A stretch of DNA of 58,451 bases. Origin: a virus. Its lineage: Duplodnaviria; Caudoviricetes. The stretch spans positions 1-58,451 of the IMG/VR virus record IMGVR_UViG_3300035703_000103, one strand, 5' to 3'. The notes beneath the pieces were generated by a model. The model saw only the letters and a program-made list of their open reading frames with translations, was not told the DNA's origin and searched no databases. Each line of letters starts with the position of its first letter. The stretch's first letter is position 1. Shown here one piece after another: positions 1 to 58,451 of the stretch. The position numbers were made by a program, and so were the translations under genes.

Positions 1-5
1 ACCAA

Positions 6-3000
6 ATGGCCGAGGCCATGATCACGCAGATGAAGGACAACCTGGTGTGGCTGCACAACCAGTGGCGTCCTGAACTGCGCGAGCGGTCCCGACTCTGGTA
101 TGTGGGTGGGAATCGAATCTCACACCGCATGGCTTCGCGGTTTAGGACCGAGCCCTGGCGTGTGGCCGCCGTGATTGCGGCGACCAGCCCTCAGAAGGAC
201 TGGTTCCAGAACGTCTCTTTGGCCGAGCGCATTCTGGAGGCTGTGGTCAACAACTCGCAGATGGTCTGGACGGCGCAGATGACCGAGACGGTCAACTCCC
301 GCGACTGGGGCGGCAAGGAGTCGCGCGATCTTGGGTTCACGCCGCGCAATGAAATCTCTCGCCTGCAGGGCAAGACCTTGCGTGATCTGTACGAACCTCA
401 GAATCCGCAGTCTCTTTTGGATATGGCGGTATGGGTTCGCGCTTGGGATGAGACGTACAACCCCCGCATGGCCCGGGTGATCTCGCCTGAAGGCAAGTTC
501 ATTGATGAGTTCGACTCGACCAAGGACGGGCGTCCAATCGGCCTGCGTTGGCAGAGTTTTGCCACCATTGCCAAGACGCTGGACATCCTGACTGCGCCTG
601 ATCGGGCGACAGTGTCTGCCATGATCGGCTCGAACCATAAGGTTCGCTCGTTCTACAACAACATCATCGCGCCGTTTGATGATGAGGACGTGACCATCGA
701 CACCCATGCCGTGGCCGCCGCTCTGATGCGTCCTCTGGGGTCGTCAGCCACCGAGGTGGCTCACAACTTTGGCACCAACGAAAAGGGGATGCCGGGACCG
801 AAGAACAGTGCCATCACGGGACTTTTCGGCACCTACCCGATCTACGCTGAAGCCTATCGCCGTGCGGCCCGCGAGGTTGGGGCGCTTCCCCGTGAGATGC
901 AATCCATCACTTGGGAAGCGGTGCGCGGCCTGTTCCGTCCAGAGCAGAAGAATGAGAGAATCAAGGGCGAGGCAGACCGCATTTGGCGCGAAGTCTCTGA
1001 GGGGGAACTCGATGTCAACGAAGCGCGGCAGCAAATCTCTGGCCTGGTTGGTGGCATCCAAGACCCCGCCTGGGTCAGATCCCCTGCTGGAAGTAATGAA
1101 GCAGCGCGGGATTCCTCTTACGCAGGAGGAGTACCTGAAGATGGCGTACCCGGAAGGGGTGCCCAACCCGGTGCCGCCAGAGGTGATGGCCGAGATGCCG
1201 GCGCAACTCCGGCAAGCCTGAGTCGCGGGCGACGAGTCACGCCCAGCCCTGACTCCGCAAACTTCAAGCGGTGGAGCGGTAACGCACCGCTGATCACCTC
1301 CGCAGCAGCGGTTGACCATGTCTTCAAGACGGGTCAGAAGGTGGTGCTAGAAGGTTTCCACGGCACCGGTCGAGGCGACCGTGTTGGCACCGTGTTCCAG
1401 CGCAAGCGCGCCACCTCCGGCCCGATGGCGTTCTTCACCAGTTCGCCCATGTTGGCCAGCTCCTACGCTCAGGGCAAGCCCGACACCAGCCGCGCACTGG
1501 AGGACAACCCGTTTGAGAGTTGGTTCAAGTTCAAAGGGAAGGGGATGCGAACGGCGGTCAACCTCGACCGCGCGTGGTACTTCCTTGATCAAGAGAGCAA
1601 GGCCAAGATCGCCAAGCGGATGCCTGACATTCGCACGGACGATGACGGCAACATCGTCTACGAAGAGGGCGGCGGCGGCCTTGGCAACTACGACTGGGAA
1701 CTGAAGCAAACCAAGTCGGCCTACCTTCGCGAGGGTAACCCGCTGAAGGCGGCCGTTGAATCTTGGTTGAGCAGCGGCGCCATCTACGGCGACGAGGGCC
1801 GTTTCCGCCAGGTGCTGCGCTTGGCCGGCTTCCCGACGGATGCGCTGGAGTACGACAACCCGCAGGAGACGTACCCGTTCGTCTACAAGGTCTATGTCTC
1901 CATGCTCAACCCGCTGGTGACCAGCGACATTCCGAAGGAAGTGGACGATGCTTTGCGCGCGGCGGCTGCAAAGGACCGCAGCAAGGCCAAGTCACAGTTC
2001 GGCGTGGACTCTTGGGACAAGAACACCCGCACGCTCAAGGAGTGGGTGGGCGAGTATCTGAACCCATCCAACGGGGACAACCGATACGTTTGGACGAGCA
2101 TCCCTGACAAGGTGACCGAGGTCTTCAAGAGCCTGGGTTATGACGGGATCATCGACTACTCGGGGAAGAACGGTTCCACCGAAGTCGCGCCGGTCTACAT
2201 CCCGTTTGAAGAGGGTCAGGTCAAGAGCGCCATAAGCAACAGCGGCGAGTTTGACCGCAGCAAGAAGGACATCCAGGCCAGCAGATCGCGTGAGCGCCTA
2301 CTGTCAATGCCTGCGGTGCCGGTGAGTCCGCTACCTGATGGTATGGCTCTTGGTGATCTTCGTGTCTTGGCTAGTGAGCGGTATAAGGCCGCCGCCAAAC
2401 TTGGCCCCGTCAAGATGATGGATGACCGCGCCGTGCTGCTGACATCGGTCGGGATGAAGAAGTCGCGCAGCCACAGCGCCGACAAGCGGGTGCTGGAATT
2501 GATGGGCTCAATTCGAGAGGTGCTTGGTGCAGCAGAGCCCGTGGCTTCGATTCCGCATCAGCAGGAGAATCCAGGCGACTCAATCCGCGCGTGGCACTAC
2601 TACGGCGCGAAGGTGGATATCGATGGCGAGGAGGCGTTTGCCAAGCTCGTTGTGCGCGAGTCGGTCAACGGCGAGATTTACTACGACACCGACCTGTCTG
2701 GCGTGGAAGATATCAGCGGTCGTGCTGGTGACGCTGCCCGATCCAAAACCGGGGCGGCAGCCGTTTCCGCTGACAAGAGAACTCTAGCCGATCTTCTGGG
2801 CTCAGGCAATCTTGGGAGTGAGGTTGAGTTGAGCCGCGGCCGCTCCGACATCGACCTATGGGGGCAGGCCGGAACCAAGTCGGCTGACTCACTACAGGCC
2901 CTCGCCGATTGGGGTGGGAACAGTATTCTTGGTGACCCCAAAACTGGCAAGCCTGTTGTTTGGTGGGCTTATCGCAGGGCCGGCAGCAAGTCGCGCCTTG

Positions 3001-6000
3001 ACCCAATGCCTTACCCCGACAACGGAATCTATGGCCTGATCGTCACGCCGCTTGGAGTGCAGGCCCGTTTGGACATGGATTCTCCGCAGTCGTGGATCAA
3101 CGAGGCCAATGACTCGGATGAGTATGTCCGCCCGGTGCCAGTCATCATTCGTGGATCGGAAGTGGTGACGGATGATCAACTATTCGACCTGACACAGTCC
3201 AACCCCGGCAAAACCAACGGTCAGATTGCCGCCTCACAAGACATCGCGATGGTGGAGTTGGAAAGCCTGGCTTCCAATCACAAGATCGTTCTCAACCCGG
3301 CTAATGTCATTGAGTTGCGCGGTCCATTACTTGCGCTGATCAACGACGCTGGCAACACCCTGCAGCGTTCTCCTACTGATTACGCCTGGGTGTTCAATGG
3401 GTACGACACCTTGAATGTTGATTCAACCGTGATTACGGAGGATGGGCCTGAGTTGCCGGATGTCAGCTTGAGCCGCGGGCGCGATTCCATGCCGCCCCGC
3501 TTGTACTTGGTCGGGCCGGAACTGGCTGACTCGGCGCAGGGCACGGAAGACATGCCGCGCAGCGCGCAGGATCAGGATGCGCCCCGCCGGACATTCGGCC
3601 TTCGCGGTAAGAGCACGTTCCCTTCGCGGGCTGAAGTGAACTCTATGTCCCGCGAGGAGTTGATCGACTTCCTGCAGGATATGGACCCCAACGGGGACTA
3701 TGCCGATCCTGATCCCGACCCGGATGTGCGCCTGTACCAGACCGCCAGGGGCTGGAACGTGGAGTACAACGAGTACGACGACCCGGGTGAATTCGACTCC
3801 TATGAGAAGGCGTATCGGGCCTACAACGAGGCCAGGTATGCGAATGCCGAGAACCCTCCGATGACGCTGGATCAGGCGCGGGATGCTGCGCTGACGATGC
3901 TGCAGGAGAGCGTGTGGCCGGAGGGCGGCGGCGAGGTGGTGCAGGCGCGGTTTGGAAGGCCGGACATCACGAAGTCCTCTGGCCGTACCACCAGCGCCCT
4001 TGATCTGATCGCCAAGCGCGACGAGATGGGGCGCCTGAAGTTCGGCCTGGGCAGCAAGGCTTACTCCATCGTGGCCGAGATTGCCGGCAATGTGCTGGAT
4101 CGGGTGCGGATGAAGCCCATCTCCGAAGACCTCGCTCGGGCCATGCTCAAGATGAAGGTCGCCATTGAGAAGGCGCAGGAGCGCACGGTGGATGTGGCCA
4201 AGTCCATGAGCGAGTTGGACCCGGCCGAGCGGCAGATGATCTCGGATGTGATCGAGCAGGAACTGACCGCAGGCGTGGTGCCCCCGACTCGGGTTCTGCA
4301 GATCGCGGCGACCATTCAGGGAATCATGTCCGAGCAGTCCAAGGAACTGATTGATTTGGGCATGCTGCGCCAGGAAGACGCCGACCGTTGGGACGGTCGC
4401 TACATCCCGCGCTTCTACGAGCAGAAACTGGGCGAAGAAGCATCGGCCTGGATGAAGGCCGTCAAGCAGTTGTTCACCCGCCCGCGCGCGATGATGGGCA
4501 TCAAGGGCAGCAACCTCAAGTCACGCGGGCTGTGGGAGACGATCCCGGCGGACGAGTTGGATGCTTGGCTGGATGAGGGTTGGGAAGTGCGCGACCCAGC
4601 CTATGACGAGGCCACCTCCACCGAGGTCCGTATCTGGCGCGACTACACACGCCCGGAGCGGGACAGCATGGGCGAGATCCGGGACTCTATGTTCCGATTC
4701 GTCATGGGCTACCAGAAAGCCCAGCGCGACATCGCCTTGGGCAAGATGTACCGGCACATCAACCAGACGATGTCCAGCAGCGCCGAGAAGGATGGATTCG
4801 TTCGGGTGCCGGACTCCAGCATCGACGGCGTGGACGTACCGTCCTACGGCGAGCTGGCCGGCAAGTGGGTTCCGCGCGAGGTGCTGGATCACCTGAGTGC
4901 CTTTGACGCCACGCAGCGCAACGCCCTGACCCGCTTCTACCAGAAGGCCCTGTCCTACTGGAAGGAGGGCAAGGTGGTGCTCAACCCGGTGAGCCACGCC
5001 AACAACATCTTGTCCAACTTGACGATGGCGCACTTCGCAGGCGTTTCATACTGGGACACGCCCAAGTACATGGCCGCGCTGCGGGATATGCACAAGGGCT
5101 CGCCCATGTTGGACGAGGCCAAGGACGCGGGCCTGTTCGTGGGCTCGTTCAACCAGGCCGAGATCGCCAAGGCCCTGCCCGAGCAGTTGAAGGTGCTGGC
5201 CGGCAAGACAGAGAGCAAGGCCGGCAAGGCATTCGACTCGGTCTTCACTTTCTTCACATACTTCCTTCGCAAGCCGATGAACGCGGCCTACGAGCTGGAG
5301 GATCAGTTCTTCCGCTACCTGCTGTACCGCGACGCCCGCACCCGCGGCATGGGGCCTGAGGACGCAGTGCGCCACTCGCAGCGGCACATCTTCACCTACG
5401 ACGATCTGCCGCAGGGTGCTCGCGTGGTGCGCGACACGGCGCTGCCGTTCTTCGCTTACACCTACAAGGTGATCCCGGTCCTGGCCAAGACGGCGCTGGA
5501 GTACCCGCATCGGTACGCAATGCCGGCCGCGATCCTGTACACGATCAATGCACTTGGCTTTGCGATGGCTGCTGGCGACGAGGACGACGGCTGGATGGAC
5601 ATCATCCGGCGCTACTCATCTGACGCCGACTTCCGCAAGAAGGTCAGCGACCTCGAGGGGCAGGAGCGCAAGGACTTGCCGCCGTGGATGCAGGGCGCGA
5701 GTGCTTCGCTTGGCACGCCTAAGGCGATCCGCCTGGGGCAGGATGACAAGACCGGGCTGCCGGTGTACCTGGATGTCAGCAAGATCTTCCCCGGCGGCGA
5801 CCTGTTGGACGTGACGGCCAACGCAGGCGGCCTGCCGTGGCTGCAGCCGCTCACGCCTTCAAGTCCTGTGCTCAACGCGGCCGCGGCTCTGTTCTTCAAC
5901 CGCGACCCGTTCTACGGCAAGGACCTGGTGGACAAGAACGACACGCCGGCAGAGGCTGCAAAGAAGCGCGCCGAGTGGGCCTGGAAGCAGTTCTCTCCGG

Positions 6001-6356
6001 CAATCACGATCTACAACTACCACTGGGACCGCGGCATGAACGTCCTGGCCAACGCCACCGGAACGGACATCCTGGGCTACACCGGGCGCGGCAAGGACGG
6101 CATTCCGGTGGATGCGATGTACGCGGCCATGCAGACCTTCGGCATCAAGGCGCGGCCCATCGACCTGGAGAAGTCAGCCGACATCAACGCCAACAAGGAG
6201 AAGTCCATCATCCGCTCCATTGAGGCAGAAATTTCGCAACTCAAGCGCCTGGAGGCCAAGGGCGCAATGACCTCGGAGAAGGCTCAAAAGCAGATCGACC
6301 TTGAGAACGAGAAGATCCAGCGAATCCGAGACAAGAAGTTGGAGTCAGTTGAATGA
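6..6356 (+). CDS. C-terminal 2116 aa of giant polyvalent (DarB/ddrB-like, probably virion-injected) protein; probably continues from ORF 53444..58451 across the circular junction
   Basis: Modules separated by LSRGR-like linkers. (1) A domain with SPQKDW..N / KVRSFYNNI / VTIDTHA / MQSITWEAVR motifs, HhH-glycosylase-like (tentative). (2) ADP-ribosyltransferase ART-PolyVal-like: FHGT..FFTSSP..YA..VYVSMLNPL..GYDGII..QVKSAISNSGEFD. (3) LPD3-like: WHYYGAKV.IDGE...KLVVRE..NG..YYD. (4) Helical C-terminal region typical of these proteins. Confidence 0.85.
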   Translation: MAEAMITQMKDNLVWLHNQWRPELRERSRLWYVGGNRISHRMASRFRTEPWRVAAVIAATSPQKDWFQNVSLAERILEAVVNNSQMVWTAQMTETVNSRDWGGKESRDLGFTPRNEISRLQGKTLRDLYEPQNPQSLLDMAVWVRAWDETYNPRMARVISPEGKFIDEFDSTKDGRPIGLRWQSFATIAKTLDILTAPDRATVSAMIGSNHKVRSFYNNIIAPFDDEDVTIDTHAVAAALMRPLGSSATEVAHNFGTNEKGMPGPKNSAITGLFGTYPIYAEAYRRAAREVGALPREMQSITWEAVRGLFRPEQKNERIKGEADRIWREVSEGELDVNEARQQISGLVGGIQDPAWVRSPAGSNEAARDSSYAGGVPEDGVPGRGAQPGAARGDGRDAGATPASLSRGRRVTPSPDSANFKRWSGNAPLITSAAAVDHVFKTGQKVVLEGFHGTGRGDRVGTVFQRKRATSGPMAFFTSSPMLASSYAQGKPDTSRALEDNPFESWFKFKGKGMRTAVNLDRAWYFLDQESKAKIAKRMPDIRTDDDGNIVYEEGGGGLGNYDWELKQTKSAYLREGNPLKAAVESWLSSGAIYGDEGRFRQVLRLAGFPTDALEYDNPQETYPFVYKVYVSMLNPLVTSDIPKEVDDALRAAAAKDRSKAKSQFGVDSWDKNTRTLKEWVGEYLNPSNGDNRYVWTSIPDKVTEVFKSLGYDGIIDYSGKNGSTEVAPVYIPFEEGQVKSAISNSGEFDRSKKDIQASRSRERLLSMPAVPVSPLPDGMALGDLRVLASERYKAAAKLGPVKMMDDRAVLLTSVGMKKSRSHSADKRVLELMGSIREVLGAAEPVASIPHQQENPGDSIRAWHYYGAKVDIDGEEAFAKLVVRESVNGEIYYDTDLSGVEDISGRAGDAARSKTGAAAVSADKRTLADLLGSGNLGSEVELSRGRSDIDLWGQAGTKSADSLQALADWGGNSILGDPKTGKPVVWWAYRRAGSKSRLDPMPYPDNGIYGLIVTPLGVQARLDMDSPQSWINEANDSDEYVRPVPVIIRGSEVVTDDQLFDLTQSNPGKTNGQIAASQDIAMVELESLASNHKIVLNPANVIELRGPLLALINDAGNTLQRSPTDYAWVFNGYDTLNVDSTVITEDGPELPDVSLSRGRDSMPPRLYLVGPELADSAQGTEDMPRSAQDQDAPRRTFGLRGKSTFPSRAEVNSMSREELIDFLQDMDPNGDYADPDPDPDVRLYQTARGWNVEYNEYDDPGEFDSYEKAYRAYNEARYANAENPPMTLDQARDAALTMLQESVWPEGGGEVVQARFGRPDITKSSGRTTSALDLIAKRDEMGRLKFGLGSKAYSIVAEIAGNVLDRVRMKPISEDLARAMLKMKVAIEKAQERTVDVAKSMSELDPAERQMISDVIEQELTAGVVPPTRVLQIAATIQGIMSEQSKELIDLGMLRQEDADRWDGRYIPRFYEQKLGEEASAWMKAVKQLFTRPRAMMGIKGSNLKSRGLWETIPADELDAWLDEGWEVRDPAYDEATSTEVRIWRDYTRPERDSMGEIRDSMFRFVMGYQKAQRDIALGKMYRHINQTMSSSAEKDGFVRVPDSSIDGVDVPSYGELAGKWVPREVLDHLSAFDATQRNALTRFYQKALSYWKEGKVVLNPVSHANNILSNLTMAHFAGVSYWDTPKYMAALRDMHKGSPMLDEAKDAGLFVGSFNQAEIAKALPEQLKVLAGKTESKAGKAFDSVFTFFTYFLRKPMNAAYELEDQFFRYLLYRDARTRGMGPEDAVRHSQRHIFTYDDLPQGARVVRDTALPFFAYTYKVIPVLAKTALEYPHRYAMPAAILYTINALGFAMAAGDEDDGWMDIIRRYSSDADFRKKVSDLEGQERKDLPPWMQGASASLGTPKAIRLGQDDKTGLPVYLDVSKIFPGGDLLDVTANAGGLPWLQPLTPSSPVLNAAAALFFNRDPFYGKDLVDKNDTPAEAAKKRAEWAWKQFSPAITIYNYHWDRGMNVLANATGTDILGYTGRGKDGIPVDAMYAAMQTFGIKARPIDLEKSADINANKEKSIIRSIEAEISQLKRLEAKGAMTSEKAQKQIDLENEKIQRIRDKKLESVE
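1012..1221 (+). CDS. Overprinted 69-aa protein nested in +1 frame of giant gene (MSTKRGSK...DPLLEVMKQRGIPLTQEEYLKMAYPEGVPNPVPPEVMAEMPAQLRQA)
   Basis: RBS-like GAGGGGG upstream of ATG 1012; globular-looking sequence; host frame here is G/A/R-rich linker with atypical A/T-ending codons. Confidence 0.7.
   Translation: MSTKRGSKSLAWLVASKTPPGSDPLLEVMKQRGIPLTQEEYLKMAYPEGVPNPVPPEVMAEMPAQLRQA
2711..2775 (-). ncRNA. Putative antisense small RNA with tRNA-Gln(UUG) anticodon stem-loop mimic
   Basis: Minus strand: outer stem UGUCAGCGG/CCGCUGAUA; inner CCCGG-UUUUGGA-UCGGG (5-bp stem, 7-nt loop; 2737-2753); begins about 6 nt after a -10 box. Confidence 0.55.
2781..2809 (-). promoter_or_regulatory. Antisense sigma70-like promoter inside giant gene
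   Basis: Minus strand TTGCCT (2809-2804), 17 bp spacer, TAGAGT (2786-2781). Confidence 0.55.
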
Positions 6357-6373
6357 ACAGAACCGGAATCCCC

Positions 6374-6416
6374 TGTCAATAGGGGGAATTGACACTTCCT
6401 GCAAAAACGCTATCAT
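6374..6416 (+). promoter_or_regulatory. sigma70 promoter with overlapping inverted repeat (possible operator)
   Basis: TTGACA 6389-6394, 16 bp spacer, TATCAT 6411-6416; inverted repeat TGTCAAT-N7-ATTGACA 6374-6394. Confidence 0.65.
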
Positions 6417-6446
6417 TTGCAGTGTCGATAGCGTTTCTTCTCAACG

Positions 6447-6486
6447 GCCCTGCGGAATTACAAGTTCTGGCAGGGCTTTTGTCTTT
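6447..6486 (+). terminator. Intrinsic terminator/attenuator hairpin
   Basis: GCCCTGC-GGAATT-ACA-AGTTCT-G-GCAGGGC followed by TTTTGTCTTT. Confidence 0.65.
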
Positions 6487-6499
6487 CAGGAGGTGAACC

Positions 6500-6733
6500 A
6501 TGAAGTTCAGCGAAGCAATCGACCATCTTCGCCTGGGTCATTTGGTCCAGCACCAGGATTGGGAGCCCACGAGCAAACTGTGGTGGGATGACCAGATGCA
6601 GATCCTGCGCGTGTCCACGCGGCGCGGCGACTTCATCTTTCGTATCGAGTCGGCCGACCTTATGAGCGACGGCTGGCGCCTGTGCGCGCCCGAGCACGAT
6701 GTGCTGCTCCACGAAGAGGCCGCCTGGGTGTGA
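6500..6733 (+). CDS. DUF2829/Tad2-like small protein (possible anti-defence nucleotide sponge)
   Basis: MKFSEAI..LR.G..V....W N-terminus and ADLMSDGW C-terminal motif match the recalled family pattern; strong RBS AGGAGG. Confidence 0.55.
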   Translation: MKFSEAIDHLRLGHLVQHQDWEPTSKLWWDDQMQILRVSTRRGDFIFRIESADLMSDGWRLCAPEHDVLLHEEAAWV

Positions 6734-6977
6734 CCTAGTGCCTTTCGCCGGATGTTCATCGGACTGATGATGGCGCTGTGGGCGTGGACTCGATCAAAGG
6801 TTCCTCTGCGTTGATAGACAGACCCGCCACGGGTCTGAAGATCGGCACGCCCACGCCTCCTGCTGAAGCGGACAACCCGCTGAACATCCCGGCCAGGATC
6901 AAAGCCGCAGAAGACTTGCGCCTCTACAACGAGAGGCGGGGGTACGTTCCGGGGCAGGGGAACGTCATTGGTGTGGC

Positions 6978-7976
6978 TTAGAGCTTCTTCGCCAGGTCTT
7001 CGGCCTTGGGGTTGAAGTAGGTCAACGCCTGGGTGGTGCTTGACCATCCGAACATCTTGCACAACTCCAGCACCCCGAGCTTCCCGGCATTCACGATCTT
7101 GGTGGCCGCAGTGTGGCGGCTATCGTGGAAAGTGAAACCCTCAAGCCCTGCCCGCATCCGCGCACGCCGAAACAGCGTATCAACTGATCGGACGGGCACA
7201 GCGAACACCTCCACGGTGTCGCGCCCCTTCATGCGCTCAATGAGTCCTTGAGCCGCCTCTGAAAGCGGAACCTCTCGCGGTTTCGTCTTGGTCTGCCGAA
7301 GCCGCACGAATGACGGCGCGACATCGGCCCACTTCAGGCCAAACACCTCCCCACACCTCATGCCCGTTTCCAAGGCCAAGAGGAACCCAACGGCTACCGC
7401 TTGGCTTGCCGTGGTCACGGGCGCATCCTCTGCGTACCCAAGCTGCGCCACCACTGCCGCCACCTCCGCATCGGTGATGACGCGATCCCGGTGGTCGGGT
7501 TGCCTGGGCTTTCTGATGTCGTTCACGGCATTGAAGTCGGCCCACTTCCATTCCCTGCGGGCGTGCTCAAAGACGGCTGACATGACGCCGATTTCCCGCA
7601 AGACCGTGTTGGCGGCTTTTCTCTGTGACAGGCGCGAATCCCGCCAATCGGCCAGATGCTCGGGGCGTATCTCAGCCAACGGCTTGTCTAGCGGCAGGGC
7701 CTTGTGGTCGGCAGACTCAAGCCACGAATTGATCCGCACGGTTTCCCAACGGTGTCCGCGCTTGGTTGGCGTCACCTCGTCCCGGTAACGCTCAAGCACC
7801 TGGCGCAGCGTCTTGACATGGGAGCCTTGGCCAGAGGAAAGGGCTAGCAGTTCCGTGCGGGTGCGAACGATCCAGGCTTCGGCTTCGACCTTGGACTGGA
7901 ACGTGCCGCTCAGACGCTGGCCCTTGACCATCATCTGTACGCGCCACACCTTGCCGTCTTTGCGGATGTAGGCCAT
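6978..7976 (-). CDS. int: Tyrosine recombinase (phage integrase)
   Basis: ETGMRCGE (R), FHDSRH (HxxR), GW, C-terminal TYFN tyrosine. Confidence 0.95.
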   Translation of the reverse strand: MAYIRKDGKVWRVQMMVKGQRLSGTFQSKVEAEAWIVRTRTELLALSSGQGSHVKTLRQVLERYRDEVTPTKRGHRWETVRINSWLESADHKALPLDKPLAEIRPEHLADWRDSRLSQRKAANTVLREIGVMSAVFEHARREWKWADFNAVNDIRKPRQPDHRDRVITDAEVAAVVAQLGYAEDAPVTTASQAVAVGFLLALETGMRCGEVFGLKWADVAPSFVRLRQTKTKPREVPLSEAAQGLIERMKGRDTVEVFAVPVRSVDTLFRRARMRAGLEGFTFHDSRHTAATKIVNAGKLGVLELCKMFGWSSTTQALTYFNPKAEDLAKKL

Positions 7977-8114
7977 TACTAAATCCCATGCAATTTCTTA
8001 GTAACCCGATTGAGCAATCAGGTGCATGGGTGGCACTTTACAACGTCAGGAATCGGCTAAGTGCTTGATTTTGTGCGGTGGAGTGCTGTGATTGCATCCA
8101 GTAGCACTGTGCGG

Positions 8115-8128
8115 TGGTGCCCTCGGCC
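8115..8128 (-). mobile_element. Putative attP core = 3' end of a host tRNA (GGCCGAGGGCACCA, tRNA-Leu-like)
   Basis: Ends in discriminator A + CCA; lies between int and xis; IHF/arm-type-like TAAGTGCTTGATT motif at 8058-8070. Confidence 0.65.
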
Positions 8129-8174
8129 TGCATCGGACAGTCAATATCCATGCGGCCTGGGGCGCGTTCGTTCG

Positions 8175-8387
8175 TTATTTTTTCGTTTCCCATTCCATGA
8201 CTTCGGACAGAAGCCACTTGCCGGTGCTGTCCGGTTTTGGGAAGCCTTGGGTCATCATACGCGGCAGGGTGTTGCGGTGGATTCGCAGCCGATCACACAC
8301 CTCGGCGCGGGTCAGGCGTGCGCCTTGCACCTGGGCCAGGTTCATCACCGCACGGGTGAGTAGGTCGATCTTCTCTTCGACGGTCAT
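8175..8387 (-). CDS. Excisionase/AlpA-like HTH protein
   Basis: LTRAEVCDRLRIHRNTL..GFPKP..GKWLLSEV; upstream of integrase. Confidence 0.8.
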   Translation of the reverse strand: MTVEEKIDLLTRAVMNLAQVQGARLTRAEVCDRLRIHRNTLPRMMTQGFPKPDSTGKWLLSEVMEWETKK

Positions 8388-8617
8388 ACTTGCTCCTTAA
8401 CCTTGATCGGTCGCCACGGCTTGCCCTGCAAAGAGGCAGACCGCCCGGTGGTGATGTTGAACCAGATGCCGTCCCGGTACTCTTCGATTGATGGCGCGAG
8501 GTGGTCGGCGTACAGACGTTCGTACAAGCCGTTCCTGGTCGGCTTGGTCGTCCGGTTCCAATCGTCGCGTTTCATTCGGTTATCCACGCGGCACCCCCGG
8601 ACGGCGCGGCTTGTCAT
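8384..8617 (-). CDS. Hypothetical early protein (true start may be downstream, MKRDDW)
   Basis: Overlap-coupled to xis. Confidence 0.5.
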   Translation of the reverse strand: MTSRAVRGCRVDNRMKRDDWNRTTKPTRNGLYERLYADHLAPSIEEYRDGIWFNITTGRSASLQGKPWRPIKVKEQV

Positions 8618-8689
8618 CGCTGAAGATGATGAGCGCGGCCATGACTACGATAATCGCAGGAGCGATCAGGAAGCCTTTGAGGATGTCTT

Positions 8690-8914
8690 TCATGTCCTGT
8701 TCCTGATGGCTTCAGCACAGGCGTAGCCGTGGCTTTCGTGGTCGATGTCGGATTTATCGCTGTAGTCCTCACACACCTTCGCGCATTGCTCTCTTTCGTG
8801 CTCGGCAACAAGGGCGGCGAAGCGTTCCAACATGAAGTAGTCAGTATGTTTTTCTTTGGTCGGGTGATTAAACCCAGCCTCTAGCGCCATGCAAAGGATG
8901 TCAGATTTGGTCAT
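8690..8914 (-). CDS. Hypothetical phage protein
   Basis: LERFAALVAEHEREQCAKVCE..CAEAIR motif common in phage small proteins. Confidence 0.7.
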   Translation of the reverse strand: MTKSDILCMALEAGFNHPTKEKHTDYFMLERFAALVAEHEREQCAKVCEDYSDKSDIDHESHGYACAEAIRNRT

Positions 8915-9144
8915 GTCTGCTCCCTTGCCTTGAGCATTTCATCTGCCATGTGCCACGCTGTAGTCGCATAGATCACATCGTCGCCGTCACCTAGGCGCGA
9001 CCAATCTCCGCTGTGCGCCATCAGACCTTGCAGGGCTGCGGCGGCGAAGTAGTCCCTGAGCGATAGCCCTTGCGCGTGCTCTGCCGGCGTGGTGCTGTGC
9101 GTGTGCAGCACGCTTGGGAATGCGGGGCCGCCGTTATTGCTCAT
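8911..9144 (-). CDS. Conserved hypothetical phage protein
   Basis: GGPAFP..GLSLRDYFAAAALQG..ADEMLKARE motif. Confidence 0.8.
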   Translation of the reverse strand: MSNNGGPAFPSVLHTHSTTPAEHAQGLSLRDYFAAAALQGLMAHSGDWSRLGDGDDVIYATTAWHMADEMLKAREQT

Positions 9145-9430
9145 CACCATCCTCCAAGTCCACCACCTTGTCTGCAATACACGCGATGACATCCTCCAGG
9201 CGCACGACCGTATAGCCGTCAACCATCCCCCTGCGGTGCAGCGTTTGCACACGGCGCAGGAGGTTCACTTGCATGAGCCTCAACACGGCCAGTTGCTTCA
9301 AAAGTTCCTCGCCGTGAGTGATGATTTCGCTTGGGTCAACCTGGTCACCCAGCCTGAGCCTGGAGATGATTTGCTGCATTTGCTTTCGGCCCACGCCGGG
9401 GCGTTGTTCTGCGATCAATGAATTCGCCAT
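9134..9430 (-). CDS. Hypothetical protein
   Basis: Fits coupled leftward operon. Confidence 0.55.
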   Translation of the reverse strand: MANSLIAEQRPGVGRKQMQQIISRLRLGDQVDPSEIITHGEELLKQLAVLRLMQVNLLRRVQTLHRRGMVDGYTVVRLEDVIACIADKVVDLEDGDEQ

Positions 9431-9557
9431 CGCCTAGATCAATCGTTGTCCACCGATGAAGGTTGGCGCACTCTCTGCGCCTGACAACCGCGCCATTCGC
9501 ACGCCGCCTCGTCTCCTTCACCAGCACCCATGTGTTTCCACAAACTGCACACTGCAT
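9345..9557 (-). CDS. NrdR-like zinc-ribbon protein
   Basis: MQCxxC..VKETR..RRRECANLHRWTT. Confidence 0.65.
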   Translation of the reverse strand: MQCAVCGNTWVLVKETRRRANGAVVRRRECANLHRWTTIDLGDGEFIDRRTTPRRGPKANAANHLQAQAG

Positions 9558-9647
9558 TACCAGAACTTCACAACTACGAAACCCAAGACCGCAACAGCGG
9601 CCACCGCTAAAACGAACAACCGGCCCAATACCTCTAGGCCATCGTCT

Positions 9648-9800
9648 TCATCGCGCATTCAGAATCTCCCTGACCAACTGGCGCACCTCTTCAGACACCG
9701 CCCAGCCAAGATCGTCCGGGTCTAGCAGTCGCAACAAGAAGCGGCGCAACTCAACATTTCGGGCGGCCAGTGCTTCGGCGGTGGACTTGTAGTCGGTCAT
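9648..9800 (-). CDS. Hypothetical protein
   Basis: LLRLLDPDDLGWAVS motif; ATGA coupling to MTase stop. Confidence 0.55.
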   Translation of the reverse strand: MTDYKSTAEALAARNVELRRFLLRLLDPDDLGWAVSEEVRQLVREILNAR

Positions 9801-11545
9801 GCCAACTGCTCCTTGATCCTCTTGCCGATCCAATGGACCACGGGAACTGCCCAGCTGTTTCCGAGGGCCTTGTACATAGGTCCGTCTGGCGGCGGCGTCT
9901 TGCCGCGCCACTCCACTTGCATCAGATAGTCGTCAGGGAAACCCTGCAATCTCGCGCACTCGACGGGCGTCAGGCGGCGCACTTGCATGGAAACCGGCAC
10001 GCAGAAGTCCAGCTCGTTCGCGTTGCCTGCGGGTCTGTTGAGGCCACCGCCATTGGCCGCGAGAGTCCCCGCGACGGGTGACATATCGGTCGGCCGCATC
10101 ACCACGGCGTGCTCTGCGTTGGATCGCGCAAGGGTGTGGCACGGATCGCCGGGATTCCTGTTCTGCTTGTTGACCGGCGCAGTGATGTTGAAGAAGTCGT
10201 AGGTGACGGGCTGCATCACGATGGGCAGATCGCACCCGTTGTCCTGCTTGGCGTGCTGAGTCGGGGCGACTGTGATTTCCTTGACGCGGCCGTCTTGGTC
10301 GTGGCGCTCGTAGCACACGGGCTGCATGACTGCCGTCGTGGTGCTGTTCTCCACGCCTGATGGAATGCGTGAGCGCAGACTGCTGCTGACCTCGGTGTAC
10401 GAAGCCACCTGTGCTGTGCCGTCAGTACCGTGGAGGGTCACGCCAACTGGGACGGCCACCGCCCCAACACCCATGCCATCACGGCCTCCGTTGGGGGTGA
10501 GCAGCGCATTGGCCGTGCCGTCCTGCCGAGCCTCTAGATCGCGCCCATCTCCACGGCCACGGATCGCCAGGATGTAGGGCTGCATCACCGCCTGCCCCTG
10601 CGCCTGGTCGAGCGTGTGCGCCACTTCATGCGCTACACCGTGGCCGTTGGCGCTGGTGTTGGCCGTACGGACGGCATAAGCAACTGCCGCAGTCGCGTTC
10701 TCATTGGCCCCTATGGCATGGCACAGATCGGTGCTGCTGATGGGGTCCTGGGTGGGGTGGAAGGCAACTGGCTGCGCCACGGCAAGCATTCCATCGGCAC
10801 GACCCGCAACTCGCATCGTTGGGGCGATGTTTTCAGTTGCATCCCCACCATCATCATTTCTACTGAAAGCCACCGGCACCAACGGCGTACCGCGCCCACT
10901 TCCATCTTCAGAGGCATCAAATCCTTCGCCGCGCAGGGTATGGGCTACATAGGTCGCTTCGTTGGGATCAAGCCTTCCCGTTGCCGTATGCGATGCCGTC
11001 AGTGCTCGAGCGCACTCCCCCCCCCCCTCCGATTCCGAGGGGCACGGGGACGAAGTTGTCGGAGTCCTCTCGGTGACTGCTGTTAGCGCGAGCTCTAAGG
11101 CTTTTGGCAATGTCTTGCCCCTCTTGCTGGCCCGACGAAGGATTCCCGCGCAGGCTTGAGCCGACAGGAAAAAGCGGTCCGGTAAAGAGCCTGTCTCCAA
11201 GACTTCGGACAACGTCGGCTTCGGTGTCGAAAAGCACGGTGCGGGGATCGAGCCGATGTTCATGCCCGACAGCAACGACAAAAACGCGCCGTCTTCGCTG
11301 CGGGACAAAGCCCTGAGCGTCGAGGACACGCCAAGCGAGTCGCCGTCTGGGTCCATCAACCAGACCCGCGTTTGTCCATCCGCTCCTCGAAACGAGGGGG
11401 GCCTCACATCCCGCCAGGCCGGCGAGGAAGCATCCAAATGCGTTGTCCTTGGTGCTGAGAACTCCGGGGACGTTCTCCCAGAAGACGATTGCGGGGTCAT
11501 CGCCTCGGGCGCGTCGAACATCGTCAATTGCATTTGCGATCTCAC
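9797..11545 (-). CDS. C5 cytosine DNA methyltransferase C-terminal part (variable region, motifs IX/X) fused to alternative-frame beta-like peptide
   Basis: RRLTPVECARLQGFPD and YKALGNSWAVPVV; N-terminal part LSEVLETG..FFLSAQACAGILRRA..RGK.LP. Confidence 0.8.
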   Translation of the reverse strand: MRSQMQLTMFDAPEAMTPQSSSGRTSPEFSAPRTTHLDASSPAWRDVRPPSFRGADGQTRVWLMDPDGDSLGVSSTLRALSRSEDGAFLSLLSGMNIGSIPAPCFSTPKPTLSEVLETGSLPDRFFLSAQACAGILRRASKRGKTLPKALELALTAVTERTPTTSSPCPSESEGGGECARALTASHTATGRLDPNEATYVAHTLRGEGFDASEDGSGRGTPLVPVAFSRNDDGGDATENIAPTMRVAGRADGMLAVAQPVAFHPTQDPISSTDLCHAIGANENATAAVAYAVRTANTSANGHGVAHEVAHTLDQAQGQAVMQPYILAIRGRGDGRDLEARQDGTANALLTPNGGRDGMGVGAVAVPVGVTLHGTDGTAQVASYTEVSSSLRSRIPSGVENSTTTAVMQPVCYERHDQDGRVKEITVAPTQHAKQDNGCDLPIVMQPVTYDFFNITAPVNKQNRNPGDPCHTLARSNAEHAVVMRPTDMSPVAGTLAANGGGLNRPAGNANELDFCVPVSMQVRRLTPVECARLQGFPDDYLMQVEWRGKTPPPDGPMYKALGNSWAVPVVHWIGKRIKEQLA

Positions 11546-11840
11546 AGAAAGTCAGGGAAAGGTTGCCGCGGTCATCGTTGAGTGACTGACGCAGACCGGC
11601 CACGGAAAACGCTTGGCATGGGGTTCCACCGCAGAACAGATCGGGCGCTTCAATCTCTCCAGACCTGATCCGATCAGGCAGCACGCTCATGTCGCCCAGG
11701 TTGGGGACATCCGGGTAGTGATGCGCCAGGACTGCTGAAGGGAACGGCTCAATCTCAGCAAGCCATGCGGCCTTCCAGCCAAGCGGGTGCCACGCCACCG
11801 ATGCGGCTTCTATCCCGGAACAAACAGAACCGAATCTCAT
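10968..11840 (-). CDS. dcm: C5 cytosine DNA methyltransferase N-terminal part (motifs I-VIII), truncated by G11 frameshift
   Basis: FGSVCSGIEA, GGTPCQAFS, WENVPG, VPQRRRRVFVV. Confidence 0.9.
   Translation of the reverse strand: MRFGSVCSGIEAASVAWHPLGWKAAWLAEIEPFPSAVLAHHYPDVPNLGDMSVLPDRIRSGEIEAPDLFCGGTPCQAFSVAGLRQSLNDDRGNLSLTFCEIANAIDDVRRARGDDPAIVFWENVPGVLSTKDNAFGCFLAGLAGCEAPLVSRSGWTNAGLVDGPRRRLAWRVLDAQGFVPQRRRRVFVVAVGHEHRLDPRTVLFDTEADVVRSLGDRLFTGPLFPVGSSLRGNPSSGQQEGQDIAKSLRARANSSHREDSDNFVPVPLGIGGGGGVRSSTDGIAYGNGKA
11017..11027 (-). repeat. G11 homopolymer at MTase frameshift point
   Basis: 11 C on + strand; G10 restores one 680-aa ORF. Confidence 0.85.
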
Positions 11841-12088
11841 GCCGCCTCCCGCCACGCCTGCTGCAGCAGATCAAACTGATGCCCCGGCCTGGGCTTTCCT
11901 TTGCCACGCATTGCGGGCCTCGCCACGGCTGCAGGCGCAAGGCCCAAGGCGCGCAACTTGATGTGCAGCGTGGTTTCGCTCATACCGACCGCCGGGGCGA
12001 TGGCCGTGACCGACTCGCCTGCGGCTAGGCGCTGGCAGACCTCGCCGTAGATGGCCCAGGTCAGGCGGCGCTTTTGTGGACGGATCAC
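11837..12088 (-). CDS. Small HTH-like protein
   Basis: GESVTAIAPAVGMSETTL. Confidence 0.6.
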   Translation of the reverse strand: MIRPQKRRLTWAIYGEVCQRLAAGESVTAIAPAVGMSETTLHIKLRALGLAPAAVARPAMRGKGKPRPGHQFDLLQQAWREAA

Positions 12089-12279
12089 TGCTGCCCCTCC
12101 GCAGCTAGGACCGCACGCAGACGCTCAATGCGGGTGGAGTTGTAGGCGGCAAGAGCCTGGGCGTACTCCATCGCAGACTGCGCCTGCAGCCGTTCGCGCT
12201 CGGCTTGTGCAAGCTCGGCCGCGGCCAGCTCAATGGCGGTCTTTTGCCGGAACACGCCCTTGACCATTTCACTCAACAT
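12085..12279 (-). CDS. Hypothetical coiled-coil protein
   Basis: MLSEMVKG..AQSAMEYAQA..RIERLR; coupled operon. Confidence 0.6.
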   Translation of the reverse strand: MLSEMVKGVFRQKTAIELAAAELAQAERERLQAQSAMEYAQALAAYNSTRIERLRAVLAAEGQQ

Positions 12280-12607
12280 CCACAGTCTCCCTTTTCCGTT
12301 TTGCTTGGCTTGCCCGCTCAGATCCCTCGTCAGGGCGGGTGCGCCTGTTGCGCCGCTCCGGTTCAAATAACTTGGCATCCCGGCCACACGGCCCGCTGTA
12401 TCGCGCATCAATGCAGGTGCTGTACTCACGCCGACTCCCCTTGCTTCTTTTGCACACCATCACGCGGTTGATTTCCATCTTTCGCCGCGCCCCACCAACC
12501 GCTTCTGCGTAGTGCCTGCAGGCCATGCAGGTCTTGCGCTCCTCGCCCCAGGTGTATTCGGGCAGGGTCCACTGCGGATCGGCGATGTAGACGCGGCGCC
12601 AGGTCAT
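12269..12607 (-). CDS. Hypothetical Cys-rich protein
   Basis: CxxC and CG..AKLFE motifs. Confidence 0.55.
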   Translation of the reverse strand: MTWRRVYIADPQWTLPEYTWGEERKTCMACRHYAEAVGGARRKMEINRVMVCKRSKGSRREYSTCIDARYSGPCGRDAKLFEPERRNRRTRPDEGSERASQAKRKRETVDVE

Positions 12608-12804
12608 GCCGCCTGTTCAATCGCACGCTGTTGAGCGTTCAGTCGGTCGCGCAGGCGCTCGGCGTTTTCTTGGAAGAACTGGTACTCACCACAAGTTGTG
12701 CCGGTGAATCCATCAACCACGATGAACATCCCGGCGCTGAACATGGATCGTTCAAAGTGAACGAAGTACCGGGCCTTGGGATCGTTTTGGAATGCGAGAG
12801 TCAT
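12604..12804 (-). CDS. Hypothetical protein
   Basis: ATGA-coupled. Confidence 0.55.
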   Translation of the reverse strand: MTLAFQNDPKARYFVHFERSMFSAGMFIVVDGFTGTTCGEYQFFQENAERLRDRLNAQQRAIEQAA

Positions 12805-13415
12805 GCCGCCACCTTTGAAAGCCGCTCAACCATCTGATCAACCTCGATCAGGAACTGCTCAACCTCAAACTCCAGTTCCGCAATGAGCTTGTCGTCGCGC
12901 TTGATGCGCGTGACGAACAACTGCAGATGAGCCGGGAAGCGGTCGTCGTAGCTGACGAAGTCGCACCACCTCCTGCCGGTGCAAGCCATTTGCCACTGCA
13001 TCTGCGTGATGTACTTGCCATCAGGCTTGCCCGTGAGCAGGGTGTTCATGTGCGTGGCGCTGTTGGGCACCTTGATCTCGAGCAGACCATCGGTGTTGAT
13101 AACCCCGTCCGGCGAAGCGCCCGACATCTGCAGTCGGGGGTGCAGGATCAGTCCCACCTCCTCCACGATCTCGCCACTCATGGCCTCGTAGGCCGCTCGG
13201 GCCACCGGCTCCATCTCCGTGCCGCGCTGCATGGCCGCGTTGGTGAAGGACTCCTGCCGGCGCCCGGTCATGCGCTCCAGGACCAGTTCTGCCAAGTAGT
13301 TCTGGCGGGAGGTTGAGTACCCGGACTTGGTCTTGGCAATCACATCGGCCACGCGGGAGGCGGTCACCTTGCCCAGGCGCGCAGCGAACCATTCATCTGT
13401 GCGCTGGTCCATCAC
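12801..13415 (-). CDS. YqaJ/lambda-exonuclease family protein
   Basis: QRTDEWFAARLGKVTAS, ASPDG, LEIKVP, Y..QMQWQM. Confidence 0.95.
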   Translation of the reverse strand: MMDQRTDEWFAARLGKVTASRVADVIAKTKSGYSTSRQNYLAELVLERMTGRRQESFTNAAMQRGTEMEPVARAAYEAMSGEIVEEVGLILHPRLQMSGASPDGVINTDGLLEIKVPNSATHMNTLLTGKPDGKYITQMQWQMACTGRRWCDFVSYDDRFPAHLQLFVTRIKRDDKLIAELEFEVEQFLIEVDQMVERLSKVAA

Positions 13416-14173
13416 TTGACCTCCGCATCGACGACGTTTGCCGCGGCGATGGCTGCGTTGAATGCATCCCGGCGCTGCAGAACCAGGTCTTTCAACTCCT
13501 CATAGCCCGAGACATCACGGGCCGCATTGGCCAGGGCGCACTGCGCCTTCCAGATGCGCTGCAGCTCATCCTTGTCGGGAGCGGCGAGCACCAGGGCCTT
13601 GGCGGCATCCAGGTCGAAGGTGATGATTTCCCCGGTGTCGGAGTTGATGACCTTCGGGGCGACGGATTCAACGATGCGCTCGGCCTCGTCCTGCTCGTAG
13701 ATACCCACGAAGCCAAACGCCAAGCGAGCGCACTGAATCATGCTTTTGTGGCGGAGCATCCTCTTGGGGTGCGACTGCCAGGGGCCGGTGCCGCGCTTGC
13801 ACTCTTCCATCCATTCCGTGACCTTCACCGGGTGAGCGCGGTCCTTGCGGTAGATGATGCAGGTGCAGGACTCGTTGTCCTGCTGGAAGTCCATGCCATC
13901 AAACTGCGGGTGCGTGTTGATGATTCGGCTCCAACCGTCCACGCCGACCACCGGCACGATGCCGTTTGACTTGTCAGGGAAAGCGTAGATTTCCTTGGTC
14001 CAAGGATTCAGGCTGTACTGGTTGGCGACCACCAGCAGCGCGGCCATCTGCGCATCGGAAACCTGGCCCTTGAATGCGGTGGCTTTCAGTACGCCAACCA
14101 ACTCCTCGGGCTCTCCGCCCAGGTTGAGCGCTGCGGCCAGCTTGCTGGCGTTGGCAAGAACGATGTTGCTCAC
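13412..14173 (-). CDS. bet: Phage recombinase Bet/RecT (single-strand annealing)
   Basis: LNPWTKEIYAFP, VVGVDGW, WQSHPKRMLRHK..QCARLAFG. Confidence 0.95.
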   Translation of the reverse strand: MSNIVLANASKLAAALNLGGEPEELVGVLKATAFKGQVSDAQMAALLVVANQYSLNPWTKEIYAFPDKSNGIVPVVGVDGWSRIINTHPQFDGMDFQQDNESCTCIIYRKDRAHPVKVTEWMEECKRGTGPWQSHPKRMLRHKSMIQCARLAFGFVGIYEQDEAERIVESVAPKVINSDTGEIITFDLDAAKALVLAAPDKDELQRIWKAQCALANAARDVSGYEELKDLVLQRRDAFNAAIAAANVVDAEVK

Positions 14174-14613
14174 TTAGATGCTCCCCTCTTGTTCCATGCG
14201 GAAATGTTTGCCCGCGCTGCGGCGCGCTGCTTTTCGGTAACCTTCTTTAGTCCGGTTTCAAATGCATGCCGAATGTTTTTGCTTGCGGTGATCCACTCCA
14301 GGTTTTCAAGGCGGTTGTCGGACTTGATGCCGTTGATGTGGTTAACCTGAAGTGGATCGGCGGCGCCGCCGGAAAAGGAAATCATTACGACCCGATGCAC
14401 CTTTGGGTACTTCCTAATGCCATCCTTGAAAAGGGTCACATACTGATATCCGCACTTGTCGGTGCGGGGCCGCATCCATCGGCCAGTTCCTCTGGACTTG
14501 TTGGGGTATGCCCAAACTCGACCGTCTGCAGATGCTGCATAGCGGCCCTCGTACGCGGGAACTGGCGCAACCAAGACTCCATCTATAAATTGCGCGGTCC
14601 ATATCTCGCTCAT
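14170..14613 (-). CDS. NUMOD4-HNH endonuclease
   Basis: YEGRY..S..GRV; VHRVV..VNHINGIKSDNRLENLEW. Confidence 0.9.
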   Translation of the reverse strand: MSEIWTAQFIDGVLVAPVPAYEGRYAASADGRVWAYPNKSRGTGRWMRPRTDKCGYQYVTLFKDGIRKYPKVHRVVMISFSGGAADPLQVNHINGIKSDNRLENLEWITASKNIRHAFETGLKKVTEKQRAAARANISAWNKRGASK

Positions 14614-14825
14614 TTCTTCCTCTCAAAGATGGCCCGAAGCACTCGGGCGATCAAGTTCTTGTAGTAAGACGCCCGGGTGATCGGGCGGGTGCGTCGGTAA
14701 GGGCCGGTGATGGCGCCCGTGTCAAGCAATCGTTGAATCACCACGGCGCTGCCTCCCAGTTCGGTGCGAGCCTGGGCTTGCGTGTCTTGCGAAACGCTTT
14801 GCCCTTGAAGGTTGGAAATGGCCAC
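14610..14825 (-). CDS. Hypothetical protein
   Basis: Coupled to HNH start. Confidence 0.4.
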   Translation of the reverse strand: MAISNLQGQSVSQDTQAQARTELGGSAVVIQRLLDTGAITGPYRRTRPITRASYYKNLIARVLRAIFERKK

Positions 14826-14960
14826 GCTCCCTCCCGTACAGACTGCGGAATCAGACGATGCCCATCCACCACAGCGCCACCGGCAGGAAGACGCACATGG
14901 CCAGGAACAGCGCGCCGAGCAAGTCCATCGCGCCCTGCCGGCGCTGCTCGTATGTCGTGC

Positions 14961-15164
14961 TCATGCGATTGCATGGTTGGCCAACACGTCGTCTTCGATG
15001 CGGCTGATCGTTTCCGCGTCGAGCTGGCCGGTGATGTCAATGCCACCGACCCAGACCTTGAGGTTGGCCACCGAATCACCGGCGCCGGGCTCGTCGTCGC
15101 GGTCGGCATAACCGGGCTTGATGTCGAACTCGACTTCCACTTCAAGGGTGATTTCGAGGTTCAT
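14961..15164 (-). CDS. Acidic hypothetical protein
   Basis: Coupled operon. Confidence 0.6.
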   Translation of the reverse strand: MNLEITLEVEVEFDIKPGYADRDDEPGAGDSVANLKVWVGGIDITGQLDAETISRIEDDVLANHAIA

Positions 15165-15403
15165 GCGGCCCCCTTGATGCGCTGACGCATGGCAGAAATT
15201 TGGCGCTTACAGGCGATGTCGTAGTCGCTCATGCACCGGACATATGCGGGCACGAAAGCTTGGATTACGGACATCCAGAATGCGCGTGACCGCTCGGACT
15301 TGGCCCGATTCATACGGTTCATGGCCGCAACATTGGGGTTTTGGCACCGCTCAGAGAGAGCTGCAGCGGCGAATACGACCCTGACAGGAAGAACTGCTTT
15401 CAT
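15161..15403 (-). CDS. Hypothetical protein
   Basis: ATGA-coupled start MKAVLP. Confidence 0.5.
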   Translation of the reverse strand: MKAVLPVRVVFAAAALSERCQNPNVAAMNRMNRAKSERSRAFWMSVIQAFVPAYVRCMSDYDIACKRQISAMRQRIKGAA

Positions 15404-15591
15404 GCCGCCACCTCGCTGCGCTGCTCGGCCAGAACTTCGTTGATCGCGTTGGCCAGGGCCTGAGCCTCGTCGGCAGTCAGGTATGCGATCTGGTGGCCGC
15501 TGCGCGACCAAACGGCAAACTGGATGCCGTCTCCGTTGTCATTGACGTGCAGGTTCTGCCCGTCTGCCGTGTCTACTGTCCTGTCTGCCAT
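15400..15591 (-). CDS. Hypothetical protein, first gene of leftward early operon
   Basis: RBS GGAGAGG upstream. Confidence 0.65.
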   Translation of the reverse strand: MADRTVDTADGQNLHVNDNGDGIQFAVWSRSGHQIAYLTADEAQALANAINEVLAEQRSEVAA

Positions 15592-15633
15592 CTGCCTCTC
15601 CTTGTTGCGCTTGGTGCGCTGTTGATGAAGCAG

Positions 15634-15673
15634 ACTGTAGCACCGCTACTTCTCAAAAACAAGAGCAATGCTT
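15634..15673 (-). promoter_or_regulatory. PL-like promoter with two repressor operators
   Basis: Minus strand TTGTTT-17-TACAGT; palindromes GTAGC-ACC-GCTAC (15637-15649) and GAGC-AAT-GCTT (15663-15673) resemble those at PR. Confidence 0.65.
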
Positions 15674-15706
15674 GAGAAATAGTTACTAGAGGAAACCCTG
15701 TGGGAG

Positions 15707-15734
15707 AAAAAAGCCACCCGTTGGGGTGGCTCTT
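15707..15734. terminator. Intrinsic terminator (mainly minus strand)
   Basis: AAAAAA-GCCACCC-GTTG-GGGTGGC-TCTT. Confidence 0.75.
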
Positions 15735-15759
15735 GTGGGGGTGGCAAGTGAGTTAACGA

Positions 15760-15788
15760 TTGACGCTAATAACGCCGGCCGTTATCAT
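15760..15788 (+). promoter_or_regulatory. higBA promoter with operator
   Basis: TTGACG-17-TATCAT; palindrome ATAACG-N5-CGTTAT 15769-15785. Confidence 0.75.
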
Positions 15789-15794
15789 TGCGGC

Positions 15795-16073
15795 ATGATC
15801 CAGAGTTTTGAGTGCAGCGACACCGAGGCCTTGTTTGCTGGTCGCCGCGTCAAGCGCTTCGTCAATATCGAAGGTGTCGCCATCCGCAAGCTGCAACAAC
15901 TCCATGCGGCCACGACTCTGGAGTTCATGCGTGTGCCCCCTGGGAACCGCCTGGAGGCGCTCAGCGGTGACCGCAAGGGCCAGCACAGCATCCGCATCAA
16001 CGACCAATGGCGTGTGTGCTTCGTTTGGGCTGACGGACACGCGCAGCGCGTTGAGATCACGGACTATCACTGA
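15795..16073 (+). CDS. higB: HigB (RelE/ParE family) toxin
   Basis: MIQSF..DTEALF..PPGNRLEALSGDRKGQHSIRINDQWRVCF. Confidence 0.95.
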   Translation: MIQSFECSDTEALFAGRRVKRFVNIEGVAIRKLQQLHAATTLEFMRVPPGNRLEALSGDRKGQHSIRINDQWRVCFVWADGHAQRVEITDYH

Positions 16074-16084
16074 CAGAGGCAACC

Positions 16085-16390
16085 ATGAAGAAGCGAGAAG
16101 TTCCCCTCATGCACCCCGGCGTGATCCTGCTGGAAGACTGGCTCAAGCCGCTGGGAGTGAGCCAGTACCGGCTCGCCCAAGCCATTGGGGTGCCGCCCCG
16201 CCGCATCAATGAGATCGTCAAGGGCCTGCGCGGCATCACGGTCGATACGGCGCTGCGTTTGGGCGCGTTCTTCGGGACGGATGCGCAGAGCTGGATCAAC
16301 CTGCAGACGCACTACGATGCGGAGCAGGCGCGTCAGGCAATGGCCGATGTGATCGCCAAGATCAAGCGGTTTGAGCCTGAGCAGGCTTGA
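16085..16390 (+). CDS. higA: HigA antitoxin (HTH)
   Basis: HPGVILLEDWLKPLGVSQYRLA..RINEIVKG.R.IT.DTALRL..FFGT..WINLQ. Confidence 0.95.
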   Translation: MKKREVPLMHPGVILLEDWLKPLGVSQYRLAQAIGVPPRRINEIVKGLRGITVDTALRLGAFFGTDAQSWINLQTHYDAEQARQAMADVIAKIKRFEPEQA

Positions 16391-16397
16391 TGACGCG

Positions 16398-16736
16398 CTA
16401 CGGCTTGGCTCGAGGTGCGTCGCTTTCGTCTCGCCAGTCGATGTCGCCGAAATCCATGACGCTGTCTTCGGCCGGGCAGTCCATGCTCACGCCCTTCGGG
16501 CTTTCCCAGACATAGCAGATGCGGTAGTCCACATAGATCGTGCCGCTCATCGGGATACGAACCACGCGCAGCGTTGCGTCTGGCATTTCGTAGACCCGCT
16601 CAATAGGGCCTCGCTTGAACATAGCCGCGACCTTGGCGCGCTCCTTTTCCCGGCGCTCCTTGGTCCGCCTTTCCTTGTCTGACTCGCCTGTGCAGCCGGC
16701 CAGCAGGGCCAGAGCGAGGATGGCTGCGCCTTTCAC
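16398..16736 (-). CDS. Lipoprotein co-transcribed with repressor
   Basis: Signal/lipobox ILALALLAGC; GTGA coupling to cI. Confidence 0.7.
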   Translation of the reverse strand: MKGAAILALALLAGCTGESDKERRTKERREKERAKVAAMFKRGPIERVYEMPDATLRVVRIPMSGTIYVDYRICYVWESPKGVSMDCPAEDSVMDFGDIDWRDESDAPRAKP

Positions 16737-17470
16737 AGACCGCCCGATCCAGCCTTGTCGCGCACCCTGCCAATGATGCCGATCTGCTCGATCGCCACCT
16801 CTGGCGGTATTTCCTCATCGCGGGGCAAATGGTCTGGGTTGTCGGAGCGCAAGGTCAGGGTTCCATCTAGGCGGCGGTAGACGCGCTTGATGCGCAGCTC
16901 ATCCCCATATCTTATGGCGTAGACCTTGCCGTTGATGATGTTGACTTCCTGTAGATTGACCAGCACTGAGTCACCGTCGCAAAGCAGTGGGGCCATGCTG
17001 TCGCCGTGAACCTTGAAACGCTTGGCGGCGTTGGGATTGATGCCCATGCGCTGGAACCAGTCTAGGCGGTAGGTCGCGGGGGTGGAGTCGGCCAGCTCGT
17101 TAATGAGTGCGGTGCGCCCTGGGCCCGCGCTGAAACTCACCTCGTGCTCGGGGATGCGGACATATTCGTCGCCAGGGTCTTCCTCATCGTGCAGCACCCG
17201 GACCGGGCGCCCTGTGGCAATGACGGTGGAAGCCGCGTTCTTCGCAACGATTGCCAGTCGTGGGCTGATTTCCTCAAGCGGCACCCCAAACCCACGGGCG
17301 TAGGCGGCGGCCGCCTCCAGGCTCAATGGCCGGCGGCCGTGGATGTGTTGGTTGACCATTGACGCCCCGCCCGGAACGCCGTGCTCACGGGCAAACCGCG
17401 CCTGGTTGACGCCCACGAACCGCTGGGCTAGGCGCTCCAACTCCTCCTCGGAGCTCCAGATTGATTTCAT
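16733..17470 (-). CDS. cI: CI-like repressor (HTH + S24 peptidase)
   Basis: VHGDSMAP..GDSVLV..IKRV; start MKSIW at 17470. Confidence 0.92.
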   Translation of the reverse strand: MKSIWSSEEELERLAQRFVGVNQARFAREHGVPGGASMVNQHIHGRRPLSLEAAAAYARGFGVPLEEISPRLAIVAKNAASTVIATGRPVRVLHDEEDPGDEYVRIPEHEVSFSAGPGRTALINELADSTPATYRLDWFQRMGINPNAAKRFKVHGDSMAPLLCDGDSVLVNLQEVNIINGKVYAIRYGDELRIKRVYRRLDGTLTLRSDNPDHLPRDEEIPPEVAIEQIGIIGRVRDKAGSGGL

Positions 17471-17495
17471 AGGGTAATTCTTGCGCGAAAGATGT

Positions 17496-17535
17496 GGAGC
17501 GATGCTTGACAAGCAAAAAGTTGCTCCGCTACAGT
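17496..17535 (+). promoter_or_regulatory. PR promoter and operators
   Basis: TTGACA 17506-17511, TACAGT 17530-17535; imperfect palindromes GGAGC-GAT-GCTTG and GTTGC-TCC-GCTAC. Confidence 0.75.
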
Positions 17536-17542
17536 AGTGGAC

Positions 17543-17812
17543 ATGAACAAGATCATCATTCGCGCCAGTCAGGTCGTCGGCGGACAGGCCACGCTGGCCG
17601 GCGCTGTTGGCGTGAGCCCGTCTGCCCTGAATCAGTGGGTAATGGGCAGGCGCCCCGTCCCGCCCGAGCGATGCCCGGCCATTGAGCGCGCCACCCGGGG
17701 GATCGTTCCGGTCGAAGAGATCCGATCTGACATCACTTGGATTCGTGTGCGTGACCGCAAGTGGCCGCACCCGGAGGGAAGGCCCTGCATTGATGTGGTG
17801 GTGGATGCCTGA
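17543..17812 (+). CDS. cro: Cro/YdaS-like regulator
   Basis: GGQATLA..GVS...NQW..G.RPVP.ERCPAIERATRG.V; divergent from cI. Confidence 0.9.
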   Translation: MNKIIIRASQVVGGQATLAGAVGVSPSALNQWVMGRRPVPPERCPAIERATRGIVPVEEIRSDITWIRVRDRKWPHPEGRPCIDVVVDA

Positions 17813-17915
17813 GTGCATTTCAGCCCCGCAACTCACGCGCCATCTCCTCCCACTCCCAGGCCGCGTTGTCCATACAGCGCCTGACGACCCAAGCCAGTTT
17901 CTGAGTCGCCCAAAC

Positions 17916-18170
17916 ATGATCCTCGATCCGCTCCATCCGCTTTCCTCTCGTGGGCGCTCAGACGGCACCCTGCAGGTTGAACTCCGAGGGATGTGCCCTC
18001 GGCTGACGGTCGATGTGCTTGATGCCGTGGCTTCTGCCCGTGGCCTCAACCGCACCGACCTCGTCAACGAGCTGCTCTCCAAGTGGGCAGAGCAGCAGTT
18101 GCGAGAAGCAAGTCTCATCGCAAGGGTCACGCGGGGCAATCCCGAGGTCGCGGACGCATTCGGAGTCTGA
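17916..18170 (+). CDS. Small regulator in CII position (ribbon-helix-helix-like)
   Basis: ELRG.CP...DVLDAVA.ARG..RT.LV. Confidence 0.6.
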   Translation: MILDPLHPLSSRGRSDGTLQVELRGMCPRLTVDVLDAVASARGLNRTDLVNELLSKWAEQQLREASLIARVTRGNPEVADAFGV

Positions 18171-18173
18171 TGG

Positions 18174-18539
18174 ATGAACGCTCAACTCGCCATTGACTTT
18201 GACCCGCCGCGCTTGGAGCGGCCGCAGGGCCTGATGCAGTCGGCCCGCAAGCGCGGACAGCGCCTGGGTGACTTGGCCGCAGACCGTGCAGCAGAGGACT
18301 TCCGAGAGCGCGCCAAGGCATTTGCCGTGCGCTACCTGCAGGTGCATGGACCCAGCAGCAGCGAGGTGATCACTGACGCCGCGAAGGCCGCGGGGATCAC
18401 GCCGCCGGATGACCGCGCGTTTGGACCTGTGTATGCGGCCCTGGCCAAGAAGGGCCAGATTGAGTTTGCCGGCTGGTGCGCCCGCGTGAAGGGGCACGGC
18501 ACGGCGGGTGGGCGGCTGTGGAGGGTGGTTTGTGAATAA
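18174..18539 (+). CDS. Hypothetical protein
   Basis: PPDDRAFGPV..KGHG..LW motif of phage proteins. Confidence 0.7.
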   Translation: MNAQLAIDFDPPRLERPQGLMQSARKRGQRLGDLAADRAAEDFRERAKAFAVRYLQVHGPSSSEVITDAAKAAGITPPDDRAFGPVYAALAKKGQIEFAGWCARVKGHGTAGGRLWRVVCE

Positions 18540-18801
18540 GGCCGGCACCCCTACTGGTGCTCAAAAGAGGTTTGCGACCCGCGCCCAGCGGTATCGCATT
18601 TGGTGCTTGCAGGACGGCAAATGTTCGTTGTGCGAGCGTGATTTGGACGATGACTATGAAGTCGATCACATCGTCCCGTTTTCAAAAAATGGAGCTACAA
18701 AGCTATGCAATCTGCAAGCGTTATGCAAGACGTGCCACCGGCACAAGTCAAGGGTCGATGGGAGTACCGGCAAGGGCAATGGACCTTCATCGAATATGTA
18801 A
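18532..18801 (+). CDS. HNH endonuclease
   Basis: CxxC..EVDHIVPFSKNG.T...NLQALCKTCH. Confidence 0.85.
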   Translation: MNKAGTPTGAQKRFATRAQRYRIWCLQDGKCSLCERDLDDDYEVDHIVPFSKNGATKLCNLQALCKTCHRHKSRVDGSTGKGNGPSSNM

Positions 18802-20558
18802 AGCAAGACACGACCAAGTCGAAATATGTGGGTCGATTCCCCACCGGCTATGGAAAGACGGAAATTATTGCTGGAGCGTATGTCGCGCTGCGTGACGCGG
18901 GGCGCGGAAATCGGCTCTTGATAGTTGTCCCGACTTCTACACAGGAAGAGCAGTACGCAAAGGAATTCAGCAAGAAAGCAAAGCGAATGGGGCTGTCCAT
19001 TCGCGCTGTTGTCTGCGCTGACAAGACACCAAGGACGCTCAAGTATCACAAGCGTAACGAAGCCGAGGTTTTCGTAACCACGGTGCAGCGTATGGAGTTT
19101 TCATTCAGCGAGAAGAATCCGCAGGACAACTGGATGAAGGAATTGTTGTCCACGGGACAGTGGATTGGCGCGGCTGACGAGTACCACCACTACTCAGACG
19201 AGAATACTTGGGGCGCGGCGATTCAAAGGGCAGGTATCGCGCAGTGGATCGCCGTGTCAGCCACCCCCACCCGAAAAGTCGGCAACACGGTTTTCGGAGA
19301 GCCGGCTGTGGCCGTTACCTATGAGCAGGCTTTCAATGAAAACCCTCCTGCGGTCAAAGACGTATATGTCAAGGTGCGTGATTACAAGGTTTCAATTGAA
19401 GACGGAACTGGAACGGTTCACGAAATTTCCGCCAGCAGGCTTGCAGAAGAATCCGCTTTAGAAGGGATCGACAAATGGGAGTCGCGGAGGCAACTGCGTT
19501 ATCTGCAGAAGTACTGCAGCCCGATTCTTTTTCACGCTGTTCAAGAACTGAATGCGCTTTCCCTGTATGCCAGACCGGGCGCGAGGCCGCAGCTCCTGGT
19601 CTACGCTCACAGTTGCGCTCATGCACAGGCGCTATGCAGCATTCTAAAGGGTGTGGCGCCAGGGTTGGAGGTCGATTGGGCCGGCACAGGGCTCAACGGC
19701 CGCGACGACACGCCGCAGGTGCTGGAGCGGTTCCTTGACGAAGTCGATGAGGCCGGGAGGGTTGTTCGCTCTCACACGATAGATGCGCTTGTTCAGGTGA
19801 ATGTGGCGGGGGAGGGTTTTGATTCAAAGCCCGTCTGCGTCATTGTTGACCTATCGCTGACTGGACTTGGGCCGATGAAGTTGCAGCAGTGGGGCCGTGG
19901 AACCAGGTTCTATCACGGTATGCCGTTGACAGTGTTTGTTCCATCTGATTCATCAATGGCCGCATACGCCCCGTTGATGCGGGGTGTGTTCGACAGGGAG
20001 GTTGACTCTCTTGAGCCTCCGCCGCCACCCCAGCCGCCAAATCCTGACGGTGACCCGTTTGTGCCTCCGCCACTACCTGATTGCAACGTCATTGATGCGC
20101 TGCTTACAGGATGCTTTGATTACATGCCGACCCAAGAAGAGGTTGTTGGAATTGCGCCATTTATATCGGCCCAATTGGCAAAGAGGGAAGGAAAGGCTGT
20201 GCATCTTGACCCCACGAAAAGCGCTGAAGATTTTGAACTTATTAAGTCTGCCTTGATTGGTTTTCACAAGAAAACTGATGATCAGAGGTCTGAGATGACA
20301 AGACTTGCTGAGTTAAAGGATCGCACAACTAAAGCCGTTGGCCAAGTTGCCGGCGACTTCATTCGGGCAACTATTAAAGGCGGGTTTGAAAAGTCTGCAC
20401 TTGGCGACACCTGTACACGGATCAATTCCTACTGGAAATCTCGACACGGCGGACACGATTCCATGACTTCAAAAGAGTTTGAGGCTAAGTATCGGTGGTT
20501 GTGTGATGTTCAGCAATCTATTCGCAGCGGGGAAGTTCCGTCATGGATGATTCCATAA
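18705..20558 (+). CDS. Superfamily 2 (DExH) helicase/ATPase
   Basis: PTGYGKT, DEYHH, SATP, EGFD, QQWGRGTR; lower GC than flanks. Confidence 0.85.
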   Translation: MQSASVMQDVPPAQVKGRWEYRQGQWTFIEYVKQDTTKSKYVGRFPTGYGKTEIIAGAYVALRDAGRGNRLLIVVPTSTQEEQYAKEFSKKAKRMGLSIRAVVCADKTPRTLKYHKRNEAEVFVTTVQRMEFSFSEKNPQDNWMKELLSTGQWIGAADEYHHYSDENTWGAAIQRAGIAQWIAVSATPTRKVGNTVFGEPAVAVTYEQAFNENPPAVKDVYVKVRDYKVSIEDGTGTVHEISASRLAEESALEGIDKWESRRQLRYLQKYCSPILFHAVQELNALSLYARPGARPQLLVYAHSCAHAQALCSILKGVAPGLEVDWAGTGLNGRDDTPQVLERFLDEVDEAGRVVRSHTIDALVQVNVAGEGFDSKPVCVIVDLSLTGLGPMKLQQWGRGTRFYHGMPLTVFVPSDSSMAAYAPLMRGVFDREVDSLEPPPPPQPPNPDGDPFVPPPLPDCNVIDALLTGCFDYMPTQEEVVGIAPFISAQLAKREGKAVHLDPTKSAEDFELIKSALIGFHKKTDDQRSEMTRLAELKDRTTKAVGQVAGDFIRATIKGGFEKSALGDTCTRINSYWKSRHGGHDSMTSKEFEAKYRWLCDVQQSIRSGEVPSWMIP

Positions 20559-21088
20559 AGGTCTATGCGGATCAGAACAGTTGGCCCGTGAGGTTTCGCG
20601 GGCCGCTGGACGGCGCTGTTCAGGATTGCAGGTGGTTCGCGCACCTTGCTCGCGAGTTCCAACTTGAGAAGCGTTGGCGGGGACTGGCGCAAACCTGGGA
20701 GGGGTTCTGTCAGGACAAGCTCGGATACCCGTCCGAGTTTGTGGAGGCAGTCATTGCCGGTGTGCGGGCCTTGGGGGAGGAGGCCCCGATCCCGATTGAG
20801 GAGGCCGCGAAGGTTGGCAGGGCTGAACGCATTGCCGCATCTAAGCGCCTGGTGCAGGAAGAAGGCAAGTCCCTGCGTGAGGCGGCCAAGGAGTTGGGGG
20901 TTCACCACGACACCGTGCGTGAAGACCTGCGGGTGTCGGAAGTTTCGGCGTACGCGCAGAAATCCGACACGCCACGCAAGGAATCGCGCATCTCCATCTT
21001 CGCCGGCACCAGCCCCGCCACCGCCGCCCAGCGGATTCACGCAACCTTTGGTGGCGAGTTCGCTGCCGCATTGAAGCAGGCCCTGTAA
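20543..21088 (+). CDS. Hypothetical protein with HTH
   Basis: GKSLREAAKELGVHHDTVREDL. Confidence 0.7.
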   Translation: MDDSIKVYADQNSWPVRFRGPLDGAVQDCRWFAHLAREFQLEKRWRGLAQTWEGFCQDKLGYPSEFVEAVIAGVRALGEEAPIPIEEAAKVGRAERIAASKRLVQEEGKSLREAAKELGVHHDTVREDLRVSEVSAYAQKSDTPRKESRISIFAGTSPATAAQRIHATFGGEFAAALKQAL

Positions 21089-21849
21089 TGCCACGCATCC
21101 GCTCGATCAAGCCCGATCTGCCGCAGTCCGAAAGCATGGGCCGCGTCAGCCGCGAAGCACGCCTATGCTTCATCCTGCTTTGGACTGTCGCCGACGATTC
21201 GGGGAGGCTTCGCGGAAATTCGCGAATGCTCGCGAGTCTTCTTTACCCCTACGACGACGACGTTCCGAGGCTCATCGATGGGTGGCTGGACGAGTTGGAC
21301 GCCGAGGGGTGCATCCGTCGCTACGCCGTTGGTGGGGCCACCTACATCGAAATCTGTAAGTGGTTGATTCATCAGAAGATTGACAAGCCCACGCCGTCCA
21401 AACACCCCGAATTCGACCCTTCCTCGCGAATCCTCGCGAATCCTCGCGAATCCTCCCCGCTGGATATGGATATGGATATGGAAATGGAAGGGGATATGGA
21501 TTGTTTGGTCGCGCAACGCGACACGGACCATGACCCCGGCCCGAAACCCAAGCGCAAGGCCGCTCGCAGAACCCGACTGCCCTGCGACTTCACGATCAAC
21601 GAAGTCGGCCTGAAGTTCGCCGCAGACCGCGGCGTTGATGCGCAGGCCGAGTTGCCCAAGTTCATCAACTTCCACACCGCCAAGGGCAGCGTGATGCTGG
21701 ACTGGCAGGCCGCGTGGCGAACATGGGCAGGAAACGCCCGGCCTACCCGGCCGGTGGCCAACGGCAGTCCGCATCTTTCGGCGCATGGAGCGCAGACCGC
21801 GCAGAACGCATCGGTGGCCCGCGAACTTCTCTTCGGGAGTCAGGCATGA
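21088..21849 (+). CDS. Phage replication initiator
   Basis: MPRIRSIKP..ADDSGR..HQKIDKP; C-terminal DWQAAWRTW; internal iteron-like repeats. Confidence 0.8.
   Translation: MPRIRSIKPDLPQSESMGRVSREARLCFILLWTVADDSGRLRGNSRMLASLLYPYDDDVPRLIDGWLDELDAEGCIRRYAVGGATYIEICKWLIHQKIDKPTPSKHPEFDPSSRILANPRESSPLDMDMDMEMEGDMDCLVAQRDTDHDPGPKPKRKAARRTRLPCDFTINEVGLKFAADRGVDAQAELPKFINFHTAKGSVMLDWQAAWRTWAGNARPTRPVANGSPHLSAHGAQTAQNASVARELLFGSQA
21421..21500 (+). repeat. Probable origin iterons
   Basis: 3x TCCTCGCGAA (+TCCTC), then TGGATA-type repeats, inside the initiator gene. Confidence 0.7.
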
Positions 21850-22490
21850 GGCGCGAGGACTACGACAGATTCGCGATGGTGCTCACGGCCACGGCCGAGC
21901 TGTACGGCAAGACCCTGTCGGCCGGCGCCATCACGCTGTGGTGGCAGGCCCTTGAGCGGTTCAGCCTAGAGCAGGTGGGCAAGGCGCTACGCCAGCACAC
22001 CGAGGACGCCGAGCGGGGGCAGTTCATGCCCAAGCCGGCGGACCTCATCCGAGCCTTGGAGGGCACGGCCACCGACAAGGCGGCTCTGGCCTGGGGCAAG
22101 GTGCTGGACGCGACCTCGCGGGTGGGCGCCTACACCGACGTGGTGTTCGATGACCCGGCCATCCATGCGGTGGTGGCCGACATGGGCGGCTGGCCCAAGG
22201 TGTGCCGCACCGAAACCTCCGAGCTGGGCTACCTGCAGCACCGGTTCTGCGAGGCGTACCGCGCTTACGCCGGGCGCCCCACGTTCGACTACCCGCGCCT
22301 GCTGGGCGGCGACCGCAGCCCCGACGAGATGTACATGCGCCGCGGCCTGCCGGCCCCAAAGCCCGCCGTGGTGGGCGATGTGGTTACCGCTCGAATTGTG
22401 TACCAGCGGGGCACGAAGGGTCAGATTTCCATCACGGATGTGGCGGACTTGGCCGTGCAGGCCATCGGACACGATAAGGCGCAGGCATGA
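21846..22490 (+). CDS. DUF6475-like replication-associated protein
   Basis: GQFMPKPAD..AW..VGAY..VVFDDP.IH...MGGW. Confidence 0.75.
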   Translation: MRREDYDRFAMVLTATAELYGKTLSAGAITLWWQALERFSLEQVGKALRQHTEDAERGQFMPKPADLIRALEGTATDKAALAWGKVLDATSRVGAYTDVVFDDPAIHAVVADMGGWPKVCRTETSELGYLQHRFCEAYRAYAGRPTFDYPRLLGGDRSPDEMYMRRGLPAPKPAVVGDVVTARIVYQRGTKGQISITDVADLAVQAIGHDKAQA

Positions 22491-23017
22491 AGATCACCGA
22501 GATCGCCGGCTGCCCCGAGCAGCGCGCCAAGGCCCAGGCCACCATCAAACGCCTCACGGTGGAGGAGGGGGATTGCTTGGTTTGGACTGGTCGCAGCATC
22601 GGCTCCTCGCCGGTTGGCAACCTGTTGCTGTCCATCCGCCCGGTGCGCCGGGTGCAACTGGCGCTGCAGGGCAGGGACATCCCGCCTGGTTGGGTCGTCA
22701 TCGACACCTGCAGAACGCCGGGATGCGTCCACCCGGATCACCTCAAGGTGGCCTCGCGTCAGCAACTCATGCGCCGCACGGGCAAGGAGGGGATGCTGAG
22801 TCTTCCCAGCAAGTCGGCCTCGCTCAAGCGGGCGAGCCGTCAGACAGCGCCAAAGCTCACCCTACAGATCGCCCGCGAGATCCGAGCAAGCGATGAACCT
22901 TCCAAGGTTCTGGCCGAGCGGCACGGGGTGAATGTCTCCCTCATCAACCGAATCCGCCGGGGAAAGGTGTGGGCCGAGGCCGTGCAGGGCTCAAGCGTTT
23001 GGAGTCTTGCGGCATGA
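22487..23017 (+). CDS. Degenerate HNH-like protein with C-terminal HTH
   Basis: CLVWTG..TC..PGCVHPDHL..LAERHGV. Confidence 0.65.
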   Translation: MKITEIAGCPEQRAKAQATIKRLTVEEGDCLVWTGRSIGSSPVGNLLLSIRPVRRVQLALQGRDIPPGWVVIDTCRTPGCVHPDHLKVASRQQLMRRTGKEGMLSLPSKSASLKRASRQTAPKLTLQIAREIRASDEPSKVLAERHGVNVSLINRIRRGKVWAEAVQGSSVWSLAA

Positions 23018-23147
23018 GCATCGACTTCAACGATCCAGCAAGCATCCGCGCCTGGGTGGCCATCCACCCGCAGCGCCACCGGGCCGTCCTGCGCGGGTTC
23101 TGGCGCCTGTGGCCACAGTTTCGCCCGGCGATGCAGGAAGCGATGCG

Positions 23148-23330
23148 GTGAAGTGCGTCATGTGCGGCAAGACCCTCAAGCGTGCAGCCCTGTTGCTGGG
23201 CACGGTGGCCATCGGCCCCAAGTGCGCGGCCAGGATGTTCACCAAGACCGGGCGTGCGCGCATGACGGTTCTGATCCGCAAGCAATCGCCCCAGACGAGT
23301 CCTGACCAAATGAGCCTGGAGTTCGCATGA
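23148..23330 (+). CDS. Small zinc-finger protein
   Basis: CVMCGKTL..IGPKCA. Confidence 0.6.
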   Translation: MKCVMCGKTLKRAALLLGTVAIGPKCAARMFTKTGRARMTVLIRKQSPQTSPDQMSLEFA

Positions 23331-23740
23331 CCGACAAGCAAATCTTCTTCATGGCCCACGACGAGGCGCGGCGTCGGGCAATGGATGCCGTCAGCAAGGC
23401 CCCTGCCGGGTTCAAGGTGACGATTTCACCGCCCACCCGCACCCTTGATGCCAACGCGGCCCTGTGGCGCATCCTGACGCTGTTTTCCGAGCAACTGCTG
23501 TGGCCGGTCAACGGCAACATGGTTCGCATGGAGCCCGAGGAGTGGAAGGCGGTGCTGTCTGCCGGCTTCCGGCAGGAGCAGGCGCGGCTTGCGATGGGGC
23601 TCAACGGCGGGGTGGTGATGCTGGGCTTGCGTACCAGCAAGATGAGCAAGCGGGAATTCAGCGAGTTCCTTGAGTTTCTGCACGCGGTGGCTGCCGAGCG
23701 CGGCGTGGACCTGCAGGAGCGGGTGGAGGCGCACGCATGA
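23327..23740 (+). CDS. ninB: NinB family recombination protein
   Basis: RTLDANAALW..EEWK..TSKMSKREFSEFLE. Confidence 0.9.
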   Translation: MTDKQIFFMAHDEARRRAMDAVSKAPAGFKVTISPPTRTLDANAALWRILTLFSEQLLWPVNGNMVRMEPEEWKAVLSAGFRQEQARLAMGLNGGVVMLGLRTSKMSKREFSEFLEFLHAVAAERGVDLQERVEAHA

Positions 23741-24078
23741 TCCTCACGCTGCCCTGGCCGCCGAAAGACCTGAGCCCCAACGCCCGGGTGCATTGGTCGC
23801 GGCTTGCCAAGGCCAAGAAAGCCTACCGGGCCGCCTGCGCGTGGACCGCCAAGGGGCAGGGTGCTGCCAAGAAAGACGCGCAAAGCCTACAGGTGTCCCT
23901 GACCTTCCACCCGCCAACCCGGCGCGCCATCGACATCGACAACTGCCTGTCCCGGTTCAAGGCCGGCATTGATGGTCTGGTGGATGTCCTGCAGGTGGAC
24001 GACTCCCTGTGGCGCATCACGATTGCCAAGGCCGAGCCCGTCAAGGGCGGGGCGGTTCGGGTGGAGATTGCGGCGTGA
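23737..24078 (+). CDS. rusA: RusA-like Holliday junction resolvase
   Basis: LPWPP..LSPNAR..DIDN...KAGIDG..VDDS. Confidence 0.85.
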   Translation: MILTLPWPPKDLSPNARVHWSRLAKAKKAYRAACAWTAKGQGAAKKDAQSLQVSLTFHPPTRRAIDIDNCLSRFKAGIDGLVDVLQVDDSLWRITIAKAEPVKGGAVRVEIAA

Positions 24079-24226
24079 CGCCCGGTTTGCTCTTCTTGCC
24101 CAAGCGGGCGCGAAGTTCCTCGTTGGCCTCGGCCAGCGACTCCCGCAGTCCGGGCAAGTGCTTCCCGGCGTCGGCCTCAATCACGGCAGCCAGCTTTTCA
24201 ACATCAAACGGCTTGAGCACTCTCAT
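24041..24226 (-). CDS. Small antisense ORF resembling N-terminal part of an XRE-type antitoxin
   Basis: IEADAG..LPGLRESLAEA; occupies the gap between rusA and the next gene. Confidence 0.45.
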   Translation of the reverse strand: MRVLKPFDVEKLAAVIEADAGKHLPGLRESLAEANEELRARLGKKSKPGVTPQSPPEPPRP

Positions 24227-24259
24227 GGTCAGTCGCAGTTTATTCGGGCTGACCGACAC

Positions 24260-24676
24260 ATGAAACGCTCCGGCTTCAAACGCCCGACCTACGAGGCGCC
24301 TCCCGCACCTCCCATTCGCCCGGTGCCGGCAGAACTACGCGCCAGGATCTCCATGCCCCGGTGCGAGCAGACCGCCAAGCCCGAGCCCAAGGAGGGCGCT
24401 TGGCGCAGCGAAGCCTACCGCCGGGCGATTGCCGCCATGCCCTGCAGCGCCTGTGGAGCCCCACCTCCCACCCAGGCCGCGCACGCCAACCACCGCGGCA
24501 AGGGAGTGGGCCTGAAGTGCAGCGACATCTTCTGCTTCCCCCTGTGCCCACCCTGCCACGCCGAATTCGACCAGGGCAAGGCCTACACCCGTGACCAGCG
24601 CCGCGCCCTGGCCGACGACTGGACCCTCAACGCCATTGCCAAGCTAGCCAACGCTGGAAGGATCAAACTCGCATGA
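24260..24676 (+). CDS. DUF968/YbcO-like nuclease-fold Nin protein
   Basis: RSEAYR..PCSACG..QAAH..G.GLK.SD...PLC..CH. Confidence 0.75.
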   Translation: MKRSGFKRPTYEAPPAPPIRPVPAELRARISMPRCEQTAKPEPKEGAWRSEAYRRAIAAMPCSACGAPPPTQAAHANHRGKGVGLKCSDIFCFPLCPPCHAEFDQGKAYTRDQRRALADDWTLNAIAKLANAGRIKLA

Positions 24677-25197
24677 CCAAGCTCCTCAACCGCTACGCCT
24701 CGGCCATCAACTCCGATGACCTCACGAGCAACCCCAAGACGGTCTGGTCGGACTCCGATGTGGTCGGCGCGGCCGGCATCGCATCCCGGCACCACCCGAT
24801 GGCTGCAGCCCTCACCCGGATGCTGCTGGGGGACAAGAAGGCAGCCAACGAGGTGGTGGAGGCTTTGGCCGAGGGCCTGGTGGGCTACGCCTGGCGGCAG
24901 GGCAGGCAGCGCCTTTCGCGGCAGATCGCCACCGAGATCGCCCAAGCCGCCCTCGCATGGCACCGATTCGGCACCTGCACCCACTGCGACGGCACCGGCT
25001 ACGCCAAGGTCAAGGACGCCCCGGTGCGCGTGAACCTTTGCGTGCCCTGCAACGGAACCGGACGCACCCACCTTGAGCACCAGGTCGAGCCGCAATACCG
25101 CCAGCACGCCACTTGGGCGGCAGCCGAGATCGACAGGCGCCTGCACGAAGCAGGGCCGGCCGCCATGCGCTCGCTGGCACCGCAGTTGGCCCTATAG
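24673..25197 (+). CDS. Q-like late antiterminator
   Basis: CxxCxGxG twice; position at end of Nin region. Confidence 0.65.
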   Translation: MTKLLNRYASAINSDDLTSNPKTVWSDSDVVGAAGIASRHHPMAAALTRMLLGDKKAANEVVEALAEGLVGYAWRQGRQRLSRQIATEIAQAALAWHRFGTCTHCDGTGYAKVKDAPVRVNLCVPCNGTGRTHLEHQVEPQYRQHATWAAAEIDRRLHEAGPAAMRSLAPQLAL

Positions 25198-25219
25198 GGT
25201 TTGTCCCTACAAAAAAGGC

Positions 25220-25248
25220 TTGACTGTTAGCGGTAACGGGAATAAAGT
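25220..25248 (+). promoter_or_regulatory. Promoter of two-gene moron with palindrome in the spacer
   Basis: TTGACT-17-TAAAGT; GTTAGCGGTAAC 25226-25237. Confidence 0.7.
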
Positions 25249-25284
25249 CCACCTATCGCAACACGAAACCAAGGGGGATAGACC

Positions 25285-26037
25285 ATGAACACAACGAAGA
25301 CAATTTCGATTCGCTGCAAGCCAGAAGATTTTGAGGCAAGTCATTTTCACTGCGGCCCGAATACCGATCGGGCGTACACTGTATTCAATAAAGAAAGCAT
25401 GGAAATAGATATTTCCGCTCAGAACGAAATAAATGCTTTTGAGGAAGATGGCTTCGAGTATTTTACGATCATTGCAAAGCCAAAATTGATCGACGCCCGA
25501 GTGCTGTGCAGAAACTTGATTGACAAAACCCCAGAGCTTCAGAGTGCCTACGAAGCCGGTGGGCTGCCAGCTGTCAAACAGATCATCAACACAATCACCG
25601 TTGAGTCTCAGGGTTGTGAGATATTCTCAGCAGCGGAATACATCGACTTTTGCGAACAGCACCACAAGGTTTTCGGCAACGCAAACGAAACAACTCTGTT
25701 TCAAGACGCATACTTCGGCTTGGCGGGTTCGGCTGGGTCTTACGGGATAGAAGAATCGTTGCGGCTGTTGGGCGACTGTGTCCATGAAATGCTGAACCGG
25801 GCCAGCGATCCTGACGCGAACATTTTTATAGTCGAGGATGATGCCGAATTCGGCGTTATCTTTAAGAACCTGGCTTGCGAAGCTGCAAAAAATGTTTTAG
25901 GTCGTCGCGCCTTGCGTCTGCTGCAATCAAACGCGGATTACTCAGATGTATTGCGCGCACTGTCAACAATCGAAGCTGTTGCAAAGCTAGAGCATTGCTC
26001 TGTCAAGCGATATGCCGACGAGCTAGCTGGCGAATGA
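25285..26037 (+). CDS. Low-GC hypothetical moron protein
   Basis: 250-aa ORF, RBS AGGGGG, AT-richer codons. Confidence 0.75.
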   Translation: MNTTKTISIRCKPEDFEASHFHCGPNTDRAYTVFNKESMEIDISAQNEINAFEEDGFEYFTIIAKPKLIDARVLCRNLIDKTPELQSAYEAGGLPAVKQIINTITVESQGCEIFSAAEYIDFCEQHHKVFGNANETTLFQDAYFGLAGSAGSYGIEESLRLLGDCVHEMLNRASDPDANIFIVEDDAEFGVIFKNLACEAAKNVLGRRALRLLQSNADYSDVLRALSTIEAVAKLEHCSVKRYADELAGE

Positions 26038-26041
26038 CCGC

Positions 26042-26305
26042 ATGACCGCTAAGACCACCGCAGAGCGCCAGCGGGCTTTCAAGGCCCGCATGGCAGAGCA
26101 GGGGCTAACGCGCTGCTTCGTCTACGTCAAGCCCGAGCACCACACCAAGATCAAAGCGTTTGCAGCCGCGTTGAATGGTGGAAACCCGCCAAAAAACCCA
26201 ACTCTGCCCGTTGATCAACTGACCAGAACCTCGGAAAATGACACCGTCCCCGAGGATTCGGGCTACCCGCAACCACCAGGTTCGGGCCAAGTCGCCGTAA
26301 CGTAA
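26042..26305 (+). CDS. Small DNA-binding (RHH-like) protein
   Basis: KTTAERQRAFKARM...GL.R..VYV motif. Confidence 0.65.
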   Translation: MTAKTTAERQRAFKARMAEQGLTRCFVYVKPEHHTKIKAFAAALNGGNPPKNPTLPVDQLTRTSENDTVPEDSGYPQPPGSGQVAVT

Positions 26306-26331
26306 CGGCCAAACTCACCCCAAAATTTTTG

Positions 26332-26358
26332 AACCCGCCCTGGCAACTCGGCGGGTTT
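26332..26358 (+). terminator. Hairpin/terminator
   Basis: AACCCGCC..GGCGGGTT. Confidence 0.55.
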
Positions 26359-26471
26359 GTCGCTTTCGGGGGCGGTCAATCACTCCGCCAAGCGCTAACC
26401 CTGTGACCTGTCCCCCGACCCTTTCCTCTCCCTGACCGCTCCTCTTTGGAATCTCCTGTCGGTCAGGACTT

Positions 26472-26494
26472 GCCCCATCACCGGGGCTTTTTTT
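26472..26494 (+). terminator. Intrinsic terminator in late leader (tR'-like)
   Basis: GCCCC-ATCACC-GGGGC-TTTTTTT. Confidence 0.65.
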
Positions 26495-26656
26495 ATTCCC
26501 GCAAGCAGCGTGTGCGGCACAACTGCTGCAGCCCTGCGATGTAGACCAGCGCGGCCACGACCTGAGCGCAAACCGCAGTTGCCGATTCCTGGCGCGGAAC
26601 GCGGGCAGGCGCAGGGCGGACAGCCGGGAAAGACCGGCACCACCAAAGGATTCCCC

Positions 26657-26911
26657 ATGAAGTGCATCTGCATCTGCATCGCTGATGACGGCACCTACAC
26701 CGTCCACCCCGAGGAGTACGACGCTCCTCCCGAGGGAGCGCAGCAGTTCGCCTCCGAGGAGGAACTGATGGCCGCTCTGCCTCAGATGCTCTCTGCTGAC
26801 GCCATGCCCGAGGAGGGCGATGTGGAGATGGAGGGCGAGGCCGAAACCAAGGCCATGAACGCCGCCTTTGAGGGTGGGTTCAAGGGTGCGCGTGGGGGCT
26901 CGGGGTACTGA
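26657..26911 (+). CDS. Acidic hypothetical protein
   Basis: RBS AAGGA; MKCICIC start. Confidence 0.65.
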   Translation: MKCICICIADDGTYTVHPEEYDAPPEGAQQFASEEELMAALPQMLSADAMPEEGDVEMEGEAETKAMNAAFEGGFKGARGGSGY

Positions 26912-26912
26912 G

Positions 26913-27401
26913 ATGGCGGCGGCAAAGCCCATTGATGTCCAGTCGCTTCGAGCCCAGGCTTCGGTGTGCGCAGAGCGCGGACTGCTGATCCGCCCTGATG
27001 GCTCTCCTTTCCCTGTCAGGGTTGGCGCCAAGGGCTACGCCCTCGTCACTTTGGGGGGCGTCACCAAGGCGGCTCATCGGCTCATTTGGGCTTTGGCCAA
27101 CGATGCCTCGCCGGATGGGCAGGTGGACCATATCGACGGCAACAAGCTGAACAACCGACCGGCCAACCTTCGGTGCGTCTCTGGACATGTGAATCAGCAG
27201 AACCGCAGAGGCGAAAACCGGAACAACATTCTCGGGCTCATGGGTGTTTCACCGAACCGTTGCAGCACTGTTCGTCCGTTCACTGCACACATCACCATCG
27301 CCGGCAAGAGTAAGTACCTTGGCAGCTTCAAGACTGCCGAGGATGCCCATCAGTCCTACTTGGCCGCCAAGCGTGCTCATCACGCAGGCTGCACCATCTG
27401 A
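26913..27401 (+). CDS. HNH homing endonuclease with AP2-like C-terminus
   Basis: AHRLIW..VDHIDGNKLNNRPANLR; YLGSFKTAEDAH. Confidence 0.9.
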   Translation: MAAAKPIDVQSLRAQASVCAERGLLIRPDGSPFPVRVGAKGYALVTLGGVTKAAHRLIWALANDASPDGQVDHIDGNKLNNRPANLRCVSGHVNQQNRRGENRNNILGLMGVSPNRCSTVRPFTAHITIAGKSKYLGSFKTAEDAHQSYLAAKRAHHAGCTI

Positions 27402-27416
27402 AGTAGAGCGAAGTAG

Positions 27417-27734
27417 ATGGCAAAGGGTGTCAAGACAGGTGGACGCTCGGCAGGGGTGCCCAACAAGGCCACGGGTGAGGCTCGTGCTGCCATTGCTCAG
27501 TTCGTTGACGGCAACGCCCATCGGCTGACCGAGTGGCTGGACCGGGTGGCCAACGGCGACCCCGAGAACGATGTCAAGCCAAACCCGGCCAAGGCGTTCG
27601 AGTTGTTTCAGTCTGTGGTGGAGTACCACATCCCCAAGCTGGCCCGTACCGAGATGACGGGCGAGGGCGGCGGGCCGGTGCAGCACTCCATCAATGTGAA
27701 GTTCGTCAACCCAGCGCCCAAGGGTGACAAGTGA
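27417..27734 (+). CDS. Probable terminase small subunit
   Basis: KTGGR..GVPNK; EMTGEGGGPVQ; directly upstream of terL. Confidence 0.65.
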   Translation: MAKGVKTGGRSAGVPNKATGEARAAIAQFVDGNAHRLTEWLDRVANGDPENDVKPNPAKAFELFQSVVEYHIPKLARTEMTGEGGGPVQHSINVKFVNPAPKGDK

Positions 27735-29011
27735 GCTTGGACGCGGAGTTCCCGGGCAAGCTGCAGTTCCTGTTTGAGCCCTACCGTTACAAGATCGCCT
27801 ATGGCGGCCGGGGATCGGGCAAGTCATGGTCGTTTGCTCGTGCGCTTCTCATCATGGGAGCCCAGGAGCAAACGCGCATCATCTGCGCCCGAGAGGTGCA
27901 GAAGTCCATCAAGGAGTCGGTTCACCGGCTGCTGTCGGACCAGATCGTAGAGCTTGGCCTGGAGGGCTTCTACGAGATTCTGGAGACTGAAATCCGGGGC
28001 AAGAACGGCACCACGTTCAGCTTCAGCGGCTTGGCCTCGCATACGGTGGAGTCGATCAAGTCCTTTGAGGGGGCTGACATCTGCTGGATCGAGGAGGCGC
28101 AGAGCGTTTCCAAGCGGTCCTGGGACATCCTGACGCCGACGATTCGCCGTCCTGGCTCTGAGATTTGGGTGAGCTTCAACCCCGAACTGGACAGCGACGA
28201 GACGTACAAGCGGTTCATCCTGAATCCGCCGCCCAACAGTCGCTCGGTGGAAATCAACTGGCGCGACAACCCCTGGTTCAGCGATGTGCTGGAGCAGGAG
28301 AGGCTGCACTGCAAGGCCACGGCGCCGGAGGATTACGACACGATCTGGGAGGGTAAGTGCCGCTCCGCAGTCGTGGGCGCCATCTATGCCAAGGAGATGG
28401 ACAACGCGGCGCGCGAGGGCCGGATCGCATTCGTGCCTTACGACCCCAAGCTCAAGGTGCATGTGGTGTTCGACCTGGGCTGGAACGACTCAATGGTGGT
28501 GAGTTTCACGCAGCGCCACCTCTCTAGCCTGCGCGTGATCGACGTGATCAAGGACTCGCACCGCACGCTGGACAGTTACTGCCAGGAAATCAAGGACCGC
28601 CGCTACAACCTGGGCCGGGTGTTCCTGCCGCATGACGGGTATCACAAGGACTTCAAGACCGGCAAGAGCGCGGCCGAGATGCTGCAGCGGTATTTCACCC
28701 GCAAGCAGATCAGGCAAGTCCCCAACGAGTCCATCGAGAACGGCATCAAGGCCGCCCGAATGACGCTGCCCATGACGGTCTTTGACAAGACCAAGGCCGC
28801 GCCGATGGTTGAGGACTTAAAGCGATACAGGCGGGCAATCAACTCGCAGACGCAGGAGCCTGGGGCTCCGCTGCACGACAACGCCAGTCACGGCGCGGAT
28901 AACTATCGGTACATCGCGCTGTGTGCCGAGCAGATGGTCAATGAGGAAGAAGGCTCTGTATCGGCCCGCGTGCCGGCCTTCGAGCCCTTTGACGCAACGA
29001 TGGGCGCATAG
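27731..29011 (+). CDS. terL: Terminase large subunit (PBSX/Terminase_3 type)
   Basis: YGGRGSGKS, CAREVQKSI, WIEEA, SFNP, DLG, SHGAD. Confidence 0.95.
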   Translation: MSLDAEFPGKLQFLFEPYRYKIAYGGRGSGKSWSFARALLIMGAQEQTRIICAREVQKSIKESVHRLLSDQIVELGLEGFYEILETEIRGKNGTTFSFSGLASHTVESIKSFEGADICWIEEAQSVSKRSWDILTPTIRRPGSEIWVSFNPELDSDETYKRFILNPPPNSRSVEINWRDNPWFSDVLEQERLHCKATAPEDYDTIWEGKCRSAVVGAIYAKEMDNAAREGRIAFVPYDPKLKVHVVFDLGWNDSMVVSFTQRHLSSLRVIDVIKDSHRTLDSYCQEIKDRRYNLGRVFLPHDGYHKDFKTGKSAAEMLQRYFTRKQIRQVPNESIENGIKAARMTLPMTVFDKTKAAPMVEDLKRYRRAINSQTQEPGAPLHDNASHGADNYRYIALCAEQMVNEEEGSVSARVPAFEPFDATMGA

Positions 29012-29019
29012 GAGAAAGC

Positions 29020-29385
29020 ATGGCAACAAGAAACGCAACCGTGGACTACGAGGTGTCCGAGCGGTGGCACGCGCGTCTGGTGCGCTGGTCGGGCCTGACG
29101 TTCACGACGCTGGACGATGGAGCGCCGGCTCAATGGGTGGAGTTCGCTGACCGCTGCTTCCAAGTCACGGGCACGTTCGGAGCCGGTGGCAGCTTGGTCA
29201 TCGAGGGCTCCAACGATGGCACGACATGGCACGCGCTGAGTGACCCGCAGGGCAACCCCCTGACGTTCACCACGGGCCGGATTGAGCAGGCCCTTGAACT
29301 GCCCCGATTCGTGCGTCCTCGCGTGACCGCGGGTGATGCGACCACCAACCTCACTGTGACGCTGATGATGCGGAGGGTTCAGTAA
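29020..29385 (+). CDS. Hypothetical virion-associated protein
   Basis: QVTGTFG..IEGSNDG..W. Confidence 0.7.
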   Translation: MATRNATVDYEVSERWHARLVRWSGLTFTTLDDGAPAQWVEFADRCFQVTGTFGAGGSLVIEGSNDGTTWHALSDPQGNPLTFTTGRIEQALELPRFVRPRVTAGDATTNLTVTLMMRRVQ

Positions 29386-29942
29386 TGGCAAGCAAGAAAG
29401 TGGACGCCGCTGCGTCCAGCCCCGAGCAGGCGAACTTCATGGAAGCCGCCGACAACATCCGCCGCGCAGCCAAGATGCTTGATGGTTTCCGTCTCGCGGC
29501 CGAGGCGCTGGAGAAGGTCGGCTCGGTCGATCAGGCCCTGCGAGAGCGTGAGGCTGCGCTGGCCGCAGCAGAGTCCGAGACGGTCGAAGTCAAGGCCAAG
29601 CTCGACAAGGCCAAGGCTGCGCTCAAGGGTGCGGAGGCGGAGGCCGAGTCCTTGATTGCTGGCGCTACCGATAAGGCCGAGAAGATCGTGTCCGATGCTC
29701 AAGCACTGGCGAAAGAGGCCGCCGACAACATCGTGGCTCGGGCCAACGCTGACGTGGACAAGACCATCGACCAGGGCAAAGCCGCGCTGCAGGAGCTGCA
29801 GGCCAAGGCCAAGAAAGCCCAGGCCGATGCGGCCGCTGCGCAGGCCAAGGCTGAGTCGATGGCTGCTGAGATTTCGGCCAAGCAAGCTCAACTGGATGCG
29901 CTGCAGGCCAGCCTCGACGCCCTGAAAGCCAAGCTCGCATAA
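29385..29942 (+). CDS. Ala/Lys-rich coiled-coil protein
   Basis: Composition; coupled to previous gene. Confidence 0.7.
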   Translation: MASKKVDAAASSPEQANFMEAADNIRRAAKMLDGFRLAAEALEKVGSVDQALREREAALAAAESETVEVKAKLDKAKAALKGAEAEAESLIAGATDKAEKIVSDAQALAKEAADNIVARANADVDKTIDQGKAALQELQAKAKKAQADAAAAQAKAESMAAEISAKQAQLDALQASLDALKAKLA

Positions 29943-29957
29943 GGCTTGGGGCCATAA

Positions 29958-30365
29958 ATGGTTGACAACACCCGCCTCAACCCAGGGGAGGGCGGGGATG
30001 TCATTGCCGCTGATGATGTCAATGGCGTCAAGTTTCAGCGGGTCAAGCTCACCCTTGGCGGTGACGGCCAAGACCAAGGCGATGTGCATGACGGCAACCC
30101 GCTGCCTGTCATTGACGCATTCGTTGCGGGGTCTTGGGCCTATCTGACGGGGGTGGCCGGGGACGTTCAGTTGCCGCCGCTGTCGCGCGTGCTGAGCATC
30201 AGCGCGGTCACGGGGATGTCTGCTGGGTCGGTGGCTGTGGCTGGTGGGCCGCCCATTGCGTTGCCCGCGGGCTTTGCCCTGACGCTTGAGCCGCGCGGGA
30301 CTTTAGAGGCCCCTGCCGTGTCATTTGCGAACACCCTGAGCTATCTCATTGAGTATGTCGTGTGA
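29958..30365 (+). CDS. Hypothetical structural protein
   Basis: GVKFQRVKL..NPLPV motif. Confidence 0.65.
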   Translation: MVDNTRLNPGEGGDVIAADDVNGVKFQRVKLTLGGDGQDQGDVHDGNPLPVIDAFVAGSWAYLTGVAGDVQLPPLSRVLSISAVTGMSAGSVAVAGGPPIALPAGFALTLEPRGTLEAPAVSFANTLSYLIEYVV

Positions 30366-30604
30366 TGGCCGGGTTTCGTGCAGCGTTTTCGTCCGCTCGG
30401 CCTGCGCCGTATGTCGCGCAGCTCAGCGGCAAGGCGGTCTACATACCGCGCACTGAACACGGGCACTCTTTCGTGGGTTCTGTGGTTGTGCTGACCGAGG
30501 CCGGTGAAGTCGTCTCGGTTGAGGTGGCCATCGACGAGGACGAGGGTGTCTACATCGAATCAAACGTGGACCTGATCTTCCATCGGGTTCGCATCACTTC
30601 ATAA
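30362..30604 (+). CDS. Hypothetical protein
   Basis: Coupled ORF. Confidence 0.55.
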   Translation: MMAGFRAAFSSARPAPYVAQLSGKAVYIPRTEHGHSFVGSVVVLTEAGEVVSVEVAIDEDEGVYIESNVDLIFHRVRITS

Positions 30605-30671
30605 AAAACCAAGACCATCAATAAGAAGGCAATTCGTAAGCGAATCAACCTCATCACATTAGGGATACATC

Positions 30672-31583
30672 ATGGCTTCCAAACAGTATTACCACGACAT
30701 TGACCTCGCAGGCGTTGGTCAACTCCTGGGCGCACGCCTGCAAAACCTGTCTGCCTCTGGCATGGCCGCACTGGCTGCGCAACTGGGCATGGACAACGCC
30801 GGTCTGACGGTCTACTCGACCACGGACAAGCGCATCTACGTGTGGAACGGCGCGGCTTTCGATCCGTTCCAGATCGACGTTGAGGGCGACATCAAGTTCC
30901 GTGGCTCGATCAACGCGGGCAATGCGGGCACCGTTGAGAAGATCAGCGGCTATCAGTATGTCGTGGACATGGCCGGTACGCTCACCGCTGCCGGTGTCAC
31001 GTTCAGCCCGAGCGCCGTTGTCGAGGTGGGCGATCAGGTGCTGTTCATCAGCGCCACTGAGGCTGTCGTCATTCAGCGCAATGATGTCACCGCCACCGAA
31101 ACGGTTGCCGGAAACATCCTGCTGGCCTCGCAGGCTGAAGTCAATGCGGGCATGGTCGCTGACGAGGCCGTCACGCCTGCCACCTTGCACGGCTATCTTG
31201 ACCCGCTGTTTGCTGCGCAAGCCGCGAAGGACGCCGAGCAAGATGCACGCATCCTTGCGACCGAGCAGAAAAACGCCGAGCAGGATTTGCGCCTTGACGC
31301 CGTTGAGGCCGAGAACCTTGCTCAAGACGGTCGCTTGGCTTCCCTTGAGGCTGACCGCCTGAAGCACTACTTCGCTTCGGTGAACTTGGCCGCTGGCGTG
31401 CCCTTCACTGTGACGCACGGCTTGGGCCTCGTTGACCGCGATGGCTTCGTCATCAACACGCAGTTCGGCAACAGCCAGATCAGCTTGGACACCGACTCGG
31501 TGAGCGCCAACGCGATCACGCTGACCTCCTTGGTGCCGCTGACCGGCGTGAAGGTGACCATCATCGGTCGCTCGGCCTCTTGA
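30672..31583 (+). CDS. Fibre/decoration-like structural protein
   Basis: ATETVAG..LASQAEV..AVTPATL; coiled coil; VTHGLG C-terminal domain. Confidence 0.65.
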   Translation: MASKQYYHDIDLAGVGQLLGARLQNLSASGMAALAAQLGMDNAGLTVYSTTDKRIYVWNGAAFDPFQIDVEGDIKFRGSINAGNAGTVEKISGYQYVVDMAGTLTAAGVTFSPSAVVEVGDQVLFISATEAVVIQRNDVTATETVAGNILLASQAEVNAGMVADEAVTPATLHGYLDPLFAAQAAKDAEQDARILATEQKNAEQDLRLDAVEAENLAQDGRLASLEADRLKHYFASVNLAAGVPFTVTHGLGLVDRDGFVINTQFGNSQISLDTDSVSANAITLTSLVPLTGVKVTIIGRSAS

Positions 31584-31597
31584 TGAGGTAGACGCGG

Positions 31598-31891
31598 GTG
31601 GATAAGCAGTCTTTCGAGCAGTGGTTCATGTCCAACTTGGACATGATGGCCGAACTGGGGATCATGCACTACAACTCCCCTTGGGGGAGGACGGTGCGGT
31701 TGTCCTTAGCGGTCAACGCCCCACTGATTGAGGCTCTGTCCACCCGCGTTGATGTGCTCGAAAGGGCACTGGCGCAGGCTCTGGAGCAGATCGAAGCCAA
31801 GACTCAAAAGGTCGAGGCAGAAGTGACGCCAGAGCCTGTACCCAAGACAAGGCGCACGCGCAAGAAAAAGGCAGAGGTTGACGATGAGTGA
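31598..31891 (+). CDS. Hypothetical protein
   Basis: RBS GAGG, GTG start. Confidence 0.55.
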   Translation: MDKQSFEQWFMSNLDMMAELGIMHYNSPWGRTVRLSLAVNAPLIEALSTRVDVLERALAQALEQIEAKTQKVEAEVTPEPVPKTRRTRKKKAEVDDE

Positions 31892-32037
31892 CCTTCTTGC
31901 CAACGGCCTGCTGGTGCCGGTGCTTTCATCGCCTCCTGCGCCGCCAGAACAAGCGGGGCTTATCAAGCTGTTCTACATGGACGGAAGCCTGTTCTCCATT
32001 GATTTCACTGGGGCGGTCGTGAGGCTGACGAACTGAG

Positions 32038-32823
32038 ATGGCTGACCGATTCGGCGTCGCCCCACAAATCCCGGTGCTGGACACAGTGCCACCGGGGTCG
32101 CCTGGATTCCTGCGCGTGTATGGCAGGGGCGACAAGGTGTATGCGGTTGACGAGAACGGTGTCGAGACGCTGCTGACCAACGAAGCCGGTGGCGGTGGTG
32201 GTGGTGGGATTCAGTTCCCCTTTTCCCTGCTATCGGGCCTGACGCAACGAACCTTCCTGAGCACCGTGGAGCAACGAGCCAATTCCGCGTTCAATTTGGT
32301 CAAAACGACCTATCAATACTCAGGCAATTACGGCGCAGCAACTGCCGCCTCAGCCGCAGTCACCGGCAACCGCAACTGGACGAACCCGGCGAACGCACAA
32401 GCTCTGCCCAACGGCACAGTTGCCACATTGACGGCAACGGCAACCGCAGCGGCCAACGCCAACTTGACGCTGACCTACACCGGGTTGACCGGCAAGACGG
32501 CATTTCCGATCACCCAAGTGTTGCTTGTGTTTCATGCCTCGCTGACCGTGGGCACATTGCAAACCGTGAGCATGGTGGGCCGCTACTCGCTCAATGGCGG
32601 CACCAACTACACGCAGCTTTTCTCCCGCAACGCTGCATTCAACAACATTGCAGCCGGTGAGTCGTTTGACATCACCTCTGCCATCGGCGGCAACTGGGCC
32701 AACCTTGCCAACGTGCGCGTACAGATTCAGGGCACTCTGGGCACATCCATTGGAACTGGCACGGCCAGCGTGGATGCTGTTCGGCTTGTTGTCGCAACCA
32801 CTCCAATCGAGGTGATGCAGTAA
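32038..32823 (+). CDS. Beta-rich hypothetical structural protein
   Basis: T/A/N/G-rich, WTNPANA motif. Confidence 0.7.
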   Translation: MADRFGVAPQIPVLDTVPPGSPGFLRVYGRGDKVYAVDENGVETLLTNEAGGGGGGGIQFPFSLLSGLTQRTFLSTVEQRANSAFNLVKTTYQYSGNYGAATAASAAVTGNRNWTNPANAQALPNGTVATLTATATAAANANLTLTYTGLTGKTAFPITQVLLVFHASLTVGTLQTVSMVGRYSLNGGTNYTQLFSRNAAFNNIAAGESFDITSAIGGNWANLANVRVQIQGTLGTSIGTGTASVDAVRLVVATTPIEVMQ

Positions 32824-33197
32824 TGGCCGCAGCTTTTCTCAACAACGGCTTGACGGGCATCCGCGATGGCCTCAAGACCACGTACCCCCAGATCGGGCTT
32901 GCATCGGACAACACGGCCTTTGCCGCCACGCAGACGCGCCTGAATCCATCGGCTGCGGGCACGGTGCTCATCAAGGCCGCGACGTTCACTGACCTGACGC
33001 CCACGAGCTATCGGGGCACGATCAGCGTCAACGGCAGCACCGAGTTCACCAACGCCACGATCTTCACGGTGGGCATTTGCAAGACCACTGACCCGACAAC
33101 GGCTGGATCGCGCTCGGTTCGCACCCAAGGAATCGGCGTGCAGGCGGGCGACAGCTTCACGATTGGCGTGGAGATTGCGGTTTCTGATATTTCCTGA
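32823..33197 (+). CDS. Hypothetical structural protein
   Basis: Coupled, beta-rich. Confidence 0.7.
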   Translation: MAAAFLNNGLTGIRDGLKTTYPQIGLASDNTAFAATQTRLNPSAAGTVLIKAATFTDLTPTSYRGTISVNGSTEFTNATIFTVGICKTTDPTTAGSRSVRTQGIGVQAGDSFTIGVEIAVSDIS

Positions 33198-33312
33198 GAG
33201 ACGACTGCGTAATGCTCCTCGCCCTCCAGAACAACATGCTGCTGATGCGCAGGAACGGCGGCGGCCTCTACATCCTGCAGCGCCGCCGATTCCGTCGCGG
33301 CTGAGGTAACAC

Positions 33313-35574
33313 ATGGACCAGATGACCGATTACACCGAAGACGAGCTGCAGGCGGCCCGGGAAAAGCTCGCCGCAAAGGTCGATTCCTTTGGTGCGGCGC
33401 TCGTGTCCAAGCGGCAGGAGGCCATCACCGGGCGCAAGAACTCGGGCATCGAGGACGAGTGGACCCTGGCCGAAGAAAGCTATCAGGGGGTGGATGACGC
33501 CAACCGAGCCGAAAACCTGGGAAAGCCCAGCGGACACAACGGTGGATACATCAACTCGGCAGTGCGGCCCGCTGCGGGAACTCGCTCAACCGTCTACCTC
33601 AACATTACGCGCCCGTATGTGGACGCAGCGGCCGCCAAGGTGGGCGACATGCTGCTGCCCACGGACGACCGCAACTGGGGCATCAGTCCGACTCCGGTTC
33701 CGGCAATCGCCAAGGTCGAGGAGAGCCAAGAGCTGGCCAACACACCGATGGCGCAGGCGATCCTGGACTTGCAGGCCAAGGCGCGTGAGGCGTGCAAGGG
33801 GGCCGAGCGGCAGATTGAGGACTGGCTGGTGGAGTGCCAGTGGCACGCCGAGTTCCGCAAGGTCATCGAGGACTGCGCGCGACTGGGCACAGGGGTCTTG
33901 AAGGGGCCGTTCCCCACCAAGCGCAAGTCCAAGGCAGTCAAGCGCATCGGCGGCATGACCGCCATGATGATGGAGGAGCGCATTTGCCCAGCCTCGCAGT
34001 GCATCAACCCTTGGAACTTCTACCCCGACCCGTCCTGTGGAGAGGACATCCAGGACGGCAGCTACTGCTGGGAGAAGGACTTGATCAGCGCCAAGAAGCT
34101 GCGCGAACTCAAGGGCATCCCCGGATACCTGAGCTGGCAGATCGACAAGGTGCTGGAAGAAGGCCCGGGCGGAAAGCACAAGACCGAGACGTTTGCCCCG
34201 GGCAAGGTCAAGGCTCAGGACGACGACCAGTTTGAAATCTGGTACTTCCACGGCACCGCATCCCGCGAGGACTTGGAAGCCGCGGGCGTTGAAATCCCGG
34301 GCGATCAGATGTTGGCGGTGCCATGCCTGGTGATCATGGTCAACGACTGCGTGATCCGCGCAGCACTCACGCCGATGGATGACGGGGAGTACCCGTATGA
34401 CGTGATGCCTTGGCAGCGCAAGCCCAACATGCCGTGGGGCACGGGCATCGCTATCCAGATCAACACGCCCCAGCGGATGATCAACGCAGGCGCTCGCAAC
34501 ATGATGGACAACGCCGGCTACTCGGCTGGGCCTCAGATTGCGATGAGACGTGATGCGGTGGAGCCCGCAGACGGCACTTGGCAGATCACGCCTCGCAAGA
34601 TTTGGTTCATCAAGGAAGGCGCGGATGTCAACGCTGTGCAGCAAGCCATTGTTGCCATCAACATCCCCACGATGCAGCAGGAACTGCTGAACATTATTCA
34701 GTTCGCCCTGAAGATGGCCGAGGACGTGACTGGCCTGCCGATGATCATGCAGGGTCAGACTGGGCAGCAGGGCAGGGCGGCCGAGACGGTTGGCGGCATG
34801 CAGATGCTCAACAACAACGCCTCTGTCGTGCTGCGCCGCATCGCCCGTCTTGCTGATGACCGCGTGACCGAGCGCCACATCCGCCGCTATTACCGCTGGC
34901 TGATGGAGTTCCATGATGACGACTCCATCAAGGGTGACTTCCAGATCGACGCCCGCGGCAGCACGGCTCTGGTAGAGCGCGATTTACAGAATCAGACGAT
35001 TCTTGGCATGGCAGAGATGGTCCTAAACCCGGCCTTCGAGGTTGACCCGAAGAAGTGGTTTAGCGAGTTCTTGAAGTCGCAGCGCCTGGACCCCGAGCGG
35101 TTCCAGATGGACAAGGAAAAGCTGGCCGAGGTGCAAGCCGCTGCAGCCCAGCAGCCCCAGGCCCCGCAGATCGCAGCCGCGCAGATTCGCGCCGAGACGG
35201 AACTGCAAAAGACGCAGATGCTGTTGCAGGCCAAGGCTCAGGAGTCGCAGCAGGAGGCCGAGCTTCGCATGATGCAGGCCCAAAGCGAGTACGACCGCGA
35301 TACGGCTTACGTACAGGCAGAGAACCAGCGCACGCAGATTGAACACGAGGCCAAGATGCAGGAACTCATGCTCAAGCGCGAACTCGCCATGCTGGACTAC
35401 GCCAACAAGCGCGAGATGACGCTGGAGCAGGTCAAGGCCGATCTTGCAAAGGAATCCATGCGGATCAACTCGGTCAAGGAACTGGCTGCGATGAAGGCCA
35501 GCGCCGACATGATGCCCAAGCCCCCGGTTGAGCCGGCTGGCAGGGCGCAGAACGGGATGAGCTACCAGCAGTGA
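33313..35574 (+). CDS. Portal protein with C-terminal coiled coil
   Basis: NITRP..GTGVLKGP..FYPDP..WG.G..Q..IN...R..MDN; size and position. Confidence 0.9.
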   Translation: MDQMTDYTEDELQAAREKLAAKVDSFGAALVSKRQEAITGRKNSGIEDEWTLAEESYQGVDDANRAENLGKPSGHNGGYINSAVRPAAGTRSTVYLNITRPYVDAAAAKVGDMLLPTDDRNWGISPTPVPAIAKVEESQELANTPMAQAILDLQAKAREACKGAERQIEDWLVECQWHAEFRKVIEDCARLGTGVLKGPFPTKRKSKAVKRIGGMTAMMMEERICPASQCINPWNFYPDPSCGEDIQDGSYCWEKDLISAKKLRELKGIPGYLSWQIDKVLEEGPGGKHKTETFAPGKVKAQDDDQFEIWYFHGTASREDLEAAGVEIPGDQMLAVPCLVIMVNDCVIRAALTPMDDGEYPYDVMPWQRKPNMPWGTGIAIQINTPQRMINAGARNMMDNAGYSAGPQIAMRRDAVEPADGTWQITPRKIWFIKEGADVNAVQQAIVAINIPTMQQELLNIIQFALKMAEDVTGLPMIMQGQTGQQGRAAETVGGMQMLNNNASVVLRRIARLADDRVTERHIRRYYRWLMEFHDDDSIKGDFQIDARGSTALVERDLQNQTILGMAEMVLNPAFEVDPKKWFSEFLKSQRLDPERFQMDKEKLAEVQAAAAQQPQAPQIAAAQIRAETELQKTQMLLQAKAQESQQEAELRMMQAQSEYDRDTAYVQAENQRTQIEHEAKMQELMLKRELAMLDYANKREMTLEQVKADLAKESMRINSVKELAAMKASADMMPKPPVEPAGRAQNGMSYQQ

Positions 35575-35777
35575 AGCTCACCCAGTACGAACTCCAGAGC
35601 GCCGTGTGGGTGAAGCTGCGCGAGCACCTGGAGCAGCAACTGAATGACTGTCGCTGTCGCAATGACGGCGACTTGAACGAAATCGAGACATCAAGATTGC
35701 GTGGTCGTATCTCGTGTCTCAAAGCAATCCTGGCGATTGGGGAACCAACACCAGAGCAGCCGAGGCCCGACGCTTAA
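35571..35777 (+). CDS. Small post-portal protein
   Basis: W..LR....ND...T..LRGRI motif; typical position. Confidence 0.75.
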   Translation: MKLTQYELQSAVWVKLREHLEQQLNDCRCRNDGDLNEIETSRLRGRISCLKAILAIGEPTPEQPRPDA

Positions 35778-35802
35778 AGCGCCGACGCTTCATCCCCGAA
35801 AT

Positions 35803-35830
35803 GCCCGCCTTGTGCGGGCTTTGTCTTTTC
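35803..35830 (+). terminator. Terminator-like hairpin
   Basis: GCCCGC-CTTGT-GCGGGC-TTTTGTCTTTT. Confidence 0.6.
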
Positions 35831-35840
35831 TGGAGCCCGT

Positions 35841-36722
35841 ATGACCACGGAGGCTATGCAAGAGCAAGTCCAAGATCAAACCACCGTCACCGCTGATGAG
35901 CAGCCGCAGGTCGAGCAATCGACCCCTGCGGTGGAGTCTCAGGAGCAGGCCGCGCCGCCGCAAGACGACGCAGCCGCCTTTGAGGCCGGATTCAATCAGG
36001 CGCAGGGAATCCAAGCCCCTGAACCTGAGCCCGCGCCTCCTCCCGAGCCCGCGCTGATTGCCGGTATGACCGAGGAGCAGATCAAGGAAGCTGTTGCCAA
36101 AGCAGCCGAGGTTGACAAGCTCAAAGAGCAGCAGGCCAAGCTGTTCGGAACCATCGGGAATTTCAAGCAGACGCTGGACCAACTGAAGTCAGCGCCGAAG
36201 CCCACCGCGGCCCAGGTTCAACTGACCAAGGAGAAGTTCGCCCGTCTGTCCAAGGACTTCCCCGAGATGGCCGAATTGATCGCGGCCGACCTCAACGAAG
36301 CACTGCAAGGCGCTGCAGTTGGGGCAGACGCCAGCCAGTTCGAGGGCGTGGTGCAGCAGCGAGTGTCGTCTGCAGTGGATCAGGTGAAAACCGAAATCCA
36401 GCAGCAGTACGAGGCCAAGCTGTTGGCCATTCAGCACAAGGACTGGAGGCAGGTCGTCACATCCAACGAGTTCGCACAGTGGACGCAAACGCTCCCCGAG
36501 GACGTTCGCAATGAACTGGGCAGCACATGGGACTCGACCTTCCTTGGCGACAAGCTCACCGAGTTCAAAGCCTGGAAACAGCAAAGCGCCACAAGTGCGC
36601 AGACCAAGCAAAAGCGCCTGGAAGCGGCCATCACCCCCAAGGGGACGCCGACAACTGGGAGCAATCAGTCCGAGTACGACGCCTTCGTGAGCGGCTTCAA
36701 GTCCGCCCGAGGCATCACCTGA
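35841..36722 (+). CDS. Scaffolding protein
   Basis: Acidic/Q-rich, upstream of capsid gene. Confidence 0.75.
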   Translation: MTTEAMQEQVQDQTTVTADEQPQVEQSTPAVESQEQAAPPQDDAAAFEAGFNQAQGIQAPEPEPAPPPEPALIAGMTEEQIKEAVAKAAEVDKLKEQQAKLFGTIGNFKQTLDQLKSAPKPTAAQVQLTKEKFARLSKDFPEMAELIAADLNEALQGAAVGADASQFEGVVQQRVSSAVDQVKTEIQQQYEAKLLAIQHKDWRQVVTSNEFAQWTQTLPEDVRNELGSTWDSTFLGDKLTEFKAWKQQSATSAQTKQKRLEAAITPKGTPTTGSNQSEYDAFVSGFKSARGIT

Positions 36723-36742
36723 AATCAATCGAAAGGTAAATC

Positions 36743-37810
36743 ATGGCTACTCAACTCTTTGGCACCGGCAATGTCGGCGCCACCCAAGCAGCGCGCATCG
36801 GCAAGCTCAAGGGAGAAATCCTGGCACACGCCATCCCCGTCGAAGTGCTGGGCATGTGCGGTTCGCAAAAGCAAATCCCGAAGAACGCGAGCGACACCGT
36901 GGTGTTCCGCCGCTGGACGCTCTCTGGCCCCGGCTCGGTGGACAACCGCTGGATCACGGGCGCCAACGTGGGCACCTATGCCTCGTCGCACCTGACCACC
37001 GAAGGCGTTACGCCCACCGCTGATGCGCTTTCGGCAACCGACATCACCGCAACGCTCAACCAGTATTCGTGCCTGTACTCGGTCACTGACAAGACCGTGG
37101 ATATGTACGAGGACGATGTGCCCGCGGAGATGAAGAAGCACACGGGCGAGCGTATCGGTCTGGTGCGCGAGATGGTGCGCTACGGTGTGGTGAAGTCCAT
37201 GACCAACGTGTTCTACGGTGGTGCGGGCTCCTCCAAGGCCACGACCAACGGCACCGTGTCGCTGAACATGCTGCGCAAGATCACGCGCTCGATCAAGGCC
37301 AACCACGGCAAGATGATCACCTCCACCCTGGCGGCAAGCCCCAACTTCGCCACCACCCCGGTTGAGGCCGCGTACATCGTGTTCTGCCACAGCGACCTGG
37401 AGCCGGCGATCCGCGATCTGCCCGGTTTCAAGCATGTGTCGGAGTATGGCCAGCGCAAGCCGGTTCACGAAATGGAAATCGGCTCCTGCGAGTCGTTCCG
37501 CTTCGTGCTGTCGCCCGAACTCGCTCAGGACATCAACGCCGGTGCTGCCGTTGGCGCCACGGGCCTGCAGTCCACGGGCGGCGCGAACATCGACCTCTAT
37601 CCGATGATCGTGTGCGGTGAGGACGTTTGGGGTCAGGTCGCTCTGCGCGGCATGGACTCTCTGGACGTGACCTATATCGCCCCCGGCCAGAAGGACAAGA
37701 ACGATCCGCTGGGCCAGCGCGGCTTCATCGGCGCGAAGACCTACTTCACGGCCGTGATCCTGAATCACGGCTGGGGTGCCCTGGCCTGGGTCGGCACGCC
37801 CAGTCTGTAA
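36743..37810 (+). CDS. Major capsid protein, N4-gp56 family
   Basis: FRRW, EGVTP, EIGSCE.FRF, DPLGQRG. Confidence 0.92.
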   Translation: MATQLFGTGNVGATQAARIGKLKGEILAHAIPVEVLGMCGSQKQIPKNASDTVVFRRWTLSGPGSVDNRWITGANVGTYASSHLTTEGVTPTADALSATDITATLNQYSCLYSVTDKTVDMYEDDVPAEMKKHTGERIGLVREMVRYGVVKSMTNVFYGGAGSSKATTNGTVSLNMLRKITRSIKANHGKMITSTLAASPNFATTPVEAAYIVFCHSDLEPAIRDLPGFKHVSEYGQRKPVHEMEIGSCESFRFVLSPELAQDINAGAAVGATGLQSTGGANIDLYPMIVCGEDVWGQVALRGMDSLDVTYIAPGQKDKNDPLGQRGFIGAKTYFTAVILNHGWGALAWVGTPSL

Positions 37811-37813
37811 CTT

Positions 37814-37840
37814 GAAGGAGGGGCTGCGGCCCCTCTTTCT
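37814..37840 (+). terminator. Terminator after capsid gene
   Basis: GAGGGGC-TGCG-GCCCCTC-TTTCT. Confidence 0.65.
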
Positions 37841-37862
37841 CCCAACTCAATAGGAGCCCAAC

Positions 37863-38054
37863 ATGGCACTTCCCGAGTCCGTGTCGCAGAGCCTTGCGGC
37901 ACTGCAGATTGACCAGATGAGCGAGCGCGAACTGCGCAAGCTCTTGGCCGCCCTGGTTGATGGCATTCAAGCCATTGCCACCAAGCTCGACGCCGATGCC
38001 GGCGTGACGGCCACCGACTTCGCGGCGACCTTCGCCAACTTCGTGCGCGACTAA
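37863..38054 (+). CDS. Small virion protein
   Basis: RBS AGGAG; KLDADAGVT.TDF. Confidence 0.75.
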   Translation: MALPESVSQSLAALQIDQMSERELRKLLAALVDGIQAIATKLDADAGVTATDFAATFANFVRD

Positions 38055-38076
38055 GCCTCAAGCACTTCAACCCCCA

Positions 38077-38110
38077 AAGCCCCCACGGTTCGCCCTGGGG
38101 GCTTTTTCTT
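38077..38110 (+). terminator. Intrinsic terminator
   Basis: AAGCCCC..GGGGCTT + T tract. Confidence 0.7.
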
Positions 38111-38126
38111 TGCCAGGAGAAAAGCA

Positions 38127-38612
38127 ATGCCCCGTGGAATCCCCAACTCTCGCTACCAAGACGCCGCCGAAGTGGCACAGCGCCCCGGCCTGGACATCCC
38201 CACCACCGGCTCGATTGACGACATCAAGCGCACCGACCTGCAGGTCGAAATCGCCACGCCCGATATGGCTGGCGACTACGCCGCGCAACTCGCGTTCATG
38301 GAGGAGAAGCTGGATGTGATCGTCCACGAGTCCACTGACAAGAACGCGGACCCCATCGTAGAAGTCTGGTGCAACGGCACTCCCCAGCGATTCGTTCGCG
38401 GGCAGGTGCAGACCGTCAAGCGCAAGTTCGTTCAGATTCTGGCGGACTCGCGCGAAACGTCCATCCAGACCAAGAACATGACGGGCAGTGATGGCGAGGT
38501 CATGCAGCGCATCAACAAACACACTGCGCTGTGCTATCCGTTCTCGGTGGCCAGCGACCCCAGTGGCCAGCGCGGCGCCCTGTGGCTCAAGCAGGCTCTT
38601 GCGGCGGCCTGA
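38127..38612 (+). CDS. Hypothetical virion protein
   Basis: FMEE..NG..RG..VKRKFV..YPFSV..DP..G..WL. Confidence 0.75.
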   Translation: MPRGIPNSRYQDAAEVAQRPGLDIPTTGSIDDIKRTDLQVEIATPDMAGDYAAQLAFMEEKLDVIVHESTDKNADPIVEVWCNGTPQRFVRGQVQTVKRKFVQILADSRETSIQTKNMTGSDGEVMQRINKHTALCYPFSVASDPSGQRGALWLKQALAAA

Positions 38613-38614
38613 GC

Positions 38615-39286
38615 ATGGCGACGTTTCTGGAACTGTGCCGCGACTTGCGGCAGGAAGCTGGCATCGCCGGGACTGGACCCAACTCTGTGCTGGGTCAGTC
38701 GGGCGAGTCCAAGCGCATCGTGGACTGGGTGCGCCGGTCCTACAACGACATCCAGTTGGAGTCCTCTCAGTGGCGGTGGCTCACGGCGCAGTTCCAGTTC
38801 ACGACGACACCGGGCAAGCAGTCTTACAGCTCGCTTGAGGCGGGCATTACCGCTAGGTTTGATCGGTGGAATCCCCGCTCAATTCGGTTGAGTCTCGAAG
38901 GCGTACAGGATCAAATCGAACTCCAGTACATCAGCTACGACGAGTTCCGCTCGATCTATCTGACTGGGCCTCGTCCAGAGGTTCGTCCCACGGTGGTCAG
39001 CATCTCGCCGCAGCAAGAACTGTTGCTGGGTGACGTGCCAAATCTCGCATACACGGTGGTCGGTGAGTATCAGAAGACCCTGCAGACACTGCAGGCTGAC
39101 TCCGACGCCCCCGAGATGCCGGCGCAGTACCACGATGCAATCCTGTACTGGGCCTTGACGAAGTACGCGCGCTACGAGTCTGCCCCGGAAATCTACCAGG
39201 ACGCGATGGACAACTACCGCAGGCTGATGGGTGGACTTCGCCAGCATCAGTTGCCGTTCATTGCCCAGGCGGAGCCGCTGGCGTGA
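38615..39286 (+). CDS. Head-tail adaptor (tail tubular A-like)
   Basis: MATFLELC..W.W..P.MP.QYH.AI...AL. Confidence 0.75.
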   Translation: MATFLELCRDLRQEAGIAGTGPNSVLGQSGESKRIVDWVRRSYNDIQLESSQWRWLTAQFQFTTTPGKQSYSSLEAGITARFDRWNPRSIRLSLEGVQDQIELQYISYDEFRSIYLTGPRPEVRPTVVSISPQQELLLGDVPNLAYTVVGEYQKTLQTLQADSDAPEMPAQYHDAILYWALTKYARYESAPEIYQDAMDNYRRLMGGLRQHQLPFIAQAEPLA

Positions 39287-41301
39287 TCACGAAGTTTTCA
39301 GACACCCGCTACGACTTTGCTCGGCTGGCCGGGGGTCTGGATCAGATCACCCCGACACTCGCACTCAAGCCAGGTATTGCGCGGCGCGCAGCCAACTTTG
39401 AGTGCTCGATCACGGGCGGCTACACGCGAATTCAGGGCTACGAGCGGTTTGATGGCCGTGCGCGCCCATCGGCAGCGAACTATGTGGCTGTCGTCGTGGC
39501 CAGCGCCTCGGGGTTCGTGGTCGGCCAGTCCGTCACGACCGCCACAGGATCGGGTGTCCTGGTTGCCATCAGTGATGCGACCCTGGTGCTCACCAAGGTC
39601 ACCGGCTCATTCAACCCCGGGCAGGCTATCGGCGGCACCGCGGTCATCTCGTTTGCCTTGATCGTGGCCAGCCCGTCCGACGATGCAAGGTATCGGCATC
39701 TCGCAGCAAACGAGTACCGCAAGGACATCGGTGCCGTGCCCGGCGCAGGCCCCGTGCTTGGCGTGGCGTACTACGGCGGCAAGGTCTATGCGTGGCGCAA
39801 CAACGCCGCGGGCACGGATGCCGTGATGTGGTTCTCCAGTGCAACCGGCTGGCAGCCCGTGACCTTCTTTGAGGAAGTGAAATTCACCAACGCCAACACC
39901 AGCGTCATTGAAGGTCAAACGCTGACGCAGGGTGGCGTCAGTGGGCTGATCCGGCGCGTGGTTTTGGAGAAGGGCTCGCTGGCCTCATCGACAAATTCTG
40001 GTCGTCTGATCATCAGCGGACGCACGGGGGGCAGTTTCTCTGCCGCCGCCGCGACCTCAAGCGGTGGAGGGCTCCTGACCCTGGGCGGCTCCGAGTCTCA
40101 AATCCGTCTCCTTCCCGGTGGCCGCTTCAATTCAGCGGTGGCCAACTTTGGCGGCGGGCCGCAGAACCGGCGTCTGTACGTGGCAGATGGGGTCAATCGC
40201 GCCTTTGAGTTTGACGGCGACGTGCTGGTTCCCATCTCCACGGGCATGACACCGGACAGGCCCGCCCGGGTGATGGTTCATCGGCAGCATCTGTTTCTGA
40301 GCTTTGGCTATTCGCTTCAGTATTCGGCGGTCGGCTTTCCGTACTCGTTCAGCCCGATCTTGGGTGCCGGCGAGATTGCCATGAACACCGACATCACCGA
40401 TCTGGTGCAGTTGCCCGGTGATCAAGCCACTGGCGCGCTGGCGGTATTCACGACCGACGAGACGGCAATTCTGTACGGGTCCAGCGCCCAGAACTTCCAG
40501 CTTTCAAACTTCAACACGCGCACGGGCGCTGTTGTTGGAACCGCACAGAACCTGGAGCAAACCTACATCCTGACGGATCAGGGCGTGGTGAGCCTGTCGG
40601 TGACGCAGCAGTTCGGTAACTTCCTGCCCGCATCGCTGACGACAACGCTGCGCCCGTTCATTCGCCAGCACCTGTCTCTTGCAAGCTGCAGCGGTCTGAG
40701 CCGCGAGAAGGCGCAGTACCGAGTCTTCTTCTCGGACGGCTTTGGCCTGTACGTCACCGTTCGCAATGGGCAGTTCCTTGGCGCGATGCCGGTTCAGTTT
40801 CCTGACCCGGTGATCTGCATGACCGAAGGCGACCGGGCTGACGGCAGCAAGACCAGCTACTTTGGATCCAACAACGGCTATGTCTACGAGATTGACGCGG
40901 GCACGTCTTTCGATGGCCAGGACATCCCGGCCAACGTGAGTCTGGTGTTCAACGCGATGGGTAACAGCCGATTGCTCAAGCGTTACCGTAAGGCTTCGTT
41001 TGAGATTTTTGGTGACGCCTACGCCAAGTTCGCTGTGGGCTACGACCTGGGCTACCGCTCGATGGAGTACGAGCAGGCCGCAGATGCGCCCAACGAGACT
41101 GACCTTCGATCTTCGTACTGGGACCAGTTCACCTGGGACGACTTTCTTTGGGACGGCAAGGAGCTGGCCCCGGCCGAGTTTGATGTGACCGGCAGTGCCG
41201 AGAACGTGGCCTTCCGAATTTCATGTGTGGCCCCGGATGTTGAGCCGTTCACGGTCAACAGCATCACGGTTCACTACAGCCCAAGACGGGGTATCCGATG
41301 A
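39283..41301 (+). CDS. Tail nozzle/tubular protein B-like
   Basis: GGLD..GGY.RI.GYERFDG; beta-rich; position. Confidence 0.75.
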   Translation: MITKFSDTRYDFARLAGGLDQITPTLALKPGIARRAANFECSITGGYTRIQGYERFDGRARPSAANYVAVVVASASGFVVGQSVTTATGSGVLVAISDATLVLTKVTGSFNPGQAIGGTAVISFALIVASPSDDARYRHLAANEYRKDIGAVPGAGPVLGVAYYGGKVYAWRNNAAGTDAVMWFSSATGWQPVTFFEEVKFTNANTSVIEGQTLTQGGVSGLIRRVVLEKGSLASSTNSGRLIISGRTGGSFSAAAATSSGGGLLTLGGSESQIRLLPGGRFNSAVANFGGGPQNRRLYVADGVNRAFEFDGDVLVPISTGMTPDRPARVMVHRQHLFLSFGYSLQYSAVGFPYSFSPILGAGEIAMNTDITDLVQLPGDQATGALAVFTTDETAILYGSSAQNFQLSNFNTRTGAVVGTAQNLEQTYILTDQGVVSLSVTQQFGNFLPASLTTTLRPFIRQHLSLASCSGLSREKAQYRVFFSDGFGLYVTVRNGQFLGAMPVQFPDPVICMTEGDRADGSKTSYFGSNNGYVYEIDAGTSFDGQDIPANVSLVFNAMGNSRLLKRYRKASFEIFGDAYAKFAVGYDLGYRSMEYEQAADAPNETDLRSSYWDQFTWDDFLWDGKELAPAEFDVTGSAENVAFRISCVAPDVEPFTVNSITVHYSPRRGIR

Positions 41302-42623
41302 GCAACGAGTTTTTCAATCAGACCGGCAACCCCCAGCCCAACTCCCCGGGGGCGAGCAATCAGGTTCGCTCGGAGTTCTTGCTGGTCCAAAACGCCTTTG
41401 ACAAGCTGCCCTCTATGACGGGCAATGGCGGCAAGGTCGTCATCGTCAATCCCTTTGGCACCGGGATGACAACGACGATGACCCTGAGCGGGTTCTCTAT
41501 CGTTGGCGGAACTGTCAATGGCGCTGTGATTGGAGCCCTGACACCCGCAGCCGCGGCCTTCACGAGCGCATCGGCGTCTGCTGGATTCTCTGGAAATCTG
41601 ACGGGCAATGTGGCCGGTGATGTGGTTGGCAACGTCACCTCCAGCGGAAGCTCTACGTTTGAAAACGTGACCATCAACGGCACGCTCAACATGAACCTGG
41701 GGACGACCGGGACGATCACCGGCCTGACATCCCCCACTGGCGCCACAGATGCGGCCACCAAGGGCTACGTCGATTCCTCGATTGCAAGCCTTGTCGCATC
41801 GGCCCCTGGTACGTTGGACACGCTCAACGAGTTGGCCGCTGCGCTTGGCAACGACCCCAACTACGCCACAAGCACCGCCAATCTGATCGCCACCAAGCTG
41901 TCCCTGACAGGCGGCGCGCTCACGGGCGTCCTGTCGATGGGCGGCAACAAGATCACCAATCTGGCAACGCCTACTGCAAGCCCTGATGCGGTGAACCTGG
42001 GCTACGTCACCACGCTGTTCGGCTCGACCGCATCAGCGGCGGCCAGCGCGACATCGGCAGCCACGAGTGCAAGTCAGGCGCAGGGCTTTGCAACTTCTGC
42101 CAGCAACAGCGCCACGGCAGCGCAAGCGGCGCAGGCTGCGGCCGAGGCGGTGTACGACAACTTCGATGACCGATACCTCGGGCCAAAGTCAAGCAACCCA
42201 ACCGTGGACAACGATGGAAACGCGCTGCTCACGGGTGCGCTGTACTTCAACACCTCGGCAACGCCGCCCGAGATGCGGGTCTACACCGGCACCGCATGGG
42301 TCACGGCCTACAACGCGGGAATTGCGCCCAACACATTCGGCGTGGTCAGCGGAAATACCGGAACGGCCAATGCCGATCAGTCTGGTGACACGCTGGCGAT
42401 TACTGGCGCGAACGGGTTGAGCACTACCGCAACGGACACGCCTGACGGTCTGGTGATTGAGCCGACCTACGGCTCACCCGCAGCCCTCGGTCCCTCTGCA
42501 TCGGCGGGTACGCAAAACACATTTGCAAGGTCTGACCACGTTCACCAATACCCGACCCCAGAGCAAATTGGCGCGGCCACAAGCTCCCAATCCATCGTTT
42601 ACAGCCTGATCTTCGGAGCCTGA
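41298..42623 (+). CDS. Tail fibre protein
   Basis: DAATKGYVD, APGTLDTLNELAAALGND, FDDRYLG..DNDGNAL..GALYFN, ARSDHVH. Confidence 0.85.
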   Translation: MSNEFFNQTGNPQPNSPGASNQVRSEFLLVQNAFDKLPSMTGNGGKVVIVNPFGTGMTTTMTLSGFSIVGGTVNGAVIGALTPAAAAFTSASASAGFSGNLTGNVAGDVVGNVTSSGSSTFENVTINGTLNMNLGTTGTITGLTSPTGATDAATKGYVDSSIASLVASAPGTLDTLNELAAALGNDPNYATSTANLIATKLSLTGGALTGVLSMGGNKITNLATPTASPDAVNLGYVTTLFGSTASAAASATSAATSASQAQGFATSASNSATAAQAAQAAAEAVYDNFDDRYLGPKSSNPTVDNDGNALLTGALYFNTSATPPEMRVYTGTAWVTAYNAGIAPNTFGVVSGNTGTANADQSGDTLAITGANGLSTTATDTPDGLVIEPTYGSPAALGPSASAGTQNTFARSDHVHQYPTPEQIGAATSSQSIVYSLIFGA

Positions 42624-42624
42624 C

Positions 42625-43482
42625 ATGACATTCAAAGTCGCAGCCGTTGCCCTTGCCGCAGCAGACACCACCGTATTTGAGACACCCATCAACATCGAGG
42701 GCGCGATGCACGGGCTGGTGTTCACCAATCCCACCGCAGGCGCTCTGAGCTTGACCTTCAAGTTCTTCGACGCCTCAGAAGGCACCACGCGCACGATCCT
42801 GTCGGGCTTCAGCATCGCGGCCAACGCCCAGTTCACTTGGCCCAAGCCGATCAACCTCAACGCGGGTGATCGGATCATCGCCTCGGGCAACGGGCTGGTC
42901 GCGCTGCACTCCACCTTCATCGCAGAGGCCGTGCCGCTTGCCCGAGGGTTCACGCCCAGAGGCGAGTGGACAAGTGCTGCGGCATACCAGACCAACGACA
43001 TCGTGTCGTACCTGGGCTCAAGCTACATCGCCATTCAGGCCAACACCAATCAGCAACCCAACACCAACCCGGATGACTGGCTGCTGCTGTTTGCCACGCC
43101 CTCCACCCTGACGGATGTGTCGCTTGTGCGGCCCACGACCCGCTCGGTGCGCCAAGTCACGCAGTCCTTCAGTCCGACCAGCGGCTCAACGGTGACCTTT
43201 GACTTGTCGCAAGCCAACGTGTTCGTGGTGACGCTGCCCGCCTCGGGATCTGTGACGATTGCAGCGCCGACCAACGCACCGGCAAGCGGGACTGAGTTTG
43301 ACTTCCTGATGCAGTTCAAGATCACCGGCACGGCTGCGCTGACTTTCAACAGCGTCTTCAAATTCCCCGGTGGTGTTGCGCCGACTTTGACCGTGACCAA
43401 CGGCAAGACCGACACGCTGGCCGCGTACACCACGGACGGCGGCATGACCTTCCAAGCCTTCACCGTGGGGCAAAACGCATGA
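42625..43482 (+). CDS. Tail fibre-associated protein
   Basis: RGEW....Y..NDIVSY.GSSY; FPGG.APTL..TTDGG. Confidence 0.75.
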   Translation: MTFKVAAVALAAADTTVFETPINIEGAMHGLVFTNPTAGALSLTFKFFDASEGTTRTILSGFSIAANAQFTWPKPINLNAGDRIIASGNGLVALHSTFIAEAVPLARGFTPRGEWTSAAAYQTNDIVSYLGSSYIAIQANTNQQPNTNPDDWLLLFATPSTLTDVSLVRPTTRSVRQVTQSFSPTSGSTVTFDLSQANVFVVTLPASGSVTIAAPTNAPASGTEFDFLMQFKITGTAALTFNSVFKFPGGVAPTLTVTNGKTDTLAAYTTDGGMTFQAFTVGQNA

Positions 43483-45476
43483 GCCGCACCCTGAGCATCC
43501 TGGGCGCTGCCTCGGGCCTTGCCGGGGCTGTTGATGAAGCCTTCGAGAACGTCACCCTCCTGCTGACCGGAGACGGGACGAACGGAGCGCAGAACAACAC
43601 TTTCTTTGACTCATCGGCCAACAACTTCTCGATCACCCGGTTCGGGAATGTGACGCAGGGGAATTTCTCGCCGTTTGGGAATCGGTGGAGTAATTATTTC
43701 CCCGGCCCAAACAGCGCGTCAAGTTTAACTTTCACCGACCCCGCGACACTTTTTTCAGCCGCTTTTAATTTTGGAGTTGGTGATTTTACCGTTGAATTGT
43801 TTGTTAGACCGGAGATAGCTTCCGGCGTTAACTCAACAATGGGATATGTAGATTTTCGTGGGAATTCATACACGGAAAATCATCTAGCGTTATTCCAGTC
43901 TGGAGGTGTATTTAGGGTGGAAAGGGCGGCTTCTCCTATAATTTCTGGCGGAAGCGTCTCTACAAATCAGTTCACGCATGTCGCGCTGGTTAGGAGAACC
44001 GGCACTTTAACTCTTTATCTTAACGGAACTTCTGTTGGTTCTACATCTGACACCACTTCTTATGGTAATTCCTACGCCAGAGTTGGCAGACTAGCAGAAG
44101 ACTACCCTGCTAGTAACCCAGGGATGTTCGGAAATATCAGCAACGTCCGAGTCGTAAAAGGCACAGCCCTCTACACCGCCAACTTCACCCCTCCCACTGC
44201 ACCCCTCACCGCAGTCCCTGGCACATCCCTGCTGACCTGTCAGAGCAACCGCTTCATCGACAACAGCGCCAACAACTTCGCCATCACCCGCAACGGCGAT
44301 GTGAGCGTCCAGCGCTTCAGCCCGTTTGCTCCAAGTGCTGTTTACAACCCGGCGACGGATGGGGCGAGTGCTTATTTTGATGGCAGTGGGGATTATCTAC
44401 AATTACCCACCACTTTCCCAACATTTTCGGGCGACTTTACAGTAGAACTTTGGGTATACAGAACTTCTGCAAGTAACCAAGGTGATTTTGTTGCATTTAA
44501 TAGAGACGGCGGCACTGGCGTTTGCTCAATACAAATCTACTCTGGCACGACTGGGTCTGTTGTCGCACTTCTTTCTACTAATGGCTCTTCACAGACGACG
44601 CTGTCTTACTCAAATATCGCTATTGCAAATCAGTGGAATCATATTGCAGTAACAAGATCGGGTAGCACTGTTAGGTTATTTGTTAATGGGGTTTCTTCGG
44701 GATCAACGGCAACGGTTTCTGGAGCACTATATTCTGGTTCTACCACAAACTACGTTGGTTTTGGTAATTTTGAATACTTGGGCTATATGTCCGGCCTTCG
44801 AGTTGTTCAGGGCACCGCCCTCTACACATCCAATTTCACCCCACCCACCGCACCTCTCAACCCCATCACCAACACCTCCCTCCTGCTTAACTTCACCAAC
44901 GCAGGCATCGCTGATGCAAGCGGCATGAACGTTCTGGAAACCGTAGGCAATGCTCAGGTTTCAACGGTGGTCAAGAAGTACGGCACGGGGGCGATGGCGT
45001 TTGATGGGAATGGGGATTGGTTACAGGCTCCCGCATCTTCTAGCTTCGCGCTTCGCAACACCTTCACGGTGGAAATGTGGATCTATCGTGTCGGAACCGC
45101 TGTTCAGTGGCTTGTGGGCAACAACACCGGCAGCGGGAATGACGCTTGGCTTATTGAGATTGAAGCCAACAACACGGTCTATGCGGGAGGCTGGACGGTC
45201 GGTACGCAAACCACGGCCACGGTTCCCTCGGGCGCTTGGTGTCATTTGGCTCTTGTTTGCAACGCCGGGACGCTCAGTCTTTATTTGAACGGTGTGCAGT
45301 CTGGAACTCCCGCTACCGGCATGGACTTCAGCAGTGCCAACGCGCTTTTTGTTGGGTCGATGTCAGGTGGCGCTCGTGGGCTGAGCGGCTACATCGACGA
45401 CCTCCGCATCACCAAAGGCGTTGCCCGGTATCTCGCCAATTTCACCCCGCCCACGGCTCCCTTGCCCCTTCGATAA
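43479..45476 (+). CDS. LamG/concanavalin-like repeat tail protein (receptor-binding candidate)
   Basis: Three LamG-like units: FTVE.W, HVALVR, GYIDDLRITKG.ARY..NFTPPT. Confidence 0.85.
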   Translation: MSRTLSILGAASGLAGAVDEAFENVTLLLTGDGTNGAQNNTFFDSSANNFSITRFGNVTQGNFSPFGNRWSNYFPGPNSASSLTFTDPATLFSAAFNFGVGDFTVELFVRPEIASGVNSTMGYVDFRGNSYTENHLALFQSGGVFRVERAASPIISGGSVSTNQFTHVALVRRTGTLTLYLNGTSVGSTSDTTSYGNSYARVGRLAEDYPASNPGMFGNISNVRVVKGTALYTANFTPPTAPLTAVPGTSLLTCQSNRFIDNSANNFAITRNGDVSVQRFSPFAPSAVYNPATDGASAYFDGSGDYLQLPTTFPTFSGDFTVELWVYRTSASNQGDFVAFNRDGGTGVCSIQIYSGTTGSVVALLSTNGSSQTTLSYSNIAIANQWNHIAVTRSGSTVRLFVNGVSSGSTATVSGALYSGSTTNYVGFGNFEYLGYMSGLRVVQGTALYTSNFTPPTAPLNPITNTSLLLNFTNAGIADASGMNVLETVGNAQVSTVVKKYGTGAMAFDGNGDWLQAPASSSFALRNTFTVEMWIYRVGTAVQWLVGNNTGSGNDAWLIEIEANNTVYAGGWTVGTQTTATVPSGAWCHLALVCNAGTLSLYLNGVQSGTPATGMDFSSANALFVGSMSGGARGLSGYIDDLRITKGVARYLANFTPPTAPLPLR

Positions 45477-45486
45477 GGACTGAACC

Positions 45487-46026
45487 ATGCTCATCGCTGA
45501 ACTGACAAACCCTGTGCCGTTGGACTACCGGGCGGCTTTCCCGAACACGAGCTTCCCCCAGTCCGGGCCTGATGATGATTTCCTGGCGGCCAACGGATAT
45601 GCGCGTGTCAACGCTTTCAAAGAGCACGACCGCGCCACGGAAAAGCTCATCCCTGCCGAGCCGTACTTTGAGGCACCTTGGGTCTACACCGTGGCCGTGG
45701 CCCCCAAGAGCGCCGAGGAATTGGCCGCAGAGCAGGCCGCAGCCGTGCAAGCCCTGCAAGCCGGGATCGTGGCCGCAGTGCAGGCCCGCCTGGATGACTT
45801 CGCACGCACACGCAACTACGACGGCATCCTGAGCGCGGCTACCTATGCAGCCTCTACGGTGCCCAAGTTCGCAGCCGAGGGGCAGTACGCGGTGACCGCA
45901 CGCGATCAGACCTGGGCCACGCTCTACGCGATCCTGGCCGAAGTGCAGGCCGGTACGCGCCCAGTGCCCACCGGGTATGCCGACATTGAGGCTGATCTGC
46001 CCGTGCTTGAGTGGCCTGCTGCCTGA
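45487..46026 (+). CDS. Tail fibre assembly-like protein
   Basis: FPNTSFP; LDDFA.TRNYDGILSA.TYA. Confidence 0.7.
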   Translation: MLIAELTNPVPLDYRAAFPNTSFPQSGPDDDFLAANGYARVNAFKEHDRATEKLIPAEPYFEAPWVYTVAVAPKSAEELAAEQAAAVQALQAGIVAAVQARLDDFARTRNYDGILSAATYAASTVPKFAAEGQYAVTARDQTWATLYAILAEVQAGTRPVPTGYADIEADLPVLEWPAA

Positions 46027-46028
46027 CC

Positions 46029-46256
46029 ATGCGCCAACGCCTGCTGTTCATGTTGATTGCGCTCGACCAGTTCCTGTGGTGCTGGCTGACGCTTGGCCGG
46101 TATCACCCGGACATCACGCTGTCTGCCCAGGCATGGCAGTGGGAGTTGGACGGCAAGCGGACATGGCCGCGCAGGCTAATTGATTGGTTGTTCTGGCCTA
46201 TTGAAAAAGACCACTGCCGCATGGCATGGATTGCTGAAAGGGAAGGGAAGGTGTGA
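46029..46256 (+). CDS. Small conserved phage membrane-associated protein
   Basis: LIALDQ..PD.TLSA.AW..ID.LF..DHC. Confidence 0.75.
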   Translation: MRQRLLFMLIALDQFLWCWLTLGRYHPDITLSAQAWQWELDGKRTWPRRLIDWLFWPIEKDHCRMAWIAEREGKV

Positions 46257-46639
46257 TGGACAACTCACAAAACATCGAAGTGAAGTTGGCGCAGTTGGAG
46301 TCCAAGATCGAATCCATTGCGGACTCGTTGGATGAGGTCAAGCGTGGTCTTATCGGCCTGGGCGACTTGCGCGAGGACTTGGCGAAGTTCGCCATCCACC
46401 ACGAGCAGTTCAGGAACGAAGCCAAGACCATGTGGGTGCGGATTGATGAGCAGCGCGACGAAATCAAGCGACTCAACAGCACCATCGACAACTGGAAGGG
46501 CCGGTTGCAGATGGTCGGCGGGGTGCTCACTGTCCTCGGTGCGCTTGGTGGTGGTGTGCTGACTTGGACATGGAGCCAAGTGCAGACCGTACCGGTGCTT
46601 ATCGAGCGCATCAACAACCTTGAGCAGACGCGCAAATGA
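46253..46639 (+). CDS. Coiled-coil protein with C-terminal TM helix (lysis-associated?)
   Basis: Heptads then VGGVLTVLGALGGGVLTWTW. Confidence 0.65.
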   Translation: MMDNSQNIEVKLAQLESKIESIADSLDEVKRGLIGLGDLREDLAKFAIHHEQFRNEAKTMWVRIDEQRDEIKRLNSTIDNWKGRLQMVGGVLTVLGALGGGVLTWTWSQVQTVPVLIERINNLEQTRK

Positions 46640-46878
46640 CGCAGAACCTGGAATTTCCGAGCCAGGGTTTCTATAGCCCGCAGGAGTTAAGCACTCGGCT
46701 TTTCCAACTCGACTTGCAGGTCAGCAACCTTGCCATGATGGTCAAGCGCCTCTACACCGAAGTCCACGGCGACCACGCGCACATTGCCCAGATTGACGCG
46801 CTCTTGGCTGACATGCAGGCGCAAATCCGAGAGTGCCGTGGGCTGCACGATAAAGACATTGAGGGAGCACCAATATGA
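46636..46878 (+). CDS. Hypothetical protein
   Basis: ATGA-coupled. Confidence 0.55.
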   Translation: MTQNLEFPSQGFYSPQELSTRLFQLDLQVSNLAMMVKRLYTEVHGDHAHIAQIDALLADMQAQIRECRGLHDKDIEGAPI

Positions 46879-47366
46879 TCGAACTCCTGGGCGGTGCCGT
46901 GGGGGGCATCTTTGGCGGCTTGTTCCGGCTGGCTCCCGAGGTCATCAAGTTCTTCGACCGGCGCAACGACCGCAAGCACGAGTTGGAAATGCTCAAGGTG
47001 CAGGTTGACCTTGAGAAGACCCGTGGCGAATTCAAGCTGGCCGAAGTCGGCGTGATGCGCGACATGGCGGTTGACACCGCTGCGCTTGGGGCTTACACCG
47101 CAGCCATCAAGTCCCAGGCTGACATGAGCAAGGCCGCAGGCGGCTTTGCGGCCACGGCATCGGCCCTGGTGCGGCCCCTCATCACGTATGCCTTCGTGGG
47201 CACGTACCTGATGCTGACCATCATCATTGCCGGTGAGATGCTGATGCGTGGGGTGGCCTTGGCTGACGTTGCGCGGTACGTACTCACGCCGGACTTCATC
47301 GCCATTGTGAGCGGCATCGTGTCGTTCTGGTTCCTCTCGCGCACGCTGGAGAAGCGCGGGCTATGA
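46875..47366 (+). CDS. Holin-like membrane protein
   Basis: VRP.ITY + two TM segments + FWF.SR; next to lysozyme. Confidence 0.7.
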   Translation: MIELLGGAVGGIFGGLFRLAPEVIKFFDRRNDRKHELEMLKVQVDLEKTRGEFKLAEVGVMRDMAVDTAALGAYTAAIKSQADMSKAAGGFAATASALVRPLITYAFVGTYLMLTIIIAGEMLMRGVALADVARYVLTPDFIAIVSGIVSFWFLSRTLEKRGL

Positions 47367-47812
47367 AGGCGCTGGAGATTGCCGCAGAGATGTGCGCGGC
47401 TTTCGAGGGCTTGAGCCTGACGGCCTATGTGTGTCCAGCCGGGTACATGACCATCGGCTTTGGAAGCACCCGCTATCTTGACGGGAGGCCCGTGGCGCAG
47501 GGTGACAAGATCACACGGGCAGATGCCGAAGAACTGCTGCTGCGATCCTTGGCGTCCGTCTACCTCCCAGCAGTTCAGCGTCATTGCGCCCCGGCACTGC
47601 CAAGCGACAACCGCACGGCGGCGCTGCTTGACTTCGCCTACAACATCGGTTCCGGTGCCCTGCAAACGTCTACGCTTGCCCGCAAGGTTCGGATGCAGGA
47701 CTGGGATGGTGCTGCTGCTGAGTTCCCACGGTGGAACAAGGGCGGTGGCCGCGTGCTTCCAGGCTTGGTGCGCCGCCGCGCCGCCGAGCGCCAACTGTTT
47801 GAGGCGGCGTGA
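47363..47812 (+). CDS. Endolysin, GH24 lysozyme
   Basis: FEG..L.AY.CPAG..TIGFG.T; FAYNIG; GLVRRR.AE. Confidence 0.95.
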   Translation: MKALEIAAEMCAAFEGLSLTAYVCPAGYMTIGFGSTRYLDGRPVAQGDKITRADAEELLLRSLASVYLPAVQRHCAPALPSDNRTAALLDFAYNIGSGALQTSTLARKVRMQDWDGAAAEFPRWNKGGGRVLPGLVRRRAAERQLFEAA

Positions 47813-48030
47813 TGGAAGACCTCGACATCGCCGCCGAGCGCGAACAGATGGAGCGTGACTACCTTGTCGCACAGATTCGCCGCCATCCAGGCAGCGGGCT
47901 CATTGCCTGCGGTGAGTGCCACTTCTGCGCTGAGCCTGTTTCAAGCAATCGCTTGTTCTGCAACAGCGAGTGCGCCGAGGACCATGAGCATGAATCAAAC
48001 CGGCGCGCAAAGCGTCAAGTTGGGGAATAA
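47809..48030 (+). CDS. TraR/DksA-like C4 zinc-finger protein
   Basis: D.D.AAERE..R; CxxC..FC..EC. Confidence 0.65.
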   Translation: MMEDLDIAAEREQMERDYLVAQIRRHPGSGLIACGECHFCAEPVSSNRLFCNSECAEDHEHESNRRAKRQVGE

Positions 48031-48032
48031 CG

Positions 48033-50855
48033 ATGGCCACTAATCCGCTTGGGATCAAGATTCAGGAAACTCCCGGAAATCCCAATACGGGCAACGGCTT
48101 GATTCAGACGGCCATGACCGCTGGTATTGAGGTTGACGACAAGCAGACTGTTGCGGGTCAGGTCCGCAATCTGTTGGCAAACGAGAGTCCGCTGCTACAG
48201 CAGGCTCGCGCAAGAGCTGCCGGCGCTATGAATGCCCGCGGCCTACTCAACAGCAGCATGGCACTCGGGGCGGCCGACTCTGCCATGTATGAGGTGGCCC
48301 TGCCGATTGCGCAGCGTGATGCGGACACATACGCGCAGGCCGCGCGGCAGAACTCGCAGCAGTTCAGCGAGTCATTGAGGTTCAACGCTGCAGAGGCCAA
48401 TAAGTTTGGACTGCAGCGCGACCAGCAGGGTTTCGTGACGCGGGAGCGCGAGGCGGCGCAGGGTTTTCAGACCAAAGAGCGCGAGTCGTCGCAAACATTC
48501 CAGTCTCTTGAGGCGATCAAGGTTCGTGAGTTTCAGGGTGTTCAGGCCGACCTTGACCGAGCCCAGCAGATGCGCGTCGTTGAGTTGCAGGAGTCCGGGC
48601 AGTCAGCCCGCGCTGCTGCAGCGATTGCGGCGCAGGAGCGCCAGCAGAGGGAGGCTCAGGCATTCCAGGCCGCAGAGAACCGTGCGCGAGAGCAGTTTGA
48701 CGCGCAGCAAAGTAAAGCGCAGCAGGAGTTCACTGCGCAGCAAAGCAAGTTGGCGCGTGAGCAAGAGGCCACTCTGCAAAAGGCCCAGTTTGAGTTCACT
48801 GCGGCGCAAGGAGACTTGGACCGCGCTGAGCGGCGGTACGCCACAGACAAGTCGGTGGAGGCTCAGCAAGCCCTGGAGTTGTCACGGCAGCGGTTTCAGC
48901 AGGCCGAGAGCAATCTTGACCGCTTGTTCCAGGCGCAGACGAACGCGGATAACAGGAACTTCACTGCTGAGCAAAGCGCGCTTGATCGCACTGGGCGCCT
49001 GGACCTGCAGCGTGAGGCTCAGTCGTTCAGTGCTTCTCAGGCTGAGCAAGACCGAGCCCAGCAAATTATGCTGGCTGACAGGAACATTACCGCTCAGCAA
49101 GCCTTGGAGAAAGCAAGGCAAGAGTTCCAGGGCGGTCAGTCGGCTCTGGACAGGGCGCAGCAGGTTTCGCTTTCACAGGCGGCCCAGTCGTTCCAGGCGT
49201 CTCAGGCCGAGCAGGACCGCGCCCAACAGATCATGTTGGCTGATCGGAACATCACGGCCCAACAGGCGTTGGAGCGTTCGAGGCAAGAGTTTCAGCGGGG
49301 GGAGTCGGCGCTGGATCGCACGCAGCAGGCATCGCTTGCTCAAGCGGCTCAGTCGTTCCAGGCAAGCCAAGCTGAACTTGATCGAGCCCAACAGTTGATG
49401 CTCACGGACAAGAGCATTTCTGCGCAGCGTGCGCTTGAGATGTCTCGTCAGGAGTTCCAGGGAAATCAGTCTGCGCTTGACAGGGCGCAGCAGGCGTCCC
49501 TGTCCCAAGCCGCCCAGTCATTTCAGGCTTCGCAGTCTGAGCTTGACCGCGCTCAGCAGATCATGCTGGCCAACAAGCAGATCACGGCCCAACAAGCACT
49601 TGAAACGGCTCGGCAGGAGTTTCAGCGAGGAGAGTCCCAACTTGACCGCGCACAGCAGTTGGCATTGAACCAAGCTGCTCAGTCTTTCCAGGCGTCTCAG
49701 GCAGAGAGGGATCGGGCGCAGCAGATCATCCTTGCGGACAAAAACATAACAGCCCAACAGGCTTTGGAGCAGGCCCGCCAGGAGTTTCAGCGTGGCGAGT
49801 CTGCCTTGGATCGTGCGCAGCAGGTTTCTCTGAGTCAGGCCGCGCAGTCGTTCCAGGCATCGCAGTCCGAGAAGGACCGCGCTCAGCAGATCATGCTCGC
49901 CGACAAGAGCATCAACGCCCAACAGGCGCTAGAGCAGGCGCGGTTCCAATTCCAGGCCGAACAGTCTGGACTTGATCGCACCCAGCAGTCCAACCTGGAG
50001 GCCAATCGCATCCAAGCCCAGAAGGACTTGCAGAAGGATCAACAGACGTTTGCATCCGGTGAGGGATTGCTTTCGCGGGAGTTCCAGGCGGGGCAGTCCG
50101 CCCTTGATCGAGCGCAGCAGTCCACGCTGGAATCCAATCGGATTCAAGCCCAAAAAGACTTGCAGACGAACCAGCAGAGTTTTGCATCTGGAGAGGCCGA
50201 CAAGGACCGCGCGCAGCAGGGGCTGATCCTCAAGACCCAGCAGGATTTCCAGTCGAATCAAAACCAAGCCCAACGCGACTTTGAATCTGGCGAGCGCCGG
50301 CTTGATCGGATTTCTGCTGCAGAAGCCGCACAACTCAACCGCGACTTCCAAGCCACGCAGTCGCAACTGGACCGCGACCAACAAACCAGCGTCATCAAGC
50401 TGCAGGACTCTCTGACGCAGGCCAACATCAGCCGCTCGTTCGCCATGAACATCAGCAGCACAACGCTCAACTCCATGAACGCGATTGCTGCCGACCCGAA
50501 TCTGGACCCGGCTTCAAAGAAGGCAGCAATCCAAAACGTGATTGATCAGGCCAACTCCACGATTGCCTGGGGCTCTGCTTTCTTCAACACGCCGCTGCCG
50601 CCTGTGTCTACGCCCGGCTCTGCTGTCGGGCAGTCTGGTTCGGTTGGCGGTTCATCGGGTGGCGGTCTTACTGGGTCCGTCATTACCGGCCCAGGCGGCC
50701 AAGCGCAGCCCGCTCCTGATTACTTCTCGCGCAACCCCGATGTTGGGCGGGCGTATGAGGAGGAGGGTGCGGCCGAGCGCGGCATTGATCCAGAGCAATT
50801 CGCGCAGATTCACTACGACAGCTTTGGCCGAGCTGAGGGCCGCGCGGCTCCGTGA
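48033..50855 (+). CDS. Gln/Ala-rich repeat protein, probable DNA ejection/pilot protein
   Basis: RGLLNSSMA motif; 55-aa tandem repeats; position among ejection genes. Confidence 0.75.
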   Translation: MATNPLGIKIQETPGNPNTGNGLIQTAMTAGIEVDDKQTVAGQVRNLLANESPLLQQARARAAGAMNARGLLNSSMALGAADSAMYEVALPIAQRDADTYAQAARQNSQQFSESLRFNAAEANKFGLQRDQQGFVTREREAAQGFQTKERESSQTFQSLEAIKVREFQGVQADLDRAQQMRVVELQESGQSARAAAAIAAQERQQREAQAFQAAENRAREQFDAQQSKAQQEFTAQQSKLAREQEATLQKAQFEFTAAQGDLDRAERRYATDKSVEAQQALELSRQRFQQAESNLDRLFQAQTNADNRNFTAEQSALDRTGRLDLQREAQSFSASQAEQDRAQQIMLADRNITAQQALEKARQEFQGGQSALDRAQQVSLSQAAQSFQASQAEQDRAQQIMLADRNITAQQALERSRQEFQRGESALDRTQQASLAQAAQSFQASQAELDRAQQLMLTDKSISAQRALEMSRQEFQGNQSALDRAQQASLSQAAQSFQASQSELDRAQQIMLANKQITAQQALETARQEFQRGESQLDRAQQLALNQAAQSFQASQAERDRAQQIILADKNITAQQALEQARQEFQRGESALDRAQQVSLSQAAQSFQASQSEKDRAQQIMLADKSINAQQALEQARFQFQAEQSGLDRTQQSNLEANRIQAQKDLQKDQQTFASGEGLLSREFQAGQSALDRAQQSTLESNRIQAQKDLQTNQQSFASGEADKDRAQQGLILKTQQDFQSNQNQAQRDFESGERRLDRISAAEAAQLNRDFQATQSQLDRDQQTSVIKLQDSLTQANISRSFAMNISSTTLNSMNAIAADPNLDPASKKAAIQNVIDQANSTIAWGSAFFNTPLPPVSTPGSAVGQSGSVGGSSGGGLTGSVITGPGGQAQPAPDYFSRNPDVGRAYEEEGAAERGIDPEQFAQIHYDSFGRAEGRAAP
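49020..49990 (+). repeat. About 6 x 165-bp (55-aa) tandem repeat
   Basis: CAGTC(G/A/T)TT anchors at 49020, 49185, 49350, 49515, 49680, 49845. Confidence 0.9.
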
Positions 50856-51295
50856 TGCAGATCCGCAAAGCCAAGCCGTCTGACATTCCTGCGGTGGTGG
50901 ACATCGCGGTGGAGTCGGTGTCGCGCAATGCGTGGCCGGTTGAGATTGACCGGGCGGCGATGACCGAGACGGCGCAGCAGGCGCTGAACCCCGCGCATTT
51001 CCTGTGGGTGGCTGAAGCGGACGGCAAGGTGGTGGCCGCATTCGGCGCGGTGGTGCAGCCGAGCTTCTGGTTCAAGAAGCTCTCCTGCTCGGTGCTGCTG
51101 TTCTACAGCCGCGTGCCGGGGGCGGGTCTGCCGCTGATCCGCGAGTTCATTCGGTGGTTCAAGGGTCGCAGCGCCATCAAGTGCGTGATGTGGGAGGTGG
51201 AGCAGGAGTGTGATCAGCGAATCACCAAGTTCCTGCGCCGTGCTGGTTTCAATCGTGAGGCTCGAACCCTCACTTATGTAAGGGGGTTGACATGA
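50852..51295 (+). CDS. GNAT-fold acetyltransferase-like protein
   Basis: IRKA..SD; WVAEADGKVV; RAGF. Confidence 0.7.
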   Translation: MMQIRKAKPSDIPAVVDIAVESVSRNAWPVEIDRAAMTETAQQALNPAHFLWVAEADGKVVAAFGAVVQPSFWFKKLSCSVLLFYSRVPGAGLPLIREFIRWFKGRSAIKCVMWEVEQECDQRITKFLRRAGFNREARTLTYVRGLT

Positions 51296-51927
51296 GTCGT
51301 GCGGTGAAGTCGGTTGGCAGAGCCATCGGCAAGGTGGTGTCTGGTGTTGGCGATGCCGTCAAGAAGGTGGCCAAGTCCAAGTTGGGTAAGGCGGTGCTGA
51401 TTGCCGCTGCGGTGTACTTTGGCGGCGCGGCGCTGTCTGGTGCTATGAGCTCAACTGGCACGGCCATGCAAGGAATCAGCAATGCCTGGACAAGCCTGAG
51501 TACAGCAGCAGGTCAGGCGGCTGGAGCGATGACAGGGGTGGAGGGCGCGTCGTTTGCGAATGCTGGCAATGCGTTGTCAGCGGGATTCGGCGGATCGGCC
51601 GCGACTATGGAGGCGGGCAGCCTCGTGACGCAAGGATTCGCTCCCGCAGCTAAAACAGCGGCTGGCGCCGTCAACCCCATCACACAGGCCGCCGCCCCAC
51701 TTGACCCGATCAGCGGCAATCCGCTGATGCCCGTTACCCCCCCGGCCGCGCCCCCTCCTAGCGGGATGCTGGCCAACATGATGAGCAGCAAGTACACCGC
51801 GCCTGCGCTGATCCAAGCCGGCACCGGCCTCATCGGCGGGGCAATGCAAGCCAAGGGCCAAGCGCAGCAGACAGCAGACGAGCGCGCCCGCTACAACCGC
51901 AACATCGGAACCCGCCTGTGGGGCTGA
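51292..51927 (+). CDS. Gly/Ala-rich internal virion/ejection protein
   Basis: Composition and position. Confidence 0.65.
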   Translation: MSRAVKSVGRAIGKVVSGVGDAVKKVAKSKLGKAVLIAAAVYFGGAALSGAMSSTGTAMQGISNAWTSLSTAAGQAAGAMTGVEGASFANAGNALSAGFGGSAATMEAGSLVTQGFAPAAKTAAGAVNPITQAAAPLDPISGNPLMPVTPPAAPPPSGMLANMMSSKYTAPALIQAGTGLIGGAMQAKGQAQQTADERARYNRNIGTRLWG

Positions 51928-51938
51928 AAGGAAACACC

Positions 51939-52451
51939 ATGAATGGATTGATTCAGCAGGCACGGGGTCCGCAAAATCCGCAGATGCCACAAGAGCCTGA
52001 TGCGATGAAGCCAGATCAGGCCGCTGCGGCAGACCAAGGTGCGCCCGAGGATGACGCCGGCTACGACCAAGCGATGACGTTTGCGATGGAAGTCCTCTAC
52101 AAGCAGAAAGCCGCCATCGACGTGGCCAAGTCGCTCAAGGGCAGTGATCCGGTGGAATCCCTCGCCAACACGGCATACGAGGTCGTTAGCATCGTTGACG
52201 AGCGGACTGATGGTGCCGTGCCGGATGAACTTCTCGTGCTGTTTGCAACGCGAATCCTGGAAGAAGTGGCTGAGATTGCCGAGGCTGCGGGGATTGAGGT
52301 GAAGCCCTCGACGGTTGCACAGGCGCTCAAGCAGATGATCCTGCGCTATCTGGGCGAGCAGGGTATCGACTCGCGCGAGCTGCAGGCGGCGATGGACAAG
52401 GTTGACCCGGCCGAGTTTGACCGGATGGCCGAACAGGAGATGGCAGCATGA
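51939..52451 (+). CDS. Hypothetical protein
   Basis: RBS AAGGA; acidic, helical. Confidence 0.7.
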   Translation: MNGLIQQARGPQNPQMPQEPDAMKPDQAAAADQGAPEDDAGYDQAMTFAMEVLYKQKAAIDVAKSLKGSDPVESLANTAYEVVSIVDERTDGAVPDELLVLFATRILEEVAEIAEAAGIEVKPSTVAQALKQMILRYLGEQGIDSRELQAAMDKVDPAEFDRMAEQEMAA

Positions 52452-53431
52452 GCGGCTTGATCTGGAGTGCGCTGGGCAATGCGGTGTCGAATTTCGGCAC
52501 CAACTTTGGCAACGGCATGATTCGCCAGATCGAGCGCGATGAGCAGGAGCAGCGCGAACTGGAGCGGGAGAGGCGGGCCGACCAGCGTGATGAGGCCAAG
52601 TTCCAGCGCCGCAAGGAGGCCGAGGAAGCCGAGCGGATGAAGCAGGCGGGCATCTTTGATCAGGCTGAGAAGAATGCCCTTGTCTCCGCAGATCGGGAGC
52701 GATTTGAGAAGTTCCGAAAGGACGCCAAGACTTCTGGCTCCGAGGCGGATGACGCGACCCTTCGTAAGTTGTTCGACGAGAACTACAACGATCAGGTAGT
52801 AGCCGGCTCTGACCGCTACACGACCAAGTACAGCCGTGACCGCCAACTGGTTCTTGATGAGGTTCGGCGCTTGGGAGGCAACAGCGAGTCGATTCGCTCG
52901 GCCCAGCAGTCCGTCAAGGATGCGCAGACTGCGGAGGATCAGGCTGCGCGGCGAGCCATCGAGCGGGCTGATCTTCTGGCCCGCGAGAAGAAGGGCGACC
53001 AGCAATTTGCAGTCTTGATGCAGCGTGATGAAACAACTCGTCGCGGGCAGGACATCCGGCGTGATTCCCCTGGCGGCGGTAAGGGAGGTAGCCCAGAAGA
53101 AAGGGCCGCCACAACAGCAGACCTTCAGCGTCAGGTGGATAACGCAGAGGCTCGGATGTTGATGATCGTTGGCGGATCAAACAAAGATTTGATGGACAAC
53201 ATCAATCGACTTCGCAAGAAGGCAGACCAGGGCGATCAGGCCGCGAAAAAGAAGTTTGAGGAACTGGAGCCCATGTATCAGCGGTGGGTTTCCGCATCAG
53301 ATCGACTTGATGCCTACAAGAACCCGACAGCTTCCGGTCAAGGTTCGTCTTATTCAGCAGCGCCTGGCAAGCCTGCTGGCAGCAAAGACCGCCCCCCGCT
53401 TTCATCCTTCCAACTCCCCACCAAGAACTGA
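52448..53431 (+). CDS. Probable ejection protein (charged coiled coil)
   Basis: Gly-rich N-terminus, coiled coil; precedes giant gene. Confidence 0.65.
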   Translation: MSGLIWSALGNAVSNFGTNFGNGMIRQIERDEQEQRELERERRADQRDEAKFQRRKEAEEAERMKQAGIFDQAEKNALVSADRERFEKFRKDAKTSGSEADDATLRKLFDENYNDQVVAGSDRYTTKYSRDRQLVLDEVRRLGGNSESIRSAQQSVKDAQTAEDQAARRAIERADLLAREKKGDQQFAVLMQRDETTRRGQDIRRDSPGGGKGGSPEERAATTADLQRQVDNAEARMLMIVGGSNKDLMDNINRLRKKADQGDQAAKKKFEELEPMYQRWVSASDRLDAYKNPTASGQGSSYSAAPGKPAGSKDRPPLSSFQLPTKN

Positions 53432-53443
53432 GACAGGGTCACC

Positions 53444-56400
53444 ATGCGCTTTGATGTCAACGCCGCTCGCAAGGCTGGGTACACCGACGACGAGATTGCC
53501 GACTACCTTTCTGAGCAGCGCGGGTTTGACATTGGCTCGGCGCGGGAATCTGGCTATTCGTCTCGGGAGGTCTTGGACTTTCTGAGCAAGCCTGAGGCCA
53601 AAAAGCCGGCAGCCGCCAACACACCGGCCTATGTCGAGGAGCCCATCAACTACGACGATGCGGCGACTTCGATGGTGGGCACGCCTTCGCAATCAAGCGG
53701 TGGCGGCGTCCTTCAGCGCATCGGCGCGGCGCTGCGGCCTGACCAAAATCGCAGCGTGCTTGAGGGTTACAAGCAACCGGAGGCCGAGCGCCAAGCGGAG
53801 GTTGACCGTCGCCTGTCCTACGGTCAGGGTCCAATCAGTCAGAAGGTCGCGGCCGATGCTGACCGTGTTCGCAGTGCGCGTGGCACGAACGACCAGATCA
53901 AGTTCACCAACCCCACCTATGAGGGCCGGGTGCGGGGTGTCGTTGACGCGATGGATGAGCGTGGTGAGCGTTCGTTTGGCGACCTTGCCGCGCTCGGGCG
54001 TGATGGCGAAATTCAGCGGGCATTGACTCAGAGCAAGGCCGACGAGTTCCGCTCTGCCGGCGAGTGGGCCATCGACACCGCATCCAATGTGATGCAAGGC
54101 GCCGTGTCTCTGGCGCAGATGCCGGTCAATCTGATCGCGCCTGATGGCTCTCTGGCCGAGTCGCTGCGGCAGACTCAGAAGGAATTGCAGGCTGAGGAGT
54201 CTGATGTCCTCAAGGCCAGCCGCGAAGTCCTCAAGCAGCGGGTGATGAACGAGGAAGGCTTCTTCGGTCAGTACGCCGCGACGGTCAAGCAACTGATCAC
54301 AAACCCGACGCTTGCCATCTCTGAGGGCTTCAAGCAGTTGCCGATGTTCCTCGGGATCGTGGGCGCAGCCCGTGGGGGCGCGGCGGCGGGTGCTGCCGGC
54401 GTGGCCGCTGCAGGGCGTGCAGCCCCTACGGTTGCGCTGGCCGATGCAATTGGTGGTGGCGCACTGACGGCGCGGGCCGCCGCTATTGGCAGCACTGTGG
54501 GCGGTGGCGCCGCAGCGGTGACGATGGCCGCAGGCGATGCGGCCGGTCAGACCTACGAGGAACTGACTGATCCCCGGCGCACTCCGCGAGAAACCTGGGA
54601 GCAGAACCCAGACTATCAGCGCCTCGTGGCCGAGGGCAAGACGCCTGATGAGGCGATCAACGAGTTGGCCGTTGCCAAGTCGCGCATGGCCGCACTCGTG
54701 GCCGCGCCACTTGGCATCTTGGGCTTCATGGGCGCCGAGGCAGCAGTTGCTGGTCGCGGCATTGTGCAGGCCGCAAGAGATGCGCTGACCTTCAAGGGTG
54801 CCGCAAAGTCTTTCGGCAAGGAAACGATTGGTGAGCAGTTGGAGGAGGGCGGTACACAGGCCGCATCCAACTTCGCCGTTTCTACGGTCAACCCCAACAA
54901 GTCAATCCTTGAAGGCGTGCCTGAGGCGATGGCGCTGGCCGGCGTCACTTCGACGCCATTCGGCGCGGTTGGCGCCTTGAGCAACTATCAGCAAGCGCGG
55001 GCTCAGTTGGAATCCGGCCCGAACGTGGCGCCACTGGTCGACCTCGAAGGTCAAGCCGCCATTGATGACCGTTACGGCGACACCCTGCGCCCTGAGCGAG
55101 TGGCCGCCGAGCGCGAGCGCCTGGAGCGGATGCGCCGCCTGTCTGAAGCGCAGAGCGTGGATGAGGCGATTGTGCTGGCCAACGAGGTGGCGAATTCGCC
55201 TGTGGCGCCGCAGACGCCTGCTTCACCTGTGGTTCCGGTAAACGCCGGGGATGATCCGGTTCTGAGCAATGTGCTGACATCGCTCGGGGCACTGAGCAAT
55301 CAACCAGGAGGCGTCAATGTCGGGGCATCAAATCAGCCTGCACCCACAGCTACAGGAGGCATTGGAGTTGGGGGCGGTGACGTTCTCGGAAGCCTGGTTA
55401 CTGATGGACGAAATCCTGCTGCAGGACTGCGAGGTGGTGATGATGCCGGCGGAGTACCTGGTGTTAGTAGCCAAGGTGCAGTTGTGCTGGGCGGAGGTGC
55501 CGCCGGGGGTGGTCGTCCAGTAGTTCTCCAGAACCGCGACCGATCAACGGCGGCGTCCATCTCGCAGATGAACAGCATCGCGGCCGCACCCGACTATCTC
55601 AGGACTGGCCCTAGCCGTGAGATGGTCACGGGCGCTCCGGTGGTGTTCGGTGATGTGCCGGAGTCTGCAGCGATGGGGCGGCAGGAGACGGTGGTGGACG
55701 GTCGCGGCAATCGAGTTGCCGTGCAGTACGCCGTGGTGGATGCGGCCGATCTGATCCCGTCTAACCGCGCAGATGGCACCCCGGTTGCCGAGTACGAGCA
55801 AGGCGCATCGGGCAAGTTGCGTGCGGTGGCCGGCAACGGCAGAACGGCCGGCCTGAAGGAGGCGTACAACCGGGGCACGGCAGGTGCCTATCAATCCGAG
55901 ATGATGGCCGACTTGCCCAATCTCGGAGTTGATCCGGCTGCGGTGCAGTCGATGCAGCGTCCGGTCTTGGTGCGGGTCATGTCGCAAGATGATGTGACGC
56001 CCGACATGGGCGACCGCACGAACACGGCGGTGACGCAGAACCTCAGTCCTGTTGAGCAGGCGGCCAACGATGTGCGCCGGGTGGACGTTCGCGGGTTTGA
56101 GTTCACCGACGCAGGCGACCCGACGCCGCAGACGGTTCGTTCGTTCGTGTTCTCTTTGCCGGAGTCCGAGCGCGGCAACTTGCTCAACGCGGACGGCACG
56201 CCCACTCGACAGGCGGTTGATCGGCTTATGGGCGCCACATTCCGTGCCGCCTATGGCAATGATGGGTTGGTGCAGTTGTACGCGCAGGCCACCGACCCGG
56301 ATGCGCGGTCGGTGATCAACGCCGCGGCGATGGCGGCTGGCTCCATGTCCAGCCTGGTTGGGTCCGCCCCGGAGTTCGACATTCGAGGCGTGGTGTCGGA

Positions 56401-58451
56401 TGCCATCGGTATGGCGGTCAACGCCTCTAGGCAGGGAGTTCGCCTCGCGGACTATGCGGCCAACACCGATCTGACCACAGACGCTTATGCGGCTGACATT
56501 GCAAGGTTCCTGGGTGAGAATATCCGCTCACCCAAGAAGATGGCCGAGGGGCTGCGGGCGATGGCGAACTTTGCCGCGCAGCAGCAGCAGGCTCTGGTCA
56601 GCAACGCCACCAATGCCGGCCTGTTCGGGGATCAGCCCACGGCCAGCCGCCAGGAGATCATCAATGCCGTCTTCGGACAAGCCAACGGTCAACCCCAAGT
56701 CGCTGCTAGAAACGCCGCAGTGGCGCAGGATGGCGGTCAAGGTGCTCAACGGGCAGCAACCGACCCAGCAGGAGCAGGACGAGTTTCAGTCGATGGCGCT
56801 GCAGGAAGCCAAGCGGCGACTGGACGAAATGAGCAAGGCTCAGACCAGCAAGGACTGACATCTCCCACGGTCGATCAGGTTCTGCAGCAGCAGGACCGTG
56901 CGGCCAATGAAGCGGAACTTGATCAGCGTGATCAGGTTCGACGCGAGAGCGAGGCGGGCGCCGATCAGTTCACGCTGCAGGCGCAGGATGGCCGGGTAGA
57001 CAACACCGGCAGCCTGTTCTCAAACGACAGGGAGCAGCAGGACGAGGACTTCCTGCAGACCCTGTTTGGTGAAAGCGCGAACCAGGGTGGCACCGCGCCG
57101 CCCCGTGAAACCCCGCAGCAACGACAAGAGCGCCTGCAGCAGGGCGCGCAGAAGCTGCAGCAGTCGGTGGCGCAGGAGATTGAATCGGTCGAGGCGCAGA
57201 TTGCCGACTGGTCGTCCCGCGAGTACAAGGGCAACAAGACCGCGATTGAGTTGCGCGGGGATGGGCCGTCCAATCAGGAGTCCCTGACGGTTGGTTCAAT
57301 CAACGAGGGTCGGCGCCTGAAGGCCATCACCGGCCTGCGCGAATCCTCTGCCGGGCTCAAGCGACTGGCTCAGACGCTGTCCAACCCGCAGCAGGCGGCC
57401 TCGCAGATGGAGCAGTTCGACTCCATCATGGACGATGTCGAGCGTGACTTTGCCACGGGCGGTCGCACGATGTTCAAGACCCCGGATCAGGAGTTCGAAT
57501 ACCGGGTGCTGTCGTCACTTGGCGCGACCTCGCAAGCCGGCAAAGGCGCGGTGACTTCCAGTGGCTTGAGCAAGGCCATACTGCGCGCGGTCAAGCAATC
57601 CCGCGCACAAGGCAAGACCAGCAACTCCGCTTCCCGCCTGCCGACCGTGGAGGGCGTGGGCTCTGTTGTGCAGATGAAGGTCGGGCAGACCTTCCAGATC
57701 CGCGACCAAGGTCAGGTCCACCAGGTCCGCGTGGTAGATGCCAAGTCGGCAGGCATCTCGTCCAAGGCTCTGGACATTGTCGCCAAGGTGTTCGGCAAGC
57801 GTGTGGTGTTCGTGGACCCCGGCACCTTGGATGTGGACGGATTCGTGCGGCCTGACGACAACCGCAACATCTACATCAGCGTGCGCTCCAGGATCAACCC
57901 GTTGGCCGTACAGGGCCATGAGTTGACGCACCTGCTCAAGCGCGACAACCCGCAAGCCTACGCCGCCTTGGAGGCGGTGGTGATGCGCGAACTGCGCGAG
58001 GGTGCGGGAAAGAGCTTCTCGGCCTACTACGGCCCTGGCGCCAACACCGAGGAGTTGGTGTCCGACCTGGTGGGCAACCGCCTGATGGACAAGGATTTCC
58101 TGGTCAGATTGTTCGCCGAGATCCAGGCCCAGAACCCGCAGGGCGCGCAGGGCATCATCGCCAAGTTGGCCGCGATCATCAACCGGGTTGTGTCTCGGTT
58201 CATGGAGTTGTCCAAGCAAGCCGGCTTTGAGACGGACGCCTTGGTCAAGCGGGTGGCCCCGATTCAGGATGCGGTGCGGCAGGCTCTGAAGGAGTACGCG
58301 CTGCAGCAGGGTCTGCGGCCGGCTCAGATGGAGGTTGCGCTGGCGCGTGCGGGAGCGGGCTTGAGCATTGAGGGTGCGGCGCCCGTGCGGCGCAGTCCGG
58401 TTCGACCGGCCAGCGCGGATCGTGCAGACCTCAACCGTTCGCTCGGCGCGC
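53444..58451 (+). CDS. N-terminal about 1669 aa of giant polyvalent protein (runs off window end; missing from ORF track)
   Basis: Starts MRFDVNAARKAGYTDDEIADYL; same frame at all points checked; ddrB-like ParB domain (LQNRDRS..AGNGR..PVLVR, about 55520-56650); zincin HELTH at 57917-57931. Confidence 0.85.
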   Translation, partial: MRFDVNAARKAGYTDDEIADYLSEQRGFDIGSARESGYSSREVLDFLSKPEAKKPAAANTPAYVEEPINYDDAATSMVGTPSQSSGGGVLQRIGAALRPDQNRSVLEGYKQPEAERQAEVDRRLSYGQGPISQKVAADADRVRSARGTNDQIKFTNPTYEGRVRGVVDAMDERGERSFGDLAALGRDGEIQRALTQSKADEFRSAGEWAIDTASNVMQGAVSLAQMPVNLIAPDGSLAESLRQTQKELQAEESDVLKASREVLKQRVMNEEGFFGQYAATVKQLITNPTLAISEGFKQLPMFLGIVGAARGGAAAGAAGVAAAGRAAPTVALADAIGGGALTARAAAIGSTVGGGAAAVTMAAGDAAGQTYEELTDPRRTPRETWEQNPDYQRLVAEGKTPDEAINELAVAKSRMAALVAAPLGILGFMGAEAAVAGRGIVQAARDALTFKGAAKSFGKETIGEQLEEGGTQAASNFAVSTVNPNKSILEGVPEAMALAGVTSTPFGAVGALSNYQQARAQLESGPNVAPLVDLEGQAAIDDRYGDTLRPERVAAERERLERMRRLSEAQSVDEAIVLANEVANSPVAPQTPASPVVPVNAGDDPVLSNVLTSLGALSNQPGGVNVGASNQPAPTATGGIGVGGGDVLGSLVTDGRNPAAGLRGGDDAGGVPGVSSQGAVVLGGGAAGGGRPVVLQNRDRSTAASISQMNSIAAAPDYLRTGPSREMVTGAPVVFGDVPESAAMGRQETVVDGRGNRVAVQYAVVDAADLIPSNRADGTPVAEYEQGASGKLRAVAGNGRTAGLKEAYNRGTAGAYQSEMMADLPNLGVDPAAVQSMQRPVLVRVMSQDDVTPDMGDRTNTAVTQNLSPVEQAANDVRRVDVRGFEFTDAGDPTPQTVRSFVFSLPESERGNLLNADGTPTRQAVDRLMGATFRAAYGNDGLVQLYAQATDPDARSVINAAAMAAGSMSSLVGSAPEFDIRGVVSDAIGMAVNASRQGVRLADYAANTDLTTDAYAADIARFLGENIRSPKKMAEGLRAMANFAAQQQQALVSNATNAGLFGDQPTASRQEIINAVFGQANGQPQVAARNAAVAQDGGQGAQRAATDPAGAGRVSVDGAAGSQAATGRNEQGSDQQGLTSPTVDQVLQQQDRAANEAELDQRDQVRRESEAGADQFTLQAQDGRVDNTGSLFSNDREQQDEDFLQTLFGESANQGGTAPPRETPQQRQERLQQGAQKLQQSVAQEIESVEAQIADWSSREYKGNKTAIELRGDGPSNQESLTVGSINEGRRLKAITGLRESSAGLKRLAQTLSNPQQAASQMEQFDSIMDDVERDFATGGRTMFKTPDQEFEYRVLSSLGATSQAGKGAVTSSGLSKAILRAVKQSRAQGKTSNSASRLPTVEGVGSVVQMKVGQTFQIRDQGQVHQVRVVDAKSAGISSKALDIVAKVFGKRVVFVDPGTLDVDGFVRPDDNRNIYISVRSRINPLAVQGHELTHLLKRDNPQAYAALEAVVMRELREGAGKSFSAYYGPGANTEELVSDLVGNRLMDKDFLVRLFAEIQAQNPQGAQGIIAKLAAIINRVVSRFMELSKQAGFETDALVKRVAPIQDAVRQALKEYALQQGLRPAQMEVALARAGAGLSIEGAAPVRRSPVRPASADRADLNRSLGA
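55317..55523 (+). CDS. Overprinted 68-aa protein nested in +1 frame of giant gene
   Basis: RBS AGGAGG before ATG; hydrophobic/acidic globular sequence; host frame is Gly-rich linker. Confidence 0.65.
   Translation: MSGHQISLHPQLQEALELGAVTFSEAWLLMDEILLQDCEVVMMPAEYLVLVAKVQLCWAEVPPGVVVQ
56664..56858 (+). CDS. Overprinted 64-aa protein nested in +1 frame of giant gene (MPSSDKPTVNPKSLLETPQWRRMAVKVLNGQQPTQQEQDEFQSMALQEAKRRLDEMSKAQTSKD)
   Basis: RBS AGGAG before ATG; host frame has A-ending codons (gga/gca/caa/cga). Confidence 0.65.
   Translation: MPSSDKPTVNPKSLLETPQWRRMAVKVLNGQQPTQQEQDEFQSMALQEAKRRLDEMSKAQTSKD

Follow-up and report, generated by a model that had tools for sequence, protein, structure and literature searches.

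A probable small +1-frame gene within the ORF of a giant phage polyvalent protein, at the end of its ddrB-ParB module

Positions 56664-56858 of a phage genome hold a small open reading frame in the +1 frame of a giant polyvalent-protein ORF, and we read it as a member of a new family of nested phage genes, the general kind being already known. The whole stretch that was analysed, called the window below, is the 58,451-nucleotide virus record IMGVR_UViG_3300035703_000103. The codon-bias flip and the conservation of the nested ORF are beyond chance. A first-pass annotation took this to be a real gene overlapping on the same strand, a claim to which its conserved position, its start codon, an SD-like motif, a peptide motif and signs of purifying selection on the nested frame lend good support. 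It is very probably translated. That the gene is real and that its product also binds the ddrB-ParB module, taken jointly, seems to us evenly balanced between true and false.

Position of the nested frame in the host ORF

The host ORF runs off the end of the contig and resumes at the start of the window; a relative, L002, connects the window's end to its start, and the relative's giant protein (P0002) is 4189 aa long. The ddrB-ParB domain (PF18763) was found at host aa 695-846 with 69.7 bits, against a Pfam gathering cut-off of 27.6, and an HExxH motif lies at host aa 1492. The continuation of the host ORF carries DUF7178, ART-PolyVal and LPD3, which makes several effector domains on a single polypeptide. 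Genes for portal, major head and tail fibre proteins precede the host ORF, which ends this structural gene block. Searched by megablast in phages and plasmids, the host ORF had no match. The features are listed here in window coordinates.

53444..58450, + strand: host ORF, coding for the N-terminal 1669 aa of a giant polyvalent protein of the phage, running off the contig end and resuming at window 3..6356
55520..56668, + strand: ddrB-ParB module (host aa 693-1075), made up of the Pfam domain and a conserved helical extension on its C-terminal side
56369..56623, + strand: predicted contact surface in the C-terminal helical subdomain of the module, host aa ~976-1060, from the interface of the complex model
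56652..56656, + strand: Shine-Dalgarno-like AGGAG, read from the sequence, with a 7-nt spacer before the nested ATG
56664..56858, + strand: nested +1-frame gene, 64 codons plus TGA, from the ORF list, GC pattern, family alignment, profile match and helical model
56669..56851, + strand: low-complexity A/G/Q-rich linker of the host frame (host GC3.40), read in two frames, between the module and the next conserved host element
56694..56816, + strand: part of the nested ORF matched by a family profile built without the window, core motif TPQ....VLNGQQP
56852..56860, + strand: host codons GGA CTG ACA (G-L-T), which open the conserved host motif GLTSPT...FTL...GSLF and within which the nested TGA (56856-56858) is formed

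The first-pass annotation placed the small gene just after the ddrB-ParB domain, which we correct slightly: Pfam stops at aa 846, whereas the conserved module reaches about aa 1073. This boundary is based on a tblastn match in Bacillus phage Dartukuta, which spans query positions 2-394, and on the homologues P0003-P0014, which are conserved to about aa 1073 (nt 56662). Because the conserved module extends that far, the nested ORF begins exactly at its end, with its ATG (56664) 4 nt short of the last position of the aligned module (56668). Homologue alignments show that the linker varies in both sequence and length. In the host motif downstream of it, P0015 shows 62% identity across host aa 1133-1192, and the aligned stretch of P0011 reads 'QQGLTSYT'.

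The sequence and the ORF list agree with the coordinates, the AGGAG ribosome-binding site and the +1 frame first given for the small gene, with the start ATG at 56664-56666, the stop TGA at 56856-56858 and a frame offset of 1 relative to the host ORF. Every family member has a start codon (ATG or GTG). An SD-like 4-mer stands 7-9 nt before the start at 11 of the 15 loci and is absent at the other 4. Counted by lineage, 7 of 9 have one within 6-10 nt of the start, where the background frequency is 7.5% (P ~4e-7, an optimistic statistic because the start codons were picked with the upstream sequence already in view). The window has both family features, its own start codon and the SD-like motif, as AGGAG-N7-ATG.

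These start signals bear on a programmed frameshift, in which ribosomes would slip to +1 after the module and make a truncated protein of N-terminal domains and a helical tail, with no free peptide. The nested frame of the window is open, stop to stop, back to 56487 (123 aa if counted from an upstream ATG), and the packing on the immediately upstream subdomain that is predicted below would also fit a C-terminal extension in cis. The coding-like signal of the nested frame begins only at about 56660. A slip is hard to square with a start codon at the N-terminus of every member and the SD-like motif in most lineages; besides, in L007, L011, L021 and the L023 subfamily a nested-frame stop lies 3-5 codons 5' of the start, which leaves almost no space for a frameshift, and the junctions, inspected by eye, share no common slippery sequence. 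We consider frameshifting very unlikely.

Two further identities were tested. A compensated frameshift would have homologues of the giant protein reading the stretch in frame; comparing the peptide with P0002-P0015 by BLASTP turned up nothing below E 1, and the idea was rejected. An embedded spanin of the Rz1 type would carry a lipoprotein signal with a lipobox cysteine, and the 64-aa translation has no cysteine at all, no signal sequence and no hydrophobic N-terminus.

Composition, conservation and selection

The flip of codon bias in the host frame that was reported for this stretch is real. Over 56664-56858, GC at codon positions 1/2/3 is.83/.60/.40 in the host frame and.60/.40/.83 in the nested frame, and.70/.49/.73 in the whole host ORF. 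A scan of GC3 in 2394 sliding 195-nt windows, placed in 33 long ORFs of the window, gave a mean host GC3 of.752 (sd.094). Only 24 of the 2394 were at or below.45: 8 at 56642-56941, 13 at 55217-55591, 2 at 39100-39309 and 1 at 1038-1232. The nested-ORF region is one of just two strong GC3 dips in the scan. Coding-like GC in the nested frame together with a host GC3 dip is also seen in L007, L010, L011, L015, L021, L023 and L027-L038; L022 has a shallower dip.

A second coding-like +1 ORF with flipped codon usage lies at 55317-55523, just 5' of the ddrB-ParB module. A tblastn search found a match to it in none of the retrieved relatives' loci. If this ORF is also a gene, the module would be bracketed by two nested genes.

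The nested ORF could in principle be a chance ORF, a compositional quirk of a GC-rich low-complexity linker with no gene in it. An open 64-codon +1 frame in the host ORF has a chance P of ~0.23, so the nested ORF by itself could be due to chance; ORFs of at least 100 aa number 170 in the window, and the peptide matches no family in any protein database searched. Against this, low-complexity linkers without the motif keep normal GC3 (GC1/2/3 of.83/.80/.90 in L008/L013 and.87/.77/.70 in L014), and substitutions show the 3-periodicity of the nested frame. The joint chance that the nested frame is open in 9 lineages is ~1.4e-6, and blind profiles match at the exact spot in unrelated genomes, including that of a phage with 50% GC. 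A chance origin is in our judgement extremely unlikely.

The database searches were made with the peptide or its family. A tblastn search of phages with the peptide gave nothing below E 4. None of 8 family members matched Pfam at E of at most 0.01 (0/8; best 0.07, RVE6) and the best PHROGs hit, at E 0.097, was no family match; in neither was a type II antitoxin or immunity family matched. Foldseek against the PDB gave a best E of 3.9, and the ESM Atlas gave no usable match. HMMER gave a single match to the 64-aa peptide among 1.84 billion representatives (P0001, E 2e-5). This repeat protein has 3830 aa, and the match, made up of 3 stretches, falls on its 'TTQFRR' repeat; we regard it as spurious.

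Profiles of the peptide family were compared with six-frame translations. With a profile of 5 peptides, the nested ORF came out on top in G401 (E 1.7e-13) and in G070 (E 0.013), each searched as a whole genome, and lay directly 3' of the domain in both; this profile missed L021, 1 of 3 blind test copies. A profile of 21 peptides built without the window, with the family core TPxGxxLLxxxLxGKxxxP, had its sole six-frame match in the window at 56694-56816 (E 0.0019, 15.1 bits), and its only match in Dartukuta at 45879-46019 (E 5.5e-12). When the window peptide was compared with the family by hhalign, residues 11-49 aligned with P 1e-4 and a probability of 57.6%. The window peptide is the most divergent member of the family, and its profile match is weak, yet it falls at the expected place.

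Conservation and co-occurrence, which the first-pass annotation had proposed as a check, turned out in favour of the gene. Twelve distinct relatives were gathered solely via the host-frame domain, and 8 of the 12 carry a +1 ORF at the equivalent spot, with coding-like GC and the peptide motif TPxGxxLLxxxLxGK. The ORF starts 8-20 nt 3' of the module end in the relatives, and its placement in the near-copy L006 is identical to that in the window. Three of the 12 lack the +1 ORF and have normal host GC3 there, and one (L012) has a broken host frame. Bacillus phage Dartukuta (vB_BspP_Dartukuta, a cultured phage), which was located separately, also carries the nested ORF, at about 45867/45879-46037 of MW749009.1 and with a product of 52-56 aa; its record annotates only a 12.6-kb 'putative methyltransferase' CDS across the stretch. 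Among the loci retrieved by subfamily peptides, 12 of 12 have the ORF nested in a host frame that is open over the entire locus. The nested frame is open with a start in all 9 of 9 lineages, over module divergence down to ~45% identity, and in every one of 20-odd loci it is found with the same module 5' of it and with varying host domains 3' of it.

Sequence comparison within the L023-like subfamily points to purifying selection on the nested frame. Over codons 15-45 of 8 unique sequences, 38 changes were synonymous in the nested frame and nonsynonymous in the host frame and 21 were of the reverse kind, where 24.3 and 31.4 were expected (p = 0.0015). Changes at host positions 1/2/3 numbered 45/32/23 in the subfamily, the opposite of the 79/59/287 seen in the upstream host-only domain. 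In the L015/L023 pair both frames are equally conserved, with 13/24 identities in either; a first, motif-anchored comparison of the frames was biased in favour of the nested one. Between the window and its only close relative there are 0 substitutions over 56459-57056, a stretch reaching 200 nt past the ORF on either side, which looks more like recent recombination than constraint.

The lineage of the window offers no variation in which present selection could be tested, and this, with the high divergence of its peptide, would suit a relic: a +1 frame that formerly coded, as an ancestral small gene or a frame-shifted segment, and is now untranslated in this phage with its codon pattern undecayed. 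We regard a relic as improbable, considering that the frame, the ATG and the strong AGGAG are intact in the window, that the nested GC3 of.83 is fully kept, that the frame is open with a start in all lineages down to the most distant modules, and that purifying selection on it is indicated wherever it is measurable.

In a tree of the loci, those that lack the ORF form one clade (93/90) inside the ORF-bearing ones, so a single loss suffices. The tree left out L005, L006, L008, L012, L020, L027, L028, L033, L035, L037 and L038 as duplicate, near-duplicate, broken or present only as an annotated record. The small gene had been described as overprinted on the host gene, but the direction is probably reversed: the codon pattern of the small ORF is typical of the genome and that of the host-frame linker is atypical, which suggests that the small nested frame is the older one and that the linker is a younger read-through frame.

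Predicted structure and the ddrB-ParB module

AlphaFold2, run with an 18-row alignment, predicted a helical product, as the first reading of the sequence had expected, with a mean pLDDT of 69.8 and helices at residues 11-14, 18-28 and 35-62. The peptide was also modelled in complex with the module. The complex model scored 0.66 (runs 0.66, 0.66, 0.67), where the best of 3 controls scored 0.01; this score is the model's confidence in itself and no measurement. The mark used for the score was attained by 58/80 solved complexes and 2/110 mismatched pairs, rates that apply only roughly here because our own alignments were used. At least 94% of contacts agree between runs, and the partner pLDDT is at least 73. 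The model pairs the most conserved helix of each partner, and the interface residues of chain 1, which starts at host aa 693, are 284-291, 321-330 and 343-368. The family profile gave 0 matches among PDB chains, so no similar solved complex is known to us.

The first-pass annotation proposed that the product regulates or inhibits the ParB-like module. The module as a target is consistent with the predicted docking, but the predicted site is the C-terminal helical subdomain and not the ParB Pfam stretch at host aa 695-846. A contact off the Pfam stretch does not favour a simple active-site inhibitor, and an inhibitor role is doubtful.

Based on these models, we propose the following. The giant polyvalent protein would be expressed late and injected, and the small gene would sit in the +1 frame of its disordered linker after the ddrB-ParB module. 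Ribosomes would initiate internally on the long mRNA at AGGAG-N7-ATG and make a three-helix product of ~64 aa whose N-terminus is basic. The conserved hydrophobic helix of this product, LLxxxLxGK in the family and MAVKVLNGQ in the window, may dock on the conserved helix bundle ('MAEGLR...') with which the module ends. By this docking the product would be a partner of the module, which is encoded just upstream, and serve as a chaperone, adaptor or regulator. The linker would be the sole site for a partner gene beside an internal domain that leaves the giant ORF intact. Provided that the ORF is translated, the complex model inclines us slightly towards binding.

A translated nested gene might instead make a product that acts elsewhere, with DNA of the host or the phage, or a host defence protein, as its target, for example, and sit in the linker only because the linker is the one part of the giant gene where a second frame is tolerated. 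The evidence for the gene would be the same, the proposed binding comes from a structure model, and the peptide is basic at its N-terminus and in its tail, which is also rich in proline. The ORF-lacking clade also retains the same 'MAEGLR' helix, the proposed docking site, which indicates that the module is able to exist without a small partner. On the other side, the ORF always occurs with the same upstream module in the 20-odd loci whose downstream domains differ, and the complex model stands well apart from its controls (0.66 vs 0.01) and pairs the most conserved helices. Action elsewhere is a possibility that we take seriously while thinking it unlikely.

If the partner reading is right, it could be extended to giant polyvalent proteins in general, which would carry hidden partner genes in their inter-domain linkers: a nested antidote or chaperone would check or escort the module in the producing cell until packaging and injection, and the linker would be the read-through of an older gene. 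We offer this extension as speculation and judge it unlikely.

The nested ORF offers an answer to a puzzle of polyvalent proteins, namely where the partner gene of an internal domain is located. If its product binds the module, it would offer a way to approach what the DdrB-like ParB module does early in infection. The 'disordered linkers' of giant phage proteins that have odd codon usage are worth scanning for a second frame.

Comparison with known systems

To our knowledge, same-strand nested genes in phages are almost never annotated, and the nested ORF provides a conserved, testable case across phages of Burkholderiales and Bacillus. The Rz/Rz1 spanin genes of phage lambda are a known example of a small gene wholly embedded, with its own start, in the +1 frame of a larger gene on the same strand. 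Rz1 is a secreted lipoprotein with a lipobox cysteine, and the Rz and Rz1 products bind each other. The nested ORF resembles this pair in being a small +1 gene with its own start, and in that binding between the two products is predicted here. It differs from Rz/Rz1 in that its host gene encodes a giant multi-domain injected protein, the overlap does not extend beyond an inter-domain linker, and nothing connects it with lysis.

Immunity genes of polymorphic toxins and type II antitoxins encode a small partner directly after a toxic domain. The small protein described here is likewise encoded immediately 3' of the domain that it is predicted to bind. Unlike those genes, it has no antitoxin family match, and its predicted contact lies away from the ParB Pfam stretch.

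The iddB ORF of phage P1 (NC_005856.1) is annotated as internal to ddrB, a gene that also encodes a DdrB-ParB domain. It lies on the opposite strand, over the ParB region rather than after it. It was rejected as a relative of the nested ORF, being antisense, and the family profile finds nothing in P1.

The host ORF, with PF18763, ART-PolyVal, LPD3, HExxH and its place at the end of a structural block, is like the DdrB-like ParB polyvalent proteins in the main text of Iyer et al. 2017 (PMC5512222). That text describes the domains and their architectures and no nested gene, and the words 'overlapping', 'linker', 'frameshift' and 'low-complexity' each have 0 occurrences in it.

Finally, the overprinted genes of viruses, the subject of two reviews (PMC3494269 and PMC8227390), are a further comparison. 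As in such genes generally, two proteins would be read from one stretch of DNA, with codon usage typical of the genome in one frame and a disordered segment of odd composition encoded by the other. In the usual case of overprinting a novel accessory protein arises on an older gene, whereas here the small protein looks like the older one and the novel frame would be the linker.

The nested ORF in the linker after the ddrB-ParB module

The window is a viral record of 58,451 nt from IMG/VR. The long open reading frame (ORF) around the small frame encodes a polyvalent protein of the phage type that Iyer et al. 2017 (PMC5512222) describe. Pfam places a PF18763 DdrB-like ParB domain at host aa 695-846 (69.7 bits), which together with a conserved C-terminal helical extension makes up the ddrB-ParB module (host aa 693-1075). 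Upstream of the host ORF are portal, major head and tail-fibre genes.

Features of the window
53444 to contig end, + strand: host ORF, 1669 codons
55317-55523: +1 ORF with ATG start, 68 aa, inside the GC3 dip 55217-55591
56652-56656, + strand: AGGAG, 7-nt spacer before the ATG at 56664
56664 (ATG) to 56856-56858 (TGA), + strand: nested ORF, +1 frame relative to the host ORF

The first-pass annotation had reported the nested ORF as an overprinted gene. Its coordinates, AGGAG and +1 frame are all borne out by the sequence, the observation as a whole was confirmed, and the nested ORF is very probably a real, conserved gene. A +1 frame that stays open for 64 codons is not unusual by length (chance P about 0.23). 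The codon-bias flip described earlier is real: GC at codon positions 1/2/3 is.83/.60/.40 in the host frame and.60/.40/.83 in the nested frame, against.70/.49/.73 for the whole host ORF. Across 2394 sliding windows in 33 long ORFs, third-position GC (GC3) averages.752 (sd.094), and it falls to.45 or below in 24 of them: 8 at the nested ORF, 13 at 55217-55591 and 3 elsewhere. The composition of the small frame is typical of the genome; that of the linker frame is not. On the codon-usage reasoning commonly applied to overlapping genes, the small gene would predate the linker as a reading frame.

In the distant homologues P0003-P0014 of the giant protein, conservation extends as far as '...PTASRQEII', at host aa about 1073, and the nested ATG falls at the same codon where this conservation ends. 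Beyond it the homologue alignments show a low-complexity linker, variable in length and sequence, and then a conserved 'GLTS(Y/P)T...F(T)L...LF' element, whose host codons GGA CTG ACA contain the nested TGA. The nested ORF thus occupies precisely the stretch of linker that is free of constraint, with a constrained host-frame element on each side.

Conservation, selection and start signals

An alignment covering the end of the host-frame domain (A1) served to fetch relatives from collections of viruses, metagenomes and genomes and from 401 Burkholderiales genomes, giving 14 loci from 12 distinct elements. In 8 of the 12 (L006, L007, L010, L011, L015, L021, L022 and L023), host GC3 dips directly after the domain, weakly in L022, and a +1 ORF of 48-77 codons sits at the same place, with GC that resembles coding sequence and with a common motif. 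The peptide consensus is M..(K/R).(L/W)..TP(Q/A)G..LL...L.GK..(T/S)P. In three elements, L008 (= L013 = L020), L009 and L014, the nested ORF is absent: GC3 is normal and the +1 frame reads as R/P/W-rich junk. A module tree of 17 rows was built, leaving out duplicates, near-duplicates and broken or annotated-record-only loci (L005, L006, L008, L012, L020, L027, L028, L033, L035, L037, L038). In it the three loci without the ORF group in a single clade (93/90), which is the window's sister and sits among lineages that carry the ORF, so one loss is enough to explain them.

In L012, a Simplicispira MAG contig, the host frame is broken: stops appear about 26 codons (about 80 nt) past the end of the domain, and the base pattern moves to another frame. 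This is either a frameshift or a MAG assembly error.

The family was also tested by blind profile searches. Five nested peptides made up profile A2; run against six frames of whole genomes, it had its best match in genome G401 14 nt past the domain (C3:259397-259537, E 1.7e-13) and in genome G070 directly past the domain (C2:847-933, E 0.013); it missed the second G401 copy, L021. A profile of 21 nested peptides with the window excluded (A7) had its sole match in the window at 56694-56816 (E 0.0019; hhalign P 1e-4). In Bacillus phage vB_BspP_Dartukuta (50% GC) its sole match, 45879-46019 (E 5.5e-12), lies just 3' of the module match at 44735-45877, inside a CDS annotated 'putative methyltransferase'. 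A7 had no match in four phages whose ParB modules are more distant, one of them P1. Ten small called proteins, 46-64 aa long and in three subfamilies, came out of a profile search across 5.8 billion proteins (E 3.6e-15 to 3e-3).

Subfamily patterns retrieved 12 further virus loci, all 12 nested in an open host frame. Selection was tested on 11 loci of one subfamily (L023-like; 8 unique sequences); changes were counted on a minimum spanning tree, with codons that had served as search patterns excluded. Changes synonymous in the nested frame but not in the host frame numbered 38, versus 21 of the reverse kind (expected 24.3 and 31.4; binomial p = 0.0015), and changes at host codon positions 1/2/3 in the overlap were 45/32/23. 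The control that could be aligned, the host-only domain 345 nt upstream, showed a normal pattern (79/59/287 at the three positions; 55 vs 259 for the two kinds of change). A motif-anchored comparison gave a mean BLOSUM per column of 1.16 nested vs 0.36 host, which is biased by the anchoring and carries little weight.

All family members start with ATG or GTG, and an SD-like 4-mer lies 7-9 nt upstream of the start in 11 of 15 loci. Counted by lineage, Dartukuta included, it is present in 7 of 9 against a background of 7.5% (P about 4e-7, an optimistic value because starts were chosen after the sequence was seen). In several lineages a nested-frame stop stands 3-5 codons ahead of the start, which speaks for internal initiation rather than a frameshift out of the host frame.

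Predicted product and partner

Protein-family, PDB and structure searches with the nested peptide matched no known family, solved structure or fold. The helical product anticipated earlier appears in the AlphaFold2 model as three helices (pLDDT 69.8). When the module (host aa 693-1075, alignment A8) and the nested peptide (alignment A4) were predicted together, the complex scored 0.66, 0.66 and 0.67, versus 0.01 for the best of 3 controls. Among solved complexes 58 of 80 reach the mark for such scores, as do 2 of 110 mismatched pairs; these counts are only rough here because our own alignments were used. The runs share at least 94% of contacts, with partner pLDDT of at least 73. Peptide residues 13-16, 20-30 and 38-53 are predicted to contact module residues 284-291, 321-330 and 343-368, which correspond to host aa about 976-1060 and include the conserved '...KKMAEGLRAMANFA...' helix. 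The model supports putative binding of the nested peptide to the C-terminal helical subdomain of the module, and docking on the adjacent module seems plausible. The first-pass annotation had suggested a candidate regulator or inhibitor of the ParB-like module; on inhibition the complex model says nothing.

Surrounding features and known arrangements

Compared with L002, a 95%-identical relative, the window is circularly permuted. In L002 the window's end and start are joined across about 171 nt that the window lacks, so the giant ORF resumes in 3..6356. The continuation encodes DUF7178, ART-PolyVal and LPD3, and the giant protein of L002 is 4189 aa. Within the continuation, host GC3 is.45 over the 195 nt at 1038-1232 of the window. 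In the host protein, 3' of the linker, a HELTH (HExxH) motif at 57917 (host aa 1492) had no Pfam match in its region and would be compatible with the zincin-like peptidase described in polyvalent proteins by Iyer et al. From 56459 to 57056 the window and L002 have zero substitutions over 598 nt, while elsewhere in the alignment they differ by about 5% (191 differences across 3699 nt). The invariant stretch looks like a recent recombination tract, and a 504-nt in-frame insertion/deletion adjoins it (57066-57617, 550 nt, vs 46 nt in L002).

A second, stronger host-GC3 dip (55217-55591, down to.31) lies in the Gly-rich linker just ahead of the module. Within 55244-55443, 3 of 3 substitutions relative to L002 are synonymous in the +1 frame but change the host-frame amino acid. 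The peptide of the 55317-55523 ORF had no tblastn match in any fetched locus. L021 (reverse strand) also has a +1 ORF in its pre-module linker, of about 82 codons and about 330 nt ahead of where the module starts, with protein-like sequence and host GC3 of.33-.50; tblastn detected no similarity between it and the window's 55317 ORF.

Literature searches turned up no nested gene described for polyvalent proteins and no publication on Dartukuta; in the main text of Iyer et al. the words overlapping, linker and frameshift occur 0 times. P1 iddB, an annotated ORF inside ddrB (L004 3207-3605 = NC_005856.1 26577-26975), lies on the opposite strand and was ruled out as a family member, being antisense and with no family-profile match in P1.

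The closest working analogy is lambda Rz/Rz1, in which the product of an embedded +1-frame gene binds the product of the surrounding gene. The nested ORF shares the embedded +1 frame, with binding that is predicted, and it is not a member of the Rz1 family because its product has no lipobox cysteine. The nested ORF represents a new family; the arrangement is of a known kind, and its context is new.
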